A DNA stretch of 45,255 nt from Kiritimatiellia bacterium (GTDB taxonomy: Bacteria > Verrucomicrobiota > Kiritimatiellia > RFP12 > UBA3636): positions 1 to 45,255 of the forward strand of contig JAFPUX010000366.1 in assembly GCA_017413145.1 (NCBI GenBank), given 5' to 3'. Position numbers and translations under genes: made by a program. Below the pieces are notes generated by a model, which was not told where the DNA came from, ran no database searches, and worked only from the letters and a program-made list of their open reading frames with translations. How positions within the stretch are numbered: the stretch's first letter is position 1; the number at the start of each line of letters is the position of its first letter. This document shows positions 1 to 45,255 of the stretch, piece after piece.

Positions 1-1
1 C

Positions 2-2599
2 ACCTGGAACCCCGCCGGCGAATCGCTCGTCTGGGTCCGCGTGCCCGTCTTCACGAACGGCGCCGTGGTCCACCTGGACTACGGCGCCTCGGAGGCCGAC
101 GGCACCGCGGACGCCGCGGACGTGTGGCGCCGCTACGTCGGCGTCTGGCACCTGGACGCGACCAACGCCGCGAGCGCCTACGGCTCGTATCCCAACTCCA
201 CCGCGACCGCCGGCATCGACGGCGAGAAGGCGAAGGCGTCGATCGCCGGCCAGACGGGCCGGTTCGGCCGCTCCGTCAAGATCTGCAACGCCATGCGGAA
301 GGGCCCCGGCTACCGGCTCGGCGGCGTGTTCGTGCCGGACGCCGGCGAGAACTCGCCGCTCGACCTCGGCGACACGTTCGTGGTCTCCGGCTGGTTCCGG
401 CACGAGGACCAGGACTACTACTACGACAAGCTCTTCGCCAAGCGGAAGTCCACGAACAACGAGGGTTCGCCCAACGGCGCCTTCTCGATCGAGATGGACT
501 CCGCCGGTTCGAACAGCCGGGTCACCGTCGCGGGCAACGGCGGGAACACGGGCGCCGCCACGCTGGACTCGACCCTCCGGAACGCCTGGAGCCACCTGGC
601 CTTCGTCTTCGACGGAAAGAGCTGCGCCCTCTACCAGGACGGCGCCTTCTGCCGGACGACGACGATCAGCGCCGTGTCGGACAACGACGCCCCGCTCTGC
701 TTCGGCAACCTGACGGGCGGCTACGGCGACGGCGCGGGCGACAGCGCCTGGTGCGGCTGGATCGACGAGGTGCGCCTCGCCGACGGCGTCCCGACCGACG
801 CGTGGCTCGCCGCCGAGCACGCCGCGATGGCGCCGGATACGAACGTCGTCCGCTTCGCCGCGGTCCGCGACCTCGAGATGCCCGTCCTCGACGGCGCGCC
901 CGAACTGGCTTGGTCCGGGAGCCGGTTCCGCTACGCCGCGACCGTGGCCTACGGCCTCGGCGACGTCCTTCTCGCGACGATCGACCTCTTCGACGGCTCC
1001 GCGACGACGAACGCGACGCATTCGTTCGATTCGCCGGCGCAGCTCCCGCAGTCGTTCTCGGACGACGCCTCGCTCGGCGAGAACCGGATGTACCGCGCCG
1101 TCGCGGTCCTGCGCTCGTCGGACGGCGCGGAGGAGGACCTCGCCGCCGCCGCGGGGACGGTCTACTCCGGACAGCTGATCGCGACCTGGATCCAGGACGC
1201 GGACGTCGCGGCGATGACGCCCGCGATCGTCCGGCTCTCCCGCGCGGACACCGAGGCCGCCACCTGCGCGGACCTGACCGTCGCCGTCGCCCTCTCCGGC
1301 GAGGCCGTCTCGAAGGGGCTTCTCGAGCCCGTCGTCTCCGCGACCATCCCGGCGGGGACGAACGCCGTCGACGTCGCGATCCGCCCGATCGCCCGGAGCG
1401 TCGCCCCCGGCGACTACGCCGCGATGCTGACGGTCGTGGGGACGAACGTCGCCTACCCCGCCGCCACGCGCTCCGGGTTCGGCGTCCTCAACGCCGGAGC
1501 CGACCCCTACGTCCGCTTCGTCGCCCCGGACGGCAGCGACGAGAACGACGGTGCGCTGGCCACGTCCCCGAAGCGGACCATCGCCTCGGCCCTCGCGTCG
1601 TTCTCCGAGAACGCCCGTTCGGCGCTCTGCACGGTCCACGTCGCGCCGGGTCTCTACCCGATCGAGTCGCCGATCGTCCTCTCGACCCCGGTCCGCGTCC
1701 TCGGCGACGACCCCGACCCGTCGCGCGCCGTCGTGTCGAACACCGTCGGCGCCGGCGACCAGCGCGGGAACCAGCGCGTTTTCACGATCAACCATCCGGA
1801 CGCCCTCGTCGCCAATCTCACCATGCAGGACGGATCGGTGTGGGGAGACTGGAGCGGCGGAGGGGACTTCCTCGTCGACGCCGCGGGCGGAACGGTTTCC
1901 AACTGCTGCGTGGAGACGGGTCACGTCCAGTGGGGCGGGCATGTCGGAGGAGGAGGAGCCCGGATGTCGGCCGGTCTCGTGACCCATACCGTGTTCCGCC
2001 GGAACTACACCGTCACCGGGTCGTCGCAGTGGGGCGACGGGGCGTACCGGGCGGGCGTCCTGATGCTCGCGGGCAAGGCGCGAGCCGAGAACTGCCTGAT
2101 CGTCGACAACCCGCAGTCCGCGGAAGTGACGCTGGTCCGGCTGGAGGGAAGCGCGACGATGCGCAACTGCACCATCGTCGACTCCGGACTGTCCCGGACC
2201 AACGATCTCTGCAAGGTCTTCACGCCGCTCCGGATCAATTCCGCCTCCGCGACGGTGCAGGACGTCGTGATCGCCGGCGTGACGAACACCGTGGACGGCG
2301 CGCCGTGCGTGCCCTCCGGCCACGTGTCGCGCTTCCGCAGCGGCGCCGTCGACGGCGCCGTCGAGAGCCTCGGCTTCCCGGCGGAGACGGTCGTCGGCAC
2401 GCCCGCCTCGTTCTTCCGCGACCGCGCCCGCGGCGACTGGCGCCCGCGCAGCGGCGGGCCGCTCGTCAACGCCGGCGTCAACTACGAGCCGATGGCGGGC
2501 GTCGACCTCTCGGGCGTCCAGCCGCGCAAAGTCGGCTCCCGCGTCGACATCGGCTGCTACGAGGCCTTCTCCGAAACGACGATCCTGATCCTGCGGTGA
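2..2599 (+). CDS. Giant secreted lectin/beta-helix protein, 5'-truncated by the window edge (end of DUF2341-like domain, LamG, Ig/Calx-like region, right-handed beta-helix with choice-of-anchor-Q-like end)
   Basis: The frame is open from base 2 (TWNPAGESLVWVRVP, the typical end of a DUF2341-type domain), so the track start at 41 is internal. LamG signature: WSHLAFVFDGKSCALYQDG ... GWIDEVRLADGVPTDAWLAAEHAAM. PbH1-like repeats: VSNCCVE, ENCLIVDN, MRNCTIVDS. C-terminus: VDIGCYEAFSETTILILR. It is a close paralogue of the C-terminal ~830 aa of the 17513..21649 product. Confidence 0.85.
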   Translation, partial: TWNPAGESLVWVRVPVFTNGAVVHLDYGASEADGTADAADVWRRYVGVWHLDATNAASAYGSYPNSTATAGIDGEKAKASIAGQTGRFGRSVKICNAMRKGPGYRLGGVFVPDAGENSPLDLGDTFVVSGWFRHEDQDYYYDKLFAKRKSTNNEGSPNGAFSIEMDSAGSNSRVTVAGNGGNTGAATLDSTLRNAWSHLAFVFDGKSCALYQDGAFCRTTTISAVSDNDAPLCFGNLTGGYGDGAGDSAWCGWIDEVRLADGVPTDAWLAAEHAAMAPDTNVVRFAAVRDLEMPVLDGAPELAWSGSRFRYAATVAYGLGDVLLATIDLFDGSATTNATHSFDSPAQLPQSFSDDASLGENRMYRAVAVLRSSDGAEEDLAAAAGTVYSGQLIATWIQDADVAAMTPAIVRLSRADTEAATCADLTVAVALSGEAVSKGLLEPVVSATIPAGTNAVDVAIRPIARSVAPGDYAAMLTVVGTNVAYPAATRSGFGVLNAGADPYVRFVAPDGSDENDGALATSPKRTIASALASFSENARSALCTVHVAPGLYPIESPIVLSTPVRVLGDDPDPSRAVVSNTVGAGDQRGNQRVFTINHPDALVANLTMQDGSVWGDWSGGGDFLVDAAGGTVSNCCVETGHVQWGGHVGGGGARMSAGLVTHTVFRRNYTVTGSSQWGDGAYRAGVLMLAGKARAENCLIVDNPQSAEVTLVRLEGSATMRNCTIVDSGLSRTNDLCKVFTPLRINSASATVQDVVIAGVTNTVDGAPCVPSGHVSRFRSGAVDGAVESLGFPAETVVGTPASFFRDRARGDWRPRSGGPLVNAGVNYEPMAGVDLSGVQPRKVGSRVDIGCYEAFSETTILILR

Positions 2600-2623
2600 C
2601 GCGTGCCCCCGCGCGGGCGGCAT

Positions 2624-2734
2624 TTGACACGCGCGGGGGGTTTCTGGTAGTCTTTCCGGTGTCGGACGGATTGGGACGACGAGCCTCGTCCGTTTTTTGA
2701 AACACAAACAATCACTCGATTGATTTCAGCCGCG
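2624..2734 (+). promoter_or_regulatory. Conserved promoter + leader, type A copy 1
   Basis: TTGACA at 2624-2629, an 18-nt spacer, then TGG-TAGTCT (-10 at 2648-2653). Hairpin plus T6 at 2674-2698. Palindromic box CAATC-ACTC-GATTG at 2709-2722. ATG at 2735. The same layout occurs at 17403-17512, 26664-26774 and 34065-34174. Confidence 0.55.
2674..2698 (+). terminator. Intrinsic-terminator-like hairpin + T6 (ends upstream gene and/or acts as leader attenuator)
   Basis: GGACGA (2674-2679) pairs with TCGTCC (2686-2691) across a 6-nt loop, followed by G and TTTTTT (2693-2698). It lies downstream of the conserved TTGACA/TAGTCT promoter and upstream of ATG 2735. Confidence 0.45.
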
Positions 2735-5539
2735 ATGAAACGCTTCCCGATCGTCCTCGCCGTCGCGCTCTTCGCGCTCGCGCCCGCCACGCGGGCGGAC
2801 GTCCCGGATGTCACCGCCTCGCTCGAGTTCGTCGGCAACCCCGCGCTGCACCGCTGGCCGTCCGACTCCTACGTGCGCGGCGCGCTCGACCTGCAGTTCC
2901 ACCGCGGGACGCTCCTCGTCGGAGGCGGCGAGGTCGAGAACAACCGCGGCCCCGTCCACGTCTACGGCACCGACCCGGTCACGCTCGGCGAGACGTTCGA
3001 GTACTCCGCCGGCACGGAGGCGCTCGCCAACTGCCGCGTCGCGTCGTGGGGCGAGCTGCTCGCCCCCTCGCAGGACCCGCGCGAGGGCGACCCGAACAAC
3101 GGCCACGTCTTCCTCCGCGGCGCGGACGGGACCTGGACGCGCCGCTCGGGCATCGGCGGCAGCGTCCCCTACAAGGTGGGCAGCTCGACCGGCTCCGTCG
3201 CCTCCAACACGCACGTCTGGGACATGGAGGAGTTCGACGGGCGCGTCTTCTCGGCCAGCTACCAGCTGCACTGGTCGACGAACCGTTGCGCCAATTTCAC
3301 GAACACCGGCTCGATCACGAACGCGTACCGGCCTTTCTACTACATGCTCTCGGACGGCGGCTACACGTGGTGGTCGCTGCGCCGCCAGATGCAGCTGCTG
3401 CGCTTCTCCGGCGACCTCTACGCGGTCCCGAACGCCCTGGTCCAGCCGAACTACGCCGTCCAGGATTCGAACAAGTGGTACAACAAGGTCGAGGTGTTCC
3501 ACTGGAACCCCTCGACGCTGAAGTTCGACGAGGGGCGGCAGGCGATGTCGACGCTCTTCCCGAACATTTCGTCGAACGACTTCCGGCTCGTCCTCTCGTC
3601 CTCGGGCGGCAAGACCTGGGACCCGCTGCCGACCGGCACGTACGATGCGCTGCTCGTGCGCCTCTGGCACACGACGCCGTTCAAAGACCGCGTCCTCTAC
3701 GTCGGCTGCTACGACACGCAGGCGGGCGAACCCGCTCTCACCTCCTACCCGCTTCCGCTCATGGGTTGCTCGGCGTACGTCAAGACGAGCGGGTGGGGCT
3801 CGAACCAGACGAAGTCGCTCGCCGCGACGCGCCTCTCGTTCGACGGCGACAAGGAGGAGTACCCGTGGGACTTCGCCGTCGTAGGCGACACGTGCTACGC
3901 GCTCACGTCGAAGCCGAACGCCTCGACCAAGGTCGTGCGCCACTCGGTCTGGAAGTCGACGAACGGCACGAGCTTCACGCGCGTCTTCTCGTTCGACTTC
4001 CACCAGAACATGATCTCGCTCGACTACCGCGACGGCTGGTTCTGGCTCGGCGTCGGCGTGAAGAAGGCGACGCGGGGCTACGCCTACGACAACAAGGCCG
4101 ACGAGTCCGGCGCGGTCTACCGCGTGCGCCTCCCGCAGGAGCCGACGTCCGTCGAGGCGGTCGACCCGCCCGCGACGGTCGCCGAGGGCGGGTCCGCGTC
4201 GATCGCGTTCCGGCTGACCGCGCAGCCCGCGTCGAACCTCACGCTGCGCGTCGCGGCGCGCGAGCGCCGCGGCGTCTCGCTCGACAAGTCGTCGCTCACG
4301 TTCACCACGTCGAACTGGCAGACGCCGCAGAACGTCGCCGTCTCGCTCGCGGACGACGACGTGGGCGACGATTCGCCGGTCGTCGTGCAGTGCGGCGCGT
4401 TCGGGGACGACGTCCGGCGCGGCGAGTTCTGCAGCCCGCAGGTGACGTCCGCCGCCGTGATCCTCTCGCCGGTCGAAAACGACCTGCCGCCCGCGGTCGC
4501 GTCCGAATCCGCCGAGGCCCGCCCGACGACGGCCGACTACCGGGTTGCGCTCGATTCGTTCGGCTCGGTGAACGGCGTGCCGGCGACGTCCGCGTCGGTC
4601 GCGGTGCGCGTCTACGCGGACGCCGCGCACGCGACGCTCGCCGGGCAGACGTCCGGAACGATCGACGCGACCGGGGCGGAGCGCACGTTCCTCGTGGCCG
4701 GCCTCGACCGAGGGACGCGCTACTGGCTCGTCGCCGAAATTTCGGCCGCGCCGGGCGTCGTGCACGCGTTCGAGGCGGAGTTCCTCACGCCCATCGCGAA
4801 CCCGGAGGAGCTCGTCGACCTCATGGACGACGAGGACAACCGCGAGCTCACGCTCTCCAACGCCACGTCCGGCGGCGCGGCGGGGCAGGGGGCCTACGAC
4901 AACAAGGAGACGACGAAGTTCGGCGGCTACAACAAGCCGCCGTGGTTCATCTACCAGTTCAAGACGCCGGTCGTCGTGCGCGGGATCGGCGTCTGTTCGT
5001 CGGGGGAGTCCGACCCCGACCGGAACCCGACCACGATCCAGCTCTACGGCGCGAACACGACGAACAAGAACGACTTCGTGCTGCTCTTCTCGCGCACGGG
5101 CGAGGCGGACTGGACCGCGGGCGAATGGCGCCGCTGGATCGTCGAGAACGAGACCGCCTACACCTGCTACAAGTTCCAGATGTCGGCCGCGAGCCAGCAC
5201 GCCTACATCCGCGAGGTCGAGCTCTACGGCCTCGGCGGCGGTGGCGAGCCTCGGAAGCCCGTCTTCCGCGCCGCGACGGACGGCGGCGCGCTCGCGCTGG
5301 CCGGCGACGCCCTTTCGCTGAACCTCGTCGCGTGCGAAGCGGACTGCTGGTACGCGCCCTTCACCAACGGAACCGTCGCCGGCCCTTTCTTCGCCGAGCG
5401 GGACGGCGTCCATCCGGAGACGGACGGCACGCTCTCCTTCTCCGTCGCCGCCGCCGAATCCGCCAAGTTCGTCGTCGTCGGCGCCTCCCGCGACCCCATC
5501 CGCGCCGGCGAGGCCGTCATCCCTTCCTCGACACCATGA
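2735..5539 (+). CDS. Secreted BNR/Asp-box beta-propeller protein with Calx-beta/Ig-like and F5/8-type-C (discoidin)-like domains and a shared C-terminal domain
   Basis: ATG 2735 (the track ORF starts at TTG 2720) gives the signal peptide MKRFPIVLAVALFALAPATRA. Four Asp-box-like motifs: GADGTW, SDGGYTW, SGGKTW, STNGTSF. Calx/Ig-like segment: ATVAEGGSASIAFRL...VSLADDDVGDD. Discoidin-like jelly roll ends ...YIREVELYG. The last 94 aa are shared with the next gene. Confidence 0.85.
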   Translation: MKRFPIVLAVALFALAPATRADVPDVTASLEFVGNPALHRWPSDSYVRGALDLQFHRGTLLVGGGEVENNRGPVHVYGTDPVTLGETFEYSAGTEALANCRVASWGELLAPSQDPREGDPNNGHVFLRGADGTWTRRSGIGGSVPYKVGSSTGSVASNTHVWDMEEFDGRVFSASYQLHWSTNRCANFTNTGSITNAYRPFYYMLSDGGYTWWSLRRQMQLLRFSGDLYAVPNALVQPNYAVQDSNKWYNKVEVFHWNPSTLKFDEGRQAMSTLFPNISSNDFRLVLSSSGGKTWDPLPTGTYDALLVRLWHTTPFKDRVLYVGCYDTQAGEPALTSYPLPLMGCSAYVKTSGWGSNQTKSLAATRLSFDGDKEEYPWDFAVVGDTCYALTSKPNASTKVVRHSVWKSTNGTSFTRVFSFDFHQNMISLDYRDGWFWLGVGVKKATRGYAYDNKADESGAVYRVRLPQEPTSVEAVDPPATVAEGGSASIAFRLTAQPASNLTLRVAARERRGVSLDKSSLTFTTSNWQTPQNVAVSLADDDVGDDSPVVVQCGAFGDDVRRGEFCSPQVTSAAVILSPVENDLPPAVASESAEARPTTADYRVALDSFGSVNGVPATSASVAVRVYADAAHATLAGQTSGTIDATGAERTFLVAGLDRGTRYWLVAEISAAPGVVHAFEAEFLTPIANPEELVDLMDDEDNRELTLSNATSGGAAGQGAYDNKETTKFGGYNKPPWFIYQFKTPVVVRGIGVCSSGESDPDRNPTTIQLYGANTTNKNDFVLLFSRTGEADWTAGEWRRWIVENETAYTCYKFQMSAASQHAYIREVELYGLGGGGEPRKPVFRAATDGGALALAGDALSLNLVACEADCWYAPFTNGTVAGPFFAERDGVHPETDGTLSFSVAAAESAKFVVVGASRDPIRAGEAVIPSSTP

Positions 5540-5572
5540 ATCTCCGTCACGGCCGTCGCCGTTCCAAAACGC

Positions 5573-5785
5573 GATTGCTTCGCAACGCAATCTTGGCGGA
5601 AACGCTTCCCGCATCGCACGCCGCTTCGCGGCTATGCGGAGAAGCGTTTCCGCCCGCGTCGGTGGGGCGAGCCGCCGCGCCGCCCCTGCGGCTCGCACGG
5701 AGTGCTCGCCCCACCGGAGAGTCCCGGCGAAGACCGGTTCCGCCGGCCGCGAAGCGGCCTTGCGGGGCGGACCGGTTTTCGCCGG
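5573..5785 (+). other. Highly structured intergenic segment: one short and three long nested hairpins (candidate ncRNA, REP-like element or RNA processing/stability element)
   Basis: Short hairpin: GATTGC/GCAATC at 5573-5592. Hairpin 1 (5595-5654): perfect 14-bp stem GGCGGAAACGCTTC/GAAGCGTTTCCGCC enclosing CCGCAT/ATGCGG and GCCGC/GCGGC. Hairpin 2 (5660-5716): 13-bp stem CGGTGGGGCGAGC/GCTCGCCCCACCG with an inner GCCGC/GCGGC. Hairpin 3 (5724-5785): ~20-bp stem with one bulge, enclosing GGCCGC-GAA-GCGGCC. Confidence 0.6.
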
Positions 5786-5883
5786 AAGTATCGTCGCGAA
5801 GCGATTGCGGTCTCTCGAGCGGGAGCTCCGCCCTCCGAAACCATTCAAGCCATTCTCGGTAGAAAACGACGCCGCATGAGACC

Positions 5884-8800
5884 ATGAGAAAGACGCTCCC
5901 CCTTCTTCTTCTGTTCCCCGTTCTGGCGAACGCCGCGGAGGTGTCCGTCGAGGACGCCGCGAACGCCGCGCGGGCGTGGGTCGACCGCGGCTACGCGATG
6001 GGCAAGCTCCCCGCCGGGCGCACGGTCGACGGCGTCGACGAGGTCCGGGACCCCGCCACGGGCGCGAAGCTGCTCGTCGCGCGCTTCACGGGCGGCGGCT
6101 ACGTCGTCCTCTCGTCCGACGACCTCGTCGATCCCGTGATCGCGTTCTCCGAAACCGGAACGGGCCTCGACCTCGACGAGGGAAACCCGTTCTGGGCGCT
6201 GCTGCGGGCCGACATCGAGGCGCGCGAGGCCGCGGCGGGCGTCGAGCGCGGCGCGGGCGTCGCCAAGCGGGGCGCCGCCGCGAAGGCGTCCGGAACGACC
6301 GCCGCCCAACGCAAATGGGCGGACCTGCTATCCCGGGAGACGGGCGGCGGACGCGCCCCCGCGCTCCGCGCCACGAAGGCCGCGGCGGGCCGCACCTCGC
6401 TCTCGGACGTCCGGGTCGATTCGTTCGTGCGGTCCCGGTGGTCGCAGTCCAACCATGCCGGAACAAGCATCGGCGAACCGTGCTACAACTACTACGTGAC
6501 GAACCGCTACGTCTGCGGCTGCGTGTCGACCGCGACCTCGCAGCTCATGCGCTACTGGGAGTACCCGACCGCGGCCGAGCCCGTCGTGTCGACCTACTAT
6601 CTCTGCTACGTCGGCAACACGCCGTTCTTACCCCGCATGTTCGGGGGAACCTACGACTGGGACAACATGCCGCTCGACCCAAGGTGGGTCGCGGACATCA
6701 CCGAGGAGGAATGCCAGGCCATCGGCAAGCTCACCTACGACGTCGGGGTAGCCGTCGGCATGCAGTGGAAGTCCACCGGAAGCAGCGCGGAGGTCCCCTC
6801 CACCGTGGCGGCCCTGAAGGCCGACTTCCACTACGCGAGCGCGCACGCCGTCGTCTACGCGAACTCCGGCTCGGGCGCCTACAGCCTGGCGTCGTTCAAG
6901 AAGGGCATGATCCCCAACCTCGACGCGCGCTGCCCGTGCATCCTGAGCATCCAGGGGTCCGGCGGCCACGCGATCCTCGCCGACGGCTACGGCTATTCGG
7001 ACGGCGACTTCTTCATCCACGTCAACATGGGCTGGGCCGGCGAAGGCGACGCCTGGTACAATCCGCCGAACATCGAGGAGTACACCTCGATCCGCGCCTT
7101 CGTCTACAACGTCTTCCCCAGGAAGACCGGCTCCATCGCGAGCGGCCGCGTGCTCGACCAGATCGGAAATCCCGTCGCGGGCGCGGACGTGGCGCTCTCC
7201 GACGGGCAGACCGCGGTCTCCGACGCGAACGGCGTCTACGCATTTATCGCCCCCGCCGGAACGTACGACATCACGGCCGCGAAGGACGGCTTCACGGCGG
7301 GGTTGTCGGTGACGCTCGCCGAAACCGCCGGGACGCCGGTCAAGACGAACCAGACCGAGCACGGCCACTACAACACCGGCGTCGGCACGAACGGAAACGT
7401 CTGCGACAACGACATCCTGCTCGCGGACATGCCGGCGACCGCGAAACCCGTCTTCTCGCCCGGGTCGTGCGCCTTCCATCCCGCCACCAACGTGGCGATC
7501 TCCTGCGCCGACGCGTCCGCGACGATCCGCTACACGGTCGACGGCTCGGCGCCGGACGAGTCGAGCCCCGTCTACGCCGGGCCGATCCGCGTGGACGACA
7601 CCGTCACGCTCAAGGCGCGCGCCTTCGCGCCCGGCTGCAACGCGAGCGCCGTCGCCGTCGCGGACTACGTCTACGACCCCGGGGACGGCCCGCCGAAGGG
7701 CGACAACTTCGACGACCCGATCGAGATCCGCGGCGCGAGCGGAACGTACGTCGTCGCGGACAACGAGGCCTACACGATCGAGGACGGCGAGCCCGTCCAT
7801 GTCGTGGTCGACGGCACGCCCAAGCCCCAGCTCCGCTCGATCTGGTACCGCTGGACGGCGCCCGCGACCGGACGGGTGCTCTTCCGCACGTACTGCCGGA
7901 ACGGCAACTCCGCCTACTGGACCAACATTGCCGCCTACCGTGGGGACACGCTCGCAACCGCCGAGAAGATCGCCTTCTCGACCACCTACGACGCCAACTT
8001 CGCGCAGCTCCTCCCCCTGGACGTCGTCCAGGGGGACACCTATCGGTTCGTCGGAATGATCAACTCGACCAATCCCGCCGCGGCCTTCGGGACCTTCACG
8101 CTACGCTGGGACGACGAGTTCCCCACCGGCGGCGATCCCACGCCCGTCCTCGGCTCGTGCACGGCGGCCGTCGACGGGACGAACGTCGCCTTTTCGGTCG
8201 CGCTCCGGAAAATCGAAGCCCCCGCCGCCGTGTCGGTCTTCTACGGCCTGGACGAAAGCCACCTGACGGAACTTTCGCTCGGCACGGCGAACGCGTCCGG
8301 GACGCTGACCGCGACCGCGACCGGCCTCGCCAACGGGACCTACGTCTGGTATGCGCGCGCCGTCTCGGAAGTCGACGGCGTCCCGTACGCCGCGGAAAGC
8401 GCGCGCAAGACCTTCACGGTCAACTGGGTTCCGCCGCCCGAAGGCATGCTCGTCGCGGACGGCTTCTCGGCGGACGACTACACGGCCGGCACGAAACTCC
8501 AGAATTCGACCGGCGGCGACACGACGGGCTTCACGAGCGCGCGCCCGTGGTCGGCCAAGACGGTCACGGGTGTCCTCTTCGTGAACGACGACGGCCTCTC
8601 TCTCCCCGCCGGCTGGGACGCCGCGCGCTACCCGTCGGGCGGATACTCCATCGGGCTCAAGAATTCCGGCACGACGACCACGTCCGACATTCGCGGCGCG
8701 TGCCGCCAGCTCGCGGACGGCGCCTTCCCGACGAGCGGCACGATCTACTACCGCATCCTCCTGCGCCACGGGACGGGCGCCGGGCATTGCCCGACGAACT

Positions 8801-9546
8801 GCTACCGCGCGGCGGGGTTCCTGCCGCAGGACTTCACGTCCCTGAACGACAAGTACGCGGAGAAGCAGGGCACGTCGCTCTTCAACAAGGGCCTCTGGCT
8901 CGGAACGCGCGGCAAAGGGGACGGAACCTCGTCCGTCAACCTGCGGCTCGGCTCGCAGGACCTCGTGCTCGTGGACACGATGCAGGAGGGCGTGACGTAC
9001 CTGTGCGTGGCGCGCATGGACATCGACGCCGACGGCGCGAACGAGACCGCGACCGGGTTCGCCGTGCCCGTGGACGACTACACGGCGCCGGCGTGGCCGG
9101 AGACGGTCCTGCGCGAGGACGTCATCGGCGCGAGCGCCCCGCTCGCGTGGTTCGGCGTCGTCGGCGGCTACAAGACGAGTGGCAAGTGCTTCTCGTTCGA
9201 CGAGCTCGCCGTGTCGACGATCCTCGCGGACGTCGTCCCCGTGCCCGGGACCGGTCCGGCCAAGCCCGTCTTCCGCGCCGCGGCCGACGGCGGCGCGCTC
9301 GCGCTGGACGGCGGATCGCTTTCGTTGAACCTCGTCGCGTGCGAGGCGGACTGCTGGTACGCGCCCTTCACCAACGCGACCGTCGCCGGTCCCTTCTACG
9401 CCGCCGCGGACGGCGTCCACCCCGCGGCCGACGGCACGCTCCAGCTCTCCGTCCCCGCGCGGGACGACGCCAAGTTCGTCGTCGTCGGCGCCTCCCTCGA
9501 ACCGATCCACGAGGGCGACGTCCTCGACCCCGCCCCGAATCCATGA
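5884..9546 (+). CDS. Secreted C10-family (streptopain/SpeB-like) cysteine peptidase fused to multiple beta-sandwich/lectin-like modules
   Basis: Signal peptide MRKTLPLLLLFPVLANA. C10 catalytic-type motifs: CGCVSTATSQLMRYWEYP (Cys) and GGHAILADGYG...HVNMGWAGEGDAWY (His). These are followed by a carboxypeptidase-regulatory-like fold (GRVLDQIGNPVAGADV...), a chitobiase/Fn3-associated-like domain (IRYTVDGSAPDESSPVYAGPI), an SVFYG module, a jelly roll, and the C-terminal domain shared with 2735..5539. Confidence 0.85.
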   Translation: MRKTLPLLLLFPVLANAAEVSVEDAANAARAWVDRGYAMGKLPAGRTVDGVDEVRDPATGAKLLVARFTGGGYVVLSSDDLVDPVIAFSETGTGLDLDEGNPFWALLRADIEAREAAAGVERGAGVAKRGAAAKASGTTAAQRKWADLLSRETGGGRAPALRATKAAAGRTSLSDVRVDSFVRSRWSQSNHAGTSIGEPCYNYYVTNRYVCGCVSTATSQLMRYWEYPTAAEPVVSTYYLCYVGNTPFLPRMFGGTYDWDNMPLDPRWVADITEEECQAIGKLTYDVGVAVGMQWKSTGSSAEVPSTVAALKADFHYASAHAVVYANSGSGAYSLASFKKGMIPNLDARCPCILSIQGSGGHAILADGYGYSDGDFFIHVNMGWAGEGDAWYNPPNIEEYTSIRAFVYNVFPRKTGSIASGRVLDQIGNPVAGADVALSDGQTAVSDANGVYAFIAPAGTYDITAAKDGFTAGLSVTLAETAGTPVKTNQTEHGHYNTGVGTNGNVCDNDILLADMPATAKPVFSPGSCAFHPATNVAISCADASATIRYTVDGSAPDESSPVYAGPIRVDDTVTLKARAFAPGCNASAVAVADYVYDPGDGPPKGDNFDDPIEIRGASGTYVVADNEAYTIEDGEPVHVVVDGTPKPQLRSIWYRWTAPATGRVLFRTYCRNGNSAYWTNIAAYRGDTLATAEKIAFSTTYDANFAQLLPLDVVQGDTYRFVGMINSTNPAAAFGTFTLRWDDEFPTGGDPTPVLGSCTAAVDGTNVAFSVALRKIEAPAAVSVFYGLDESHLTELSLGTANASGTLTATATGLANGTYVWYARAVSEVDGVPYAAESARKTFTVNWVPPPEGMLVADGFSADDYTAGTKLQNSTGGDTTGFTSARPWSAKTVTGVLFVNDDGLSLPAGWDAARYPSGGYSIGLKNSGTTTTSDIRGACRQLADGAFPTSGTIYYRILLRHGTGAGHCPTNCYRAAGFLPQDFTSLNDKYAEKQGTSLFNKGLWLGTRGKGDGTSSVNLRLGSQDLVLVDTMQEGVTYLCVARMDIDADGANETATGFAVPVDDYTAPAWPETVLREDVIGASAPLAWFGVVGGYKTSGKCFSFDELAVSTILADVVPVPGTGPAKPVFRAAADGGALALDGGSLSLNLVACEADCWYAPFTNATVAGPFYAAADGVHPAADGTLQLSVPARDDAKFVVVGASLEPIHEGDVLDPAPNP

Positions 9547-10427
9547 ACACGACGATGACTACGACGACCAACGGCGAGCCGAGGCTCGGCTTCTGCTCCT
9601 GGCTGCTGCGCGGGCGGAGCCTGCCCGACGCAATCGCCTTCCTGGCGGAGGCGGGGTACCGCTCCATCGCGTTCCTGCAGGACGTGATGGGCGTCCAGGG
9701 GAGCGAGCGCGAGGAGGCCGCGGCGGCGATTCGCGAGCTCGGCTTCTCGATCACCTACCACGGGTGCGTGCAGTGGTGGGTGGGCCAGGACCAGCGCATC
9801 GACGATGCGAAGCTTCAGGCCATGTTCGAGGACGTCCGCTGGTGGCACGAGCACGCGGGCGGGGTCGTGTCGTGCTGCTCGGACCGCGTCGCCGGCCCGA
9901 CCGCGGAAGGGCCCAACCGCCGCTACCTCGAAGGCGAGACGCGCCGTCTCGCGCAATGCGAGCGCGACTTCTTCGAGCCGCTCGGCATCGGCTACGGCAT
10001 CGAGAACTGCTTCCACCGCTACTGCTTCCACGAGGAAATGCAGGGGCTCAGGGACTCGGTCCGCGGCCCGGCGCCGCATCTCGGCTCGATCCTCGACGTC
10101 GGCCACGCGTACGTCCACGTGAGCACCGACCGGACGGACGGCATGTCCTTCGAGGAGTACGTTGACCGCATCCCGGTCCGCATCTGGGAGCTGCACATCA
10201 CGGACAACCACGGATCGTCCGACGAGCACCTCGCCCCCGGCGAGGGCACGCTCGACTTCCGCGCGCTGCGCCGCGCGATGGACCGCCGCGGCTTCGACGG
10301 CCCGATCTCGATGGAGGTCTGCAAGGACGCCGCGCACCGCGACAACTGCTTCGACCTCACGGACCCCGCGCACCGCGACCGGATCCGGCGCATGCGCGAC
10401 GACTTCCTCCGCCTCTACGTGCCCTGA
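9543..10427 (+). CDS. Sugar-phosphate isomerase/epimerase-like protein (xylose-isomerase-like TIM barrel), copy 1
   Basis: ATG 9543 overlaps the upstream stop (ATGA). Hallmarks: GIENCF, LDVGHAYVH, WELHITDNHGSSDEHLAPGEGTLDF. It differs at 22 of 282 alignable residues (hand count) from the paralogue at 37625..38497(-). The long N-terminal part of track ORF 5976..10427 is an off-frame artefact. Confidence 0.85.
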   Translation: MNTTMTTTTNGEPRLGFCSWLLRGRSLPDAIAFLAEAGYRSIAFLQDVMGVQGSEREEAAAAIRELGFSITYHGCVQWWVGQDQRIDDAKLQAMFEDVRWWHEHAGGVVSCCSDRVAGPTAEGPNRRYLEGETRRLAQCERDFFEPLGIGYGIENCFHRYCFHEEMQGLRDSVRGPAPHLGSILDVGHAYVHVSTDRTDGMSFEEYVDRIPVRIWELHITDNHGSSDEHLAPGEGTLDFRALRRAMDRRGFDGPISMEVCKDAAHRDNCFDLTDPAHRDRIRRMRDDFLRLYVP

Positions 10428-10431
10428 AGCG

Positions 10432-11964
10432 ATGAACGTCCCGAACCCCGATGCCGTCGAGCTCGCGCCGCTGCCGGCGCCGGCCGACTTCGAAAGCGAC
10501 ATGGACCGCCCCGTCCCGTTCGACGCGGGGACGGCGGTTCTCGTGGACTGCCCCGATCCCGCCGCCGCGCCTTGGCTCGCGCACCATTTCGCCGACTGGT
10601 TCGGCGACCAGGCGCCGAAGGTGTCGCCCAATGTTGCCAATGTGGAAATATTGCCGATTCCAATTGCCAATTCCCAATCGGAAACATTGAATACTGGCAA
10701 CACTGGCAACATTGGCAACACTGGCAACACTGGCTCGGACGAAGCCTACGCCGTCTCCGCCGACGCCTCCGGCGTCCGGATCTCGGCCCGCTCCCTCGCG
10801 GGCGTCCGCTGGGCCGCCTATTCGCTGCGCCAGCTCGCGATCGCCCGGCGCGGGACGTTCCGCACCGACGGGCGCGTGCTGCCGACGCTGCGCATCTCCG
10901 ACGCCCCGCGCCTCCCGTTCCGCGCCGTGCACCTGTGCTGGTTTCCCGACACGCGACCCGCGCAGATCGAGCGCGCGATCCGCCTCGCGGCGCTACTGAA
11001 GTTCAACGCAGCGATTCTCGAGCCGTGGGGGACGTTCCGCAGCGCGCGGCATCCGTGGTTCGGGTGGCCGGACGCCCCCGCCACGCCGGAGGAGCTCGCC
11101 CGCCTCGCCGCGATCGGACGCGACCTGGGCGTCGCGCTCGTGCCGCAGCTCAATGTCCTCGGCCACGCCTCCTCGTCGCGCTCGTGCTCGCTCAAGCACG
11201 CGGCGCTCGACCTGCACCCCGAGTACGAGCCGCTCTTCGAACCGGGCGGCTGGAACTGGTGCCTCTCCAATCCCGAGGCGCGGCGCGTCCTGCGCGAGCT
11301 CGTGGGCGAGCTGCACGAGGCCTGCGGGCGCCCGCCGTTCTTCCACCTCGGCTGCGACGAGGCGCAGCCGCCGTCCTGCCCCGAGTGCCGCCGGCGCCCC
11401 TACGCGGAACTCGTGGGCGAGCACATCGCGGAGCTCGCCGCCTTCGTGCGCGAGCGCGGCGCCCGGGCGATGGTCTGGCACGACATGCTCCTCGACCGGG
11501 ACGATCCGCGCTGGGCGGGATTCATCGCTTGCGGATCGCCGGAGACCGCGAAGCTGGCGGACGCGCTGCCGCGGGACGTCGTGATCTGCGACTGGCAGTA
11601 CGGCAACCCCGACCCCGCGCGCCCGCGCGACGACTGGCCGACGTTCGCGCACTTCCTCGGGAAGGGCTTCGACGTGGCGGGGTGCCCGTGGCTCAACTTC
11701 GGCGCCATGGAGCCGATGGCGGACTTCCTCGCGTCGCACGGCGGCCTCGGCCTCGTCGCCACCACCTGGCACCATCTGCACGGCACGGACTGGCGGGATG
11801 CGTTCCGCACCGCCGCCTGCGCCGCGTGGGGGACGCCGCCCCCGCCCGTCGCGCCGCAGTTCGACACCGCCTTCGCGGCCGTCCTGCGCCTCGCCGGCCT
11901 CGACGCAGGCGTCTGCGACTACCGCGACACCGGCCTCGACGAGGAGCAGGTCCACGCGCCATGA
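10432..11964 (+). CDS. GH20-like beta-N-acetylhexosaminidase family protein (cytoplasmic; carries an atypical low-GC insertion)
   Basis: ATG 10432 lies 4 nt after the previous stop. GH20b-type N-domain: EAYAVSADASGVRISARSLAGVRWAAYSLRQL. Further motifs: ISDAPRLPFRAVHLC and catalytic-type HLGCDEA. No signal peptide. Confidence 0.75.
   Translation: MNVPNPDAVELAPLPAPADFESDMDRPVPFDAGTAVLVDCPDPAAAPWLAHHFADWFGDQAPKVSPNVANVEILPIPIANSQSETLNTGNTGNIGNTGNTGSDEAYAVSADASGVRISARSLAGVRWAAYSLRQLAIARRGTFRTDGRVLPTLRISDAPRLPFRAVHLCWFPDTRPAQIERAIRLAALLKFNAAILEPWGTFRSARHPWFGWPDAPATPEELARLAAIGRDLGVALVPQLNVLGHASSSRSCSLKHAALDLHPEYEPLFEPGGWNWCLSNPEARRVLRELVGELHEACGRPPFFHLGCDEAQPPSCPECRRRPYAELVGEHIAELAAFVRERGARAMVWHDMLLDRDDPRWAGFIACGSPETAKLADALPRDVVICDWQYGNPDPARPRDDWPTFAHFLGKGFDVAGCPWLNFGAMEPMADFLASHGGLGLVATTWHHLHGTDWRDAFRTAACAAWGTPPPPVAPQFDTAFAAVLRLAGLDAGVCDYRDTGLDEEQVHAP
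10627..10734 (+). repeat. Low-GC in-frame insertion with TTGCC/GGCAA inverted arms and 4.5 tandem copies of TGGCAACAY
   Basis: It encodes PNVANVEILPIPIANSQSETLNTGNTGNIGNTGNTG using mostly A/T-ending codons. Left arm: GTTGCCAAT, ATTGCCGAT, ATTGCCAAT (10633-10671). Right arm: TGGCAACAC, TGGCAACAT, TGGCAACAC, TGGCAACAC, TGGC (10695-10734). The 12-nt string TGTTGCCAATGT has its exact reverse complement in the right arm. Confidence 0.8.
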
Positions 11965-13184
11965 GACGCATCACCTTCCTCGGCGACGCGCTCTGCAACC
12001 CGCCCATGCTCGAGGGGCATGAGACGGACGGCGGCCACGACTTCCGCCCCGTCTTCGCGCCGCTGCGCGACCTGTTCGCGCAATCGGACCTCGTCGTCGC
12101 CAACCTCGAGACGCCCCTCTCCCCGGACGGCGCCGACCTCACGTACGAGAAGTGGCGCTTCAACTCGCCGCGCGCCTACGCCGAGGCGCTGCAGTGGGCC
12201 GGCGTCGGGTTCGTCACCACCGCCAACAACCACTGCCTCGACCGCGGCACGGCCGGCGTCGCCGCGACGGTGCGCGTCCTGGACGAGATCGGCCTGCCGC
12301 ACACCGGCACGTTCGCCGATCCCGTCGCGGCGGAACGCCCCGCGATTGCGGAGGCCGGCGGCTTCCGCCTCGGCCTCCTCTCCTACACCTACGGCACCAA
12401 CGCGTTCTCGAACCGCGAGTACCTGCGGCCCGAGGAGTCGTTCATGGTGAACCTCCTCCAGGAGCAGGAGCTCTCCGAGCCGCTCGCCCGCGCCTGGTTC
12501 GACGATCCGAAGTCCCCCGACGGCCTCGCCTACGAGGCGATGGAGCGCAACCGCTGGGCGGAGAACCTGACGCTTCCCGTCTACGAACGGATCGAGCCGC
12601 ACGAGGTGCGGCTCGCGCGCCTCGCCGACGACATCGCGCGCCTGCGGGCCGCGGGGCCGGACCTCGTCGCGTTCGGCATGCACGCCGGCGGGCAGAACAA
12701 CCCGGCCGCGACGCCTCGGACGAAGTCCCTCGCCGCGTTCGCGCTCGCGCACGGCGTCGACCTCGTCGTCGGCAACCACGAGCACGTCGTCCACGGCGGC
12801 GACTTCTCGCGCCTCGCCGAGGGCCGGCTCGCCGCGTACTGCCTCGGCGACCTGGTGAGCACCGCCTTCCTGTGGGCGGACATCCCGGGCTTCGACGCAC
12901 CGCCGCCCCGCGTCGCGTTCTCCGTCGCGTGGCACGTCGACCTCGAGCGCGCCCCGGACGGCGCCGCGCGCGTGGCTGGGTCGTCCTTCACGGTCCTCGT
13001 GCGGCGCAAGGGGGCGCGCTGCGGGCAGATCGTCGTGCACCCCGCCGCCGAGCTCTGGCGCTCGCTCCCCGCCGGCGCGGAGAAGGACGCCCTCGCCGCC
13101 GACATCCGCGGCACCGCGGCGACCTTCGCCGGCCGTCCCTTCGACGATGCGCCGATCTCGGACGAATACCCGGTCCGCGAATAA
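11961..13184 (+). CDS. CapA-family (PGA_cap, metallophosphatase-fold) protein, copy 1
   Basis: ATGA overlap with the GH20 stop. Motifs: FLGDA, ANNHCLDRGTAG, GNHEHVVHGG. A paralogue lies at 38822..40057. Confidence 0.8.
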   Translation: MRRITFLGDALCNPPMLEGHETDGGHDFRPVFAPLRDLFAQSDLVVANLETPLSPDGADLTYEKWRFNSPRAYAEALQWAGVGFVTTANNHCLDRGTAGVAATVRVLDEIGLPHTGTFADPVAAERPAIAEAGGFRLGLLSYTYGTNAFSNREYLRPEESFMVNLLQEQELSEPLARAWFDDPKSPDGLAYEAMERNRWAENLTLPVYERIEPHEVRLARLADDIARLRAAGPDLVAFGMHAGGQNNPAATPRTKSLAAFALAHGVDLVVGNHEHVVHGGDFSRLAEGRLAAYCLGDLVSTAFLWADIPGFDAPPPRVAFSVAWHVDLERAPDGAARVAGSSFTVLVRRKGARCGQIVVHPAAELWRSLPAGAEKDALAADIRGTAATFAGRPFDDAPISDEYPVRE

Positions 13185-13204
13185 CCGCCGCTCCGCATCA
13201 GCCC

Positions 13205-14416
13205 ATGCCGTACTGGAAACGCAACCTTGCGTTGCTGTGGGTCTCGCAGCTGTTCGTGATGGTGGGCTTCGCCTCGACGATGCCCTTCATCCCGCTCTTC
13301 ATTTCCGACCATCTCGGCATCTCCGAGCCGGGGCCGCGCGGCGCGGTCGTGGCGGCGTTCAGCTTCGCCGCCACGCTCGGATACGGGATCTTCAACCCCG
13401 TCTGGGGCGCGCTCTCCGACCGCGTCGGGGTGAAGCCCATGCTCCTGCGCGGCACCTTCCTCGCGGGGCTCGTGTTCCCGCTCATGGCGTGGGCGTCCTC
13501 GTCGTGGGAGCTCGTCGCGATCCGCTTCGTCTCCGCCGCGCTGGCGGGGACGACGGCCGCCTCGCAGATCCTGATCGTGAAGAATACGCCAGAGGAGCGC
13601 CAGGGCTTCGCCCTCGGCTTCCTCGGAACCGCCTTCTGGGCCGGGACGATGCCCGGCAACGTCCTCGGCGGCTACGCCGTCGTGCACTACGGGTACAAGG
13701 TCGCGTTCTTCGTCTGCACCGCCGGCTACCTCCTCGGCGGGGTCGCCGTCCTCTTCTGCCGGGAGGACCGCGCCCGCCCCGATCCCGCCGCGCGCATCCG
13801 CCGGACGACGACGCGCGGCGCGTTCACACGGCCCGTGCTGGCCGTGATGGCGCTCATCCTCGCCTACAGCTTCGTGCGCTACTTCGAGCTGCCCTACGTC
13901 GCGATGCGCGTCGAGGAGATCGTCGGGCACGACGAGGCCGCGCACTGGACCGCGCTCGCCAACGCCTTCATCGCCGTCGGCGCGTTCGCGTCCGGCTTCC
14001 TCGTCGGGCGGCTGGCCGACCGCTTCCGCCCCGCGTCGCTGCTCCTCCCCGCGCTCGCCTTCACCGGCGCGATGCTCCTCGTCCAGGCGCTCTCCGGCGA
14101 CATTGTCGCGTTCTGCGCCTCGCGGACGGCGCTCTACCTCGTCGGCGGCGGCCTCGGCGCGGTCCTGCAGAAGATGCTCTCGCGCCTCACGCCGGCCGAG
14201 GACCGGGGAACCGTCTTCGGCGTCCAGTCGACCGCCCACGTGATCGGAATCATGCTCTCCACGGGCGCGAGCGGCGCGCTCATCTACCGGCTGGGCGCCT
14301 CCCCCGCGACGGCGGACTGGGGCGTCCGCGGAATGTTCCTCGCCGCCGCCGCGCTCTCCTTCCTCTTCCTTCCCGCGTGCTGGGCGATGGTCCGCAGGCG
14401 GTCCGCCACGACATAG
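13205..14416 (+). CDS. MFS transporter
   Basis: About 12 hydrophobic segments. MFS motif-A-like loops: GALSDRVGVKPMLLRG and GRLADRFRP. High GC3. Confidence 0.85.
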   Translation: MPYWKRNLALLWVSQLFVMVGFASTMPFIPLFISDHLGISEPGPRGAVVAAFSFAATLGYGIFNPVWGALSDRVGVKPMLLRGTFLAGLVFPLMAWASSSWELVAIRFVSAALAGTTAASQILIVKNTPEERQGFALGFLGTAFWAGTMPGNVLGGYAVVHYGYKVAFFVCTAGYLLGGVAVLFCREDRARPDPAARIRRTTTRGAFTRPVLAVMALILAYSFVRYFELPYVAMRVEEIVGHDEAAHWTALANAFIAVGAFASGFLVGRLADRFRPASLLLPALAFTGAMLLVQALSGDIVAFCASRTALYLVGGGLGAVLQKMLSRLTPAEDRGTVFGVQSTAHVIGIMLSTGASGALIYRLGASPATADWGVRGMFLAAAALSFLFLPACWAMVRRRSATT

Positions 14417-14441
14417 CATCGATTAAAACAAGGAGCATCAC

Positions 14442-16493
14442 ATGAAACGCCACCCATCCGCCTTCGCGGCGCCCGTCGCCGCCGCGCTTCTCGCGATCCC
14501 CGCGAGCGGCGAAGTCCCCGCGCCGCCAGAAAGCCTGCAGCTCTTCCCGGCGGAGGGCACGACGGTGGAGCCGAACGACGGCGGGACCGTGCGGACGGAG
14601 GGCGATGTCGCCGTCGTCGACATCGCGCCCGGGCACGACTGGGGCGGCGTCCGGTTCGTGTTCGCGGAGCCGTTCGTCCTGAACGCCTACGAAACCGTCT
14701 CGGTCGAAGTCTCGAACCGGACCGACCGCGCGCTGGACTTCGCCTTCTACGGAATCCACCGGGGGTTCTTCACGTGGCATGCGTCACGGCGCTTCCGCCT
14801 CGGGCCGCACGAGGGCCAGGTCGTCACGGCCCCGCACCCCCGCAAGTGCTACGCCCTGGCGCGCGGGAGCCGCGAGATCGACGGCATGATCGGCTACGAC
14901 TCCAAGAACTTCTTCCACAGCTTCGACACGAGCGGGGCCATCGATCACTACGTCGTGTGCTGCTACAGCCGGAAGGAGCCCGCCCGATTCGACGTGAAGG
15001 CGATCCGCGCCGACGGCGGGCGGCCGGGCTTCACGCTGGACGTGGACGACGCGTTCTTCCCGTTCGTGGACGAGTTCGGCCAGTACGCGCACGCGGACTG
15101 GCCGGGCAAGGTGCACTCGCTCGAGGAGCTGAAGGCGGCGGCGGAGGCGGAGGACGAGGCGCTGGGCGCCGACCCCGTGTCGCCGATCCCGGGCGCGGAC
15201 CGCTTCGGCGGCTGGGGCGCCGGCCCGCAGCTCGAGGCGACCGGGATGTTCCGCACGGAGAAGCGCAATGGCCGCTGGTGGCTCGTCGACCCCGACGGGC
15301 ACCTCTTCTTCTCGCTGGGCTGCAACTACGTCCGGCTCCAGTGCCGCACGCCCGTACTCCGGCGCGAGCGGTTCTTCTCTTGGCTTCCGGCGCGCGACGA
15401 CCCGCCCTTCGCCGACTGCTGGAAGGACGGAAAGCTCAACTGGCTCGGCGATTCGCTCTACAAGGGCGCGGGGGCCGTCCCGCAGTTCGACTTCGCGATG
15501 GCGAACCAGAAGCGTCTCTACGGCGCGGACTGGAAGAAGGCCTACGTCGACCGCCAGCACCGCCGCATGCGATCGTGGGGATTCACGTCGATGGGCAACT
15601 GGTCCGACCCCGAGATCATGGCCGCGAGCCGCACGCCCTACGTGGACAACTTCAACCTCGACGGCGTGCGCAAGCTCGAGGGCGACAAGAACGGCGTCTG
15701 GCGCAAGTTCCCCGACGTGTTCGATCCCGACTTCGCCTCCAACGTGGTGGCGTGCGCGCTCAAGACCCGCACGCCCAAGTCGCGCACCGATCCGTGGTGC
15801 ATCGGGTGGTTCGTGGAGAACGAGCTGCACTGGGGGCGCGGCAACAGGACCGACGACATGATCGACGCCGTCGTCGGCTCCCCCGACGACCAGCCGGCCA
15901 AGGTCGAATACCTGCGCCGCCTCCGGGCCGCCCACGGCGAGGACGCGACGTTCGAAAGCGCCACCGCGGAGGACCGCGAGGCGTTCGCCGCCGAGATCGC
16001 CGAGCGCTACTTCTCGACGGTCAAGGCGGCCATCGGGCAGGTCGCGCCCGGGCGCCTCTACCTGGGCTGCCGCTTCCACAACAGCTACCCGGCCGCCCTT
16101 CGCGCCGCGGCGAAGTACTGCGACGTCGTGAGCTTCAACTGCTACAAGGACCTTCCCGAGATTCCGCGCTTCCCGGCCGACGCCGTCGACAAGCCGACGA
16201 TCATCGGCGAGTTCCACTTCGGCTCGCTGGACCGCGGCGCGATGCACGCGGGGCTCGTCCCGTGCCGCGACATGGCCGACCGAGCCGCGCACTACAAGGC
16301 ATACGTCCGCGCGGCGCTCAAGGACCCGAACCTCGTCGGCGTGCATTGGTTCTTCTGGTGCGACATGCCGCTCACCGGCTGGATGGACGGCGAGGACTAC
16401 ATGACCGGCATCCTCACGGTCACGGACACGCCGCACCCCGAGATGGTCGAGGCGACCCGCGAGCTCGCCCGCGAACTCTACGCCGCCCCGTAG
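14442..16493 (+). CDS. Secreted glycoside hydrolase, (beta/alpha)8 clan-GH-A-like, family not assignable by eye; copy 1
   Basis: SD AAGGAG at 14430-14435. Signal peptide present. An N-terminal beta-sandwich is followed by a barrel with an NE motif (WFVENELHW) and a second conserved Glu (IIGEFHFGS). A paralogue lies at 31857..33878. Confidence 0.7.
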   Translation: MKRHPSAFAAPVAAALLAIPASGEVPAPPESLQLFPAEGTTVEPNDGGTVRTEGDVAVVDIAPGHDWGGVRFVFAEPFVLNAYETVSVEVSNRTDRALDFAFYGIHRGFFTWHASRRFRLGPHEGQVVTAPHPRKCYALARGSREIDGMIGYDSKNFFHSFDTSGAIDHYVVCCYSRKEPARFDVKAIRADGGRPGFTLDVDDAFFPFVDEFGQYAHADWPGKVHSLEELKAAAEAEDEALGADPVSPIPGADRFGGWGAGPQLEATGMFRTEKRNGRWWLVDPDGHLFFSLGCNYVRLQCRTPVLRRERFFSWLPARDDPPFADCWKDGKLNWLGDSLYKGAGAVPQFDFAMANQKRLYGADWKKAYVDRQHRRMRSWGFTSMGNWSDPEIMAASRTPYVDNFNLDGVRKLEGDKNGVWRKFPDVFDPDFASNVVACALKTRTPKSRTDPWCIGWFVENELHWGRGNRTDDMIDAVVGSPDDQPAKVEYLRRLRAAHGEDATFESATAEDREAFAAEIAERYFSTVKAAIGQVAPGRLYLGCRFHNSYPAALRAAAKYCDVVSFNCYKDLPEIPRFPADAVDKPTIIGEFHFGSLDRGAMHAGLVPCRDMADRAAHYKAYVRAALKDPNLVGVHWFFWCDMPLTGWMDGEDYMTGILTVTDTPHPEMVEATRELARELYAAP

Positions 16494-16557
16494 CCGCAAC
16501 GCCTGCCGCGGCGACGGGCTTGTCCGCGCCGCGCGCCCGCCGTACCGCAAAACGTTC

Positions 16558-16587
16558 TTGACATCAAAGCATCTAATTGAATATGAT
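16558..16587 (+). promoter_or_regulatory. vapBC promoter (likely leaderless transcript)
   Basis: TTGACA (16558-16563), an 18-nt AT-rich spacer, then TATGAT (16582-16587). The ATG at 16595 lies 7 nt downstream and no SD is present. Confidence 0.5.
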
Positions 16588-16594
16588 TCCGCAC

Positions 16595-16849
16595 ATGCGC
16601 ACCACACTCACACTTGATGACGACGTATTCCTCCTCCTGGGCCGCCGCCAGAGCGAAAGCGGAGAAACGTTCAAGGATCTTGTCAACGGGCTGCTTCGGT
16701 CCGTGCTGACGCGCAAGGACGCCGGCGTCCGGGCGAAGCCCGCGCCGCGCGTGGAGACCCGGGTGTTCCACGGAGGCACGCTACTGCTGGGAGACGTGGC
16801 GAGCACCTCCGAGCTCCTCGCCCTCGCCGAAGGGGAGGACTACCGATGA
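16595..16849 (+). CDS. vapB: Type II antitoxin, VapB-like
   Basis: The N-terminus MRTTLTLDDDV is typical of VapB/DUF2191-type antitoxins. The start is placed at ATG 16595 because the track start (TTG 16577) and ATG 16583 fall inside the promoter. The stop overlaps the vapC start (ATGA). Confidence 0.75.
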   Translation: MRTTLTLDDDVFLLLGRRQSESGETFKDLVNGLLRSVLTRKDAGVRAKPAPRVETRVFHGGTLLLGDVASTSELLALAEGEDYR

Positions 16850-17277
16850 GGCTGCTCGACGCCAACATCCTGATGTACGCGTCGTTCGACGTCTATCCGC
16901 AGCACGCCCGGACGAAGGCGTGGCTGGACGAGCGCCTCAACGATCCGGACGTCCCCCTCGGAATCCCGTGGGAAAGCGCGCTGGCGTTCGTCCGGCTTGC
17001 GTCCAACCCCCGCGTCCGCACCCCGGCGCTCCGCGTGTCCGAGGCCTGGCGGCAGGTTCGGAACTGGCTCTCGGCGCAGCCGGTCTGGATCCCGCTGCCC
17101 ACGCCCCGGCACCGGAACGTCCTGGACGAGCTGCTCGCCCGTCCCGGGATGAACTCGAAGCTCGTCGCGGACGCCCATCTGGCCGCCCTGGCGATCGAAC
17201 ATGGCCTCGTCCTCTGCTCCGCCGACACGGACTTCGCCCAGTTCCCGAACCTTCGTCTGGAGAACCCGGCGATCTAG
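16846..17277 (+). CDS. vapC: Type II toxin, PIN-domain ribonuclease VapC
   Basis: MRLLDANILMYA (acidic residue at position 5), DAHLAALAIEHG, and SADTDFAQF near the C-terminus. Length is 143 aa. It is translationally coupled to the antitoxin. Confidence 0.85.
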   Translation: MRLLDANILMYASFDVYPQHARTKAWLDERLNDPDVPLGIPWESALAFVRLASNPRVRTPALRVSEAWRQVRNWLSAQPVWIPLPTPRHRNVLDELLARPGMNSKLVADAHLAALAIEHGLVLCSADTDFAQFPNLRLENPAI

Positions 17278-17358
17278 AAAGGATCGGCCCCGCGGAGCGT
17301 GGGCCGTACGGCCGCCGCAACGCCGGTCGCGGCGGCGGGCGCAGCCCGCGCCGCGCGT

Positions 17359-17400
17359 CCGGCGTTGCAAAGCCACGAACCGGCGTTGCAAAGCCGCGAA
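17359..17400 (+). promoter_or_regulatory. Two tandem 21-bp direct repeats abutting the -35 of leader A2 (candidate activator sites)
   Basis: CCGGCGTTGCAAAGCCACGAA (17359-17379) and CCGGCGTTGCAAAGCCGCGAA (17380-17400) match at 20 of 21 positions. The period of 21 bp equals two helical turns. The repeats end 2 nt before TTGACC at 17403. Confidence 0.5.
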
Positions 17401-17402
17401 AC

Positions 17403-17512
17403 TTGACCGCGCGCGCGCGCTATGGTAGCCTTTATTCCCGAAGGGGCGCCCCGGACGGGGCGCACCCCTTTACAAGGCCCGACAATCACCCGATTGACGC
17501 ATGGAGACTCCC
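17403..17512 (+). promoter_or_regulatory. Conserved promoter + leader, type A copy 2
   Basis: TTGACC at 17403-17408, a 17-nt spacer (GCGCGCGCGCGC...), then TGG-TAGCCT (17426-17431). Hairpin GCGCCCC-GGAC-GGGGCGC within 17443-17468. Box CAATC-ACCC-GATTG at 17483-17496. GGAGA SD. ATGAAA at 17513. Confidence 0.55.
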
Positions 17513-20500
17513 ATGAAACTGCGATTCCTCCCCGCCACCGCGCTCCTTGTTGCCGTCACCCTCCTCGCGCCAGCTTTCGGCGCGTCGCTCGACACGGCGG
17601 CGTTCTCCTGGCGCATTCCGGTCACGGTGTCCGGCTACACGGGCGAATCCACGCTCACGGACTTCCCGGTTCTCGTCACGCTGGCGGCGGACGCCCCGTC
17701 CGGGTTCGACTACGCCAAGTGCGCGGCGGACGGCTCCGATCTGCGCTTCGCGGACGCGGACGGAAATCTGCTCTCGCACGAGATCGAGACGTGGGATGCG
17801 AACGGCACGTCCTTCGTCTGGGTCAAGCTCCCGGCCCTCGCCGGCACGGCGACGTCCTTCTCCGCCTACTTCGGCACGAACGGCGTCTCCGCCCTGCCCG
17901 AGGTCCTCTCGACCAACGTCTGGTCGCGCTACGCGGCCGTCTTCCACGGCGGCGCGACGATCGCCGACGCGACCGGGCACGCGACGGCGATTACCGCGAA
18001 CGGCGCGACGACCGCCACGAGCGGCGGAAAGGCCGGCGGCGTGATGTCGAAAGGAAGCGCCAAGGGTGTCACGTTCTCGAATCCCGTCACGTCGGGCGCG
18101 CTCTCTACCATCGACAGCTTCTCGTTCTCCGGCTGGTTCAAGACGACCGGCGTGCGAGGTTCCGTTCTTCTCGTCAACAAGAATCGCAACGAATGGAACA
18201 ACAACGGATTCGTTGCCATCGTCGAAGGGGGGACATACTTCTCTGTTGGTGTCGGCGTGAACGGTTCGGGTGCGCATCAGGGGGCGTCGGGCAAGGGCGC
18301 GCTCGTCACCGGCACCTGGGGTCATCTATCTTTTTCTTATGACAAATCGGCGACGACGCTCAAGTCCTATTTCAACGGAGACGGCATCTACTCCACGACC
18401 TCGGCGCGCAATATCCTCGACCCGGGGAAGGCGACCTGGGGATTCGGCGGACACCAAGACAGCACCGACTATTGCTTCCAGGGCGACATGGACGAAGTGC
18501 GCGTCTTCAACGGCACGGCGTCCGCCGACTGGATCAAGGCCGAATACGACTCGGTGAACGACCCGGCCGCGTTCGCCAAGGCGGGAACGGCCGTCGAAAT
18601 CAATCTTGACGCCCCCCGCTTCGGTTCCGTCTCCGCCGCGGTCAACCGTTCGGACGCGACGTTCTCCGTCGCGCTCTCGAACGTCTCCGCGGAGACCGCC
18701 GTCTCCGTCTTCTACGGTCTCGAGGGCTCGACCTTCGCGGAGCTTCCGCTCGGAACGCTCTCCGCGGACGGGACGCTGACCGCCACGGCGGCCGGTCTGG
18801 GCGCCGGCTCGTATGTCTGGTACGCTCGCGCCACGTCCACCGTGGCCGGCGTCACCTACACTCCCTCGACCGCCCGCGGCGCATTCGCCGTCACGTACGC
18901 CAAGGACCCGACCGCCTCCTACAAGCACTTCACGGCGACCGTCTCCTACGCGGGGACGCCCGCCGCCGACATTCCGGTCCTGCTCCGGATTTCCGAGGAC
19001 TCGCCCGACGGCTTCCACTACGCCGACGTCACGGAGACGGGCTTCGAGTTCGTCGACGCCGACGGCAACATCCTGCCGTGGGAGATCGACACGTGGGACA
19101 CGACCGGCACGTCGCTCGTCTGGGTGAAGGTGCCGTCCTACGCGGGGGGCGCCACCGTCACCGCGCGCTACGGCGGCGCCTTCGCCAACGCCCGCCCCGC
19201 CGCATCGGGGGTCTGGAGCGGCTACGTCGGCGTCTGGCACCTCAATGAAACCAATTCCGCAAGCGCCTACGGCTCCTACCCGAACTCGACCGCGGTTCCC
19301 GGCATCGACGGCGAGAAGGCGCAGGCGTCCGTCGCGGACGAGGAGGGCGCGATCGGCAAGTCGGTCATGATCTCCCAGGCGACCTCGAAACAAGGAACCG
19401 GCTACCAGCTCGGCGGCGTGTTCGTCCCCGATTCCGGCGCGAACGCCCCGCTCGACCTCGGCGATTCGTTCGTCATTTCCGGCTGGTTCAAGCACAAGGA
19501 CTTCGACTACTACTGGGACAAGCTCTTCGCCAAGCGGAAGAAGGCCAGCAACCAGGAAACGCCGAACGGCGCGTTCGCGATCGAGATCGGCAACAGCGGC
19601 GGCTCGCACATCGTCACGGCCTGCGGCGCCGCCAGCACGGCGACCAAGCAGACGTTCCCCAAGTCGCTCAAGAACGCCTGGAACCGCCTGACGTTCGTCT
19701 ACGAGGGAACCTCCTGCCGCATCTACCAGAACGGCGCGTTCGTCGGCACCTCCACGATCGCCGCCGCGACGGACAACGACGCGTATCTGTGCTTCGGCAA
19801 CACGACGAGCGGCTACGGCGCCGGCACGGGCGACGCCGCCTGGGCGGGCTGGATCGACGAGGTGCGCCTCGCGGACGGCGTCCCGACCGCCGACTGGCTC
19901 GCCGCCGAACAGGCCGCGATGACGAACCTGCTCTCGTATGGCGCCGTCGCGTCCGTCGACCTGGGCGACCCGCGCATCGCCGCCCCCGTCGTCGAGCGCC
20001 TGGCGGACGGCACGTTCCGCGTCACCGCCGAAATCTCGCAGAACGAACCCGTGGCGGGGTCCGTGAAGTGCGTGGCCGGCGGCGTGGAATTCGCGATGAC
20101 GACCGAGGACGCGGCGCTCCCCGCGACCTACTCGGCCGTCCTCTCCGGACTCCCCGCCGGCACCTATACCGCGACCGTGCAGGCGGAGGCGGCGGGCGGC
20201 AGCGTCGTTTCCCGCACGGGCGCCGCCGTCTTCCACGCCGGCGCGCTCGTCGTTTCCAACGTGGCCGATGCCGATGAAGCCGCCCTCGCGCCCGGCACAT
20301 TCCGCATCTCGCGCGCGGACGCCGATCCGACGGACCTGCCCGCGCTCGCGTTCGACGTCGCGTTCTCCGGCCCCGGGCTTGACGCCGTCGTCGCGCCCGG
20401 CGTCACGACCCTCACGATCCCCGCCGGCGAGGCGTCCGTCGAAATCTCCGTCACGCCCGTCTACACGACCGCCGTCGACGAGGACACGACTCTCACGCTC

Positions 20501-21649
20501 GCCGTCTCGGGCGCGTTCATCGGAACGCCCTCGTCCGGTTCGATCACAATCGTCAATTCTCCCTACGACCCGGCCGTCCGCTATGTCGCGACGAGCGGCG
20601 ACGATGCGAACCACGGCTGCACGCTGGAGCTGCCGAAGAAGACCATCGCCGCCGCCATCTCGTCCCTCGACGCCATCGTGCAGACGCTTCCCTGCACCGT
20701 CCACGTCGCGCCGGGGCTGTATCCGATCTCCTCCAAGATCGTTCTCACGAACGCGATTCACGTCGTCGGCGACGACCCCGATCCATCGCATACGTTTGTC
20801 TCGAACACCGTCGAGGCCAGCTATTACACCCAGGACCAGCGAATCTTCCAGCTCAACCACGCCGAGGCGCTCGTCGCGAATCTGACGATGCAGAAGGGGC
20901 AGGAATACGGAGACGGCGGCAACCTCTACATCGGTTCCGCCGGCGGTACGGTCTCCAACTGCGTCATCGAGGCCGGCTACACGCGCGACAACGGCAAGGC
21001 CGGCGGCGCCTGGCTTGAAGCGGGCGTCGTGACGCACACCATCTTCCGCAGAAACAACTCGAACTCCTCTTCCGTCAACTGGCAGGGGAACCGACCCGGG
21101 CTTCTCCAGCTCAATGGCCAGGCTCGTGCGGAGAACTGCCTCTTCACCGAGAACAACCAGTATCGCGCCGTCACGCTGATCAACCTCGGCGGCTCGTCCG
21201 TCATGCGTAACTGTACGATCGTCGACACAAGCCTCTCGGCAACGAACGACTACTGCAAGTCGTGGTCCGCGCTCAACATCGGCTCCGGCGCGACGGTCCA
21301 GAACGTCGTGATCGCGGGCGTGACAAACACCATGGACGGCGCGGCGTGCCCGCCGACGGGATCGGTCGCGCAGTTCCAGAACGGCGCCTTCGACGGCGAC
21401 GTGTCGGCGCTGCCTGCCGGGACGGTCTCCGGCACGGCGGCGGCGTTCTTCCCGCACCATGCCGAAAACGTCCCCTACGAGGTCAAGTACCGCCCGAAGT
21501 CCGGCGGGCTCCTCGCCGACAAGGGCGCGAACTACGAACCGATGGCGCTCTACGACCTCTCGGGCGAACGGAAGCGCAAGATCGGCGCGCACGTCGACAT
21601 CGGCTGCTTCGAGGCGAACGCCGCCGGCACGGTCATCATCGTAAAATAG
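17513..21649 (+). CDS. Giant secreted protein: 2 x [DUF2341-like + LamG] units, SVFYG/Fn3-like module, Ig/Calx-like region, right-handed beta-helix with choice-of-anchor-Q-like end
   Basis: ATG 17513 (MKLRFLPATALLVAVTLLAPAFG) aligns with the ATGAAA starts of the paralogous leaders; the track start is 17501. DUF2341-type motif: DGSDLRFADADGNLLSHEIETWDANGTSFVWVKLP, and again at ...FEFVDADGNILPWEIDTWDTTGTSLVWVKVP. LamG motifs: DEVRVFNGTASADWIKAEYDS and GWIDEVRLADGVPTADWLAAE. C-terminus: HVDIGCFEANAAGTVIIVK. Confidence 0.9.
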   Translation: MKLRFLPATALLVAVTLLAPAFGASLDTAAFSWRIPVTVSGYTGESTLTDFPVLVTLAADAPSGFDYAKCAADGSDLRFADADGNLLSHEIETWDANGTSFVWVKLPALAGTATSFSAYFGTNGVSALPEVLSTNVWSRYAAVFHGGATIADATGHATAITANGATTATSGGKAGGVMSKGSAKGVTFSNPVTSGALSTIDSFSFSGWFKTTGVRGSVLLVNKNRNEWNNNGFVAIVEGGTYFSVGVGVNGSGAHQGASGKGALVTGTWGHLSFSYDKSATTLKSYFNGDGIYSTTSARNILDPGKATWGFGGHQDSTDYCFQGDMDEVRVFNGTASADWIKAEYDSVNDPAAFAKAGTAVEINLDAPRFGSVSAAVNRSDATFSVALSNVSAETAVSVFYGLEGSTFAELPLGTLSADGTLTATAAGLGAGSYVWYARATSTVAGVTYTPSTARGAFAVTYAKDPTASYKHFTATVSYAGTPAADIPVLLRISEDSPDGFHYADVTETGFEFVDADGNILPWEIDTWDTTGTSLVWVKVPSYAGGATVTARYGGAFANARPAASGVWSGYVGVWHLNETNSASAYGSYPNSTAVPGIDGEKAQASVADEEGAIGKSVMISQATSKQGTGYQLGGVFVPDSGANAPLDLGDSFVISGWFKHKDFDYYWDKLFAKRKKASNQETPNGAFAIEIGNSGGSHIVTACGAASTATKQTFPKSLKNAWNRLTFVYEGTSCRIYQNGAFVGTSTIAAATDNDAYLCFGNTTSGYGAGTGDAAWAGWIDEVRLADGVPTADWLAAEQAAMTNLLSYGAVASVDLGDPRIAAPVVERLADGTFRVTAEISQNEPVAGSVKCVAGGVEFAMTTEDAALPATYSAVLSGLPAGTYTATVQAEAAGGSVVSRTGAAVFHAGALVVSNVADADEAALAPGTFRISRADADPTDLPALAFDVAFSGPGLDAVVAPGVTTLTIPAGEASVEISVTPVYTTAVDEDTTLTLAVSGAFIGTPSSGSITIVNSPYDPAVRYVATSGDDANHGCTLELPKKTIAAAISSLDAIVQTLPCTVHVAPGLYPISSKIVLTNAIHVVGDDPDPSHTFVSNTVEASYYTQDQRIFQLNHAEALVANLTMQKGQEYGDGGNLYIGSAGGTVSNCVIEAGYTRDNGKAGGAWLEAGVVTHTIFRRNNSNSSSVNWQGNRPGLLQLNGQARAENCLFTENNQYRAVTLINLGGSSVMRNCTIVDTSLSATNDYCKSWSALNIGSGATVQNVVIAGVTNTMDGAACPPTGSVAQFQNGAFDGDVSALPAGTVSGTAAAFFPHHAENVPYEVKYRPKSGGLLADKGANYEPMALYDLSGERKRKIGAHVDIGCFEANAAGTVIIVK

Positions 21650-21659
21650 CGGCCTCGCG

Positions 21660-22685
21660 CTAGCGCGTGGTGCCGCGGGCGGCGACGGCGGGGCGAGCGA
21701 GAATCGACGCGGGAGCGCCGCCGGCGATCGCCTCGTCGAGCAGGCGCACGCCCGCTGCGGCGCGCTCGGTCTCGTGGGTCGAAACCGAGGAGAGGGGAAT
21801 CGCGGCCAGGGTGCAGAACGGCGAATCGTCCACGCCGAGGACCTTCACCTGCTCCGGCACGCGAACGCCCGCCTCGAGCAGTGCGTTGAGCACCAGCGCC
21901 GCGCCGCGGTCGGACTCGCAGAAGACGGCGTCGATCGCGCGGCGCTTCGCGGCGGCGGCGATGCGCGCGAGGGCGTCCGCGTTCGGCACGTAGGTGCGGC
22001 TGATCGCGACGACGCGGTCGTCCGCCACGGGCGCGCCGGCCTTCTCGAAGACCGCCCGGAAGCCGGCGAGGCGCCGCTCGCCGACCTTCGCGGAGAAGCC
22101 CGGCGAGGAGAGCGCGAGCGGACGGCGGCAGCCGCGCGAGAGCAGGTGCTTCGCGGCGACCTCGCCGACGGCCTCCTGCGAGACGCCGGCGTTCGGGACG
22201 CCCTCCGCGGCGGGGTCGCCGAACACGGTCGCGGCCGGCAGGCCGCGTTCCGCCAGCTCGGCCAGCGCGGGCGCGAGGTCGAAGTACGGCATGCCGCCGA
22301 AGAGCACGCCGTCCACGCGGGCGCGGGAGGCGGCGGCGAGGCAGTCGCGGCGGAACTCCGCCTCGTCGTGGAAGAACTGGAGCCCCATGCGCTTGCCGGC
22401 GCGGGCGAGCTCGCGCGTGGCGCCGTCGAGGAAACGCTCCAGGAGCGCGCTGCCCTCCGTGCCGTGGCGCGAGAGGAACACCGCGATGCAGTCCTGCCGC
22501 CCCGAGTGGAGCGAGCGCGCGGCGGCGTTCGGGACGAAGCCGCGCGCCTGGGCGATCTTCCGGATGCGGGAGGCCAGCTCCGGCCGCACGGTGCTGGTGC
22601 CCATGCGGCCGCTGAGGACCTTCGAGACGAGGGAGCGGGAGACGCCGGCTTCGCTGGCGATATCCAGGATTCTTACGGATGACAT
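21660..22685 (-). CDS. LacI-family transcriptional regulator
   Basis: N-terminal HTH: VRILDIASEAGVSRSLVSKVLSG. The C-terminal region has a periplasmic-binding-protein-like fold. It lies 39 nt downstream of, and co-oriented with, the 22725..26528 gene. Confidence 0.9.
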   Translation of the reverse strand: MSSVRILDIASEAGVSRSLVSKVLSGRMGTSTVRPELASRIRKIAQARGFVPNAAARSLHSGRQDCIAVFLSRHGTEGSALLERFLDGATRELARAGKRMGLQFFHDEAEFRRDCLAAASRARVDGVLFGGMPYFDLAPALAELAERGLPAATVFGDPAAEGVPNAGVSQEAVGEVAAKHLLSRGCRRPLALSSPGFSAKVGERRLAGFRAVFEKAGAPVADDRVVAISRTYVPNADALARIAAAAKRRAIDAVFCESDRGAALVLNALLEAGVRVPEQVKVLGVDDSPFCTLAAIPLSSVSTHETERAAAGVRLLDEAIAGGAPASILARPAVAARGTTR

Positions 22686-22686
22686 C

Positions 22687-22716
22687 GTGGTCGAGTGATC
22701 GAGTGGTCGAGTGGTC
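22687..22716. repeat. Octamer tandem repeat in the 39-nt gap between the glycosidase stop and the LacI start
   Basis: Plus strand reads GTGG TCGAGTGA TCGAGTGG TCGAGTGG TC. On the coding (minus) strand this is CCACTCGA x3 plus partial copies, ending 1 nt before the LacI ATG. No SD is visible. Confidence 0.7.
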
Positions 22717-22724
22717 TACCAGAC

Positions 22725-25700
22725 TTATGGCAGCAGGACGAGAGAGCCGAAGGCGCCGGGCGACCAGGGGTCGAGGCCGCGGCCCCAGGCCGCCGCGCCG
22801 TGGCCGGCGCCGTTGTCGGCGTCCGTGAGGCGCAACGAGAACCCGAGGCGCGTGCCGGGCTGCGGGCGCACGCCGCCCGCGTCGCCCCACGGGATGCGCA
22901 GCTCGTAGCAGGTGTCCTTGCCGGCGCGCTTCACGGCGACCTCGTAGACGGAAGAGTCCTTTGCGAGCTGGCCGCTCGAGAGGCCGGCGCTGTGCGCGGC
23001 CGGGCGGAACACGGTGTGGTGGCCGGAGCCGCCGCCCGGGCTCGCGGAGGACACGTACCACTCGATCGCCGCGCCCTCGGTGCCGGGGAGGCGGTTCACC
23101 GGGTGCAGGCCGATTTGGAGCGCGTCGCCGGAGAGCGTCTTCTCGCCGGTCTGCGCGACGTGCACGTCGTCGCGCACCCGGACGGCGAGGTAGAGCGCGT
23201 CGGCGTCCCACGCGAGTTGCGCGATGCCGGAGAGGTTCTCGGGCGTCCACTTGTAGCCGCCCTCGGCGACCATCTGGTTGGCGCACAGGAGCGGGACCGG
23301 GTCGGCGAAGTCCCAGTCGGAGAGGTCGCCGTCGATCGTGCGCGGCTTCGCGGCCTTGTGCGCCTCGGCGGCCCAGTCGGAGCCGTCGTAGGCCGTCACG
23401 CGGAGGTTGTCGTAGAGCGCGGTGCCCTTCGCGCCCCTCGCGACGGGCTGGACCTGGGCGTCGGCGTTGTCCGGCACGCTGCCGGCGACCTTGATCATGA
23501 GCTGCCAGGCGCCGAAGCTGTCCTTCGGGGCGCAGAAGACGTCCGGGATGTAGAGGTCGTAGTGGCCGCCGCTCTTCTGGAAGAACGACATGTTGGAGCC
23601 GGCGTACATGTCGTCGGTCCGCATCCACGCGGTGTAGAGGAGGTCGCGGCCGGGCGTCGGATTGTGGATCCGCTGGAAGCACTGCACGTAGTCGGGGGAA
23701 TGGTCGAGCGAGAGAGCGTGGCCCTCCTCGCCGGGGCGCCCGCCGGGCAGGTCGACCACGCGGCCGCCGCCGATCCATCCGTTCTTCCCGTTCTCGAAGC
23801 CGCCATTGGCGAGGAGGTTGCCGAGCGTGGCGGGGTCGACGGTGTCCACCGCGACCGAACGCGCCGCCTTGTCGGCCTTCTCGGCCTTGGGCGCCTTCCA
23901 GGCGACCGCGACGACGGCCTCCGAGGGGCCGTCGGGAAGCGCCTCCGGCGGGATGTCCAGGACGTAGTGCGCGTTTTCGCCGGCAGCGAGCCTGAACAAC
24001 TTGCGGACGGCGGACTTTCCGGCGACGGAGATGTCGAGGCCGCCCGCGACGGGGACGCGGAGCGGGTTGCGGACGGAGACGCGCAGCTGCGGGTCGGCGC
24101 CCTTGACGAAGCCGACGCTCGGCTTGGACGTGAGCGGCCCCTGGCCGTCGACCGAGAGCGCGCAGCGCACGGCGAGGCGGCTCAGCGGCAGCCCCTCGTA
24201 GAACGCCGGCATCGCGCCGGCGGCGACCGGGATCGCGTTGCCGTCGCCGACGGACACCTCCGTCGCGTTTCCCTGGTGGTCGGTGCGCACGACCGTGGTG
24301 CCGGGCGTGGCGGGGATCTTGACGTCGACGGGCGGCGCGGCGGGGTTGCCGTTCACGGAGCCGACCACCGCGAGCGCGGTGCCGTCCTTGCGCTCGAAGA
24401 CGAGGACGCGCGCGCCGGGTTCGGCGTAGTAGCCGCCGACGGGGCGGGCGTCGCCGAGCTTGGCGGAGAGGACGGCGAGCGTCGCGGCGACGGGCCGCGG
24501 CGTGTGGTCGTCGAGGAGGTATTTCCAGTTGCCGGCGGGGTTCGCCTCGCCGCCGAAGTAGATGATGCCGTCCACGCCCGCGACGAGTTGCTCGGGCCAG
24601 GAGCGCATCACTTGCATCGACTGGATGGCGCTGCGCTCGAGCGCCTCGCGGCCCTCCATGCCCCAGACGGAGATGCCGCAGGCGTTCTCGTCGTCCCAGA
24701 CGGAGGAAACGCCGCCCGCGGCGGCGTCCGCGAGCGCCTCGGCCGCGCTCCCGTAGCTGCCGTAGTGGATCGGGAGGATGTCGATGGATTTTCCGACGCC
24801 GGCGCCGAGCAGGTCGAGGCGGAAGTTGCGCGGCCAGAGGCCGCCCGCGAGGATGGACTTGGCCTTGGGGTTCACCTTGCGCAGCTCCTCCGCGCCGATT
24901 TCGCAGAAGCGCTTGTAGTCGGACACGGGGTCGGAGCTCTTGCTGCCGGGGACGATCTCGTTGAGCCACTCGATGCCGTAGACGCGCTTGCCGAACTTCT
25001 GCGCGATCGCGCGAATGCTCTCGCGCCAGCCGTCCTCGTCGAAGGGATACGGCTCGAAGCCGGGCGAGTGGACGTGCTCGGGCAGCACCCACTCGGGCGC
25101 GCCGGTGAGCATGAGCCAGGGCTTGATGCCGTGCTTGAGCTGGCGGTCCATCGAGGCGGAGAGGCCGTCGAAGCGGTACTCGCCGCGCTTCGGGACGAGC
25201 CCGCCCCACCCGGTGAACATGCGGTTCACGGAGAAGCCGAGCTTCGCGGCCGCCTCGCACTCCATCTCCGTGTGCAGGTCGGTCGCGCCGAACGGCGCGC
25301 GCTTGCCGCCGAGCGCCTTGTCGACGTCGGGGATCACGCCGAAGAACGCGTCCACCTTCGCGTCGCCGCCGCGCCCCTCCGCGAGGAAGCAGCCGAGGCG
25401 CCTGCCGACGACGCCCGAGAGGTCGACCTTGGCGGTCTTGCCGGGCGTGGGGATGGTGGCGGTCGCGGTTCCGACCTCCTCGAGCCGCCCGTCCGTGTCG
25501 AGCGCGCAGACCTTGATCGCGACCGGAGCGCCGGCCTTCGCGTCGGCCGCCGCGACGAGGTCGAGCACGGGCTTCTCGCGGCCCGCGACGAAGAGGCCGC
25601 CCGCGGTCGGGGCGACGAGGTCGATGCCCACCAGCGGGCGCACGAGCCGCGGCGCGCTGCAGGTCGTCGTCCACGGGAAGTCCCGGTCGTCGCCGCCGCG

Positions 25701-26528
25701 GAAGCGGACGTGGAAGAAGAGCGAGTTGTAGCGGAAGAGCTTCTGGACCGTCTGCCGGAAGCGCACCGTGCCCTGGCCGGGCTTGATTTCCTGGAAGCCC
25801 CAGCCGAGGCCGGGGTAGTTCACGTGGTGGCGGTCCTTCTCGTGGACGCCGTCCGGATTGTCGATCCACGGGCCGCAGCCGAAGGCGACGACGTGGCACT
25901 TGTCGTTCCAGTACTCGGACGGATCGAGGTAGTAGTCTACGACGATCTCGAAGGACTCGCCCTCGTGCACCTCCGCCATGGGCTCGTCCGTCCCGGGCTT
26001 GAAGCAGCCGCGCGGCTGCAGCCAGCTCTTCTTGTAGGTGATGCCCTCCGGCGGCTTGCGGCGCGCGGCGGCGGCCTCCTCCTCCTTCCTCTTCTTCTCG
26101 ACTTGCTCGGCCGTCATCTCCCAGTTGATCCGGCCGCAGAAGAGCACGTGCGTCTGCTTGTTCCAGTCGCCGTTCGGCGCGGTGAAGACGAGCGGGCCGA
26201 AGGAGCCGAGGTCGTCCTTGAAGTCCGCCGCGAACGTGTAGGTCGCGGTCCCGCCCTTCTGGATCGTCTGGGGCGGGCGCCACTGGCCCGTGTCCCGCCA
26301 GCCGCCGTCGGGCTTGAAGGTGTGCACAGCGACCGAGACGTTCTCGTCCGGCCCGAGATCCTTCTTGAGCGTGACCTTGATCTGGAAGCCGGAGCCGGGC
26401 TTGACCTTGTCGGGCGTCTCGACCCGGAGCCAGTCGTCTTCGTGGACGCCGGCGGCGGCCGGCCGTGCGAACAGCGCCGCGGCGCAGAGCGCGGCGGCGA
26501 GGAAGGAACGGTTGAGCGGATGTTTCAT
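22725..26528 (-). CDS. Large secreted glycoside hydrolase-like protein (Ig-like N-domain, clan-GH-A-like barrel, CBM4_9-like and CBM9/DOMON-like domains), copy 1
   Basis: Signal peptide MKHPLNRSFLAAALCAAALFARPAAA. Barrel NE motif in IEWLNEIVPG. CBM4_9-type motif: NLLANGGFENGKNGW. CBM9-like motif: DGDLSDWDF...AWDADALYLAVRVRDD. A paralogue lies at 41322..45128 (roughly 80-85% aa identity by eye). Confidence 0.85.
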   Translation of the reverse strand: MKHPLNRSFLAAALCAAALFARPAAAGVHEDDWLRVETPDKVKPGSGFQIKVTLKKDLGPDENVSVAVHTFKPDGGWRDTGQWRPPQTIQKGGTATYTFAADFKDDLGSFGPLVFTAPNGDWNKQTHVLFCGRINWEMTAEQVEKKRKEEEAAAARRKPPEGITYKKSWLQPRGCFKPGTDEPMAEVHEGESFEIVVDYYLDPSEYWNDKCHVVAFGCGPWIDNPDGVHEKDRHHVNYPGLGWGFQEIKPGQGTVRFRQTVQKLFRYNSLFFHVRFRGGDDRDFPWTTTCSAPRLVRPLVGIDLVAPTAGGLFVAGREKPVLDLVAAADAKAGAPVAIKVCALDTDGRLEEVGTATATIPTPGKTAKVDLSGVVGRRLGCFLAEGRGGDAKVDAFFGVIPDVDKALGGKRAPFGATDLHTEMECEAAAKLGFSVNRMFTGWGGLVPKRGEYRFDGLSASMDRQLKHGIKPWLMLTGAPEWVLPEHVHSPGFEPYPFDEDGWRESIRAIAQKFGKRVYGIEWLNEIVPGSKSSDPVSDYKRFCEIGAEELRKVNPKAKSILAGGLWPRNFRLDLLGAGVGKSIDILPIHYGSYGSAAEALADAAAGGVSSVWDDENACGISVWGMEGREALERSAIQSMQVMRSWPEQLVAGVDGIIYFGGEANPAGNWKYLLDDHTPRPVAATLAVLSAKLGDARPVGGYYAEPGARVLVFERKDGTALAVVGSVNGNPAAPPVDVKIPATPGTTVVRTDHQGNATEVSVGDGNAIPVAAGAMPAFYEGLPLSRLAVRCALSVDGQGPLTSKPSVGFVKGADPQLRVSVRNPLRVPVAGGLDISVAGKSAVRKLFRLAAGENAHYVLDIPPEALPDGPSEAVVAVAWKAPKAEKADKAARSVAVDTVDPATLGNLLANGGFENGKNGWIGGGRVVDLPGGRPGEEGHALSLDHSPDYVQCFQRIHNPTPGRDLLYTAWMRTDDMYAGSNMSFFQKSGGHYDLYIPDVFCAPKDSFGAWQLMIKVAGSVPDNADAQVQPVARGAKGTALYDNLRVTAYDGSDWAAEAHKAAKPRTIDGDLSDWDFADPVPLLCANQMVAEGGYKWTPENLSGIAQLAWDADALYLAVRVRDDVHVAQTGEKTLSGDALQIGLHPVNRLPGTEGAAIEWYVSSASPGGGSGHHTVFRPAAHSAGLSSGQLAKDSSVYEVAVKRAGKDTCYELRIPWGDAGGVRPQPGTRLGFSLRLTDADNGAGHGAAAWGRGLDPWSPGAFGSLVLLP

Positions 26529-26629
26529 GGACTGTTTTCCGTTTGTGTCAAATCAATCGTGTGACTTTTTGGGAAACGAAAGTCTCACGACGCCGTCCGA
26601 TTCTATCCCAATCCCCCCGTCCGGCGCAA
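26529..26629 (-). promoter_or_regulatory. Conserved promoter + leader, type B copy 1
   Basis: On the minus strand: TTGCGC (26629-26624), an 18-nt spacer, TAGAAT (26605-26600), a GAGAC/GTTTC-type hairpin, the box AGTCACACGATTG (26554-26567 region), and ATGAAACATCCGCT. It aligns almost base for base with 41221-41321. Confidence 0.55.
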
Positions 26630-26663
26630 GCGAAAACGACGGAAGGCGCGAAGTCGCGAACGC

Positions 26664-26774
26664 TTGACACGCGCGCGCGAATTTTGATAGGTTTCCGCTT
26701 GAAGGGACGCCCCGGGGTCGGGGGTCCTTTTTTCGCAACTCCGGCAATCATCCGATTGATACAAGGAGATTCGC
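26664..26774 (+). promoter_or_regulatory. Conserved promoter + leader, type A copy 3
   Basis: TTGACA at 26664-26669, an 18-nt spacer (CGCGCGCGCG...), then TGA-TAGGTT (26688-26693). Hairpin plus T6 at 26705-26733. Box CAATC-ATCC-GATTG at 26745-26758. AAGGAGA SD. ATGAAA at 26775. Confidence 0.55.
26705..26733 (+). terminator. Intrinsic-terminator-like hairpin + T6 inside leader A3 (candidate attenuator)
   Basis: GGAC(G)CCCC pairs with GGGGGTCC across a 6-nt loop (26705-26727), followed immediately by TTTTTT (26728-33). The upstream neighbour is divergent, so this cannot be that gene's terminator. Confidence 0.5.
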
Positions 26775-29700
26775 ATGAAACGCATCCTTCCTCTCCTGCT
26801 CCTCGCCGTCCTCCTCGCGCTTCCCGCCCGCGCGGCGGAGGCCGACTCCACCGGCCTCGTTCCCACGCTCTGGTGGGACTTCGAGACGCAGCCGTCCTCT
26901 TCGGGACTCCCGGGCGCGAACAAGGGTTCCGCGAGCGGCTTCACGTTCACCGGCGAGGGGACTGCCACCTACGTCGCGGGCGCCACGAACGGCTGGGCGC
27001 TCGATGCGTCGAAGTTCACGCCGTATTCGTCGAAGAACAACTTGTTCTCGACGGCTGGCGGCGCCTTCACGCTCTCCCTCGTCATGAATCTCGGCTCGGC
27101 CCAGGGCGGCATCGCGCTGAACCTCCGCAACGAAACCGGGGCGAAGGACCTGATCGTCCGCCGCGGCTCGGCCGCGGGGGCGCTCGTCGTCGGCCTCGGC
27201 CCGCAGGCGTCCGCTTCGACGGTCCTTCTCGAAACGACGTTCGCGGACGGCGGATTCGGCCTGGCACCTCGTCACCGTCGTCTTCAAGGACACCGGGACG
27301 GACCTCTACGTGGACGGCACCCTGGCGGATTCCACGGCGAGCGCCACGCTGTGGAGCGCCTCGGGCGGTGCCAGCCGCCTCCAGTTCGGATCGCACCTGG
27401 GCGGCCTCCAGGCCAACGAGGCTAGAAACGGCGGCTGCATCGACGACCTGCGCATCCACGACGCGGCGCTCACGACCGTCCAAATCCGTGCCGTCGCCGC
27501 CGAATACGGACTCGTCCACGACGACGGTTTCATCGGAATCGCCGCGTCCGGGGAACCGACGGTCGGCGCGGATTCCTTCCGGACGCCGTTCGATCTGCTT
27601 CTGGACCAAGGCGACGCGGCGGAAGTCGCGATCGTCCACGGCGCGGACGCCGCGCTGTCGGCGCCGGCGACGAACGTCGTCGGTTCGGCGCTGCCGGCCG
27701 GTTCCTACACGGCGTCGCTCTCCGGCCTCGCGTCCGGCACGACCTACTGGTGGAAACTCGTCGCGAGCAACGGCGTCCGCCGGGCCGAAACGGACGTGGC
27801 GTCGTTCCGCACGCTCGACACGGTCGCCGCGGCGGACTTTTCCCGGCGCGTTCCGGTCGCCGTCTCCGGCTATGCCGGATCCTCCACGCTCACGAACTTC
27901 CCGGTCCTCGTGAAGCTCGCGGCGGACGCTCCCTCCGGCTTCGACTACGCCGACTGCGCGGCAGACGGTTCGGACCTCCGCTTCGCGGCCCCGGACGGCC
28001 TCCTCCTCCACCACGAGATCGACACGTGGAACACGAACGGCGAGTCGTTCGTCTGGGTGAAGGTTCCGGCGCTCTCCGGCACGGCCACGGCCTTCACGAT
28101 GTATTACGGCGCGGCGGACCCGACGGCGCTTCCGACGGTCGATCCGCGCTCCGTCTGGACGGCGACCGGCCACCGCGCCGTGTGGCACTTCGCCGCGGAC
28201 GCGACGGAATCCGCGCAGGGCCTGGTCCCGTCCTCGACCACCGGCACGCCGTCCTATGAATACGCCGGTGCCGTCGGTCCATGCTGGCAGAGCGCGGGCG
28301 CGGCCTGGCTGCAGTATGCCAACGACGCCTCCTGGAGGACGCTCGGCGCGGGCTCGACGCTCACGATTTCCGTCTGGGCCAAATTCGACGACAGCAAGTA
28401 CGAATACCAGCGAATCCTTTCCACGATGTCCAACTGGCAGAACACCGCCGGCTACGAGCTGACCGTCCAGAACCAGAAGAACCAGATCACCGTCGGGTCG
28501 AGCGGGCGGAGCCAGTACCAGAAGGTCGTTTCGCCCGGACCGATGGACGAACTGGTCTACCTCACGGCCGTCTACAACGCCGACCGCTACGCGGACCTCT
28601 ACGTGAACGGCGTCCTGCAGGAGCACCAGCAACTCAACGCGGTCGTGCAGCCGACGGAGGCGATGACGGTCGCCTGCGTGGCCGGCGGCGGCAACGTCTG
28701 GAACGGCCGGCTGGACGAGCTCCGCCTCCACGCGGCCGCCGAATCGGCCGACTGGGTCAAGGCCTGCTACGACACGATGGCGGCGCCGGCGTCGTTCGTC
28801 ACGCTTTCGCCGGCCGAATCGACCGACCCGGACCTGCCGCGGTTCGGCGCAGTTTCCGCGTCCGACGCGAACGGCGTCGCGACCTTCACCGTTCCGCTCA
28901 CCGAGCCCGGCTACGGCGGCGAAGTCCCGACCGCCGTTTCGGTCTTCTACGGGACCGACGGCGAAACCTGGACGGAGCTTCCCCTCGGTTCGACGAACGA
29001 GGCCGCGACGCTCACCGGAACGGCGTCCGGTTTCGAGGCCGGCGTCCGCTACGTGTGGTACGCCGAGGCGACCGCTACGAGCGGCGGCACGCCCAAGACG
29101 ACGACTTCCCCGCAGCGGTCCTTCGTCGCGAGGTCCTTCGACCCGACTGGCTACTACAAGTCCTTCACGGCGACCGTCGCCTGGGACGGCGCGCCCGCGG
29201 AGAACGTCCCGTTCCTGCTGCGCATCTCCGAGACAGGGATCCACGGCTTCGACTACGACGACGTCACGGCGTCCGGCCTCGAGATCCTCGACGAAGGCGG
29301 CCAACTGCTGCCCTACGAGATCGACACGTGGAACACGAACGGCGAATCGCTCGTCTGGACGCGCCTGCCCGTCTACGAAAACGGCGCGACGGTCACGGTC
29401 CGCTACGGCGCCCCGTTCGCCAACGCGCCGCTCCCCGCGACGAATGTCTGGGCTGGCTATGCCGGCGTCTGGCACATGAACGAAACATACGACGCCGAGA
29501 CCGCCGCGACGGGACTCGCGCGCGACTCGACCGGGAATGGCCTCGACGCCACGCCGTCCAAAGGCGGTTCCGGCAATCTCGCGGAGATGGTTTCCGATGC
29601 CGGCGTTATAGGAAACGCTCGCGTTAACGCCACAAGCGATGTCGCTGGCGGAAACTACCTCTCCGTTCCAAACTACGACTCGCTTGCGCTTGGCGACACG

Positions 29701-31854
29701 TTCGCCGTCTCCGGATGGTTCAAGGCCACGACCGTCAACGGCTATCCGCGACTCCTGTCGCGCAAGACGGCGTACAACACCGACAACGGCTGGGAACTCG
29801 AGAACGGCAACGGCAACGCCAAGGCCTTCTCCGCCCGCGGCGCCAGCGGTGACGCAATCTCGCTGAATACCCCGAGCTACGACAACGCCTGGGTTCACAT
29901 CGCCCTTGTGTACAACGGGACGACGCTCTCCGCCTACGCCAACGGCGCTCCGTGCGGAAGCGGCATGATCGCCGCCGCGACGGACAACGGCATGCCCCTC
30001 TCGTTCGGCAACAACTCCAACGGCAGCGAGCGCTCGCTCGCGGGCCTTTACGACGAAATCCGACTCTTGGACGCCACGCCGTCCGCCGAACGGATCGCGG
30101 CCGAATACCACGCGATGGCGGACGGCACCGTCTCCTTCTCCTCCGTTTCGTCGTCCGACGCGTCCGCCCCCGTCCTCGGGGTTCCCTCCGTCGCGAGCGA
30201 CGCGAACGGCTCGTTCACCGTCTCGGTCTCCGTTTCCGAAAACGCCCCCGCGTCGATCGTCTGCGCGGTCGGCAGCGCGACCTACGCGATGACGACCGAG
30301 GACGCGTCGCTCCCGACGACGTATTCCGCCACGGTTTCCGGCCTCGCGCCCGGCACCCATGTCGCGTCCGTCCATGCGACGGCGACGAGCGGGACGGGCG
30401 TTTCCTCGACCTGCCCGGACGCCTTCCACGCCGGCGCGCTGGCGATCGCCAAGATTTCCGACGCAGATGAGAGCATGCTGACGCCCGGCGTCTTCCGCGT
30501 CTCGCGCCTGGACGCCGACGCCACGGGACTTCCGGCGCTGACGTTCGATGTTGCGTTTTCCGGCGCCGGCCTCGTCGCGATCGCCGATCCGGGGATTTCG
30601 ACCGCCACGATCCCAGCCGGCGCGGCGTACGTCGACATCGCCGTCACGCCCGTCCCGAACGATGCCGTGAACGAAGACCTCGAACTCGTCCTGACCGTCT
30701 CGGGCGCGCACGTCGGCCAATCCTCGACCGCCTCGCTGACCGTCGTGGACGCGAGTTTCGACCTGGCGGTCCGCTACGTCGCCACGTCCGGCAACGACGC
30801 CAACTCCGGCGGCACGCCCGAGATACCCAAGAAGACGATCGCCGCGGCCGTCGCCGCCCTCGCCCCCATCGCGCCGACGCGGACCTGCACCGTCCACGTC
30901 GCGCCGGGGCTGTACCCGATCACGTCACCGATCGTCGTCACGAACGCGGTCCGCATCCTCGGCGACGACCCCGACCCGTCGCGCGTCGTCGTGTCCAACC
31001 GGAATCAGGCCGGCTGGGCGCAAACGCAACGCGTCTTCACCATCAACCATGCGGACGCCCTCGTCGCGAACCTCACGATGCAGAAGGGGTCCGTCGGCGG
31101 AGACTGGACCGAGGGGGCGAACTTCAGCATCGAATCGGCGGGCGGCACCGTGTCAAATTGCGTGGTCGAGGCGGGCGCGCAGCGGACGAACCATGCCAAC
31201 GGCGGCGGCGCCTCCCTGGGCGCCGGTCTCGTGACGCACACGGTGTTCCGGAAGAACACGGCGCCGAACTCCTCGCCCTACGGCCCCGGCGGCGGGAACC
31301 GGGCCGCCGTCCTCCACCTCTACGGGAGTTCCCGGGCGGAAAACTGCCTGCTCGTCGACAACCCGCAGTCCACGGCCGTGGTCCTGGTCCGGCTGGCGGA
31401 CACCGCCCTCATGCGCAACTGCACCGTCGTCGATTCCGCCCTGTCCAAAACCTCCGACGTCTGCCGGGCCTTCTCGGCGATCCGGATCGATGGGTCCGCC
31501 TCGGTCGTCAATACGGTCATCGCCGGCGTGACGAACAAGATCGACGGCGCGGCGTGCCCGCCGACGGGAACCGTCGCGAACTTCCTGAACGGCGCGTTCG
31601 ACGGCGACGCGACGGGCCTGCCCGCCGGCACGATCATCGGCACGGCGGCCTCGTTCTTCCGCAACTACGCCGCGTCGGACTACAGTCTGAAGTACCAGCC
31701 CAAGTCCGGCGGCCCGCTCTACGACAAGGGCGCGGACTACTCGCCGCTGCCCCTCTGCGACCTCTCGGGCGCCCGGCCCCGCAAGATCGGCGCGCACATC
31801 GATATCGGCTGCTACGAAGCGAACGCCGCCTCCACGGTCTTCATCGTGAAGTGA
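26775..31854 (+). pseudogene. Frameshifted giant secreted protein (LamG, then 2 x [DUF2341-like + LamG], SVFYG modules, Ig/Calx-like, beta-helix). Pseudogene or assembly indel.
   Basis: The signal peptide and first part of a LamG domain are in frame 0 (26775 to ~27250). The domain then continues as ...SAWHLVTVVFKDTGTDLYVDGTLADS... in the +1 frame, which stays open to 31854. The frame-0 reading ends at 27425. The shift maps to about 27249-27253 (GGCGGA). C-terminus: HIDIGCYEANAASTVFIVK. Confidence 0.7.
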
Positions 31855-31856
31855 CC

Positions 31857-33878
31857 ATGCAACGAATTCTCCCCCTTCTCGCCCTCGCCGCATCCGCTGC
31901 GCCTGCCGCGGAAGTCGCGCCGATCTTCCCGGCGCCGGGCACGGAGGCGCTCAGCGACGACGGCGCGATGGTGCGCGTCGAGGACGGCGCGGCCGTCGTC
32001 GACATCGCCGCCGGCGGAACGTCCTGCGGCGTGAAGTTCGTCCGGGAGGAGCCGTTCGCGCTCGACGGCTGGCGCGAGGTGCGCGCGGACGTATCCAACC
32101 GGACCGACCGCGCGCTCGACTTCACGATGCACACCCTCTCGAAGGGCACGTACCGCTGGTACGCGTCGGGCTCGTTCCGCCTTGAGGCCGGCGAAAGCCG
32201 GACCGTCTCGGCGCCGTGCCGCCCCTCCGCCCGCCCGATGGCCCCGGGCGGCGACGGCCTTCCCGGCCTGATGGGCTACGATCGCGCGTACCGTCCCGAC
32301 AGCGTCGACGCGAGCGCCCTCGCGGTCGAGGCCGTCGTCCTCTACTGCCGGTGCGGCGCGGACGGGGCGCGCTTCGACGTCCGGAACGTCCGCGCGGAGG
32401 GCGCGCTTCCGTCGACGAAGGTACTCTCGGTCGACGACGCCTTCCTCCCGTTCGTGGACGAGTTCGGACAGTTCGCGCACGACGAGTGGCCGGGCAAGGT
32501 CCACTCGGTCGAGGAGCTGAAGGCGGCCGAGGCCGCGGAGGAGGCGGAGCTCGCGGCGCATCCGGAGTCGCCGATCCCCGGGGCAGACCGCTTCGGCGGC
32601 TGGGGCGACGGCCCGCAGCTCGAGGCGACGGGGCGCTTCCGCACCGAGAAGCGCGGCGGGCGCTGGTGGCTCGTCGACCCCGACGGGCACCTCTTCTTCT
32701 CGCTCGGCTGCAACTACGTGCGGCTCCAGGGCAAGTCGCCCGTGACGGACCGCGAGACCTTCTTCTCGTGGCTGCCGGAGCGCGACGACCCGCTCTTCGG
32801 CGACTGCTGGAGCGAGGGCGAGAACACGTGGAACATCCAGTGCTTCTACCGCGGCCGCGGCGTCGTGACGCAGTTCGACTTCGCGAAGGCGAACCAGAAG
32901 CGCCTGCACGGCGACGGGTGGGAGGCGGCGTTCGCGGAGAAGCAGCACCGCCGCATGCGCTCGTGGGGCTTCACGTCGATGGGCAACTGGTCCGACGCGG
33001 GAATCATGGCGCTCGGCCGCACGCCGTACGTCGACAACTTCAACCTCGACGGCGTCCGCAAGATCGAGGGCGACAGCAAGGGCGCCTGGCGGAAGTTCCC
33101 GGACGTCTTCGCGGACGACTTCGCGGAGAAGGTCGTCGAGCGCGCGCACGCGACGCGCCTCGAGAAGTCCCGAACCGACCCGTGGTGCATCGGCTGGTTC
33201 GTCGAGAACGAGCTGCACTGGGGCCGCGGCTACAAGGCCGGCGGCGACATCGCCGCGGCCGCCGCCGCCTCGCCGGAGGACCAGCCCGCGCGGATCGAGT
33301 GGCTGCGCCGCCTCCGCGCCGCGCACGGTCCGGAGGCGACCTTCGCGGACGCGACCGAGGAGGACGTCCGCACGTTCGAGGCCGAGGTCGCCGAGCGGTA
33401 CTTCTCGACCGTCAAGCGCGCGATCGAGACGGTCGCCCCCGGCCGGCTCTACCTCGGCTGCCGCTTCTGCGACGCCTACCCGGACGCCCTCCGCGCGGCG
33501 GCGCGGTGGTGCGACGTCGTGAGCTACAACTGCTACAAGGACCTGCCCGAGGCGCCGATGCCCGCGGACGCCGTCGACAAGCCCGCGATCATCGGGGAAT
33601 TCCACTTCGGCTCGCTCGACCGCGGCGGGATGCACGCAGGGATCGTCCCCTGCCCGGACATGGCGTCGCGCATGGAGCACTACAAGCGGTACGTGCGGCG
33701 GGCCGTCGCGGACGAGCGCATCGTCGGCGTCCACTGGTTCTTCTGGTACGATATGCCGCTCACCGGCTGGATGGACGGCGAGGACTACGCCAACGGCGTG
33801 ATGGCCGTCACCGGCCGGCCGCACCCCGAAATGGTCGAGGCGACCCGCGAGCTCGCCCGGGAGCTCTACAGCGAATAG
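31857..33878 (+). CDS. Secreted clan-GH-A-like glycoside hydrolase, copy 2 (paralogue of 14442..16493)
   Basis: ATG lies 2 nt after the upstream stop. Signal-like N-terminus MQRILPLLALAASAAPAAE. Same motifs as copy 1: WFVENELHW and IIGEFHFGS. The track ORF 31158..33878 begins off-frame inside the upstream gene. Confidence 0.8.
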   Translation: MQRILPLLALAASAAPAAEVAPIFPAPGTEALSDDGAMVRVEDGAAVVDIAAGGTSCGVKFVREEPFALDGWREVRADVSNRTDRALDFTMHTLSKGTYRWYASGSFRLEAGESRTVSAPCRPSARPMAPGGDGLPGLMGYDRAYRPDSVDASALAVEAVVLYCRCGADGARFDVRNVRAEGALPSTKVLSVDDAFLPFVDEFGQFAHDEWPGKVHSVEELKAAEAAEEAELAAHPESPIPGADRFGGWGDGPQLEATGRFRTEKRGGRWWLVDPDGHLFFSLGCNYVRLQGKSPVTDRETFFSWLPERDDPLFGDCWSEGENTWNIQCFYRGRGVVTQFDFAKANQKRLHGDGWEAAFAEKQHRRMRSWGFTSMGNWSDAGIMALGRTPYVDNFNLDGVRKIEGDSKGAWRKFPDVFADDFAEKVVERAHATRLEKSRTDPWCIGWFVENELHWGRGYKAGGDIAAAAAASPEDQPARIEWLRRLRAAHGPEATFADATEEDVRTFEAEVAERYFSTVKRAIETVAPGRLYLGCRFCDAYPDALRAAARWCDVVSYNCYKDLPEAPMPADAVDKPAIIGEFHFGSLDRGGMHAGIVPCPDMASRMEHYKRYVRRAVADERIVGVHWFFWYDMPLTGWMDGEDYANGVMAVTGRPHPEMVEATRELARELYSE

Positions 33879-33912
33879 CGCGGACGCCGCTTCCGGGCCG
33901 GCGCATGGACAA

Positions 33913-34034
33913 GGACGACAAGACGACGGGATGACGAGACGACGGGATGTCGAGACGACGGGATGTCGTCCCCCTCGTCCCGAAGGGTCCAGGGGGCGAT
34001 CTTGTCGTCCCGTCGTCTGGTCGTCTCGTCGTCC
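33913..34034. repeat. Long imperfect palindrome containing three tandem 16-mers and an inverted copy
   Basis: AAGACGACGGGATGAC (33920-33935) is followed by GAGACGACGGGATGTC twice (33936-33951 and 33952-33967). Central hairpin CCCCCT...AGGGGG at 33970-33996. Inverted copy GTCGTCCCGTCGTCT at 34004-34018. The outer arms 33913-33927 and 34020-34034 are complementary at 14 of 15 positions. The element lies between stop 33878 and promoter A4. Confidence 0.7.
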
Positions 34035-34064
34035 TGCTCGGCAAGCTGCATTGCCAACGCGCGC

Positions 34065-34174
34065 TTGACACGCGCGCGCGAAATTTGGTAGTTTTATCCC
34101 CGAAGGGGTGCCCCGGAAGGGACGAACCTCTTTTCAAGGCCCGACAATCACACGATTGACACAAGGAGATTCCC
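34065..34174 (+). promoter_or_regulatory. Conserved promoter + leader, type A copy 4
   Basis: TTGACA at 34065-34070, an 18-nt spacer (CGCGCGCGCG...), then TGG-TAGTTT (34089-34094). Alternating C4/G4 tracts and a T4 stretch (34097-34134). Box CAATC-ACAC-GATTG at 34145-34158. AAGGAGA SD. ATGAAA at 34175. Confidence 0.55.
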
Positions 34175-36430
34175 ATGAAACTGCGGTCCCTCCTCGCCGC
34201 AACGGCACTCTTGTCTCTTCTCGCGCCCGCCGCGCGGGCGGAGGAAGTCACGCTTCCCGCCGGCTACGTGCCCGTCAACCTCGTCACGAACGTCGGCGGC
34301 TCCGCCTCCAGCGACACGAAATGCCTGAACAGCGACAGCGGGTATGGCGTCGCGAAAGCGTTCGACAAGAAATATTACTCCGACAACACGCGCTGGATCG
34401 GACATGGTTCGACGTTTCCGCAACGCGCCGTCTGGACCTTCCCGGAGGCGACTGTCGTGGACGCGGTTCGCATCTACAACGCGAATTACCGCGGTGCCAA
34501 CCAGTCCCCGTCCGATTTCACGATCGCCGGGTCGAACGACGGGACGACTTGGACGACGCTCGATTCGGAATCCGGCGTGACCGGATGGAGCGCCAACCAG
34601 TTCCGGACCTTCGGGTTCGAGAACGAAACGCCCTACTTGAACTACCGTCTGGAAGTGACCGCAGTCCAGGACATGACGGGGTCCGACGGCAAGCGCATGA
34701 CGATCACGGAAATCGAACTCTATCGCGTCCACCAGGCGTCTTTCGAAGTCGCTCCATCCGGTTCGCCGACGGTCGGACTCGACACGTTTTCCACGGACTG
34801 GAACCTGACCGTGGAAGAAGGCGCGACGGCCGCCGCCGGAATCGTCTGGAGCACCGACGGAACGTTTGCGACCGCGGCGACGAATTCGCTCGGAACCAGT
34901 CTCGCGGCCGGCACGCACACGGCGTCCCTTTCCGGGCTTGAGCCGGACGCGACGTACTGGTGGAAGATCTACGCCGTCCGGGGAAACGAAACCAAAGAGA
35001 CGATCGCGTATTCTTTCAAGACGATTGGCGCGCCGGTGTTTGGCAATGCGACCACGACCGTGAACGGCGAGTCCGCCACGTTCACCGTTTCCATCGCGGA
35101 GGCGGCGCTGACCAACACGCTTTCCACTTCCGTTTCCGTGTTCTACGGGGCGGACGGCGAAACCTGGACCGAACTTCCGCTCGGCGCGTCCGCGACGGCG
35201 GCCACGCTGACCGGATCCGCCGGAAACCTCGGCTACGGCGTGACGTATCGGTGGTTTGCGCGGGCGTCGGCGACCATGGCGAACTCCCGCGTCCTTTCCG
35301 TGGACACGGCCACAAACTCCTTCACGACGCTTTGGGGCGGCGACATGTATGTCGACGCCGCGGCCGCGAACGCGACTGCACCCTACTCGACTCCCGAGAC
35401 GGCCGCGAAGACCATCGCCGCCGCGCTCTCGCTCGCCATGGACGGCGCGAGGATTTTTGTCGCGCCAGGCCGATACAACATTTCCACGCCGCTCTCCTTG
35501 ACGAAGGCCGTCGAACTGGTCGGCGACGACGACGATCCGTCCCTCGTCGTCGTGGCGAACACCGCCGGCGTCTCATGGGGAAACACGAACCATAGGTGCA
35601 TTCTGGTGAACCATGCGAACGCCCGGGTTTCCGGTATGACGTTCGAGAACGGAAAGGACTACGGCAACGGTGGAAACGTCCGGATCGACACGAACGGCGG
35701 CATGGTCACCAATTGCATCCTCTCCGGCGGATTCACGCGGGAAGGCAACGATTCCGCCGGCGCGAACGTGGCGATCACGGGCCCCGGACTCGTGACGCAT
35801 TGCCGGATTTTCGGCGGCAGCCAGAACAACTGCAGCGGCTGTGATCGCGCGTCCTCGGTCTATCTCGAGCACGCGGATGCCCGAATCGAGAACTGCCTCG
35901 TCAGCGGATTCCAGGGGGCGACGGTTTCCACCCAGCCCACCGTGGGCTGCGCCGGAATCCTCGTCAACAAGGGGGCCGCCGTCAACTGCACCGTCGCGGA
36001 CTGCACGTCCCCCTACACGACGGACATCGGCTTCGCAGGCATCCAGCTGTGGGCGAACGGCATCGCAATAAACTGCGTATCCGTTGACAATGTCGACAGC
36101 AACGGCACAGTCCGGGCGTTCGCGCCTTCGCAGGTCTCCCGCACGTCGCACTGCGCGTTCGACGCGATCGCCGGCGAGGCGGTCGTTCCGGAGGGCATGG
36201 TGGGCGGCGTCGTCGGCACGCCAGAGTCGTTCTTCCGGAACTACGCCTCGTCCGACATCCGCCTGAAATACCAGCCGAAGACCGGCGGCCCGCTCTACGA
36301 CGCGGGCGCGGACTACGAACCGATGGCGCTCTACGATCTCTCGGGCGAGCAGAAGCGCAAGGTCGGAGCGCACGTCGACATCGGCTGCTACGAAGGCAAC
36401 GCCTCGGGATTCGTCCTTCTCGTGAAATAA
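34175..36430 (+). CDS. Secreted discoidin (F5/8 type C)-like + Fn3/SVFYG modules + right-handed beta-helix protein with choice-of-anchor-Q-like end
   Basis: Signal peptide MKLRSLLAATALLSLLAPAARA. Discoidin-like jelly roll: ...AVWTFPEATVVDAVRIYNANY...ITEIELYR. SVFYG module: SVSVFYGADGETWTELPLG. PbH1-like repeats: MVTNCILSGG, IENCLVSGF, AVNCTVADC. C-terminus: HVDIGCYEGNASGFVLLVK. Confidence 0.85.
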   Translation: MKLRSLLAATALLSLLAPAARAEEVTLPAGYVPVNLVTNVGGSASSDTKCLNSDSGYGVAKAFDKKYYSDNTRWIGHGSTFPQRAVWTFPEATVVDAVRIYNANYRGANQSPSDFTIAGSNDGTTWTTLDSESGVTGWSANQFRTFGFENETPYLNYRLEVTAVQDMTGSDGKRMTITEIELYRVHQASFEVAPSGSPTVGLDTFSTDWNLTVEEGATAAAGIVWSTDGTFATAATNSLGTSLAAGTHTASLSGLEPDATYWWKIYAVRGNETKETIAYSFKTIGAPVFGNATTTVNGESATFTVSIAEAALTNTLSTSVSVFYGADGETWTELPLGASATAATLTGSAGNLGYGVTYRWFARASATMANSRVLSVDTATNSFTTLWGGDMYVDAAAANATAPYSTPETAAKTIAAALSLAMDGARIFVAPGRYNISTPLSLTKAVELVGDDDDPSLVVVANTAGVSWGNTNHRCILVNHANARVSGMTFENGKDYGNGGNVRIDTNGGMVTNCILSGGFTREGNDSAGANVAITGPGLVTHCRIFGGSQNNCSGCDRASSVYLEHADARIENCLVSGFQGATVSTQPTVGCAGILVNKGAAVNCTVADCTSPYTTDIGFAGIQLWANGIAINCVSVDNVDSNGTVRAFAPSQVSRTSHCAFDAIAGEAVVPEGMVGGVVGTPESFFRNYASSDIRLKYQPKTGGPLYDAGADYEPMALYDLSGEQKRKVGAHVDIGCYEGNASGFVLLVK

Positions 36431-36442
36431 ACCCGATCGACC

Positions 36443-37618
36443 ATGAAACGTTTCCTTCTCCTCGCCGCCGCTTGCCTCACGCCGGCGGCCGCGACCGCCG
36501 AACTTCCCGCCTGGCGCGACGCCCAGGGCGCCGCCCGCGGGACCTACACGGTTGCCGTCCTCGGCGACACGCACTTCGACGCGGCGCCCGAGTCGGTCTA
36601 CCACTCGCACTACGACGAGTCCAACCGCTACGCGAAGGTCCAGCACGAGGAGTTCCGCCGCAACGGCGAGATGTGGGCCCCCGGCGGGCGCTGCCGCTCC
36701 CTCGTGGCCGCCGGCGCGAAGCTCGCCGCCGAAGACCCCGCCACGCGCTTCGTCCTGCAGCTCGGCGACCTCGTGCAGGGCGACTGCTACGACGACGGCG
36801 ACCATCGCCGGATGCTCGACGACGGCCTCGCCGCCGTCCGCGGCCCCTTCCCCGCGGGGATGCCGTTCCTCGCGGTCCTCGGCAACCACGACTACCGCGG
36901 TCACGCCGGCGCGCGCGGCGTCTGCCTCAATTGGTTCAACGAACTCCTCTCGCGCGAGATCGGCGCACCGGCCGCCTTTCCGCTCCTCTCCTTCCGCGTG
37001 GACGACGACCGCTGGATCCTCTGCGACTTCGAGACGGTGGACCTCCTCGCCCTTGCGCGCGAGGTCGAGTCCGACCCGGACGCGCGCTACGTGTTCCTCG
37101 TCACGCACGGCCCCCTCACCGCGCCGGACGCCGCGAGCTGGCGCTGGAGCCTGAGCGGCTGGCCGAACAAGGGCGGCTGCGGGCACGGCGTCCAGGAGCT
37201 CTTCGAGGCGGTCTCCCGCCGCCGCGCCGTCGTGCTCTCCGGCCACATGCACTGGACGGCGTTCTGCCGCAACGAGAACCCGCTCGGCGGCTACGTCGAG
37301 CTCACCGTCAACTCCGTCTGGAAGTCCGACGAGATCGCCACCGCCGATCCGGTCAACGACACCCCCGCGCAGTACGGCCTCCGCCGCCGCGACAAGGTGA
37401 ATTCGTGGGACCTCAAGGACTACGACGCCGCGATCGCCCGCTACAAGGCGGGCCTCGTGGAGTACTTCCTCGGTCTCGGCGCGGGCCACTACCGGCTCGA
37501 AATCTCCGACGACAAGGTTCTCGCGCGCTTCTATCCCGGCGCCGCGACCGAGCCCGCCCGCACGTTCGACCTCACGCCCGGCAAGCACGTCCCCGCCGGC
37601 GGGGACGAGGCGGAATGA
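36443..37618 (+). CDS. Secreted calcineurin-like metallophosphoesterase
   Basis: Signal peptide MKRFLLLAAACLTPAAATA. Motif series: GDTH, GDLVQGD, GNHD, VTHGP, SGHMH. It starts 12 nt after the upstream stop. Confidence 0.85.
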   Translation: MKRFLLLAAACLTPAAATAELPAWRDAQGAARGTYTVAVLGDTHFDAAPESVYHSHYDESNRYAKVQHEEFRRNGEMWAPGGRCRSLVAAGAKLAAEDPATRFVLQLGDLVQGDCYDDGDHRRMLDDGLAAVRGPFPAGMPFLAVLGNHDYRGHAGARGVCLNWFNELLSREIGAPAAFPLLSFRVDDDRWILCDFETVDLLALAREVESDPDARYVFLVTHGPLTAPDAASWRWSLSGWPNKGGCGHGVQELFEAVSRRRAVVLSGHMHWTAFCRNENPLGGYVELTVNSVWKSDEIATADPVNDTPAQYGLRRRDKVNSWDLKDYDAAIARYKAGLVEYFLGLGAGHYRLEISDDKVLARFYPGAATEPARTFDLTPGKHVPAGGDEAE

Positions 37619-37624
37619 GCCGCG

Positions 37625-38497
37625 TCACGGCACGTAGAGCCGCAGGAAGTCGTCGCGCATGCGCTTGATCCGGTCGCGGTGCGCGGGGTCGGAGAGGTCG
37701 AAGCAGTTGTCGCCGTGCGCGGCGTCCTTGCAGACTTCCATCGAGATCGGTCCGTCGAAGCCGCGGCGGTCCATCGCGCGGCGCAGCGCGCGGAAGTCGA
37801 CCGTGCCCTCGCCGGGGGCGAGGTGCTCGTCGGACGCGCCGTGGTTGTCCGTGATGTGCAGCTCCCAGATGCGGACCGGGATGCGGTCGAGGTACTCTTC
37901 GAAGGACATGCCGTCGGTCCGGTCGACGTTGACGTGGACGAACGCGTGGCCGACGTCGAGAATCGAGCCGAGGTGCGGCGCCGGGCCGCGGACCGAGTCC
38001 TTGAGCCCCTGCATTTCCTCGTGGAAGCAGTAGCGGTGGAAGCAGTTCTCGATGCCGTAGCCGATCCCGAGCGGTTCGAAGAAGTCGGACTCGAACTGCG
38101 CGAGGCGGCGCGTTTCGTCTTCGAGGTAGCGGCGGTTGGGTCCCTCCGCGGTCGGACCGGCGACGCGGTCCGAGCAGCAGGACACGACGCCGCCCGCGTG
38201 CTCGTGCCACCAGCGGACGTCCTCGAACATGGCGCGCACCTTCGCGTCGTCGAAGCGCTGGTCCGGACCGACCCACCACTGCACGCAGCCGTGGTAGGTG
38301 ATCGAGAATCCGAGTTCTCGGATCGCGGCGGCCGCCTCCTCGCGCTCGCTTCCTTGTACGCCCATCACGTCCTGGAGGAACGCCACGGAGCGGTAGCCCG
38401 CCTCCGCCAGGAACGCAATCGCGTCGGGCAGGCGCTTGCCGCGCAGCAGCCACGTGCAGAAGCCCATCCTCGGGCCGTCGTCCGTTTCGTTTTCCAT
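37625..38497 (-). CDS. Sugar-phosphate isomerase/epimerase-like TIM barrel, copy 2
   Basis: The start MENETDDGPRMGFC is at 38497. The rest of track ORF 37625..41560 upstream of this Met is an antisense artefact. It has the same motifs as copy 1. Its stop is only 6 nt from the convergent stop at 37618. Confidence 0.85.
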   Translation of the reverse strand: MENETDDGPRMGFCTWLLRGKRLPDAIAFLAEAGYRSVAFLQDVMGVQGSEREEAAAAIRELGFSITYHGCVQWWVGPDQRFDDAKVRAMFEDVRWWHEHAGGVVSCCSDRVAGPTAEGPNRRYLEDETRRLAQFESDFFEPLGIGYGIENCFHRYCFHEEMQGLKDSVRGPAPHLGSILDVGHAFVHVNVDRTDGMSFEEYLDRIPVRIWELHITDNHGASDEHLAPGEGTVDFRALRRAMDRRGFDGPISMEVCKDAAHGDNCFDLSDPAHRDRIKRMRDDFLRLYVP

Positions 38498-38558
38498 GGC
38501 GCCGGATTCTAGCAGAACGCCCCGCGCGGGACAATCGGTTCCGCGCCACGCGATGCGT

Positions 38559-38587
38559 TTGACGCGCCCCGGGCGGTCTGGTAGGAT
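38559..38587 (+). promoter_or_regulatory. Promoter of the small ORF-CapA-M14 operon (same -35/-10 type as the leaders)
   Basis: TTGACG (38559-38564), a 17-nt spacer, then TGG-TAGGAT (-10 at 38582-38587). ATG at 38631. Confidence 0.45.
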
Positions 38588-38630
38588 CATACGAACCGGA
38601 AGCGTGTGGCTCCCGCCGAAGAAACACGCC

Positions 38631-38825
38631 ATGAAAAACGGATTCGCGATCCTCCTCCTCTTTTCGTTCTGCTTCGCCGCGTCCGCCGCGGAAACCGGGC
38701 TCCGCACGCTCGGCAAGCCCGTCCCCGCCCGTCTCGTGCGGCACGACGGCGCGCCCTTCGCCCTCGTCGACGCCGTCCCCGACCGCGGCGAAATCGTGCT
38801 GGTTCCCGGAGACTCGGCGAAATGA
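38631..38825 (+). CDS. Small secreted hypothetical protein (64 aa)
   Basis: Signal peptide MKNGFAILLLFSFCFAASAAE. G/C-ending codons throughout. The stop overlaps the CapA start (ATGA). No recognisable domain. Confidence 0.55.
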   Translation: MKNGFAILLLFSFCFAASAAETGLRTLGKPVPARLVRHDGAPFALVDAVPDRGEIVLVPGDSAK

Positions 38826-40057
38826 CCCGTGCCGTCCTTCCGCGTCGCGCGCGCACAACGTTTCTCGGCGACGCGCTCTGCGATCCGCCCATGCTCGCCG
38901 GTCACGGCGACCATGACTTCCGTCCCGTCTTCGCGCCGCTGCGCGACCTGCTCTCGCAGTCGGATCTCGTCGTCGCGAACCTCGAGACGCCGCTCTCGCC
39001 GGACGGCCGCGACCTCACGCACGAGAAGTGGCGCTTCAACTCGCCGCGCTCGTACGCCGAAGCGCTCCGGTGGGCGGGCGTCGGCTTCGTCACGACGGCC
39101 AACAACCACTGCCTCGACCGCGGCACGGCCGGCATCGCCGCGACGGTCCGCGTCCTCGACGAAACCGGCCTCCCGCACGTCGGGACCTTCGCGGATCCCG
39201 CCGCGGCGGAGCGGCCCGCGATCGCGGACGCCGGCGGCTTCCGGATCGGCATCCTCTCGTACACCTACGGCACGAACGCCTTCTCGAACCGCGAATACCT
39301 CCGCCCGGAGGACGCGTGGATGGTGGACCTCCTCCAGGAGCAGGAGCTCTCCGAACCGCTCGCGCGGGCGTGGTTCGAGAACCCGGATTCGACGGACGGC
39401 CGCGCCTACGCGGCGATGGAGCGCGGCCGCTGGCCGGAGAACCTGTCGCTCCCGCCCTACGAGCGGATCGAGCCGTTCGAAGCGCGCCGCGCGCGGCTCG
39501 TGGCCGACGCCGCCCGCGTCCGCGCGGCCGGTCCGGACTTCGTCGCGCTCGGGATGCACGCGGGCGGGCAGTACAATCCGGAGGCGACCGCGCGGACGAA
39601 GGAGACGGCCGCTTTCGCGCTCGCGCATGGCGTCGACTTCGTCGCCGGCAACCACGAGCACGTCGTCCACGGCGGCGATTTCTCGCGCCTCCGCGAAGGG
39701 AAGCTCGCGACGTACTGCCTCGGCGACCTCGCGAGCGCCACCGGGCTCTGGGTCGGGATTCCCGACCGCGAAACGCCGCCCCTCGCGGTCTTCACGGTCG
39801 CCTGGCACGTCGACCTCGAACGCGCGCCGGACGGCGCCGCCCGCGTGGCGGGGTCCTCCTTCTCCGTCCTCGTGCGCCGCAAGGGCTCCGCCCCCGGACG
39901 CATCGCCGTCCACCCCGCCGCGCAGCTCTGGCGCTCCCTTCCCGCCGGCGCGGAGAAGGACGGGCTGGCGGCCGGCATCCGCGCCGCCGCCGCGGCCTTC
40001 GCCGGCCGCCCGGTCGATTCCGTCGACGACGAATACGAATTGAAAGAACTGCCATGA
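38822..40057 (+). CDS. CapA-family (PGA_cap) protein, copy 2
   Basis: Motifs: FLGDA, ANNHCLDRGTAG, GNHEHVVHGG. It is collinear with 11961..13184. ATGA overlaps occur at both ends. Confidence 0.8.
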   Translation: MTRAVLPRRARTTFLGDALCDPPMLAGHGDHDFRPVFAPLRDLLSQSDLVVANLETPLSPDGRDLTHEKWRFNSPRSYAEALRWAGVGFVTTANNHCLDRGTAGIAATVRVLDETGLPHVGTFADPAAAERPAIADAGGFRIGILSYTYGTNAFSNREYLRPEDAWMVDLLQEQELSEPLARAWFENPDSTDGRAYAAMERGRWPENLSLPPYERIEPFEARRARLVADAARVRAAGPDFVALGMHAGGQYNPEATARTKETAAFALAHGVDFVAGNHEHVVHGGDFSRLREGKLATYCLGDLASATGLWVGIPDRETPPLAVFTVAWHVDLERAPDGAARVAGSSFSVLVRRKGSAPGRIAVHPAAQLWRSLPAGAEKDGLAAGIRAAAAAFAGRPVDSVDDEYELKELP

Positions 40058-41199
40058 ACGACGACATTCCCGCACCCCGCATCTCCGCCGGTTTCCCCGG
40101 CGGCAACGTCCGCGTCCTCGGCATCGAGGGCGGCACCGTCCGCCTCGCGCCCGACCTGCGCGACACGCTCCAATTCTGGTTCTTCTGGCGCTTCCGCGCG
40201 GCTTTCCCCGCCGAGGGGACGTGGCGCTTCGAGTTCCCCGACGGCAACTGCGTCGGAACGCGCGGCCCCGCCGTCCGCCGCGAGGGCGAAACGGAGTGGC
40301 GTTGGCTCTCGGGCGACGCGCTCCACGAGTCCGACCGCGTTTTCGAGTGGACGTCCGCCGGGCCGGAGACGGTCGAGTTCTGCCAGTGCGTGCCGTACCA
40401 GGGCGCCGACTTCGACGCGTTCGCCGCGACGTTCGCGGACGACCCGTGCGTGTCCGTCTCCGAGCTTTGCCGCTCGCGCGCCGGGCGGTCCGTCCCGCTG
40501 CTGCGCCTGCGCGAGGGCGACCCCGCGGAGGCCGTTCTCTTCTCGTGCCGCCACCACGCGCAGGAGTCGATGGCGTCGTTCGCGATGGAGGGTCTTCTCC
40601 GCGCGCTGGCGTCGGACGAGCCGTGGGCCGCGGCGTTCCGGCGCTCGTTCGAGGTTCTCGCGGTGCCGTTCGTCGACCGCGACGGCGTCGAGGACGGCAC
40701 GCAGGGCAAGTTCCGGATCCCTCACGACCACAACCGCGACTACGGCGCGGCGGGCGGCCACCTCTATCCCGAGACCGCGGCGCTCGAGCGGCTCCTCGAC
40801 GAGCGGCGCCCCGTCGCCGTGCTCGACCTGCACTGCCCGTGGATCCGCGGCGGGGAGACGAACGAGAACGCCTATCTCGTCGGAATCCCGGCGGAGCGCC
40901 TCTGGCCCGCGCAGGCCGCCTTCGGCGCGCTGCTCGAGAAGCACTGCCCGCCCGAGGCGCCCTACTTCGCCGCGGACACGCTCCTCTTCGGCACGCATTG
41001 GAACCTGCCGACCGACTTCTCGAACGGCTTCGGCACGGGCTTCTCGCGCTGGGCGGCGGGCAAACCATGGCCGCGCCTCGCGCAGGGCATGGAAATCCCC
41101 TTCGCGAACTTCCGCGAGAAGACCCAGACCCCGGACACGGTCCGCGCCTTCGGCCGCGGCATAGCCGCGGCGCTCGCCGAGTTCCTCTCCGCCCGGTGA
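40054..41199 (+). CDS. M14-family zinc carboxypeptidase-like protein (cytoplasmic)
   Basis: HxxE zinc motif in CRHHAQESMAS and a later His in LDLHCPW. Length ~380 aa. No signal peptide. ATGA overlap with the CapA stop. Confidence 0.65.
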   Translation: MNDDIPAPRISAGFPGGNVRVLGIEGGTVRLAPDLRDTLQFWFFWRFRAAFPAEGTWRFEFPDGNCVGTRGPAVRREGETEWRWLSGDALHESDRVFEWTSAGPETVEFCQCVPYQGADFDAFAATFADDPCVSVSELCRSRAGRSVPLLRLREGDPAEAVLFSCRHHAQESMASFAMEGLLRALASDEPWAAAFRRSFEVLAVPFVDRDGVEDGTQGKFRIPHDHNRDYGAAGGHLYPETAALERLLDERRPVAVLDLHCPWIRGGETNENAYLVGIPAERLWPAQAAFGALLEKHCPPEAPYFAADTLLFGTHWNLPTDFSNGFGTGFSRWAAGKPWPRLAQGMEIPFANFREKTQTPDTVRAFGRGIAAALAEFLSAR

Positions 41200-41200
41200 T

Positions 41201-41236
41201 CCCCCGTCCGTCGTTTTCGCTTGCGCCGGACGGGGG
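41201..41236 (+). terminator. 10-bp perfect hairpin after the M14 gene, with the -35 of leader B2 in its loop
   Basis: CCCCCGTCCG (41201-41210) pairs with CGGACGGGGG (41227-41236). The loop TCGTTTTCGCTTGCGC contains TTGCGC. There is no U-tract. The left arm is absent from the paralogous leader B1. Confidence 0.3.
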
Positions 41237-41321
41237 AATTGGGATAGAATCGTACGGCGTCGGGAGACTTTCGTTTCCCAAGAAGTCACACGATTGACTT
41301 GACACAAACGGAGAACAGCCC
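41221..41321 (+). promoter_or_regulatory. Conserved promoter + leader, type B copy 2
   Basis: TTGCGC at 41221-41226, an 18-nt spacer, TAGAAT at 41245-41250. Hairpin GGGAGAC-TTTC-GTTTCCC at 41262-41279. Box AAGTCACACGATTG at 41283-41296. ATGAAACATCCGCT at 41322. Confidence 0.55.
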
Positions 41322-44300
41322 ATGAAACATCCGCTCCACCGTTCCTTCCTCGCCGCCGCGCTCTGCGCCGCGGCGCTGCTCGCGCCGCCGGCCGCCGCCG
41401 CCGTCCACGAGGACGACTGGCTCAAGGTCGAGACGCCCGACAAGATGACGCCCGGCTCCGGCTTCCAGGTCAAGGTCACGCTCAAGAAGGACCTCGGGCC
41501 GGACGAAAACGTCTCCGTCGCGATGCACCGCTTCAAGCCCGACGGCGGCTGGCGGGACACGGGCGAGTGGCGCCCGCCGCAGTCGATGAAGAAGGGCGAG
41601 ACGAAGACCTATTCCTTCTCGGCGAAGTACGCGGAGGACGTCGGCTCTTTCGGCCCGCTCGTCTTCACCGCGCCGAAGGGCGACTGGAACAAGGCCACGC
41701 ACAAGCTCTTCTGCGGCAAGATCGTCTGGGCGATGTCGCCCGAGGAAGCCGCGCAGAAGAAGAAGGCGGCGGACGCCGCCGCCGAGCGCAAGAAGCCGCC
41801 GGAGGGCATCACCTACAAGAAGAGCTGGATCCAGCCGCGCGGCTGCTTCAAGCCCGGGACGGACGAGCCCATGGCGGAGGTGCACGAGGGCGAATCCTTC
41901 GAGATCGTCGCGGACTACTACCTCGATCCGTCCGAGTACTGGAACGACAAGTGCAACATCGTCGTCTTCGGCTGCGGCCCGTGGATCGACAACCCGGACG
42001 GCGTCCACGAGAAGAGCTCGCACCACGTCGGCTACCCCGGCCTCGGCTGGGGCTTCCGCGAGGTGAAGCCCGGCAAGGGCACGATCCGCGTCAAGCAGAC
42101 GCCCAAGAAGCTCTTCCGCTACAACTCGCTCTTCTTCCACGTCCGCTTCCGCGGCGGCGACGACAAGGACTTCCCCTGGACGAAGACCTGCGGCGCGCCG
42201 CGGCTCGTGCGCCCCGTGATCGGCCTCGACCTGGTCGCCAGGACCGCGGGCGGCCTCTTCGTCGCGGGCCGCGAGAAGCCCGTGCTCGACCTGATTGCCG
42301 CGTCCGACGCGAAGGCCGGCGCCCCGGTCTCGATCAAGGTCGTCGCGCTCGACTCGAACGAGAAGCTCGAGGAGGTCGGGACCGCGTCCGCCAAGATGCC
42401 CGCCCCCGGCGAGACGGCGAAGGTGGACCTCTCGGGCGTCGTCGGCAAGCGCCTCGGCTGCTTCCTCGCCGAGGGCCGCTGCGGCGACAAGAAGGTGGAC
42501 GCGTTCTTCGCCGTGATCCCCGACGTCGACAAGGCGCTCGGCGGCAAGCGCGCGCCCTTCGGCGCGACCGACCTGCACACGGAGCTGGAGTGCGAGACGG
42601 CCGCCAAGCTCGGCTTCTCCGTGAACCGCATGTTCACCGGCTGGGGCGGGCTCGTCCCGCAACGCGGCGAGTACCACTTCGACGGCCTCTCCGCCTCGAT
42701 GGACCGCCAGCTCAAGCACGGCATCAAGCCCTGGCTCATGCTCATCGGCGCACCCGAGTGGGTGCTGCCGCCGCACGTGCACTCGCCCGGCTTCGAGCCG
42801 TACCCCTTCGACGAGGAGGGCTGGCGCGAGAGCATCCGCGCGATCGCGAAGAAATTCGGCCCGCGCGTCTACGGCATCGAGTGGCTCAACGAGATCGTCC
42901 CCGGCACCAAGAGCTCCGACCCCGTGTCCGACTACAAGCGCTTCTGCCGGATCGGCGCCGAGGAGCTCCGCAAGGTGAACCCGAAGGCCAAGTCCATGCT
43001 CGCGGGCGGCCTGTGGCCGCGCAACTTCCGCCTCGACATGCTCGGCTCCGGCGTCGGCAAGTGGATCGACGTCCTCCCGATCCACTACGGCGAGTACGAG
43101 AGCGCGGCCGAGGCGATCGCGGACGCCGCCGCGGGCGGCGTCGCCTCCGTCTGGAACGACGAGAGCGCCGCCGGCATCTCCGTCTGGGGCATGGACGGCC
43201 GCGAGGCGCTCGAGCGCAGCTCGCTGCAGTCGCGCTACGTGATGCGCGCGTGGCCCGCCCAGCTCGTCGCGGGCGTGGACGGCATCATCTACTTCGGCGG
43301 CGAGGCGAATCCCGCCGGCAACTGGAAGTACCTTCTCGACGACTACACGCCGCGGCCCGTCGCCGCTACGCTCGCCGTCCTCTCCGCCAAGCTCGGCAAC
43401 GCCCGCCCCGTCGGCGGCTACTACGCCGAGCCCGGCGCGCGCGTCTTCGTCTTCGAGCGCAAGGACGGAACCGCCCTCGCGGTGGTCGAATCCGCGAGCG
43501 GCGATCCCGCCAAGCCGCCCGTCGACGTGAAGATCCCCGCCACGCCCGGCACCACGGTCGTGCGTACCGACAACCAGGGCAACGCGACGGAAATCTCCGT
43601 CGGCGGCGGCAACGCGATCTCCGTCTCCGCCGGCGCGATGCCGGCGTTCTACGAGGGGCTTCCGCTCGGCCCGCTCGCCGTGCGCTGCGCGCTGACGGTC
43701 GAAGGACAGGGCCCGCTCTCGCCCAAGCCGAGCGTCGGCTTCGTCAAGGGCGCCGACCCGCAGCTGCGCGCCTCGGTCCGCAACCCGCTTCGCACGCCCG
43801 TCGAAGGCGCGCTCAACGTCGCGATCGCCGGCAAGCCCGCCGTCCGCAAGCCGTTCAAGCTCGCCGCCGGCGAAAGCGCGCACTACGTCCTGGACATCCC
43901 GCCGGAGTCGCTCCCCGACGGCGCCGCCGAGGCCGTCGCCGCGGTCGCCTGGAAGGCGCCCAAGGCCGAGAAGGCCGACAAGGCCGCGCGGTCGATCGCG
44001 GTGGACAACGTCGACCCCGCCACGCTCGGCAACCTGATCGCCAACGGCGGCTTCGAGGACGGCAAGAACGGCTGGCACGGCAACGGCAAGGCCGTCGCGC
44101 TGCCCGGCGGGCGTCCCGGCGAGGAGGGCCACGCGCTCTCCCTCGACCATTCCGCCGGCTACGTCCAGTGCCTGCAGAAGGTCCCCCACCCGGCGCCCGG
44201 CCGCGAGCTGCTCTACACCGCGTGGATGCGGACCGAGAACATGTACGCCGGATCCAACGTCTCGCTCTACCGCAAGGAGGGCGGCACGCACGACCTCTAC

Positions 44301-45128
44301 ATCCCGCACGTCTTCTGCGCCCCGAAGGACACCGCCGGAGCCTGGCAGCTCATGGTCAAGGTCGTCGGCACCGCGCCGAACGAGATCGCCGGCCAGTTCC
44401 AGCCCGTCGCCCGCGGCGAGAACGGAACCGCGCTCTACGACAACGTCCGCGTGACGGTCTACGACGGCACCGACTGGGCCGCCGAGGCGCACAAGGCCGC
44501 GAAGCCGCGCACGATCGACGGCGACCTTTCCGACTGGGACTTCGCCGACCCGATCCCGCTGCTGTGCGTGAACCAGATGGTCGCCGAGGGCGGCTACAAG
44601 TGGTCGCCCGAGAACCTCTCCGGCATCGCGCAGATCGCGTGGGACAACGAGGCGCTCTACATCGCAGCCAAGGTGCGCGACGACGTCCACGTCGCGCAGA
44701 CCGGCGAAAAGACGCTCTCCGGCGACGCGCTCCAGATCGGCCTGCACCCGGCCAACCGCCTCCCCGGCACCGAGGGCGCGGCGATCGAGTGGTACGTGTC
44801 CTCCGCGAGCCCGGGCAGCGGCTCCGGCAAGCACACCGTGTTCCGCCCGGCCGCGCACAGCGCCGGTCTCGCGAGCGGCCAGCTCGCCAAGGACTCCTCC
44901 GTCTACGAGGTCGCCGTGAAGCGCGTCGGCAAGGACACCTGCTACGAGCTGCGCATCCCGTGGGTCGACGCGGGCGGCGTGCGCCCGCAGCCCGGCACGC
45001 GCCTGGGCCTCTCGCTGCGCCTCACGGACGCCGACAACGGCGCCGGCCGCGGCTCGGCCGCCTGGGGCCGGGGCCTCGCGCCCTCGTGGACGCCGGGGTC
45101 CTTCGGCTCGCTCGTGCTCCTGCCGTAG
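41322..45128 (+). CDS. Large secreted glycoside hydrolase-like protein, copy 2 (paralogue of 22725..26528)
   Basis: Signal peptide MKHPLHRSFLAAALCAAALLAPPAAA. Same domain order and motifs as copy 1: IEWLNEIVPG, NLIANGGFEDGKNGW, DGDLSDWDF...AWDNEALYIAAKVRDD. Confidence 0.85.
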   Translation: MKHPLHRSFLAAALCAAALLAPPAAAAVHEDDWLKVETPDKMTPGSGFQVKVTLKKDLGPDENVSVAMHRFKPDGGWRDTGEWRPPQSMKKGETKTYSFSAKYAEDVGSFGPLVFTAPKGDWNKATHKLFCGKIVWAMSPEEAAQKKKAADAAAERKKPPEGITYKKSWIQPRGCFKPGTDEPMAEVHEGESFEIVADYYLDPSEYWNDKCNIVVFGCGPWIDNPDGVHEKSSHHVGYPGLGWGFREVKPGKGTIRVKQTPKKLFRYNSLFFHVRFRGGDDKDFPWTKTCGAPRLVRPVIGLDLVARTAGGLFVAGREKPVLDLIAASDAKAGAPVSIKVVALDSNEKLEEVGTASAKMPAPGETAKVDLSGVVGKRLGCFLAEGRCGDKKVDAFFAVIPDVDKALGGKRAPFGATDLHTELECETAAKLGFSVNRMFTGWGGLVPQRGEYHFDGLSASMDRQLKHGIKPWLMLIGAPEWVLPPHVHSPGFEPYPFDEEGWRESIRAIAKKFGPRVYGIEWLNEIVPGTKSSDPVSDYKRFCRIGAEELRKVNPKAKSMLAGGLWPRNFRLDMLGSGVGKWIDVLPIHYGEYESAAEAIADAAAGGVASVWNDESAAGISVWGMDGREALERSSLQSRYVMRAWPAQLVAGVDGIIYFGGEANPAGNWKYLLDDYTPRPVAATLAVLSAKLGNARPVGGYYAEPGARVFVFERKDGTALAVVESASGDPAKPPVDVKIPATPGTTVVRTDNQGNATEISVGGGNAISVSAGAMPAFYEGLPLGPLAVRCALTVEGQGPLSPKPSVGFVKGADPQLRASVRNPLRTPVEGALNVAIAGKPAVRKPFKLAAGESAHYVLDIPPESLPDGAAEAVAAVAWKAPKAEKADKAARSIAVDNVDPATLGNLIANGGFEDGKNGWHGNGKAVALPGGRPGEEGHALSLDHSAGYVQCLQKVPHPAPGRELLYTAWMRTENMYAGSNVSLYRKEGGTHDLYIPHVFCAPKDTAGAWQLMVKVVGTAPNEIAGQFQPVARGENGTALYDNVRVTVYDGTDWAAEAHKAAKPRTIDGDLSDWDFADPIPLLCVNQMVAEGGYKWSPENLSGIAQIAWDNEALYIAAKVRDDVHVAQTGEKTLSGDALQIGLHPANRLPGTEGAAIEWYVSSASPGSGSGKHTVFRPAAHSAGLASGQLAKDSSVYEVAVKRVGKDTCYELRIPWVDAGGVRPQPGTRLGLSLRLTDADNGAGRGSAAWGRGLAPSWTPGSFGSLVLLP

Positions 45129-45169
45129 CGGCCGTCCGGGGTGAATTGCAAGTGAAATGAGGCGGCGGG

Positions 45170-45255
45170 TCATGCGGCGGGCGGCTCGGCGGCTTTCTCG
45201 GCGGCCGAAAGACCGCCGAGCGAGGCGCGATGGATTTCGTTGATCCGCTCGGCCA
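45170..45255 (-). CDS. 3' end of an unidentified minus-strand gene (27 codons + stop, runs off the window)
   Basis: The reverse strand reads ...AERINEIHRASLGGLSAAEKAAEPPAA then a stop (TGA at 45172-45170). Codons mostly end in G/C, like real genes here. The fragment is too short to identify. Confidence 0.3.
   Translation of the reverse strand, partial: AERINEIHRASLGGLSAAEKAAEPPAA

Follow-up and report, generated by a model that had tools for sequence, protein, structure and literature searches.

Hairpins, U-Runs, and Candidate LacI-Family Operators at a Near-Constant Spacing in Leaders from an Uncultured Kiritimatiellae Genome

The leaders of four paralogous genes (A1, A2, A3, and A4) were found in a computational analysis to carry, between the promoter and the start codon, a terminator-like hairpin and U-run, followed 12–14 nt later by the core of a palindrome that resembles an operator of the LacI family. 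Judging from the sequences of these leaders and of their relatives, the hairpin/U-run and the operator are coupled. We propose that they are the two halves of a single control module, in which the bound repressor would act as a promoter-proximal roadblock that holds the 3′-end of the RNA in the U-run, the hairpin would release the polymerase, and an inducer would relieve the block. Our estimate of the probability of this reading is about 0.45. That the leaders are a natural module in which a LacI-family repressor, bound ~13 nt past a sub-optimal terminator, parks the polymerase and thereby makes the terminator efficient is considered slightly less probable.

Results

Promoters and Genes of the A-Type Leaders

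The window, by which we mean the entire stretch of DNA that was analyzed, is 45,255 bp in length with a GC content of 70% (15% T). It is assigned to an uncultured Kiritimatiellae bacterium from ruminant gut metagenomes by the protein names of close homologues and by sample labels. The genes behind the A-type leaders start at positions 2735 (A1), 17513 (A2), 26775 (A3), and 34175 (A4), and the leaders can be aligned with one another over ~150 nt. The products of these genes are large, secreted proteins that contain LamG/DUF2341 or F5/8-type-C domains or that are without a Pfam match. The elements of an A-type leader are arranged in the order TTGAC(A/C), a spacer of 17–18 nt, TGnTAGnnT, a GC-rich hairpin, a T-run, the box CAATCAYNCGATTGA, and ATGAAAC. 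The sequence GGAGA is found between the box and ATGAAAC in A2–A4 only.

The promoter-like element of A1 is located on the forward strand at positions 2624–2653 and consists of TTGACA (2624–2629), an 18-nt spacer, and TGgTAGTCT, with the −10 hexamer at 2648–2653. This promoter was not listed by a simple promoter scan; TAGTCT agrees with TATAAT at three of six positions. The corresponding elements of the other leaders, all on the forward strand, are TTGACC, a 17-nt spacer, and TGgTAGCCT for A2 (17403–17431), TTGACA, an 18-nt spacer, and TGaTAGGTT for A3 (26664–26693), and TTGACA, an 18-nt spacer, and TGgTAGTTT for A4 (34065–34094). An extended −10 of the form TGGTAGnnT also precedes unrelated genes in the relatives. 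The −10 of this clade resembles TGGTAGRAT, and it was found before unrelated genes in contigs L198, L199, L205, and L208 and at position 38559 of the window. The A-type promoters are supported by this recurrence. A second promoter on the 3′-side of the hairpin was considered and rejected: the box contains TTGAYA, yet in none of A1–A4 is there a fitting −10 between it and the SD and ATG.

The promoter spacers of A3 and A4, and those of their relatives, contain alternating CGCGCGCGCG, which is expected to be prone to Z-DNA formation. A long imperfect palindrome is found at ~33914–34036, between the preceding gene and the A4 promoter, and one of its arms contains three tandem GACGACGGGATG-like units. 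Within positions 16558–17277 there is a near-consensus promoter (TTGACA, 18 nt, TATGAT) with an ATG ~8 nt further on. The genes in this interval encode an antitoxin-like protein of 88 residues (MRTTLTLDDDV...) and a PIN-domain protein, and they are probably a VapBC-type toxin–antitoxin pair with a very short leader. At positions 38559–38634, the promoter-like sequence TTGACG, 17 nt, TGGTAGGAT is followed by a leader hairpin, GCGTGT...ACACGC, with neither a box nor a U-run. This hairpin stops 2 nt 5′ of the ATG at 38632, which belongs to a PGA_cap gene, and it could mask the ribosome-binding region.

The A1 gene (2735–5539) encodes a protein of 934 residues and is a separate gene in the window; it follows a LamG gene (41–2599) and has a leader of its own. 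Many homologues of the A1 protein (P0065–P0076) are the C-terminal part of proteins of 1300–1630 residues with PF20434, and some of these also contain LamG and DUF2341. This represents either a differing domain architecture or a gene that was split by the leader cassette. The ATG and signal peptide of A3 open a reading frame of 216 residues (26775–27425), and the 1514-residue DUF2341/LamG body is in another frame (27310–31854). The latter frame is open from position 27154, with a GTG at 27310 taken as its start; L192 is arranged alike. The split could be the result of a frameshift, a pseudogene, an assembly error, or recoding.

Leader Hairpins and U-Runs

A preliminary description of this DNA had placed a terminator-like hairpin and U-tract between the promoter and the ATG. 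This arrangement was confirmed for A1–A4, where the hairpin is located before the SD and on the 3′-side of the sole plausible promoter. The stems begin 8–11 nt past the −10, and the T-runs are found 35–45 nt past the −10 and 36–41 nt before the ATG, in rough agreement with the positions that had been claimed.

The hairpin and T6 of A1 occupy positions 2663–2698 of the forward strand, with a calculated folding energy of −13.3 kcal/mol. The 5′-arm is either CGGACG (2663–2668) or GGACGA (2674–2679), the 3′-arm is TCGTCC(G) (2686–2692), and T6 is at 2693–2698. In A2, the hairpin and TTT (17440–17471, forward strand) have the form GAAGGGGCGCCCC-GGAC-GGGGCGC.ACCCC and fold with −22.9 kcal/mol; the value for the whole A2 leader is −33 kcal/mol (z = −2.8). 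The hairpin and T6 of A3 (26701–26733, forward strand) fold with −20.5 kcal/mol, with the hairpin itself, GAAGGGAC.CCCCG-GGGT-CGGGG.GUCC, at 26701–26727 and T6 at 26728–26733; the whole A3 leader was calculated with RNAfold to be at −31 kcal/mol (z = −2.25). The A4 hairpin and TTTT (34102–34134, forward strand; TTTT at 34131–34134) have the form GAAGGGGU..CCC-CGGAA-GGG..ACCUC and fold with −13.9 kcal/mol. The fold of the whole A4 leader is weak (z = +0.4), but when the nascent RNA is folded only as far as the U-run, its MFE structure is the terminator-type hairpin. Orthologues of A4 are found in L102 and L173.

On both strands of the 45-kb window there are two T6 runs, and these are the runs of A1 and A3, each directly after a leader hairpin. 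The combination of hairpin and T6 in A1 and A3 is not a product of chance, and the leader U-run is under selection. A generic terminator scan of the window gave no enrichment (8 sites against 11 expected, and 13 against 11 in a second scan). A pattern scan for terminators also picked up the A1 and A3 stems.

Other inverted repeats were observed around the A1 gene. The repeat formed by CCCCCGCGCG (2606–2615) and CGCGCGGGGG (2630–2639) has the A1 −35, TTGACA, in its loop and GTTTCT after it, and it looks like the terminator hairpin of the upstream gene, overlapping the A1 promoter. On the 3′-side of the stop codon of the A1 gene, long GC-rich inverted repeats extend from GGCGGAAACGCTTC (5596–5609) and GAAGCGTTTCCGCC (5641–5654) to others at ~5800, and no U-run accompanies them. 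The gene-end hairpins of this organism seem to be without U-tracts, unlike the leader hairpins.

The Operator-like Box

The box is an even palindrome of 16 bp that is centered on CG, ARTCAANCGNTTGAYT. The 15 distinct instances collected from the window and its relatives conform to ARTCAA-N-CG-N-TTGAYT. Sites with at most one mismatch were found six times in the window, against 0.06 expected, and all of them are in the six leaders (A1–A4 and the B-type leaders B1 and B2). In A1, the operator-like 16-mer AATCACTCGATTGATT is at positions 2710–2725 of the forward strand; its core, TCACTCGATTGA (2712–2723), is 13 nt past T6 and 11 nt before the ATG at 2735. The forward-strand 16-mers of the other A-type leaders are at 17484–17499 in A2 (core 17486–17497, 14 nt past TTT), 26746–26761 in A3 (core 26748–26759, 14 nt past T6), and 34146–34161 in A4 (core 34148–34159, 13 nt past TTTT).

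In a survey of 1,303 factors, the operators of the LacI family were described as even palindromes (16–22 bp) with CG at the center, and autoregulation was found for 72% of the factors (PMC4052901). The box is a palindrome of this kind, and its six sites in leaders include that of the operon that encodes both a CBM9-domain protein and a LacI-family regulator, as expected for a regulon that contains the regulator's own operon. We conclude that the box is a candidate LacI-family operator and is an element of the DNA and not of the RNA.

That the box would be a protein-binding site on DNA and not an RNA structure is indicated by its position, which shifts relative to the promoters among the relatives. 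In L205–207, the palindrome overlaps the −35 (TCAAACGATTGAC, 17 nt, TAGGAT) before the A1 orthologue, and in L213 it overlaps the −35 before two paralogues; in L205 and L213, the TTGAC of the box serves as the −35. In L194 (position 4746), the palindrome is found 6 nt before the ATG of a FAD-oxidoreductase gene. An RNA hairpin formed by the box itself (CAAUC/GAUUG, 5 bp) was also considered and rejected. This pairing is not kept in the B-type boxes or in those of L194 and L195, while the CG-centered DNA palindrome is kept. The A3 and B1 operators are 195 bp apart, and DNA looping between them was considered.

The LacI-Family Regulator and the B-Type Leaders

The window also encodes a candidate for the protein that binds the box. 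The gene for a LacI-family transcription factor (21660–22685, reverse strand) encodes a protein of 341 residues with the Pfam domains LacI and Peripla_BP_1/3/4, and it scores under every NCBIfam equivalog cut-off. Dimeric PurR and GalR are also 341 residues in length. The gene is the last of the box-bearing B1 operon and is located 39 nt 3′ of the first, which encodes a secreted protein with a CBM9 domain (22725–26528, reverse strand). L194, L195, and L217 have kept the CBM9–LacI pair, together with the box. The CBM9 operon of L214 also has the box, but the LacI gene that follows is split. The gene call at 6824–7272 is broken into fragments of 86 and 63 residues, which may indicate a pseudogene. 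In the CBM9 leader of L214, the hairpin, the U-run, and the operator are still present, and a second LacI-family gene is found at 15293–16255. From these sequences we infer that the regulator encoded at 21660–22685 is most likely the protein that binds the box. The preliminary description had left the sensor of these leaders without a name; the likely sensor is this regulator, with an operator-like palindrome 12–14 nt past each U-run of the A-type leaders.

The B1 and B2 leaders are ~90% identical to each other and contain a variant of the box, AAGTCACACGATTGA. The B1 leader of the CBM9–LacI operon (26551–26629, reverse strand) consists of TTGCGC (26629–26624), TAGAAT (26605–26600), a hairpin (26588–26571), and the operator (26566–26551), with the ATG at 26528. 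The B2 leader, in front of a second CBM9 gene (41221–41299, forward strand), contains TTGCGC, TAGAAT (41245–41250), the hairpin GGGAGAC-TTTC-GTTTCCC (41262–41279), and the operator (41284–41299), with the ATG at 41322. In B1, B2, and their orthologue in L217, the operator is on the 3′-side of the promoter and is separated by 5–6 nt from a short hairpin (GGGRRAC/GTTTCCC), which has no U-run and is retained through G·U/A-U swaps. The FAD-oxidoreductase leader of L194 has at most a mini-hairpin of 4 bp with TTT, 6 nt from the operator. The coupling of hairpin and operator is not universal, because the leaders of B1, B2, L217, and the L194 FAD-oxidoreductase break the rule of a U-run at 12–14 nt. 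Positions 5150–5290 of L217, between the LacI gene and a second CBM9 gene, read in the reverse direction as a weak stem, TTTTT, 13 nt, and TCACTCGGTTGA, continuing with GGAGATTC and then ATA in place of ATG; there is no gene behind it, and it looks like a decayed A-type leader.

Spacing in the Relatives

Relatives of the leaders were sought with the pattern CAATCAYNCGATTGAN{8,22}ATGAAA in public genome and metagenome contigs, which returned 94 and 97 matches, respectively. The true relatives among the genome contigs are L011 and L056 only, and those among the metagenome contigs are L102, L132, L141, L166, L173, L176 (identical to L056), and L185. The other matches to the pattern were attributed to chance and come from unrelated taxa.

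The comparison yielded 11 distinct leaders with hairpins of six classes that are unrelated in sequence: A1; A2, A4, L011, L056, L141, and L185; A3; L194; L195; and L214. In all 11, the stem has a folding energy between −13 and −26 kcal/mol, starts 5–11 nt past the −10, and ends in T3–T6; these stems correspond to the GC-rich hairpin of ~5–14 bp that characterizes an intrinsic terminator. The canonical U-rich tract of such a terminator is ~7–9 nt in length and follows directly after the stem (PMC3993855). The U-runs of the leaders are below this length, at 3–6 nt (T6 in A1 and A3; T5 in L011, L056, and L194; T3–T4 in A2, A4, and L195), and in several cases part of the run is base-paired with the 5′-GAA. 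Premature termination inside the leaders is plausible, because a terminator-like hairpin and U-run have been kept in six hairpin classes of unrelated sequence.

The gap between the U-run and the operator core was found to be 12–14 nt in 11 of the 11 leaders (~2 nt less to the edge of the 16-mer), which come from a limited number of related contigs of metagenomic origin; these represent two to four lineages, and the leader classes may share ancestry. The constancy of the spacing could be partly inherited. The same leaders differ in the distance from the operator to the ATG (8–15 nt) and in loop length (4–17 nt), so indels do occur in them, but the interval from the U-run to the operator has been spared. 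The operator core begins 50–59 nt past the −10 hexamer in these 11 leaders and 36 nt past it in the other four, with the transcription start sites being predicted.

In other leaders, the hairpin and the U-run are both missing. The A1 orthologue in L205 (90% protein identity) has its operator over the −35 and has neither hairpin nor U-run, and the same is true of the L213 leaders in which the operator overlaps the promoter. Orthologues with no box (that of A4 in L199 and those of the CBM9 gene in L198, L199–203, and L204) have plain short leaders that are also without a hairpin. The CBM9 orthologues that are not beside a LacI gene (L197–L204) have no box-bearing leader and were used as negative controls.

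These results bear on the explanation that the hairpin and the operator are two independent devices, namely, a constitutive partial attenuator that damps a strong promoter and an ordinary repressor site downstream, whose proximity would be mechanistically meaningless. This would fit with the hairpins and U-runs of A3, L194, and L195, which resemble complete intrinsic terminators, and with the operators that exist without a hairpin in L205, in L213, and at position 4746 of L194. We consider it unlikely, since it does not account for a gap that is fixed over six hairpin classes while other segments of the leader change in length, nor for the loss of the hairpin and U-run in every case where the operator is absent or is placed over the promoter.

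A somewhat smaller likelihood is given to a 5′-terminal stem-loop that would shield the mRNA from 5′-end-dependent decay, with a U-run that serves mainly to pair with the initiating purines (GAA). The stems start at, or within a few nucleotides of, the predicted 5′-end, GAA is paired with UUY in the A2–A4-like leaders, and the hairpins of B1, B2, and L217 have been preserved through G·U/A-U swaps despite having no U-run. However, A1, L194, and L214 show no pairing between the U-run and the 5′-end, and a U5–U6 run exceeds what such pairing would need in a genome where T-runs are very rare. The fixed distance to the operator, and the absence of the hairpin from orthologues with a different operator placement, would also be left unexplained.

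Folding of the Leader RNAs

The preliminary description had interpreted these leaders in terms of attenuation or antitermination and had suggested that the four leaders be folded. The folding calculations returned terminator-type hairpins, in keeping with the termination half of that interpretation, but there is no competing structure in A1 or A3 and no conserved antiterminator pairing. The alternating C/G tracts that had been pointed out in A2 and A4 are real. The mutually exclusive antiterminator/terminator switch that was thought to be built from them did not hold up, as the alternative fold, in which the U-run is left free, is the MFE structure in only 3 of 12 leaders (L102, L173, and L185), and only if the RNA starts right after the −10 hexamer. 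When the start was moved 5 or 8 nt further, the terminator-type hairpin was obtained in every leader. The alternative fold requires bases 1–7 past the −10 hexamer, which are probably outside of the transcript. Competing structures were absent from the folds of L194, L195, and L214, as they were from those of A1 and A3. An antiterminator made from the alternating tracts was thus rejected as a general mechanism.

In an analysis of covariation among 10 A2–A4-like leaders, 90.8% of the cells were paired and 0 pairs had changed on both sides, with shuffled alignments giving equal results; these leaders are too conserved for this analysis to have power. The structure is supported by the recurrence of the hairpin in unrelated sequences and not through covariation. 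The whole window gave no match to Rfam 15 at the gathering scores, and at E values up to 10 the region around A3 and B1 (26400–26900) gave chance-level matches alone (E ≥ 3). The scanned open reading frames contain no domain of the BglG, ANTAR, or LoaP type, which bears out the earlier statement that no antiterminator protein is encoded in the window. No recognizable sensor of an RNA switch, whether a leader peptide, an aptamer or RNA family, or an RNA-binding antiterminator, was found in the window.

An attenuator at the level of the RNA, in which alternative pairings of the C/G tracts would respond to a ligand or an RNA-binding protein, is therefore quite improbable. The CCCC/GGGG alternation in the A2/A4-like leaders and the three leaders whose complete RNA prefers the U-run-freeing fold speak in its favor; the dependence of that fold on bases that are probably not transcribed, the five leaders with no competitor, the 0 covarying pairs, and the absence from the window of an Rfam match and of a gene for an RNA-binding antiterminator speak against it. 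Control that acts on the DNA, through a roadblock, is more likely than control via refolding of the RNA, because a LacI-family gene is present in the window and an operator-like palindrome is found 12–14 nt past each U-run.

Least probable of all is a terminator or insulator for upstream transcription that overlaps the control region of the next gene by an accident of compaction, which would suit A1, A2, and A4 in that they follow co-directional genes and in that the separate hairpin of the gene upstream of A1 (2606–2615 with 2630–2639, GTTTCT) already overlaps a promoter, but which is excluded for A3, where the leader faces a divergent gene as previously noted (the B1-controlled gene at 22725–26528 on the minus strand), and which is contradicted by the location of the hairpin 3′ of the promoter, where the gene's own transcripts are affected too, and by the long hairpins at gene 3′-ends in the window, which have no U-runs.

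Discussion

In the proposed roadblock mechanism, transcription would start ~6–8 nt past TGnTAGnnT, near the G of GAAGGG, and the hairpin would be transcribed first. The operator would then be centered near +55, beyond the footprint of initiation, and a repressor bound there is expected to block early elongation. It is this predicted position outside of the initiation footprint that suggests a role as an elongation roadblock. RNA polymerase from Escherichia coli has been shown to halt 14 nt upstream of an EcoRI-Q111 site (PMC5499547), a distance that was determined with a roadblock other than a LacI-type protein and with a polymerase other than that of this organism. If the same distance applies, the polymerase would stop ~14 nt before the bound protein, and the 3′-end of the RNA would be within or at the end of the U-run, because the U-run stops 12–14 nt before the operator core. 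The hairpin would be just behind.

A polymerase stalled with this geometry would be in the configuration of intrinsic termination, and it would be released quickly, without queueing and without pushing the repressor off. Once a sugar inducer had removed the repressor, the polymerase would more often get past the U-run, which is short and probably sub-optimal, and expression of the gene would follow. In this scheme, termination at the U-run would depend on the repressor. One observation is at odds with the roadblock model: the hairpins of A3, L194, and L195, with U5–U6, look strong enough to terminate unaided, and unaided termination would make induction inefficient.

Roadblocks formed by members of the LacI family are known for PurR, GalR, and CcpA (PMC10310618). 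The roadblocked polymerase is cleared slowly, with a half-life of ~11 s and with ~90% of the clearance being due to Mfd (PMC4132739). Queued polymerases assist one another past the roadblock and can push the repressor off, and promoter-proximal roadblocks are leakier than was modelled (PMC4132739). A release site that is built into the leader would make a roadblock near +50 tight, since a stalled polymerase would otherwise be removed slowly.

The leaders described here share several features with the known LacI-family roadblocks, which include PurR at purB, GalR, CcpA at intragenic cre sites, and the LacI models. In the known cases, a palindromic operator is located past the transcription start site and the footprint of initiation, as is predicted here, and a block to elongation is relieved by an effector, as is proposed here (PMC10310618, PMC4132739). 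In the literature consulted on these roadblocks, however, release of the stalled polymerase is attributed to Mfd or Rho and no dedicated hairpin and U-run at the stall site is mentioned, and here it is such a hairpin and U-run that are proposed to release it. The roadblock would also be very near to the promoter, at ~+50, unlike the known cases from this family. In the literature that was searched, whose coverage was limited, we found no natural bacterial repressor roadblock that is paired with a terminator, and this is an absence of evidence only.

Leader attenuators (trp, pyrBI, the riboswitch platforms, and the TRAP/PyrR-type systems) also have a GC-rich hairpin and U-run between the promoter and the start codon, and short leader transcripts are expected here as they are there. 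Unlike the attenuators, the leaders described here have no conserved antiterminator, leader peptide, aptamer, or site for an RNA-binding protein, and the proposed input is a protein on the downstream DNA and not a refolding of the RNA. A position at the 5′-end of the mRNA, as predicted here, or close to it is shared with the stem-loops of ompA-type 5′-untranslated regions, which, however, depend neither on a U-run nor on a set spacing from a downstream operator.

The closest analogue to have been described is eukaryotic, and the spacing is similar to that found in the terminators of RNA polymerase I (Pol I). There, the polymerase halts in a T-rich stretch located 15 bp short of the Reb1/Nsi1 site, and its release is brought about by an RNA hairpin on the upstream side (PMC12366685). 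The terminators that use Reb1, Nsi1, or TTF-I combine, in the same order as the leaders, a hairpin, a T-rich stretch, and a DNA-bound protein ~15 bp further on (PMC12366685). They are, however, located at the ends of genes, they are constitutive, and they belong to another polymerase and another domain of life, while the elements described here are in 5′-leaders and are proposed to be conditional on an effector. The likeness is an analogy of mechanism and not a homology. The leaders appear to combine two kinds of device that are already known, the LacI-family roadblock and the intrinsic terminator.

If the hairpin were unrelated to the LacI operator, and only this ordinary reading were true, the result would be the routine annotation of a regulon. 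If the proposed mechanism is true, the leaders would represent a third logic of leader control in bacteria, beside RNA switches and promoter occlusion, in which a DNA-bound repressor decides whether a terminator fires. They would be a bacterial counterpart to the Reb1/TTF-I termination of Pol I. The built-in release site would remedy the weakness of promoter-proximal roadblocks, which is the slow removal of the polymerase by Mfd and the displacement of the repressor (PMC4132739). The module is compact, at ~110 bp, and could potentially be reused as a tight inducible part. For the uncultured Kiritimatiellae of the rumen, these leaders provide a first view of how the large secreted proteins with LamG, DUF2341, CBM9, and F5/8-type-C domains may be regulated.

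Follow-up and report, generated by a model that had tools for sequence, protein, structure and literature searches.

The stretch of DNA analyzed here, hereafter the window, comprises 45,255 nucleotides from a Kiritimatiellia bacterium and has an overall GC content of 70%. It carries an intact gene on the forward strand (10432 to 11964) that, according to its translation and Pfam, codes for a glycoside hydrolase of family 20 (GH20) of 510 amino acids. The Glyco_hydro_20b domain (PF02838, residues 15-158) and the catalytic Glyco_hydro_20 domain (PF00728, residues 218-357) were both detected above cut-offs, the HxGxDE motif with D309/E310 showed no variation among 39 orthologues, and the AlphaFold2 model (pLDDT 81, pTM 0.86) retrieved solved GH20 structures in Foldseek at E ~1e-23, so that the two domains, the D-E pair and the fold all place the protein in family 20. 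The gene is flanked on the same strand by an upstream ORF of 1483 amino acids that ends at 10427 and has an AP_endonuc_2 domain, and by a downstream MFS transporter gene starting at 12152. Relatives of the GH20 protein number in the hundreds, and the single named match belongs to the Kiritimatiellia.

Within the part of the gene that codes for the non-catalytic N-terminal GH20b domain lies a full-length copy of a palindromic repeat of 102 nt (10630 to 10731), delimited by a family HMM, by alignment and by GC content, and translated as NVANVEILPIPIANSQSETLNTGNTGNIGNTGNT. A sequence-only reading of this DNA had placed an insertion at 10627-10734; the stretch proved to be real, but these limits take in one flanking codon too many on each side. 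As had been claimed, the insert is in frame with the ATG at 10432 (its first codon is AAT at 10630), and it reads SPNVANVEILPIPIANSQSETLNTGNTGNIGNTGNTGSD ahead of EAYAV. The left terminal arm (AATGTTGCCAATGTGGAAATATTGCCGA, 10630 to 10657), recognized from inverted repeats and stems, pairs with the right arm and is the best-conserved part of the family. The central block (10650 to 10683), defined by TRF and the family alignment, is built of 6-7-nt (N)CCAAT/ATTGCCA sub-repeats, including an ATTGCCA array of period 7 and 4.3 copies (10650-10678), and terminates in CCAATCGG, a one-base-degenerate form of the family central palindrome CCAATTGG. The right arm is an expanded 9-nt tandem array of ACTGGCAAC (10693 to 10734; 4.7 copies, 93% matches, TRF score 77), which encodes (NTG)n and contains four TGGCAA units at 10695, 10704, 10713 and 10722. 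At the left junction the element follows the forward-strand codons TCG CCC (SP, 10624 to 10629), whose counterpart in empty alleles is GCC CCC (AP) in the alignment with L204, L006 and L009. The right junction reads GGC TCG GAC (10732 to 10740, forward strand), and homology to close relatives restarts at 10738-10741, the megablast alignments of L204, L006, L007, L008 and L011 beginning at 10738 or 10741.

The low GC content and the A/T-ending codons noticed in the sequence-only reading were borne out, since the element has a GC of 0.43 and a GC3 of 0.47 as compared with 0.74 and 0.94 in the remaining gene. Calculated over 100 nt at a time, GC amounts to 0.49-0.50 at the insert and 0.67-0.83 around it, and within genes the 45 kb contain no second 60-nt stretch with so low a GC (minimum 0.38). 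Three TTGCC(A/G)AT motifs (TTGCCAAT at 10634 and at 10664, TTGCCGAT at 10651), the nonamer array and the inverted arms were all recovered, the latter with a length of 16 nt and 94% complementarity (10628-10643 versus 10700-10715 and 10709-10724). The capacity to form a hairpin was likewise confirmed by folding, with a minimum free energy of -39.5 kcal/mol for RNA (z -2.9; an equally good fold in 2 of 200 shuffles) and of -23.9 kcal/mol for DNA (z -3.3).

In the AlphaFold2 model residues 67-99 form a coil bounded by strands at 63-66 and 106-111, with a pLDDT below 50 across residues 81-99, in agreement with the earlier suggestion of a surface loop. The insert is therefore predicted by the model to be a disordered surface loop of the GH20 protein; an example of its predicted peptide is ILPIPIANSQSETLNTGNTGNIGNTGNTGSDEAYAVSADASGVR. 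Conservation of the frame suggests that the element is translated together with the GH20 gene. Most likely it has no effect on the enzyme and is neutral for the gene.

In the aligned orthologues, 12 to 45 residues separate QAPKV from EAYAV. The majority of these proteins carry a 13-residue GC-rich loop, xAGxxGLxLRxGD, which from the comparison of sequences we take as ancestral. The NVANVEMLPIPIANSQ core of the window was found only in P0010, P0013 and P0016, which are 66-71% identical to it outside the loop and whose DNA contains this low-GC sequence with an identical starting codon position. Of the nonamer, the window has 4.7 copies, L001 about 3, L003 about 1, and L004, L010 and L012 none. 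In a neighbour-joining tree calculated without the loop the four element-bearing lineages stood apart, each of them sister to genes with another loop, the element type being polyphyletic on the GH20 gene tree.

Empty sites, whose existence the sequence-only reading had proposed to check, were present in orthologous and even near-identical GH20 alleles. With the nearest relatives at the DNA level (L204, L006-L011; 88-93% identical), alignments halt and resume at the element edges. The empty site of L204 reads GCC CCC GGC CCC GCG GCG CTC CCG CTG CGC GCG GGC GAC, and the filled site of the window reads TCG CCC, element, TCG GAC; the comparison thus indicates that the element replaces about 30 nt of the 13-codon loop, with no visible duplication. 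The 90% cluster of the window protein contains six sequences with an identical element loop, including MBQ3810794.1 (P0179, recorded on 15 contigs), three sequences that carry APGPAALPLRAGD, a loop of the putative ancestral kind, and are 86-87% identical outside the loop, and one whose insert is of a different kind again. Polymorphism of this sort was also seen in the clusters of P0010 and P0013. P0183 combines features of element-bearing and of empty alleles in a mosaic, from which it follows that these alleles recombine.

The loops of other orthologues are filled by 7-8-nt tandem arrays (read as LSTLNFQLSTS or SSKLQALSS) or by GC-rich hairpins, and these alternative repeats have further copies on the same contigs, one type occurring in intergenic DNA of the window itself (5689-5717). 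P0016 and P0038, 96.4% identical outside the loop, carry the palindrome in one case and an octamer array in the other, and this octamer array also flanks palindrome copies in L192 and L127. Related genomes contain intergenic (GAGCTTR)n and (CAACYTTT)n arrays, which flank some copies of the element and fill the GH20 loop elsewhere.

The element belongs to a family that is dispersed well beyond this gene. A pattern of 19 specified bases (ATGTTGCCNNTNNNNAAATNTTGCCNA), taken from the shared 5' core and contained in the left arm of the window copy (10630 to 10657), was searched in the GTDB species set (596 Gb) and matched at least 118 stretches, as compared with about 4.3 expected by chance. Among the matches listed, about 45 metagenome-assembled genomes (MAGs) from ruminant guts account for all but two stretches, and nearly all of the MAGs are labelled Kiritimatiellae, Verrucomicrobia or Lentisphaerae, with three labelled otherwise. 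Two matches, one in a Bacteroidetes MAG and one in a Brocadia MAG, are obvious chance matches. Many genomes are multicopy, with up to at least 10 contigs with a match per genome (e.g., RUG14821 and RUG10619, 10 each). The further copies that had been proposed as a check were therefore found in related genomes, and in large number.

The family HMM recognized 161 distinct copies in 782 kb around the matches. The family consensus (AATGTTGCCAATGTGaAAATGTTGCCAATtgCCAATgcCcAttcCCAATTGGaaAtTGGcAAcaTTGGAAcTGGCAACAcTggCaACAtTGGCAACATT; modal length 98 nt) has the layout AATGTTGCCAATGTGRAAATGTTGCCAAT-(NNCCAAT)2-3-CCAATTGG-(ATTGG/ACTGGCAAC)n-CACATTGGCAACATT and is a near-perfect palindrome, in which the ends AATGTTGCCAATGTG... 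and ...CACATTGGCAACATT pair as terminal stems in 33 of 33 aligned copies. It is free of stop codons in all six frames. Covariation in the hairpin was not detected among these 33 copies, since their arms do not vary; for the 5' arm, this uniformity in the alignment is partly a product of the search pattern and the end filter. The longest run of 9-nt-spaced units was one unit in 45 copies, two in 16, three in 12 and five in 2. When the HMM was built from other genomes, nhmmer aligned its positions 1-96 with 10630-10728 of the window (E=1e-20; envelope running to 10735) as the single copy in the 45 kb that represent the source genome here, and the window element could be aligned over its full length with 32 copies of other genomes. 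Half-copies were also encountered, frequently just 5' of start codons in other genomes, and in one stretch (L171) two of them point away from each other.

A search of Rfam returned nothing on the element, the lone match elsewhere being at chance level (E=0.58). In the literature searched, no description was found of this sequence, of its peptide, or of palindromic or MITE elements in Kiritimatiellia. The family is apparently new and undescribed, yet of a known kind, namely that of the in-frame palindromic repeats exemplified by the Rickettsia palindromic elements (RPEs). At the protein level, a profile made from the element peptide and run on a set of 5.8 billion proteins matched only ORFs of 35-70 amino acids and missed even the window protein, and is therefore uninformative on long host proteins. 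With the 40-aa peptide of the window as query, which is too short, an exhaustive search yielded only four matches at E<=0.001. The 'hypothetical proteins' of 35-70 amino acids that match the element peptide are probably ORFs called on element copies.

Insertion within genes is not peculiar to GH20. Fifty-nine copies lie within an ORF having at least 60 codons on either side, and at least 27 are inside high-GC3 ORFs of at least 450 amino acids. Hosts confirmed by Pfam have domains on both flanks of the element, and the intragenic copies sit mostly at domain boundaries. Hosts identified from these Pfam domains include the large subunit of glutamate synthase (GltB; two copies in L097), the large subunit of carbamoyl-phosphate synthase (CarB; two sites, in L155 and L090), MmeI-type restriction-modification enzymes (five copies in L140, those checked being all interdomain, and three copies in L111), a type ISP restriction enzyme (one copy, L117), a DUF5107/TPR protein (one copy, L203) and a GDSL lipase (one copy, L191). 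The intragenic copies encode peptides of the type NVANV[E/K]MLPIANSNSQLETGNIGTGN... in the frame of the window copy, and most of them share the common peptide frame NVANV[E/K]MLP...GN[I/T]G. The NVANV frame was used in 14 of 20 distinct sites, as grouped by ourselves from the listed intragenic copies (binomial P=9e-4 against an expectation of one third).

The ends of the copies showed no target-site duplication of at least 3 nt, direct repeats of 2-5 nt showed no excess past the element's own AT termini, and the longest flank matches equalled those of the shuffled control, a 2-bp AT duplication being indistinguishable from the terminal repeat. Among 107 adjacent ORFs, in the 8-kb stretches around the matches, Pfam revealed no transposase with matching ends and no enriched transposase family, nor did the copy list contain an inverted pair of half-copies around an insert of 0.6-4 kb, which would be a candidate autonomous element. 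ATPases of the AAA_14-DUF4143 type accounted for 7 of the 107 ORFs adjoining copies versus 1 of 140 control ORFs. The contrast looks marginal, the adjacent genes include orthologues, and we regard it as a lead.

Several known classes of bacterial repeats invite comparison. REP/REPIN sequences are hairpin repeats of 20-40 nt, essentially extragenic and mobilized by RAYT transposases. Our element resembles them in that it forms hairpins, lacks detectable target-site duplications and takes part in a replacement of repeat types at orthologous sites, but it differs in its large intragenic share (at least 27 copies), which is at odds with an extragenic location. The heptanucleotide STRR repeats are known from heterocystous cyanobacteria; what recalls them are the companion 7-8-nt intergenic arrays, (GAGCTTR)n and (CAACYTTT)n, and not the palindromic element itself, and even there the array sequences differ. 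The ERIC and Correia elements are bacterial MITEs. With this class the element shares terminal inverted repeats (paired in all 33 aligned copies), small size, lack of transposase coding capacity, a high copy number, variable internal tandem repeats and occasional translational fusions, whereas neither a target-site duplication nor, beside the copies, a parent insertion sequence came to light. Coxiella QMITEs (PMC5896051) offer a comparison for in-frame insertion or internal tandem repeats, as does a Porphyromonas gingivalis MITE that contains a minisatellite (PMC4596501). The sequence-only reading had proposed a foreign or MITE-like element tolerated in frame; its core is upheld by the many copies in relatives and by the empty sites, but with no target-site duplication detected and no autonomous partner recognized beside the copies the status of a strict MITE is unproven, and RPE-like palindromic repeat element is therefore the safer label.

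RPEs (Ogata et al. 2000) are described in the MITE review PMC10969869 as palindromic, non-autonomous, multicopy elements of about 100-150 bp that are inserted in frame in unrelated housekeeping genes and encode a conserved peptide located where the host fold tolerates an insertion. The present element is similarly palindromic, lies in frame within genes that are unrelated to each other, and has no stop codon in the frame that is used. It would thus work like an RPE, a likeness of function by which we do not place it as a member of that family. In contrast to the reduced intracellular alphaproteobacteria that harbour RPEs, its hosts are free-living or gut bacteria of the PVC group with 55-70% GC. 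Unlike an RPE, it has an interior of expandable 6-9-nt sub-repeats, and the window copy replaces ancestral loop codons at a site that is shared with other repeat families.

Three other explanations of the element need to be weighed. It might be a cis-acting element within the coding sequence, its hairpin or its TTGCCAAT/TGGCAAC array serving as a protein-binding site or as a regulatory mRNA structure (pausing, stability or internal operator). The significant stability of the fold (z about -3) would agree with such a role, as would the half-copies upstream of start codons elsewhere and a 49-nt core that in L003 and L004 is 90% identical to the window while the flanks reach 71-76%; in L001, however, the core is no more conserved than its flanks (0.78 versus 0.77). 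The sequence recurs at over 100 unrelated places in coding and intergenic DNA alike and is missing from alleles of 86-87% identity and from most orthologues, which together with the invariant arms lacking covariation and the absence of an Rfam match makes a cis-acting function very unlikely. The protein-binding array that the sequence-only reading had offered as an alternative gained no specific support.

An origin in place, by slippage and template switching at a quasi-palindrome in a permissive loop without any mobile source, would account for the hypervariability of this loop among orthologues and for the many variants that form hairpins or consist of tandem repeats. It is contradicted by the fact that the entire 100 nt match the family at unrelated loci in about 45 genomes, and that other loop variants likewise have copies elsewhere; as an explanation of the whole element it is extremely unlikely, and it survives only for the nonamer array, which is itself best explained by local expansion. 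Nonamer slippage, as had been suggested, is indeed plausible because copies of the family differ in their number of units (1 to 5), but the six sequences of the window's own lineage carry the same array, with no variation in copy number among them. This uniformity is also what speaks for the third possibility, an ancient linker or an assembly chimera, to which we assign a next to negligible probability. Orthologues do not possess a version of normal composition, the segment being low in GC in every lineage that bears it, the flanks are collinear with relatives right up to the junctions, and the same insertion occurs in independent assemblies and is therefore no assembly artefact. Two of the refutations that the sequence-only reading had itself named, an ancient linker and a chimera, have thus failed.

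We consider it very probable that the element at 10630-10731 represents a single copy from a family of non-coding, hairpin-forming repeats of about 98 nt that is dispersed through rumen and gut Kiritimatiellia, and that in the GH20 gene it is probably a tolerated passenger. The copy sits in frame in the GH20b loop in place of about 30 nt of the putative ancestral 13-codon loop, and would be transcribed and translated with the gene into a disordered surface loop rich in Asn, Gly and Thr. It may be tolerated rather than useful, a selfish passenger comparable to the Rickettsia palindromic elements. Copies might survive within genes because the consensus is free of stop codons in all six frames, and selection may retain insertions only where they lie in a loop or a linker between domains and have the hydrophilic NVANV...GNIG frame as their reading frame. 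The (NTG)n run would have arisen locally when slippage or unequal exchange multiplied the 9-nt sub-repeat of the right arm. As to the spread of the family, the agent may be a transposase acting in trans or a nuclease directed by hairpins, or alleles may undergo homologous recombination with each other.

In 436 kb of GH20-centred contigs the HMM located copies only in the GH20 loop, with the exception of a right-arm fragment in L069, located where the GH20 gene has its 5' end. Accordingly, the loop is a hotspot, or else it received one old insertion that recombination handed on. The left junction is at the identical codon in four GH20 lineages, which fits an old recombined insertion or a target preference better than random transposition and is compatible with both a hotspot and an old shared insertion. 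No long recombination tract was apparent, as flanks of 150-300 nt were no closer to element-bearing alleles than the gene average, and only the 18 nt directly upstream co-vary with the element (GDQAPKV versus GAQAPRV). Three kinds of repeat families occupy the loop, namely the 98-nt palindrome, the 7-8-nt arrays and the GC-rich CTCCC-hairpins, and alleles of 93-96% identity were observed with wholly different inserts. From these observations stems the idea of a true hotspot at which unrelated hairpin and tandem-repeat families are swapped like cassettes, which we regard as unlikely. If true, it would imply a structure- or hairpin-directed insertion or exchange, possibly tied to the AAA_14-DUF4143 ATPases, the alternative mechanism being transposition at random with selection acting afterwards.

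In-frame 'selfish DNA in genes' has been an oddity of Rickettsia, and with the present family, read as such a passenger, the same behaviour would now be seen in high-GC gut Kiritimatiellia. The presence of copies in GltB, CarB and restriction enzymes suggests that the phenomenon is not limited to reduced intracellular genomes. The family may explain a class of low-GC 'anomalies' as well as spurious small ORFs, and such inserts may inflate the apparent diversity of proteins in metagenomic catalogues, where 90% clusters mix filled and empty alleles. The insertions may, moreover, provide a natural map of the permissive loops and linkers in the proteins of their hosts.

The palindromic element, whose copy in the window (10630-10731) lies in frame in the GH20 gene, was found also inside genes of quite different function. 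A single restriction-modification gene of the MmeI type in RUG14821 (locus L140, 695-4495) carries five in-frame copies, and every copy checked lies at a Pfam domain boundary; the homologue of this gene at locus L111 contains three copies. At the protein level, the peptide profile of the element matches dozens of short predicted proteins (35-70 aa) that public catalogues list as "hypothetical" (P0121-P0175, e.g., P0133), some of them named Kiritimatiellae. These are probably small ORFs called on repeat copies, that is, annotation noise made by the element itself.

Half-elements were observed as well. In RUG14492, they head tandem units of ~200 nt (...CCAATATGGCC...TTCTACA...CATACGCACCGTAATCTCATTT...), which are present at L109 (4171-6052), L194 (6307-6701), L154 and L161, and at L109 such units flank an AAA_14-DUF4143 ATPase gene (4604-5821) on both sides. 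Genes of this ATPase type appear enriched beside the element: they account for 7 of the 107 ORFs adjoining element copies vs. 1 of the 140 ORFs located more than 1 kb away, these being raw counts that include some orthologous genes. Further examples near element copies are located at L101 (3231-4580), L138 (3452-4810), L176 (2615-3949) and L148 (1465-2904), the last of which lies between two element copies in direct orientation.

Other hairpins and repeats occur in the window and in the GH20 loop of related genomes. An intergenic hairpin of the window (5660-5716) has perfect 13-nt arms (CGGTGGGGCGAGC / GCTCGCCCCACCG), and its 29-nt unit shows 93% identity to a GC-rich insert that occupies the GH20 loop in one or two tandem copies in the closest relatives of the window (L006, L007, L008 and L011). 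A large imperfect palindrome at 33914-34036 is built of 8- and 16-nt tandem repeats, with GACGACGG... facing ...CCGTCGTC; its 37-nt arms are 81% complementary, and it is intergenic, upstream of an ORF starting at 34175. A second dispersed family, present at many loci, has a GC-rich hairpin, GGNCGCG-N6-CGCGNCC, with CTCCC after it (L033 3349-3373 and 3582-3606; L032 2023-2047; L090 7347-7407; also L095, L132, L135, L141, L162 and L172). Its stems vary among copies with complementarity kept, and it occupies the GH20 loop of L031, L033, L040 and L057, where it is read as ...VAAADGTEPVPPEGD.

Intergenic tandem arrays of 7-8-nt units, namely (GAGCTTR)n, (AGTTGTG)n and (AACTTTY)n, were also seen in related genomes (L029 1212-1277, 2024-2068, 4469-4538 and 6473-6553; L015 5382-5451; L039 5085-5202; L016 235-283; L009 1019-1110) and are reminiscent of the cyanobacterial STRR repeats. 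These arrays flank palindromic element copies in L192 and L127, and other orthologues have them in frame at the GH20 loop, which they fill.

The inverted-repeat motif CAATC-N3-CGATTGA has four exact matches in the window (2709-2723, 17483-17497, 26745-26759 and 34145-34159) vs. 0.18 expected, and looser variants are located near 26540 (minus strand) and near 41290. The three exact sites inspected (2709, 26745 and 34145) lie in low-GC intergenic DNA with an ATGAAAC start codon a few tens of bases downstream, and an AAGGAG ribosome-binding site follows the motif at 26745 and 34145. The motif is a candidate for a common 5'-UTR operator or hairpin.

The GH20 genes themselves bear further traces of the element. 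P0183, a member of the 90% identity cluster of the window GH20 protein, is a mosaic allele: it hardly differs from the window protein over residues 19-347, a stretch that takes in the element, and its C-terminal third has substitutions typical of alleles with the empty loop, which is evidence for recombination between filled and empty GH20 alleles. In the L069 orthologue, the GH20 signal peptide takes its ATG and initial residues (MATLKLATLAISTT...) from a right-arm fragment of the element (814-858; HMM 55-99, E=4.9e-6); here a piece of the repeat may have been recruited as the N-terminus of the enzyme.

Follow-up and report, generated by a model that had tools for sequence, protein, structure and literature searches.

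In a 45,255-nucleotide contig from a Kiritimatiellia bacterium (JAFPUX010000366.1; by the window we mean the whole of this stretch), a conserved region with a promoter and a leader recurs six times, each time directly ahead of a start codon. Is this region one regulatory element, what might act on it, and how much of the likeness between its copies comes from shared descent alone? The window has a base composition of 70% GC and holds approximately 11 transcription units, as judged by GC3-based gene calling and by the gene calls on matching contigs; its origin is in gut or rumen metagenome assemblies. Six of these 11 units open with the conserved module. We found no literature on gene regulation in the Kiritimatiellae.

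Six copies and their promoters

The initial annotation had described six copies, and all six are found where it placed them. Four of these, called type A, lie on the forward strand: A1 (2624-2734), A2 (17403-17512), A3 (26664-26774) and A4 (34065-34174). The -35 element is TTGACA in A1 (2624-2629), A3 (26664-26669) and A4 (34065-34070), and TTGACC in A2 (17403-17408). The extended -10 element reads TGG-TAGTCT in A1 (hexamer 2648-2653), TGG-TAGCCT in A2 (17426-17431), TGA-TAGGTT in A3 (26688-26693) and TGG-TAGTTT in A4 (34089-34094). The start codons follow at 2735, 17513, 26775 and 34175, respectively; the aligned start codon of A2 agrees with the end at 17512 that had been assigned to this copy. 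The features by which type A was recognized, i.e. TTGAC[A/C], a 17-18 nt spacer, TGnTAGnnT, a GC-rich hairpin and ATGAAA, are all present. The GGAGA Shine–Dalgarno (SD) sequence that completed this list is found in A2 (17504-17508), A3 and A4, and A1 is without a GGAG SD. A further mark, CAATC-N4-GATTG, does pick out the A copies, with four occurrences in the window against 0.02 expected. Taking the ATG as reference, the A copies are conserved between about -118 and +20, against a background identity of 0.3-0.4.

The two remaining copies, called type B, have TTGCGC, a spacer of 18 nt and TAGAAT. In B1 (26529-26629, reverse strand) these elements lie at 26629-26624 and 26605-26600 with the ATG at 26528, and in B2 (41221-41321, forward strand) they lie at 41221-41226 and 41245-41250 with the ATG at 41322.

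The -35 sequences, spacers and TG(G/A)-TAGnnT elements of the A copies are those of a sigma-70-type promoter with an extended -10. A relaxed pattern, TTGNNN-N13-15-[T/G]GnTAnnnT, has eight matches in the window against 1.2 expected, all of them correctly oriented at the starts of transcription units. Six are the modules and the other two form a divergent pair of non-module promoters at 38506-38587; a GC-rich proximal spacer is common to all eight. More distant Kiritimatiellae have promoters with TTTGGTAnAAT. In view of the non-module pair and of the relatives, the promoter half is the ordinary sigma-70-type promoter of this lineage, with an extended -10, and not a specific part of the module. 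The CGCGCGCG spacer had been counted as part of the module and no longer can be, since the promoters at 38506-38587 show the same GC-rich spacer style. The view that the full 110 nt form a single novel RNA element, promoter and leader together, likewise gives way to a generic promoter followed by a leader. Promoter activity and the start site are predictions from these motifs. Two further candidates were tried and rejected: an additional promoter downstream of the hairpin and ahead of the ATG, where no acceptable -10 is seen, and an RfaH ops element (GGCGGTAG), which has GGTAG alone in common with the copies, and GGTAG is the -10.

We scanned genome and metagenome collections with the pattern TTGAC-N17-20-TAG-N45-70-CAATCAYNCGATTGA. 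The palindrome was fixed in this pattern, therefore the matches say little about variation of the box that is described below. In the genome collection 15 stretches matched, which is approximately the level expected by chance (estimated by hand). Real copies of the module were found at two genome loci and nine metagenome loci, all on Kiritimatiellae-like contigs of 64-72% GC. Two MAGs, one from the rumen and one labelled 'uncultured Verrucomicrobia', contain related copies.

Several near-identical copies in one genome, and an rve-type integrase gene just beyond the right end of the window (L001), raise the question of whether the copies are ends of a larger mobile repeat, e.g. the termini of a MITE or an insertion sequence with an outward-facing promoter. 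The initial annotation had named this as a finding that would speak against its reading. Conservation sets in some 5 nt ahead of the -35 and tails off within the signal peptide, so that the copies are bounded by these two features and lack the marks of a MITE; no terminal inverted repeats or target duplications were seen. The copies also keep a single orientation and position relative to the start codon. An nhmmer profile of the A copies, run with --max over 579 kb, detected the module directly upstream of start codons only, with no copies within or between genes elsewhere. We consider a mobile origin to be extremely improbable.

The leader hairpin and the palindromic box

What defines the module is its leader, consisting of a hairpin with a U-run, a gap and a short conserved sequence that we call the box. 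We compiled 20 leader instances, including the four A and two B copies of the window, ten A-type copies on other contigs and the copies L024a, L059 and L060; a further leader, L062, was read after this table was made. In 17 of the 20 a GC-rich hairpin (-12 to -26 kcal/mol) is followed by a run of three to six U residues, and a GC-rich stem-loop directly followed by a U-tract is the hallmark of an intrinsic terminator. The box is a 12-mer, TCAnnCGrTyGA, that lies 8-24 nt ahead of the ATG and has CG-centred TCA/TGA symmetry. In its wider form it covers 12-14 bp, (A)TCA-nn-CG-rT-TGA(T), just before the SD and the ATG. In 18 of the 20 leaders the U-run and the box are separated by 13 or 14 nt, whereas the distance from the -10 to the box varies between 49 and 58 nt.

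The A copies of the window illustrate this layout. In A1 the hairpin (2666-2693) runs into six U residues (2693-2698) and is followed, after 13 nt, by the box TCACTCGATTGA (2712-2723). A2 has a hairpin at 17440-17471 with UUU at its end, a gap of 14 nt and the box TCACCCGATTGA (17486-17497). In A3 the hairpin (26701-26731) and U6 run (26728-26733) are separated by 14 nt from the box TCATCCGATTGA (26748-26759), and in A4 an imperfect hairpin (34102-34133) with a U4 run (34131-34134) stands 13 nt before the box TCACACGATTGA (34148-34159). A stable C.A mismatch interrupts this first hairpin in the A4 subgroup, where folding is no better than in shuffled sequences. The 45-kb window contains just two T6 runs, those of A1 and A3, and a terminator scan of the window gave few matches, among them the A1 hairpin (2674-2691) and the A3 hairpin (26709-26728).

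Unrelated stem sequences number at least five, as the main A type, A1, L024a, L059 and L060 each have their own. The filler sequence is unrelated in the leaders of A1, L024a, L059, L060 and L062, yet the leader elements recur, and the U-run is retained even where no upstream A-tract could pair with it (A1 and L024a). This recurrence amid unrelated filler, together with the restriction of the box to leaders, upholds the earlier proposal that a shared cis-regulatory unit ties the genes together. The genes upstream of A3 and L043a are divergently transcribed, which rules out the hairpin as the terminator of an upstream gene and assigns it to the leader. In many copies the U-runs are short (three to five residues), and the leader hairpins would therefore be weak terminators.

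A terminator-like hairpin within a 5′ leader is also what one would expect of a metabolite-sensing riboswitch, or of a classical attenuator that switches between a terminator and an antiterminator fold, and in some copies a small upstream hairpin, CCCC-GAA-GGGG, might compete with the lower part of the terminator stem. However, approximately 0-10 nt precede the stem, which is too short for an aptamer or for the site of an antiterminator protein. We found no mutually exclusive antiterminator fold or leader ORF, no conserved alternative fold in the RNAalifold analysis and no conserved multi-helix junction. The hairpin sequences are freely replaceable, and the conserved box comes after the terminator, a position from which it cannot antiterminate. 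A search of the whole window against Rfam at gathering thresholds returned no matches; for two module regions searched at E-values up to 10, the best matches had E-values of 1.2 or more and at most 14 bits (the gathering thresholds are 40-95) and were to unrelated families. The leader thus remains without a match to any known riboswitch or leader family, as had been supposed, and we regard an explanation of this type as very unlikely.

The conservation of the box is pronounced. In 144 kb of clade DNA TCAnnCGrTyGA has 22 matches, representing 20 sites, against 0.62 expected, and all 20 sites are in leaders, at the distance from the start codon given above. Across the 16 distinct copies, positions T9, C10, C14, G15, T17, G19 and A20 are invariant; the symmetric T-A and C-G pairs and the central C-G are present in all 16, and the A-T pair in 15, one of these by a G-C compensation (L043a). 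In L024a and L060 the box is a near-perfect contiguous palindrome, TCAATCGGTTGA. The symmetric core extends over 12-14 bp in the A copies and over 16-18 bp in B2, L059 and L060, where the usual length for a site of the LacI family is 16-22 bp. Most copies depart from symmetry at the inner positions (+/-2 and +/-3), the better half-site, CGrTTGA, is gene-proximal in 20/20, and the centre of the box lies 14-30 nt before the ATG. The palindrome can also be drawn in a second register, CAATC-N4-GATTG in the A copies, which is 92.5% paired across all copies with G.U included. Pair counts for the two registers do not discriminate between them, and covariation counts do not separate a DNA from an RNA reading of the box.

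Two readings of the box are accordingly weighed here. At the RNA level, the 12-mer and the small hairpin that it forms near the SD would bind an RNA-binding protein or a small RNA that affects translation or decay, with the first hairpin serving as a 5′ stabilizer or the U-run recruiting an Hfq-like factor. The box has a fixed orientation relative to the gene in all 20 leaders and adjoins the SD, 8-24 nt from the ATG. The fixed orientation of the half-sites is left unexplained by a symmetric dimer and is a better fit to common descent or to an RNA-level role. The small hairpin is possible in every variant, although with shifting registers and G.U pairs included (B1, L060 and L024a), and L043a shows one change on both sides, from A-U to G-C. 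No more than 0-3 nt separate the first hairpin from the predicted start site, and in B1 and B2 this hairpin lacks a U-run, which implies that termination is not its general role.

The 5′ UTR of ompA and the leader of Bacillus subtilis aprE have 5′-terminal stabilizing stem-loops, and the module resembles them in placing a GC-rich hairpin a few nucleotides from the (here predicted) mRNA 5′ end of genes for abundant exported proteins. It is unlike them in having a conserved unpaired U-run after the stem and a downstream box at a fixed distance; a plain stabilizer needs no such U-run. The second hairpin is also weak, mostly -1.5 to -3.5 kcal/mol and 0 in L043b, which is odd for a selected stem at 70% GC, and its register varies between A, B and L024a whereas the sequence is conserved. 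RNAalifold, run on a MAFFT alignment that misaligns the first hairpin, recovered only this small second hairpin, with an almost negligible covariation term (about -0.02). No candidate for a trans-acting RNA or RNA-binding protein was identified. We judge a role of the box in RNA to be fairly unlikely; a DNA operator for the neighbouring repressor of the LacI family accounts for the palindrome at least as well as RNA structure does.

Among other resemblances that we noted, AUCACC is reminiscent of anti-SD mimicry and the context of the SD is CsrA-like; these are resemblances only. A candidate IHF site (WATCAANNNNTTR) has one mismatch, at a key position, and was set aside.

The CBM9-lacI operon and type B leaders

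B1 heads an operon with a carbohydrate-binding module 9 (CBM9) gene followed, 39 nt downstream on the same strand, by a gene for a LacI-family transcription factor (21660-22685, reverse strand). The predicted protein has an HTH and a periplasmic-binding-protein fold, and aligns over its full length to the structures of CcpA, PurR and LacI. The CBM9-lacI pair is found in all four species-level variants that we have seen, i.e. the window, L059, L060 and L062, and each of the four operon leaders contains the box. The lacI orthologs form a tight group with 75-91% identity, after which identity falls to 50% or less; this range mirrors the narrow distribution of the module. More distant Kiritimatiellae, with 58-63% GC, have CBM9 genes without lacI and without the box. 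The family genes of these relatives have short leaders, and a different palindrome, TACAC-N4-GTGTA, abuts their -35.

Binding sites of the LacI family are even palindromes with a central CG for 1173 of 1303 transcription factors (PMC4052901), and the box has this form. Its even, CG-centred palindrome, the adjoining lacI gene and the matching narrow distribution make the box a candidate operator, probably for the LacI-family repressor that the CBM9-lacI operon encodes. As this operon itself carries the box the repressor would be autoregulated, as are 72% of LacI-family regulators (PMC4052901). Sites of this family usually lie between -140 and -30, and the box is at the near edge of this range (PMC4052901). 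Taken together, the six genes look like part of a real local LacI regulon, which is probably sugar-responsive.

The CBM9 operons also shed light on the origin of type B, which had been presented as a kind of its own beside type A. In L059, L060 and L062 these operons have a TTGACG promoter. The L060 leader has a long hairpin, a U-run, a gap of 14 nt and the box TCAATCGGTTGA; that of L059 has the same layout with a gap of 13 nt and the box TCACTCGGTTGA; and that of L062 has the box TCATTCGATTGA with a U-run that has decayed to CUGUU. B1 has a short hairpin (26588-26571) without a U-run, a gap of 6 nt and the box TCACACGATTGA (26564-26553) within the palindrome AAGTCA-CACGAT-TGATTT. Its paralogous copy B2 has a hairpin at 41262-41279 and a box at 41286-41297 within the 18-bp palindrome AAGTCA-CACGAT-TGACTT. 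Both combine a weakened -35, a truncated hairpin lacking the U-run and the 6 nt gap with a box that has been kept. By this comparison type B is a derived, decayed form of the A-like leaders seen in the CBM9 operons of relatives, and the two types are not separate kinds. Coupling to a terminator is not obligatory, as the U-run or the phasing is gone from B1, B2 and L062, all of which retain the box.

Paralogy, cassette exchange and a model of regulation

How much of the similarity between the copies reflects regulation, and how much reflects descent? Along the whole length of 1267 aa the B1 and B2 genes have 83% identity, contrary to an earlier statement that they differ past the signal peptide, and the type B pair is therefore a gene duplication. 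In type A, paralogy links the genes of A2, A3 and A4 with the partial gene at 2-2599; they have 360-880 C-terminal residues in common, forming a beta-helix domain that ends in ...DIGCYE-x-NAAGxVxxVK, and the signal peptides of the A2, A3 and A4 family are near-identical. All real metagenome matches to the composite pattern stand ahead of genes from this beta-helix family. L023 and L024b have one leader variant and the start MNRPILH in common and differ in their mature N-terminal domains, which indicates that part of the base-for-base identity comes from a copied or exchanged 5′ cassette. The near base-for-base alignment that had been reported is correct, then, and much of this identity is due to paralogy and cassette exchange. 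On these sequence comparisons we regard the promoter, leader and signal peptide as a 5′ cassette that is copied and exchanged among the beta-helix paralogs.

The position of the module had been described as always ahead of a gene for a large secreted protein. This is true of the window; in relatives, however, an extra copy detected with the nhmmer profile (L024a, at L024:146-258) precedes a cytoplasmic GFO/IDH/MocA oxidoreductase that has no signal peptide and enters its Rossmann fold from residue 4. In L029 and L034 the module stands ahead of a 21-codon deletion remnant, which joins the module and its ATG to the final 18 codons.

One might go further and propose that there is no dedicated regulation at all, that the similarity is the footprint of recent duplication or gene conversion of the 5′ cassette, and that a strong promoter is its sole functional content. 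The paralogy of the B genes and of the A2, A3, A4 and 2-2599 genes, the single family behind the metagenome matches, the L023/L024b pair and the deletion remnant that still retains its module would all be expected under this proposal. What it does not account for is the recurrence of the hairpin and U-run, the 13-14 nt gap and the box before non-homologous genes (A1, the L024a oxidoreductase and the CBM9 operons of L059 and L060). The leaders are moreover 70-85% identical whereas the A-type proteins are 35-48% identical, and the box is absent outside leaders in the 144 kb of clade DNA. We think it quite improbable that descent alone is the answer.

We propose the following model. The 5′ control region of each transcription unit would consist of the promoter, the terminator-like leader hairpin and the box, in this order, and the LacI-type repressor would bind the box in the leaders of the CBM9-lacI operon and of the A-type genes. 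The candidate operator is at about +45 to +70, so that a bound repressor would act as a roadblock to elongation. RNA polymerase stalls approximately 14 bp upstream of a bound protein, and its downstream footprint is roughly 14-18 bp. A blocked polymerase would sit at or near the hairpin and U-run and may be released there, as the constant 13-14 nt phasing hints, and an inducer would lift the block. What is seen in the sequences are the elements of the module, the way they are spaced and confined to leaders, the synteny with lacI and the paralogy; binding by LacI and a coupling of roadblock to termination are what these suggest. A LacI-operator regulon with a roadblock at the leader hairpin, combined with cassette exchange among paralogs, is put forward tentatively as the whole explanation, our confidence in it falling just short of even. 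A more specific version, in which the LacI-type repressor 13-14 nt past the U-run would make a leaky hairpin efficient, and this inducer-relieved stop would have spread as a cassette with the signal peptide across secreted proteins, is in our judgement unlikely.

The closest known systems share parts of this design. CelR, a regulator of the LacI/GalR family, recognizes a 14-bp palindrome before cellulase genes of Thermobifida. As in LacI/GalR carbohydrate regulons of this type (PMC4052901), the module has a short palindrome with a central CG before several genes for secreted proteins that act on or bind carbohydrates, a regulator gene within one of the target operons, which would here be autoregulated, and a regulator and site with a narrow, lineage-specific distribution. 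The module differs from these regulons in its symmetric core of 12-14 bp, its asymmetric inner positions and the fixed orientation of its better half-site. It also differs in where the site lies, close to the ATG (8-24 nt) and far downstream of the promoter, at about +45 to +70, and in its phasing 13-14 nt behind a terminator-like hairpin; the operator of the module is a predicted one.

Roadblocks by proteins of the LacI family, i.e. LacI, PurR, GalR and CcpA, are established (PMC10310618, PMC6524683). These cases, which include PurR at purB and CcpA at cre sites, resemble the module in having an operator downstream of the start site. No intrinsic terminator was found at a fixed distance upstream of the operator in the known cases, whereas the hairpin, U-run and 13-14 nt gap of the module would suggest assisted release. 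Factor-assisted termination at a weak leader terminator is known from TRAP at the trp attenuator of B. subtilis (PMC3064811). The two are alike in a weak leader terminator with an efficiency that depends, here presumptively, on a bound protein; TRAP binds RNA upstream of the terminator, and the candidate factor of the module would bind DNA downstream of it.

The module is best rated, from its sequence and distribution, as a real, lineage-specific cis-regulatory module with a layout that is unusual and not fundamentally new. If the 13-14 nt phasing is not functional, this would be an ordinary local LacI regulon, with an apparent module that is inflated by paralogy. If it is functional, the leader would represent a compact design in which a DNA-bound roadblock assists an intrinsic terminator, of which we found no description in the literature, and which would be simple to test and reusable in synthetic circuits. 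For the Kiritimatiellae, a group of the rumen and gut with few cultured representatives, there is now a concrete promoter consensus, as well as a candidate repressor-operator pair for large secreted carbohydrate-binding and beta-helix proteins.

Palindromes and promoters beside the module

Beyond the promoter, leader hairpin and 12-mer box that define the module, there is a second palindrome that lies 5′ of the -35 element in some of its copies. In A2, the module copy heading the gene at 17513-21649, the palindrome GGCGTTGCAAAGCC is found twice (17361-17374 and 17382-17395), the copies being 21 nt apart and 8-28 nt 5′ of the -35. Related module copies on other contigs (L007, L013, L021, L027 and L038) have a single GGCGTTGCAAAGCC palindrome just upstream of the -35, and the counterpart at the equivalent position in A4 is GGCAAGCTGCATTGCC. 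In part of the family, this type of palindrome may serve as an activator site in its own right.

The promoter style of the modules, TGnTAGnAT, also occurs without a module, in two divergent promoters at 38498-38590. The interval between them holds a degenerate box, ACAATCGGTTCC (38529-38540), which overlaps the -35 of the minus-strand promoter. That promoter ends 8 nt before the ATG at 38497, so its mRNA is probably leaderless. On the plus strand, the small secreted protein seems to begin at 38632, rather than at the called start, 38553.

Architecture and integrity of the family proteins

All members of the family of secreted beta-helix proteins share the C-terminal consensus R-K-[IV]-G-x-H-[IV]-D-I-G-C-[YF]-E-x-N-A-A-G-x-[VIL]4-K (genes 2-2599, 17513-21649, 26775-31854 and 34175-36430, as well as those on related contigs L029 and L034). 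The DIGCYE motif is followed by a short hydrophobic tail that runs to the C-terminus and could serve as a sorting signal; in the CBM9 proteins the C-terminal sequence is ...GSLVLLP. The L029 and L034 copies are remnants that retain no more than the module, its ATG and the final 18 codons. At the other end of the gene, L023:112-229 and L024:3504-3620 have in common one leader variant and the first seven codons, MNRPILH, and the mature proteins differ, which points to the signal-peptide region as a site of recombination.

Compared with its uninterrupted ortholog of 1701 aa at L043:15999-21104, the A3 gene (26775-31854) carries a 1-nt frameshift near 27252 (region 27240-27260) that breaks it in two. 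Residues 24-159 of the ortholog align in frame 3 as far as 27251, and residues 160-1701 do so in frame 1 from 27253 onwards; the site itself contains no homopolymer. The frameshift could be an assembly error, the mark of a pseudogene or programmed slippage.

Spacer repeats and a small cassette

The A1 gene is separated from the C10 peptidase gene by a 344-nt spacer (5540-5883) with three long GC-rich inverted repeats, e.g. GGTGGGGCGAG...CTCGCCCCACC, which look like REP-type elements; a similar repeat is found on L043, upstream of position 502. CGATTG words occur within this spacer at 5572 and 5802. Elsewhere, a two-gene cassette of lower GC (16558-17277) has a textbook promoter, TTGACA-18-TATGAT, and overlapping stop and start codons (genes at ~16596-16850 and 16848-17277). 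It resembles a toxin-antitoxin pair, but a Pfam search with the second protein gave no match.

Regulation of the family in related genomes

On contig L062, the long leader of a divergent GH20 gene (2873-3245, minus strand) contains the palindrome AGATCGATCCCGATCT. This resembles TCGATCGCCCGATCGA, the form of the box in module copy L043a, but does not match the 12-mer pattern. The family genes of Kiritimatiellae with a GC content of 58-63% have no module (L044, L046, L048, L050, L051 and L053). Upstream of them, TACAC-N4-GTGTA (or ATAC-N4-GTAT) directly adjoins the -35; TTTGGTAnAAT comes next, and the leaders are very short. On three of these contigs (L048, L050 and L053) a NarL/GerE-type response regulator and a HisKA_3 kinase are encoded directly 5′ of the family gene. 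The arrangement has the look of another way of regulating the same family of genes.
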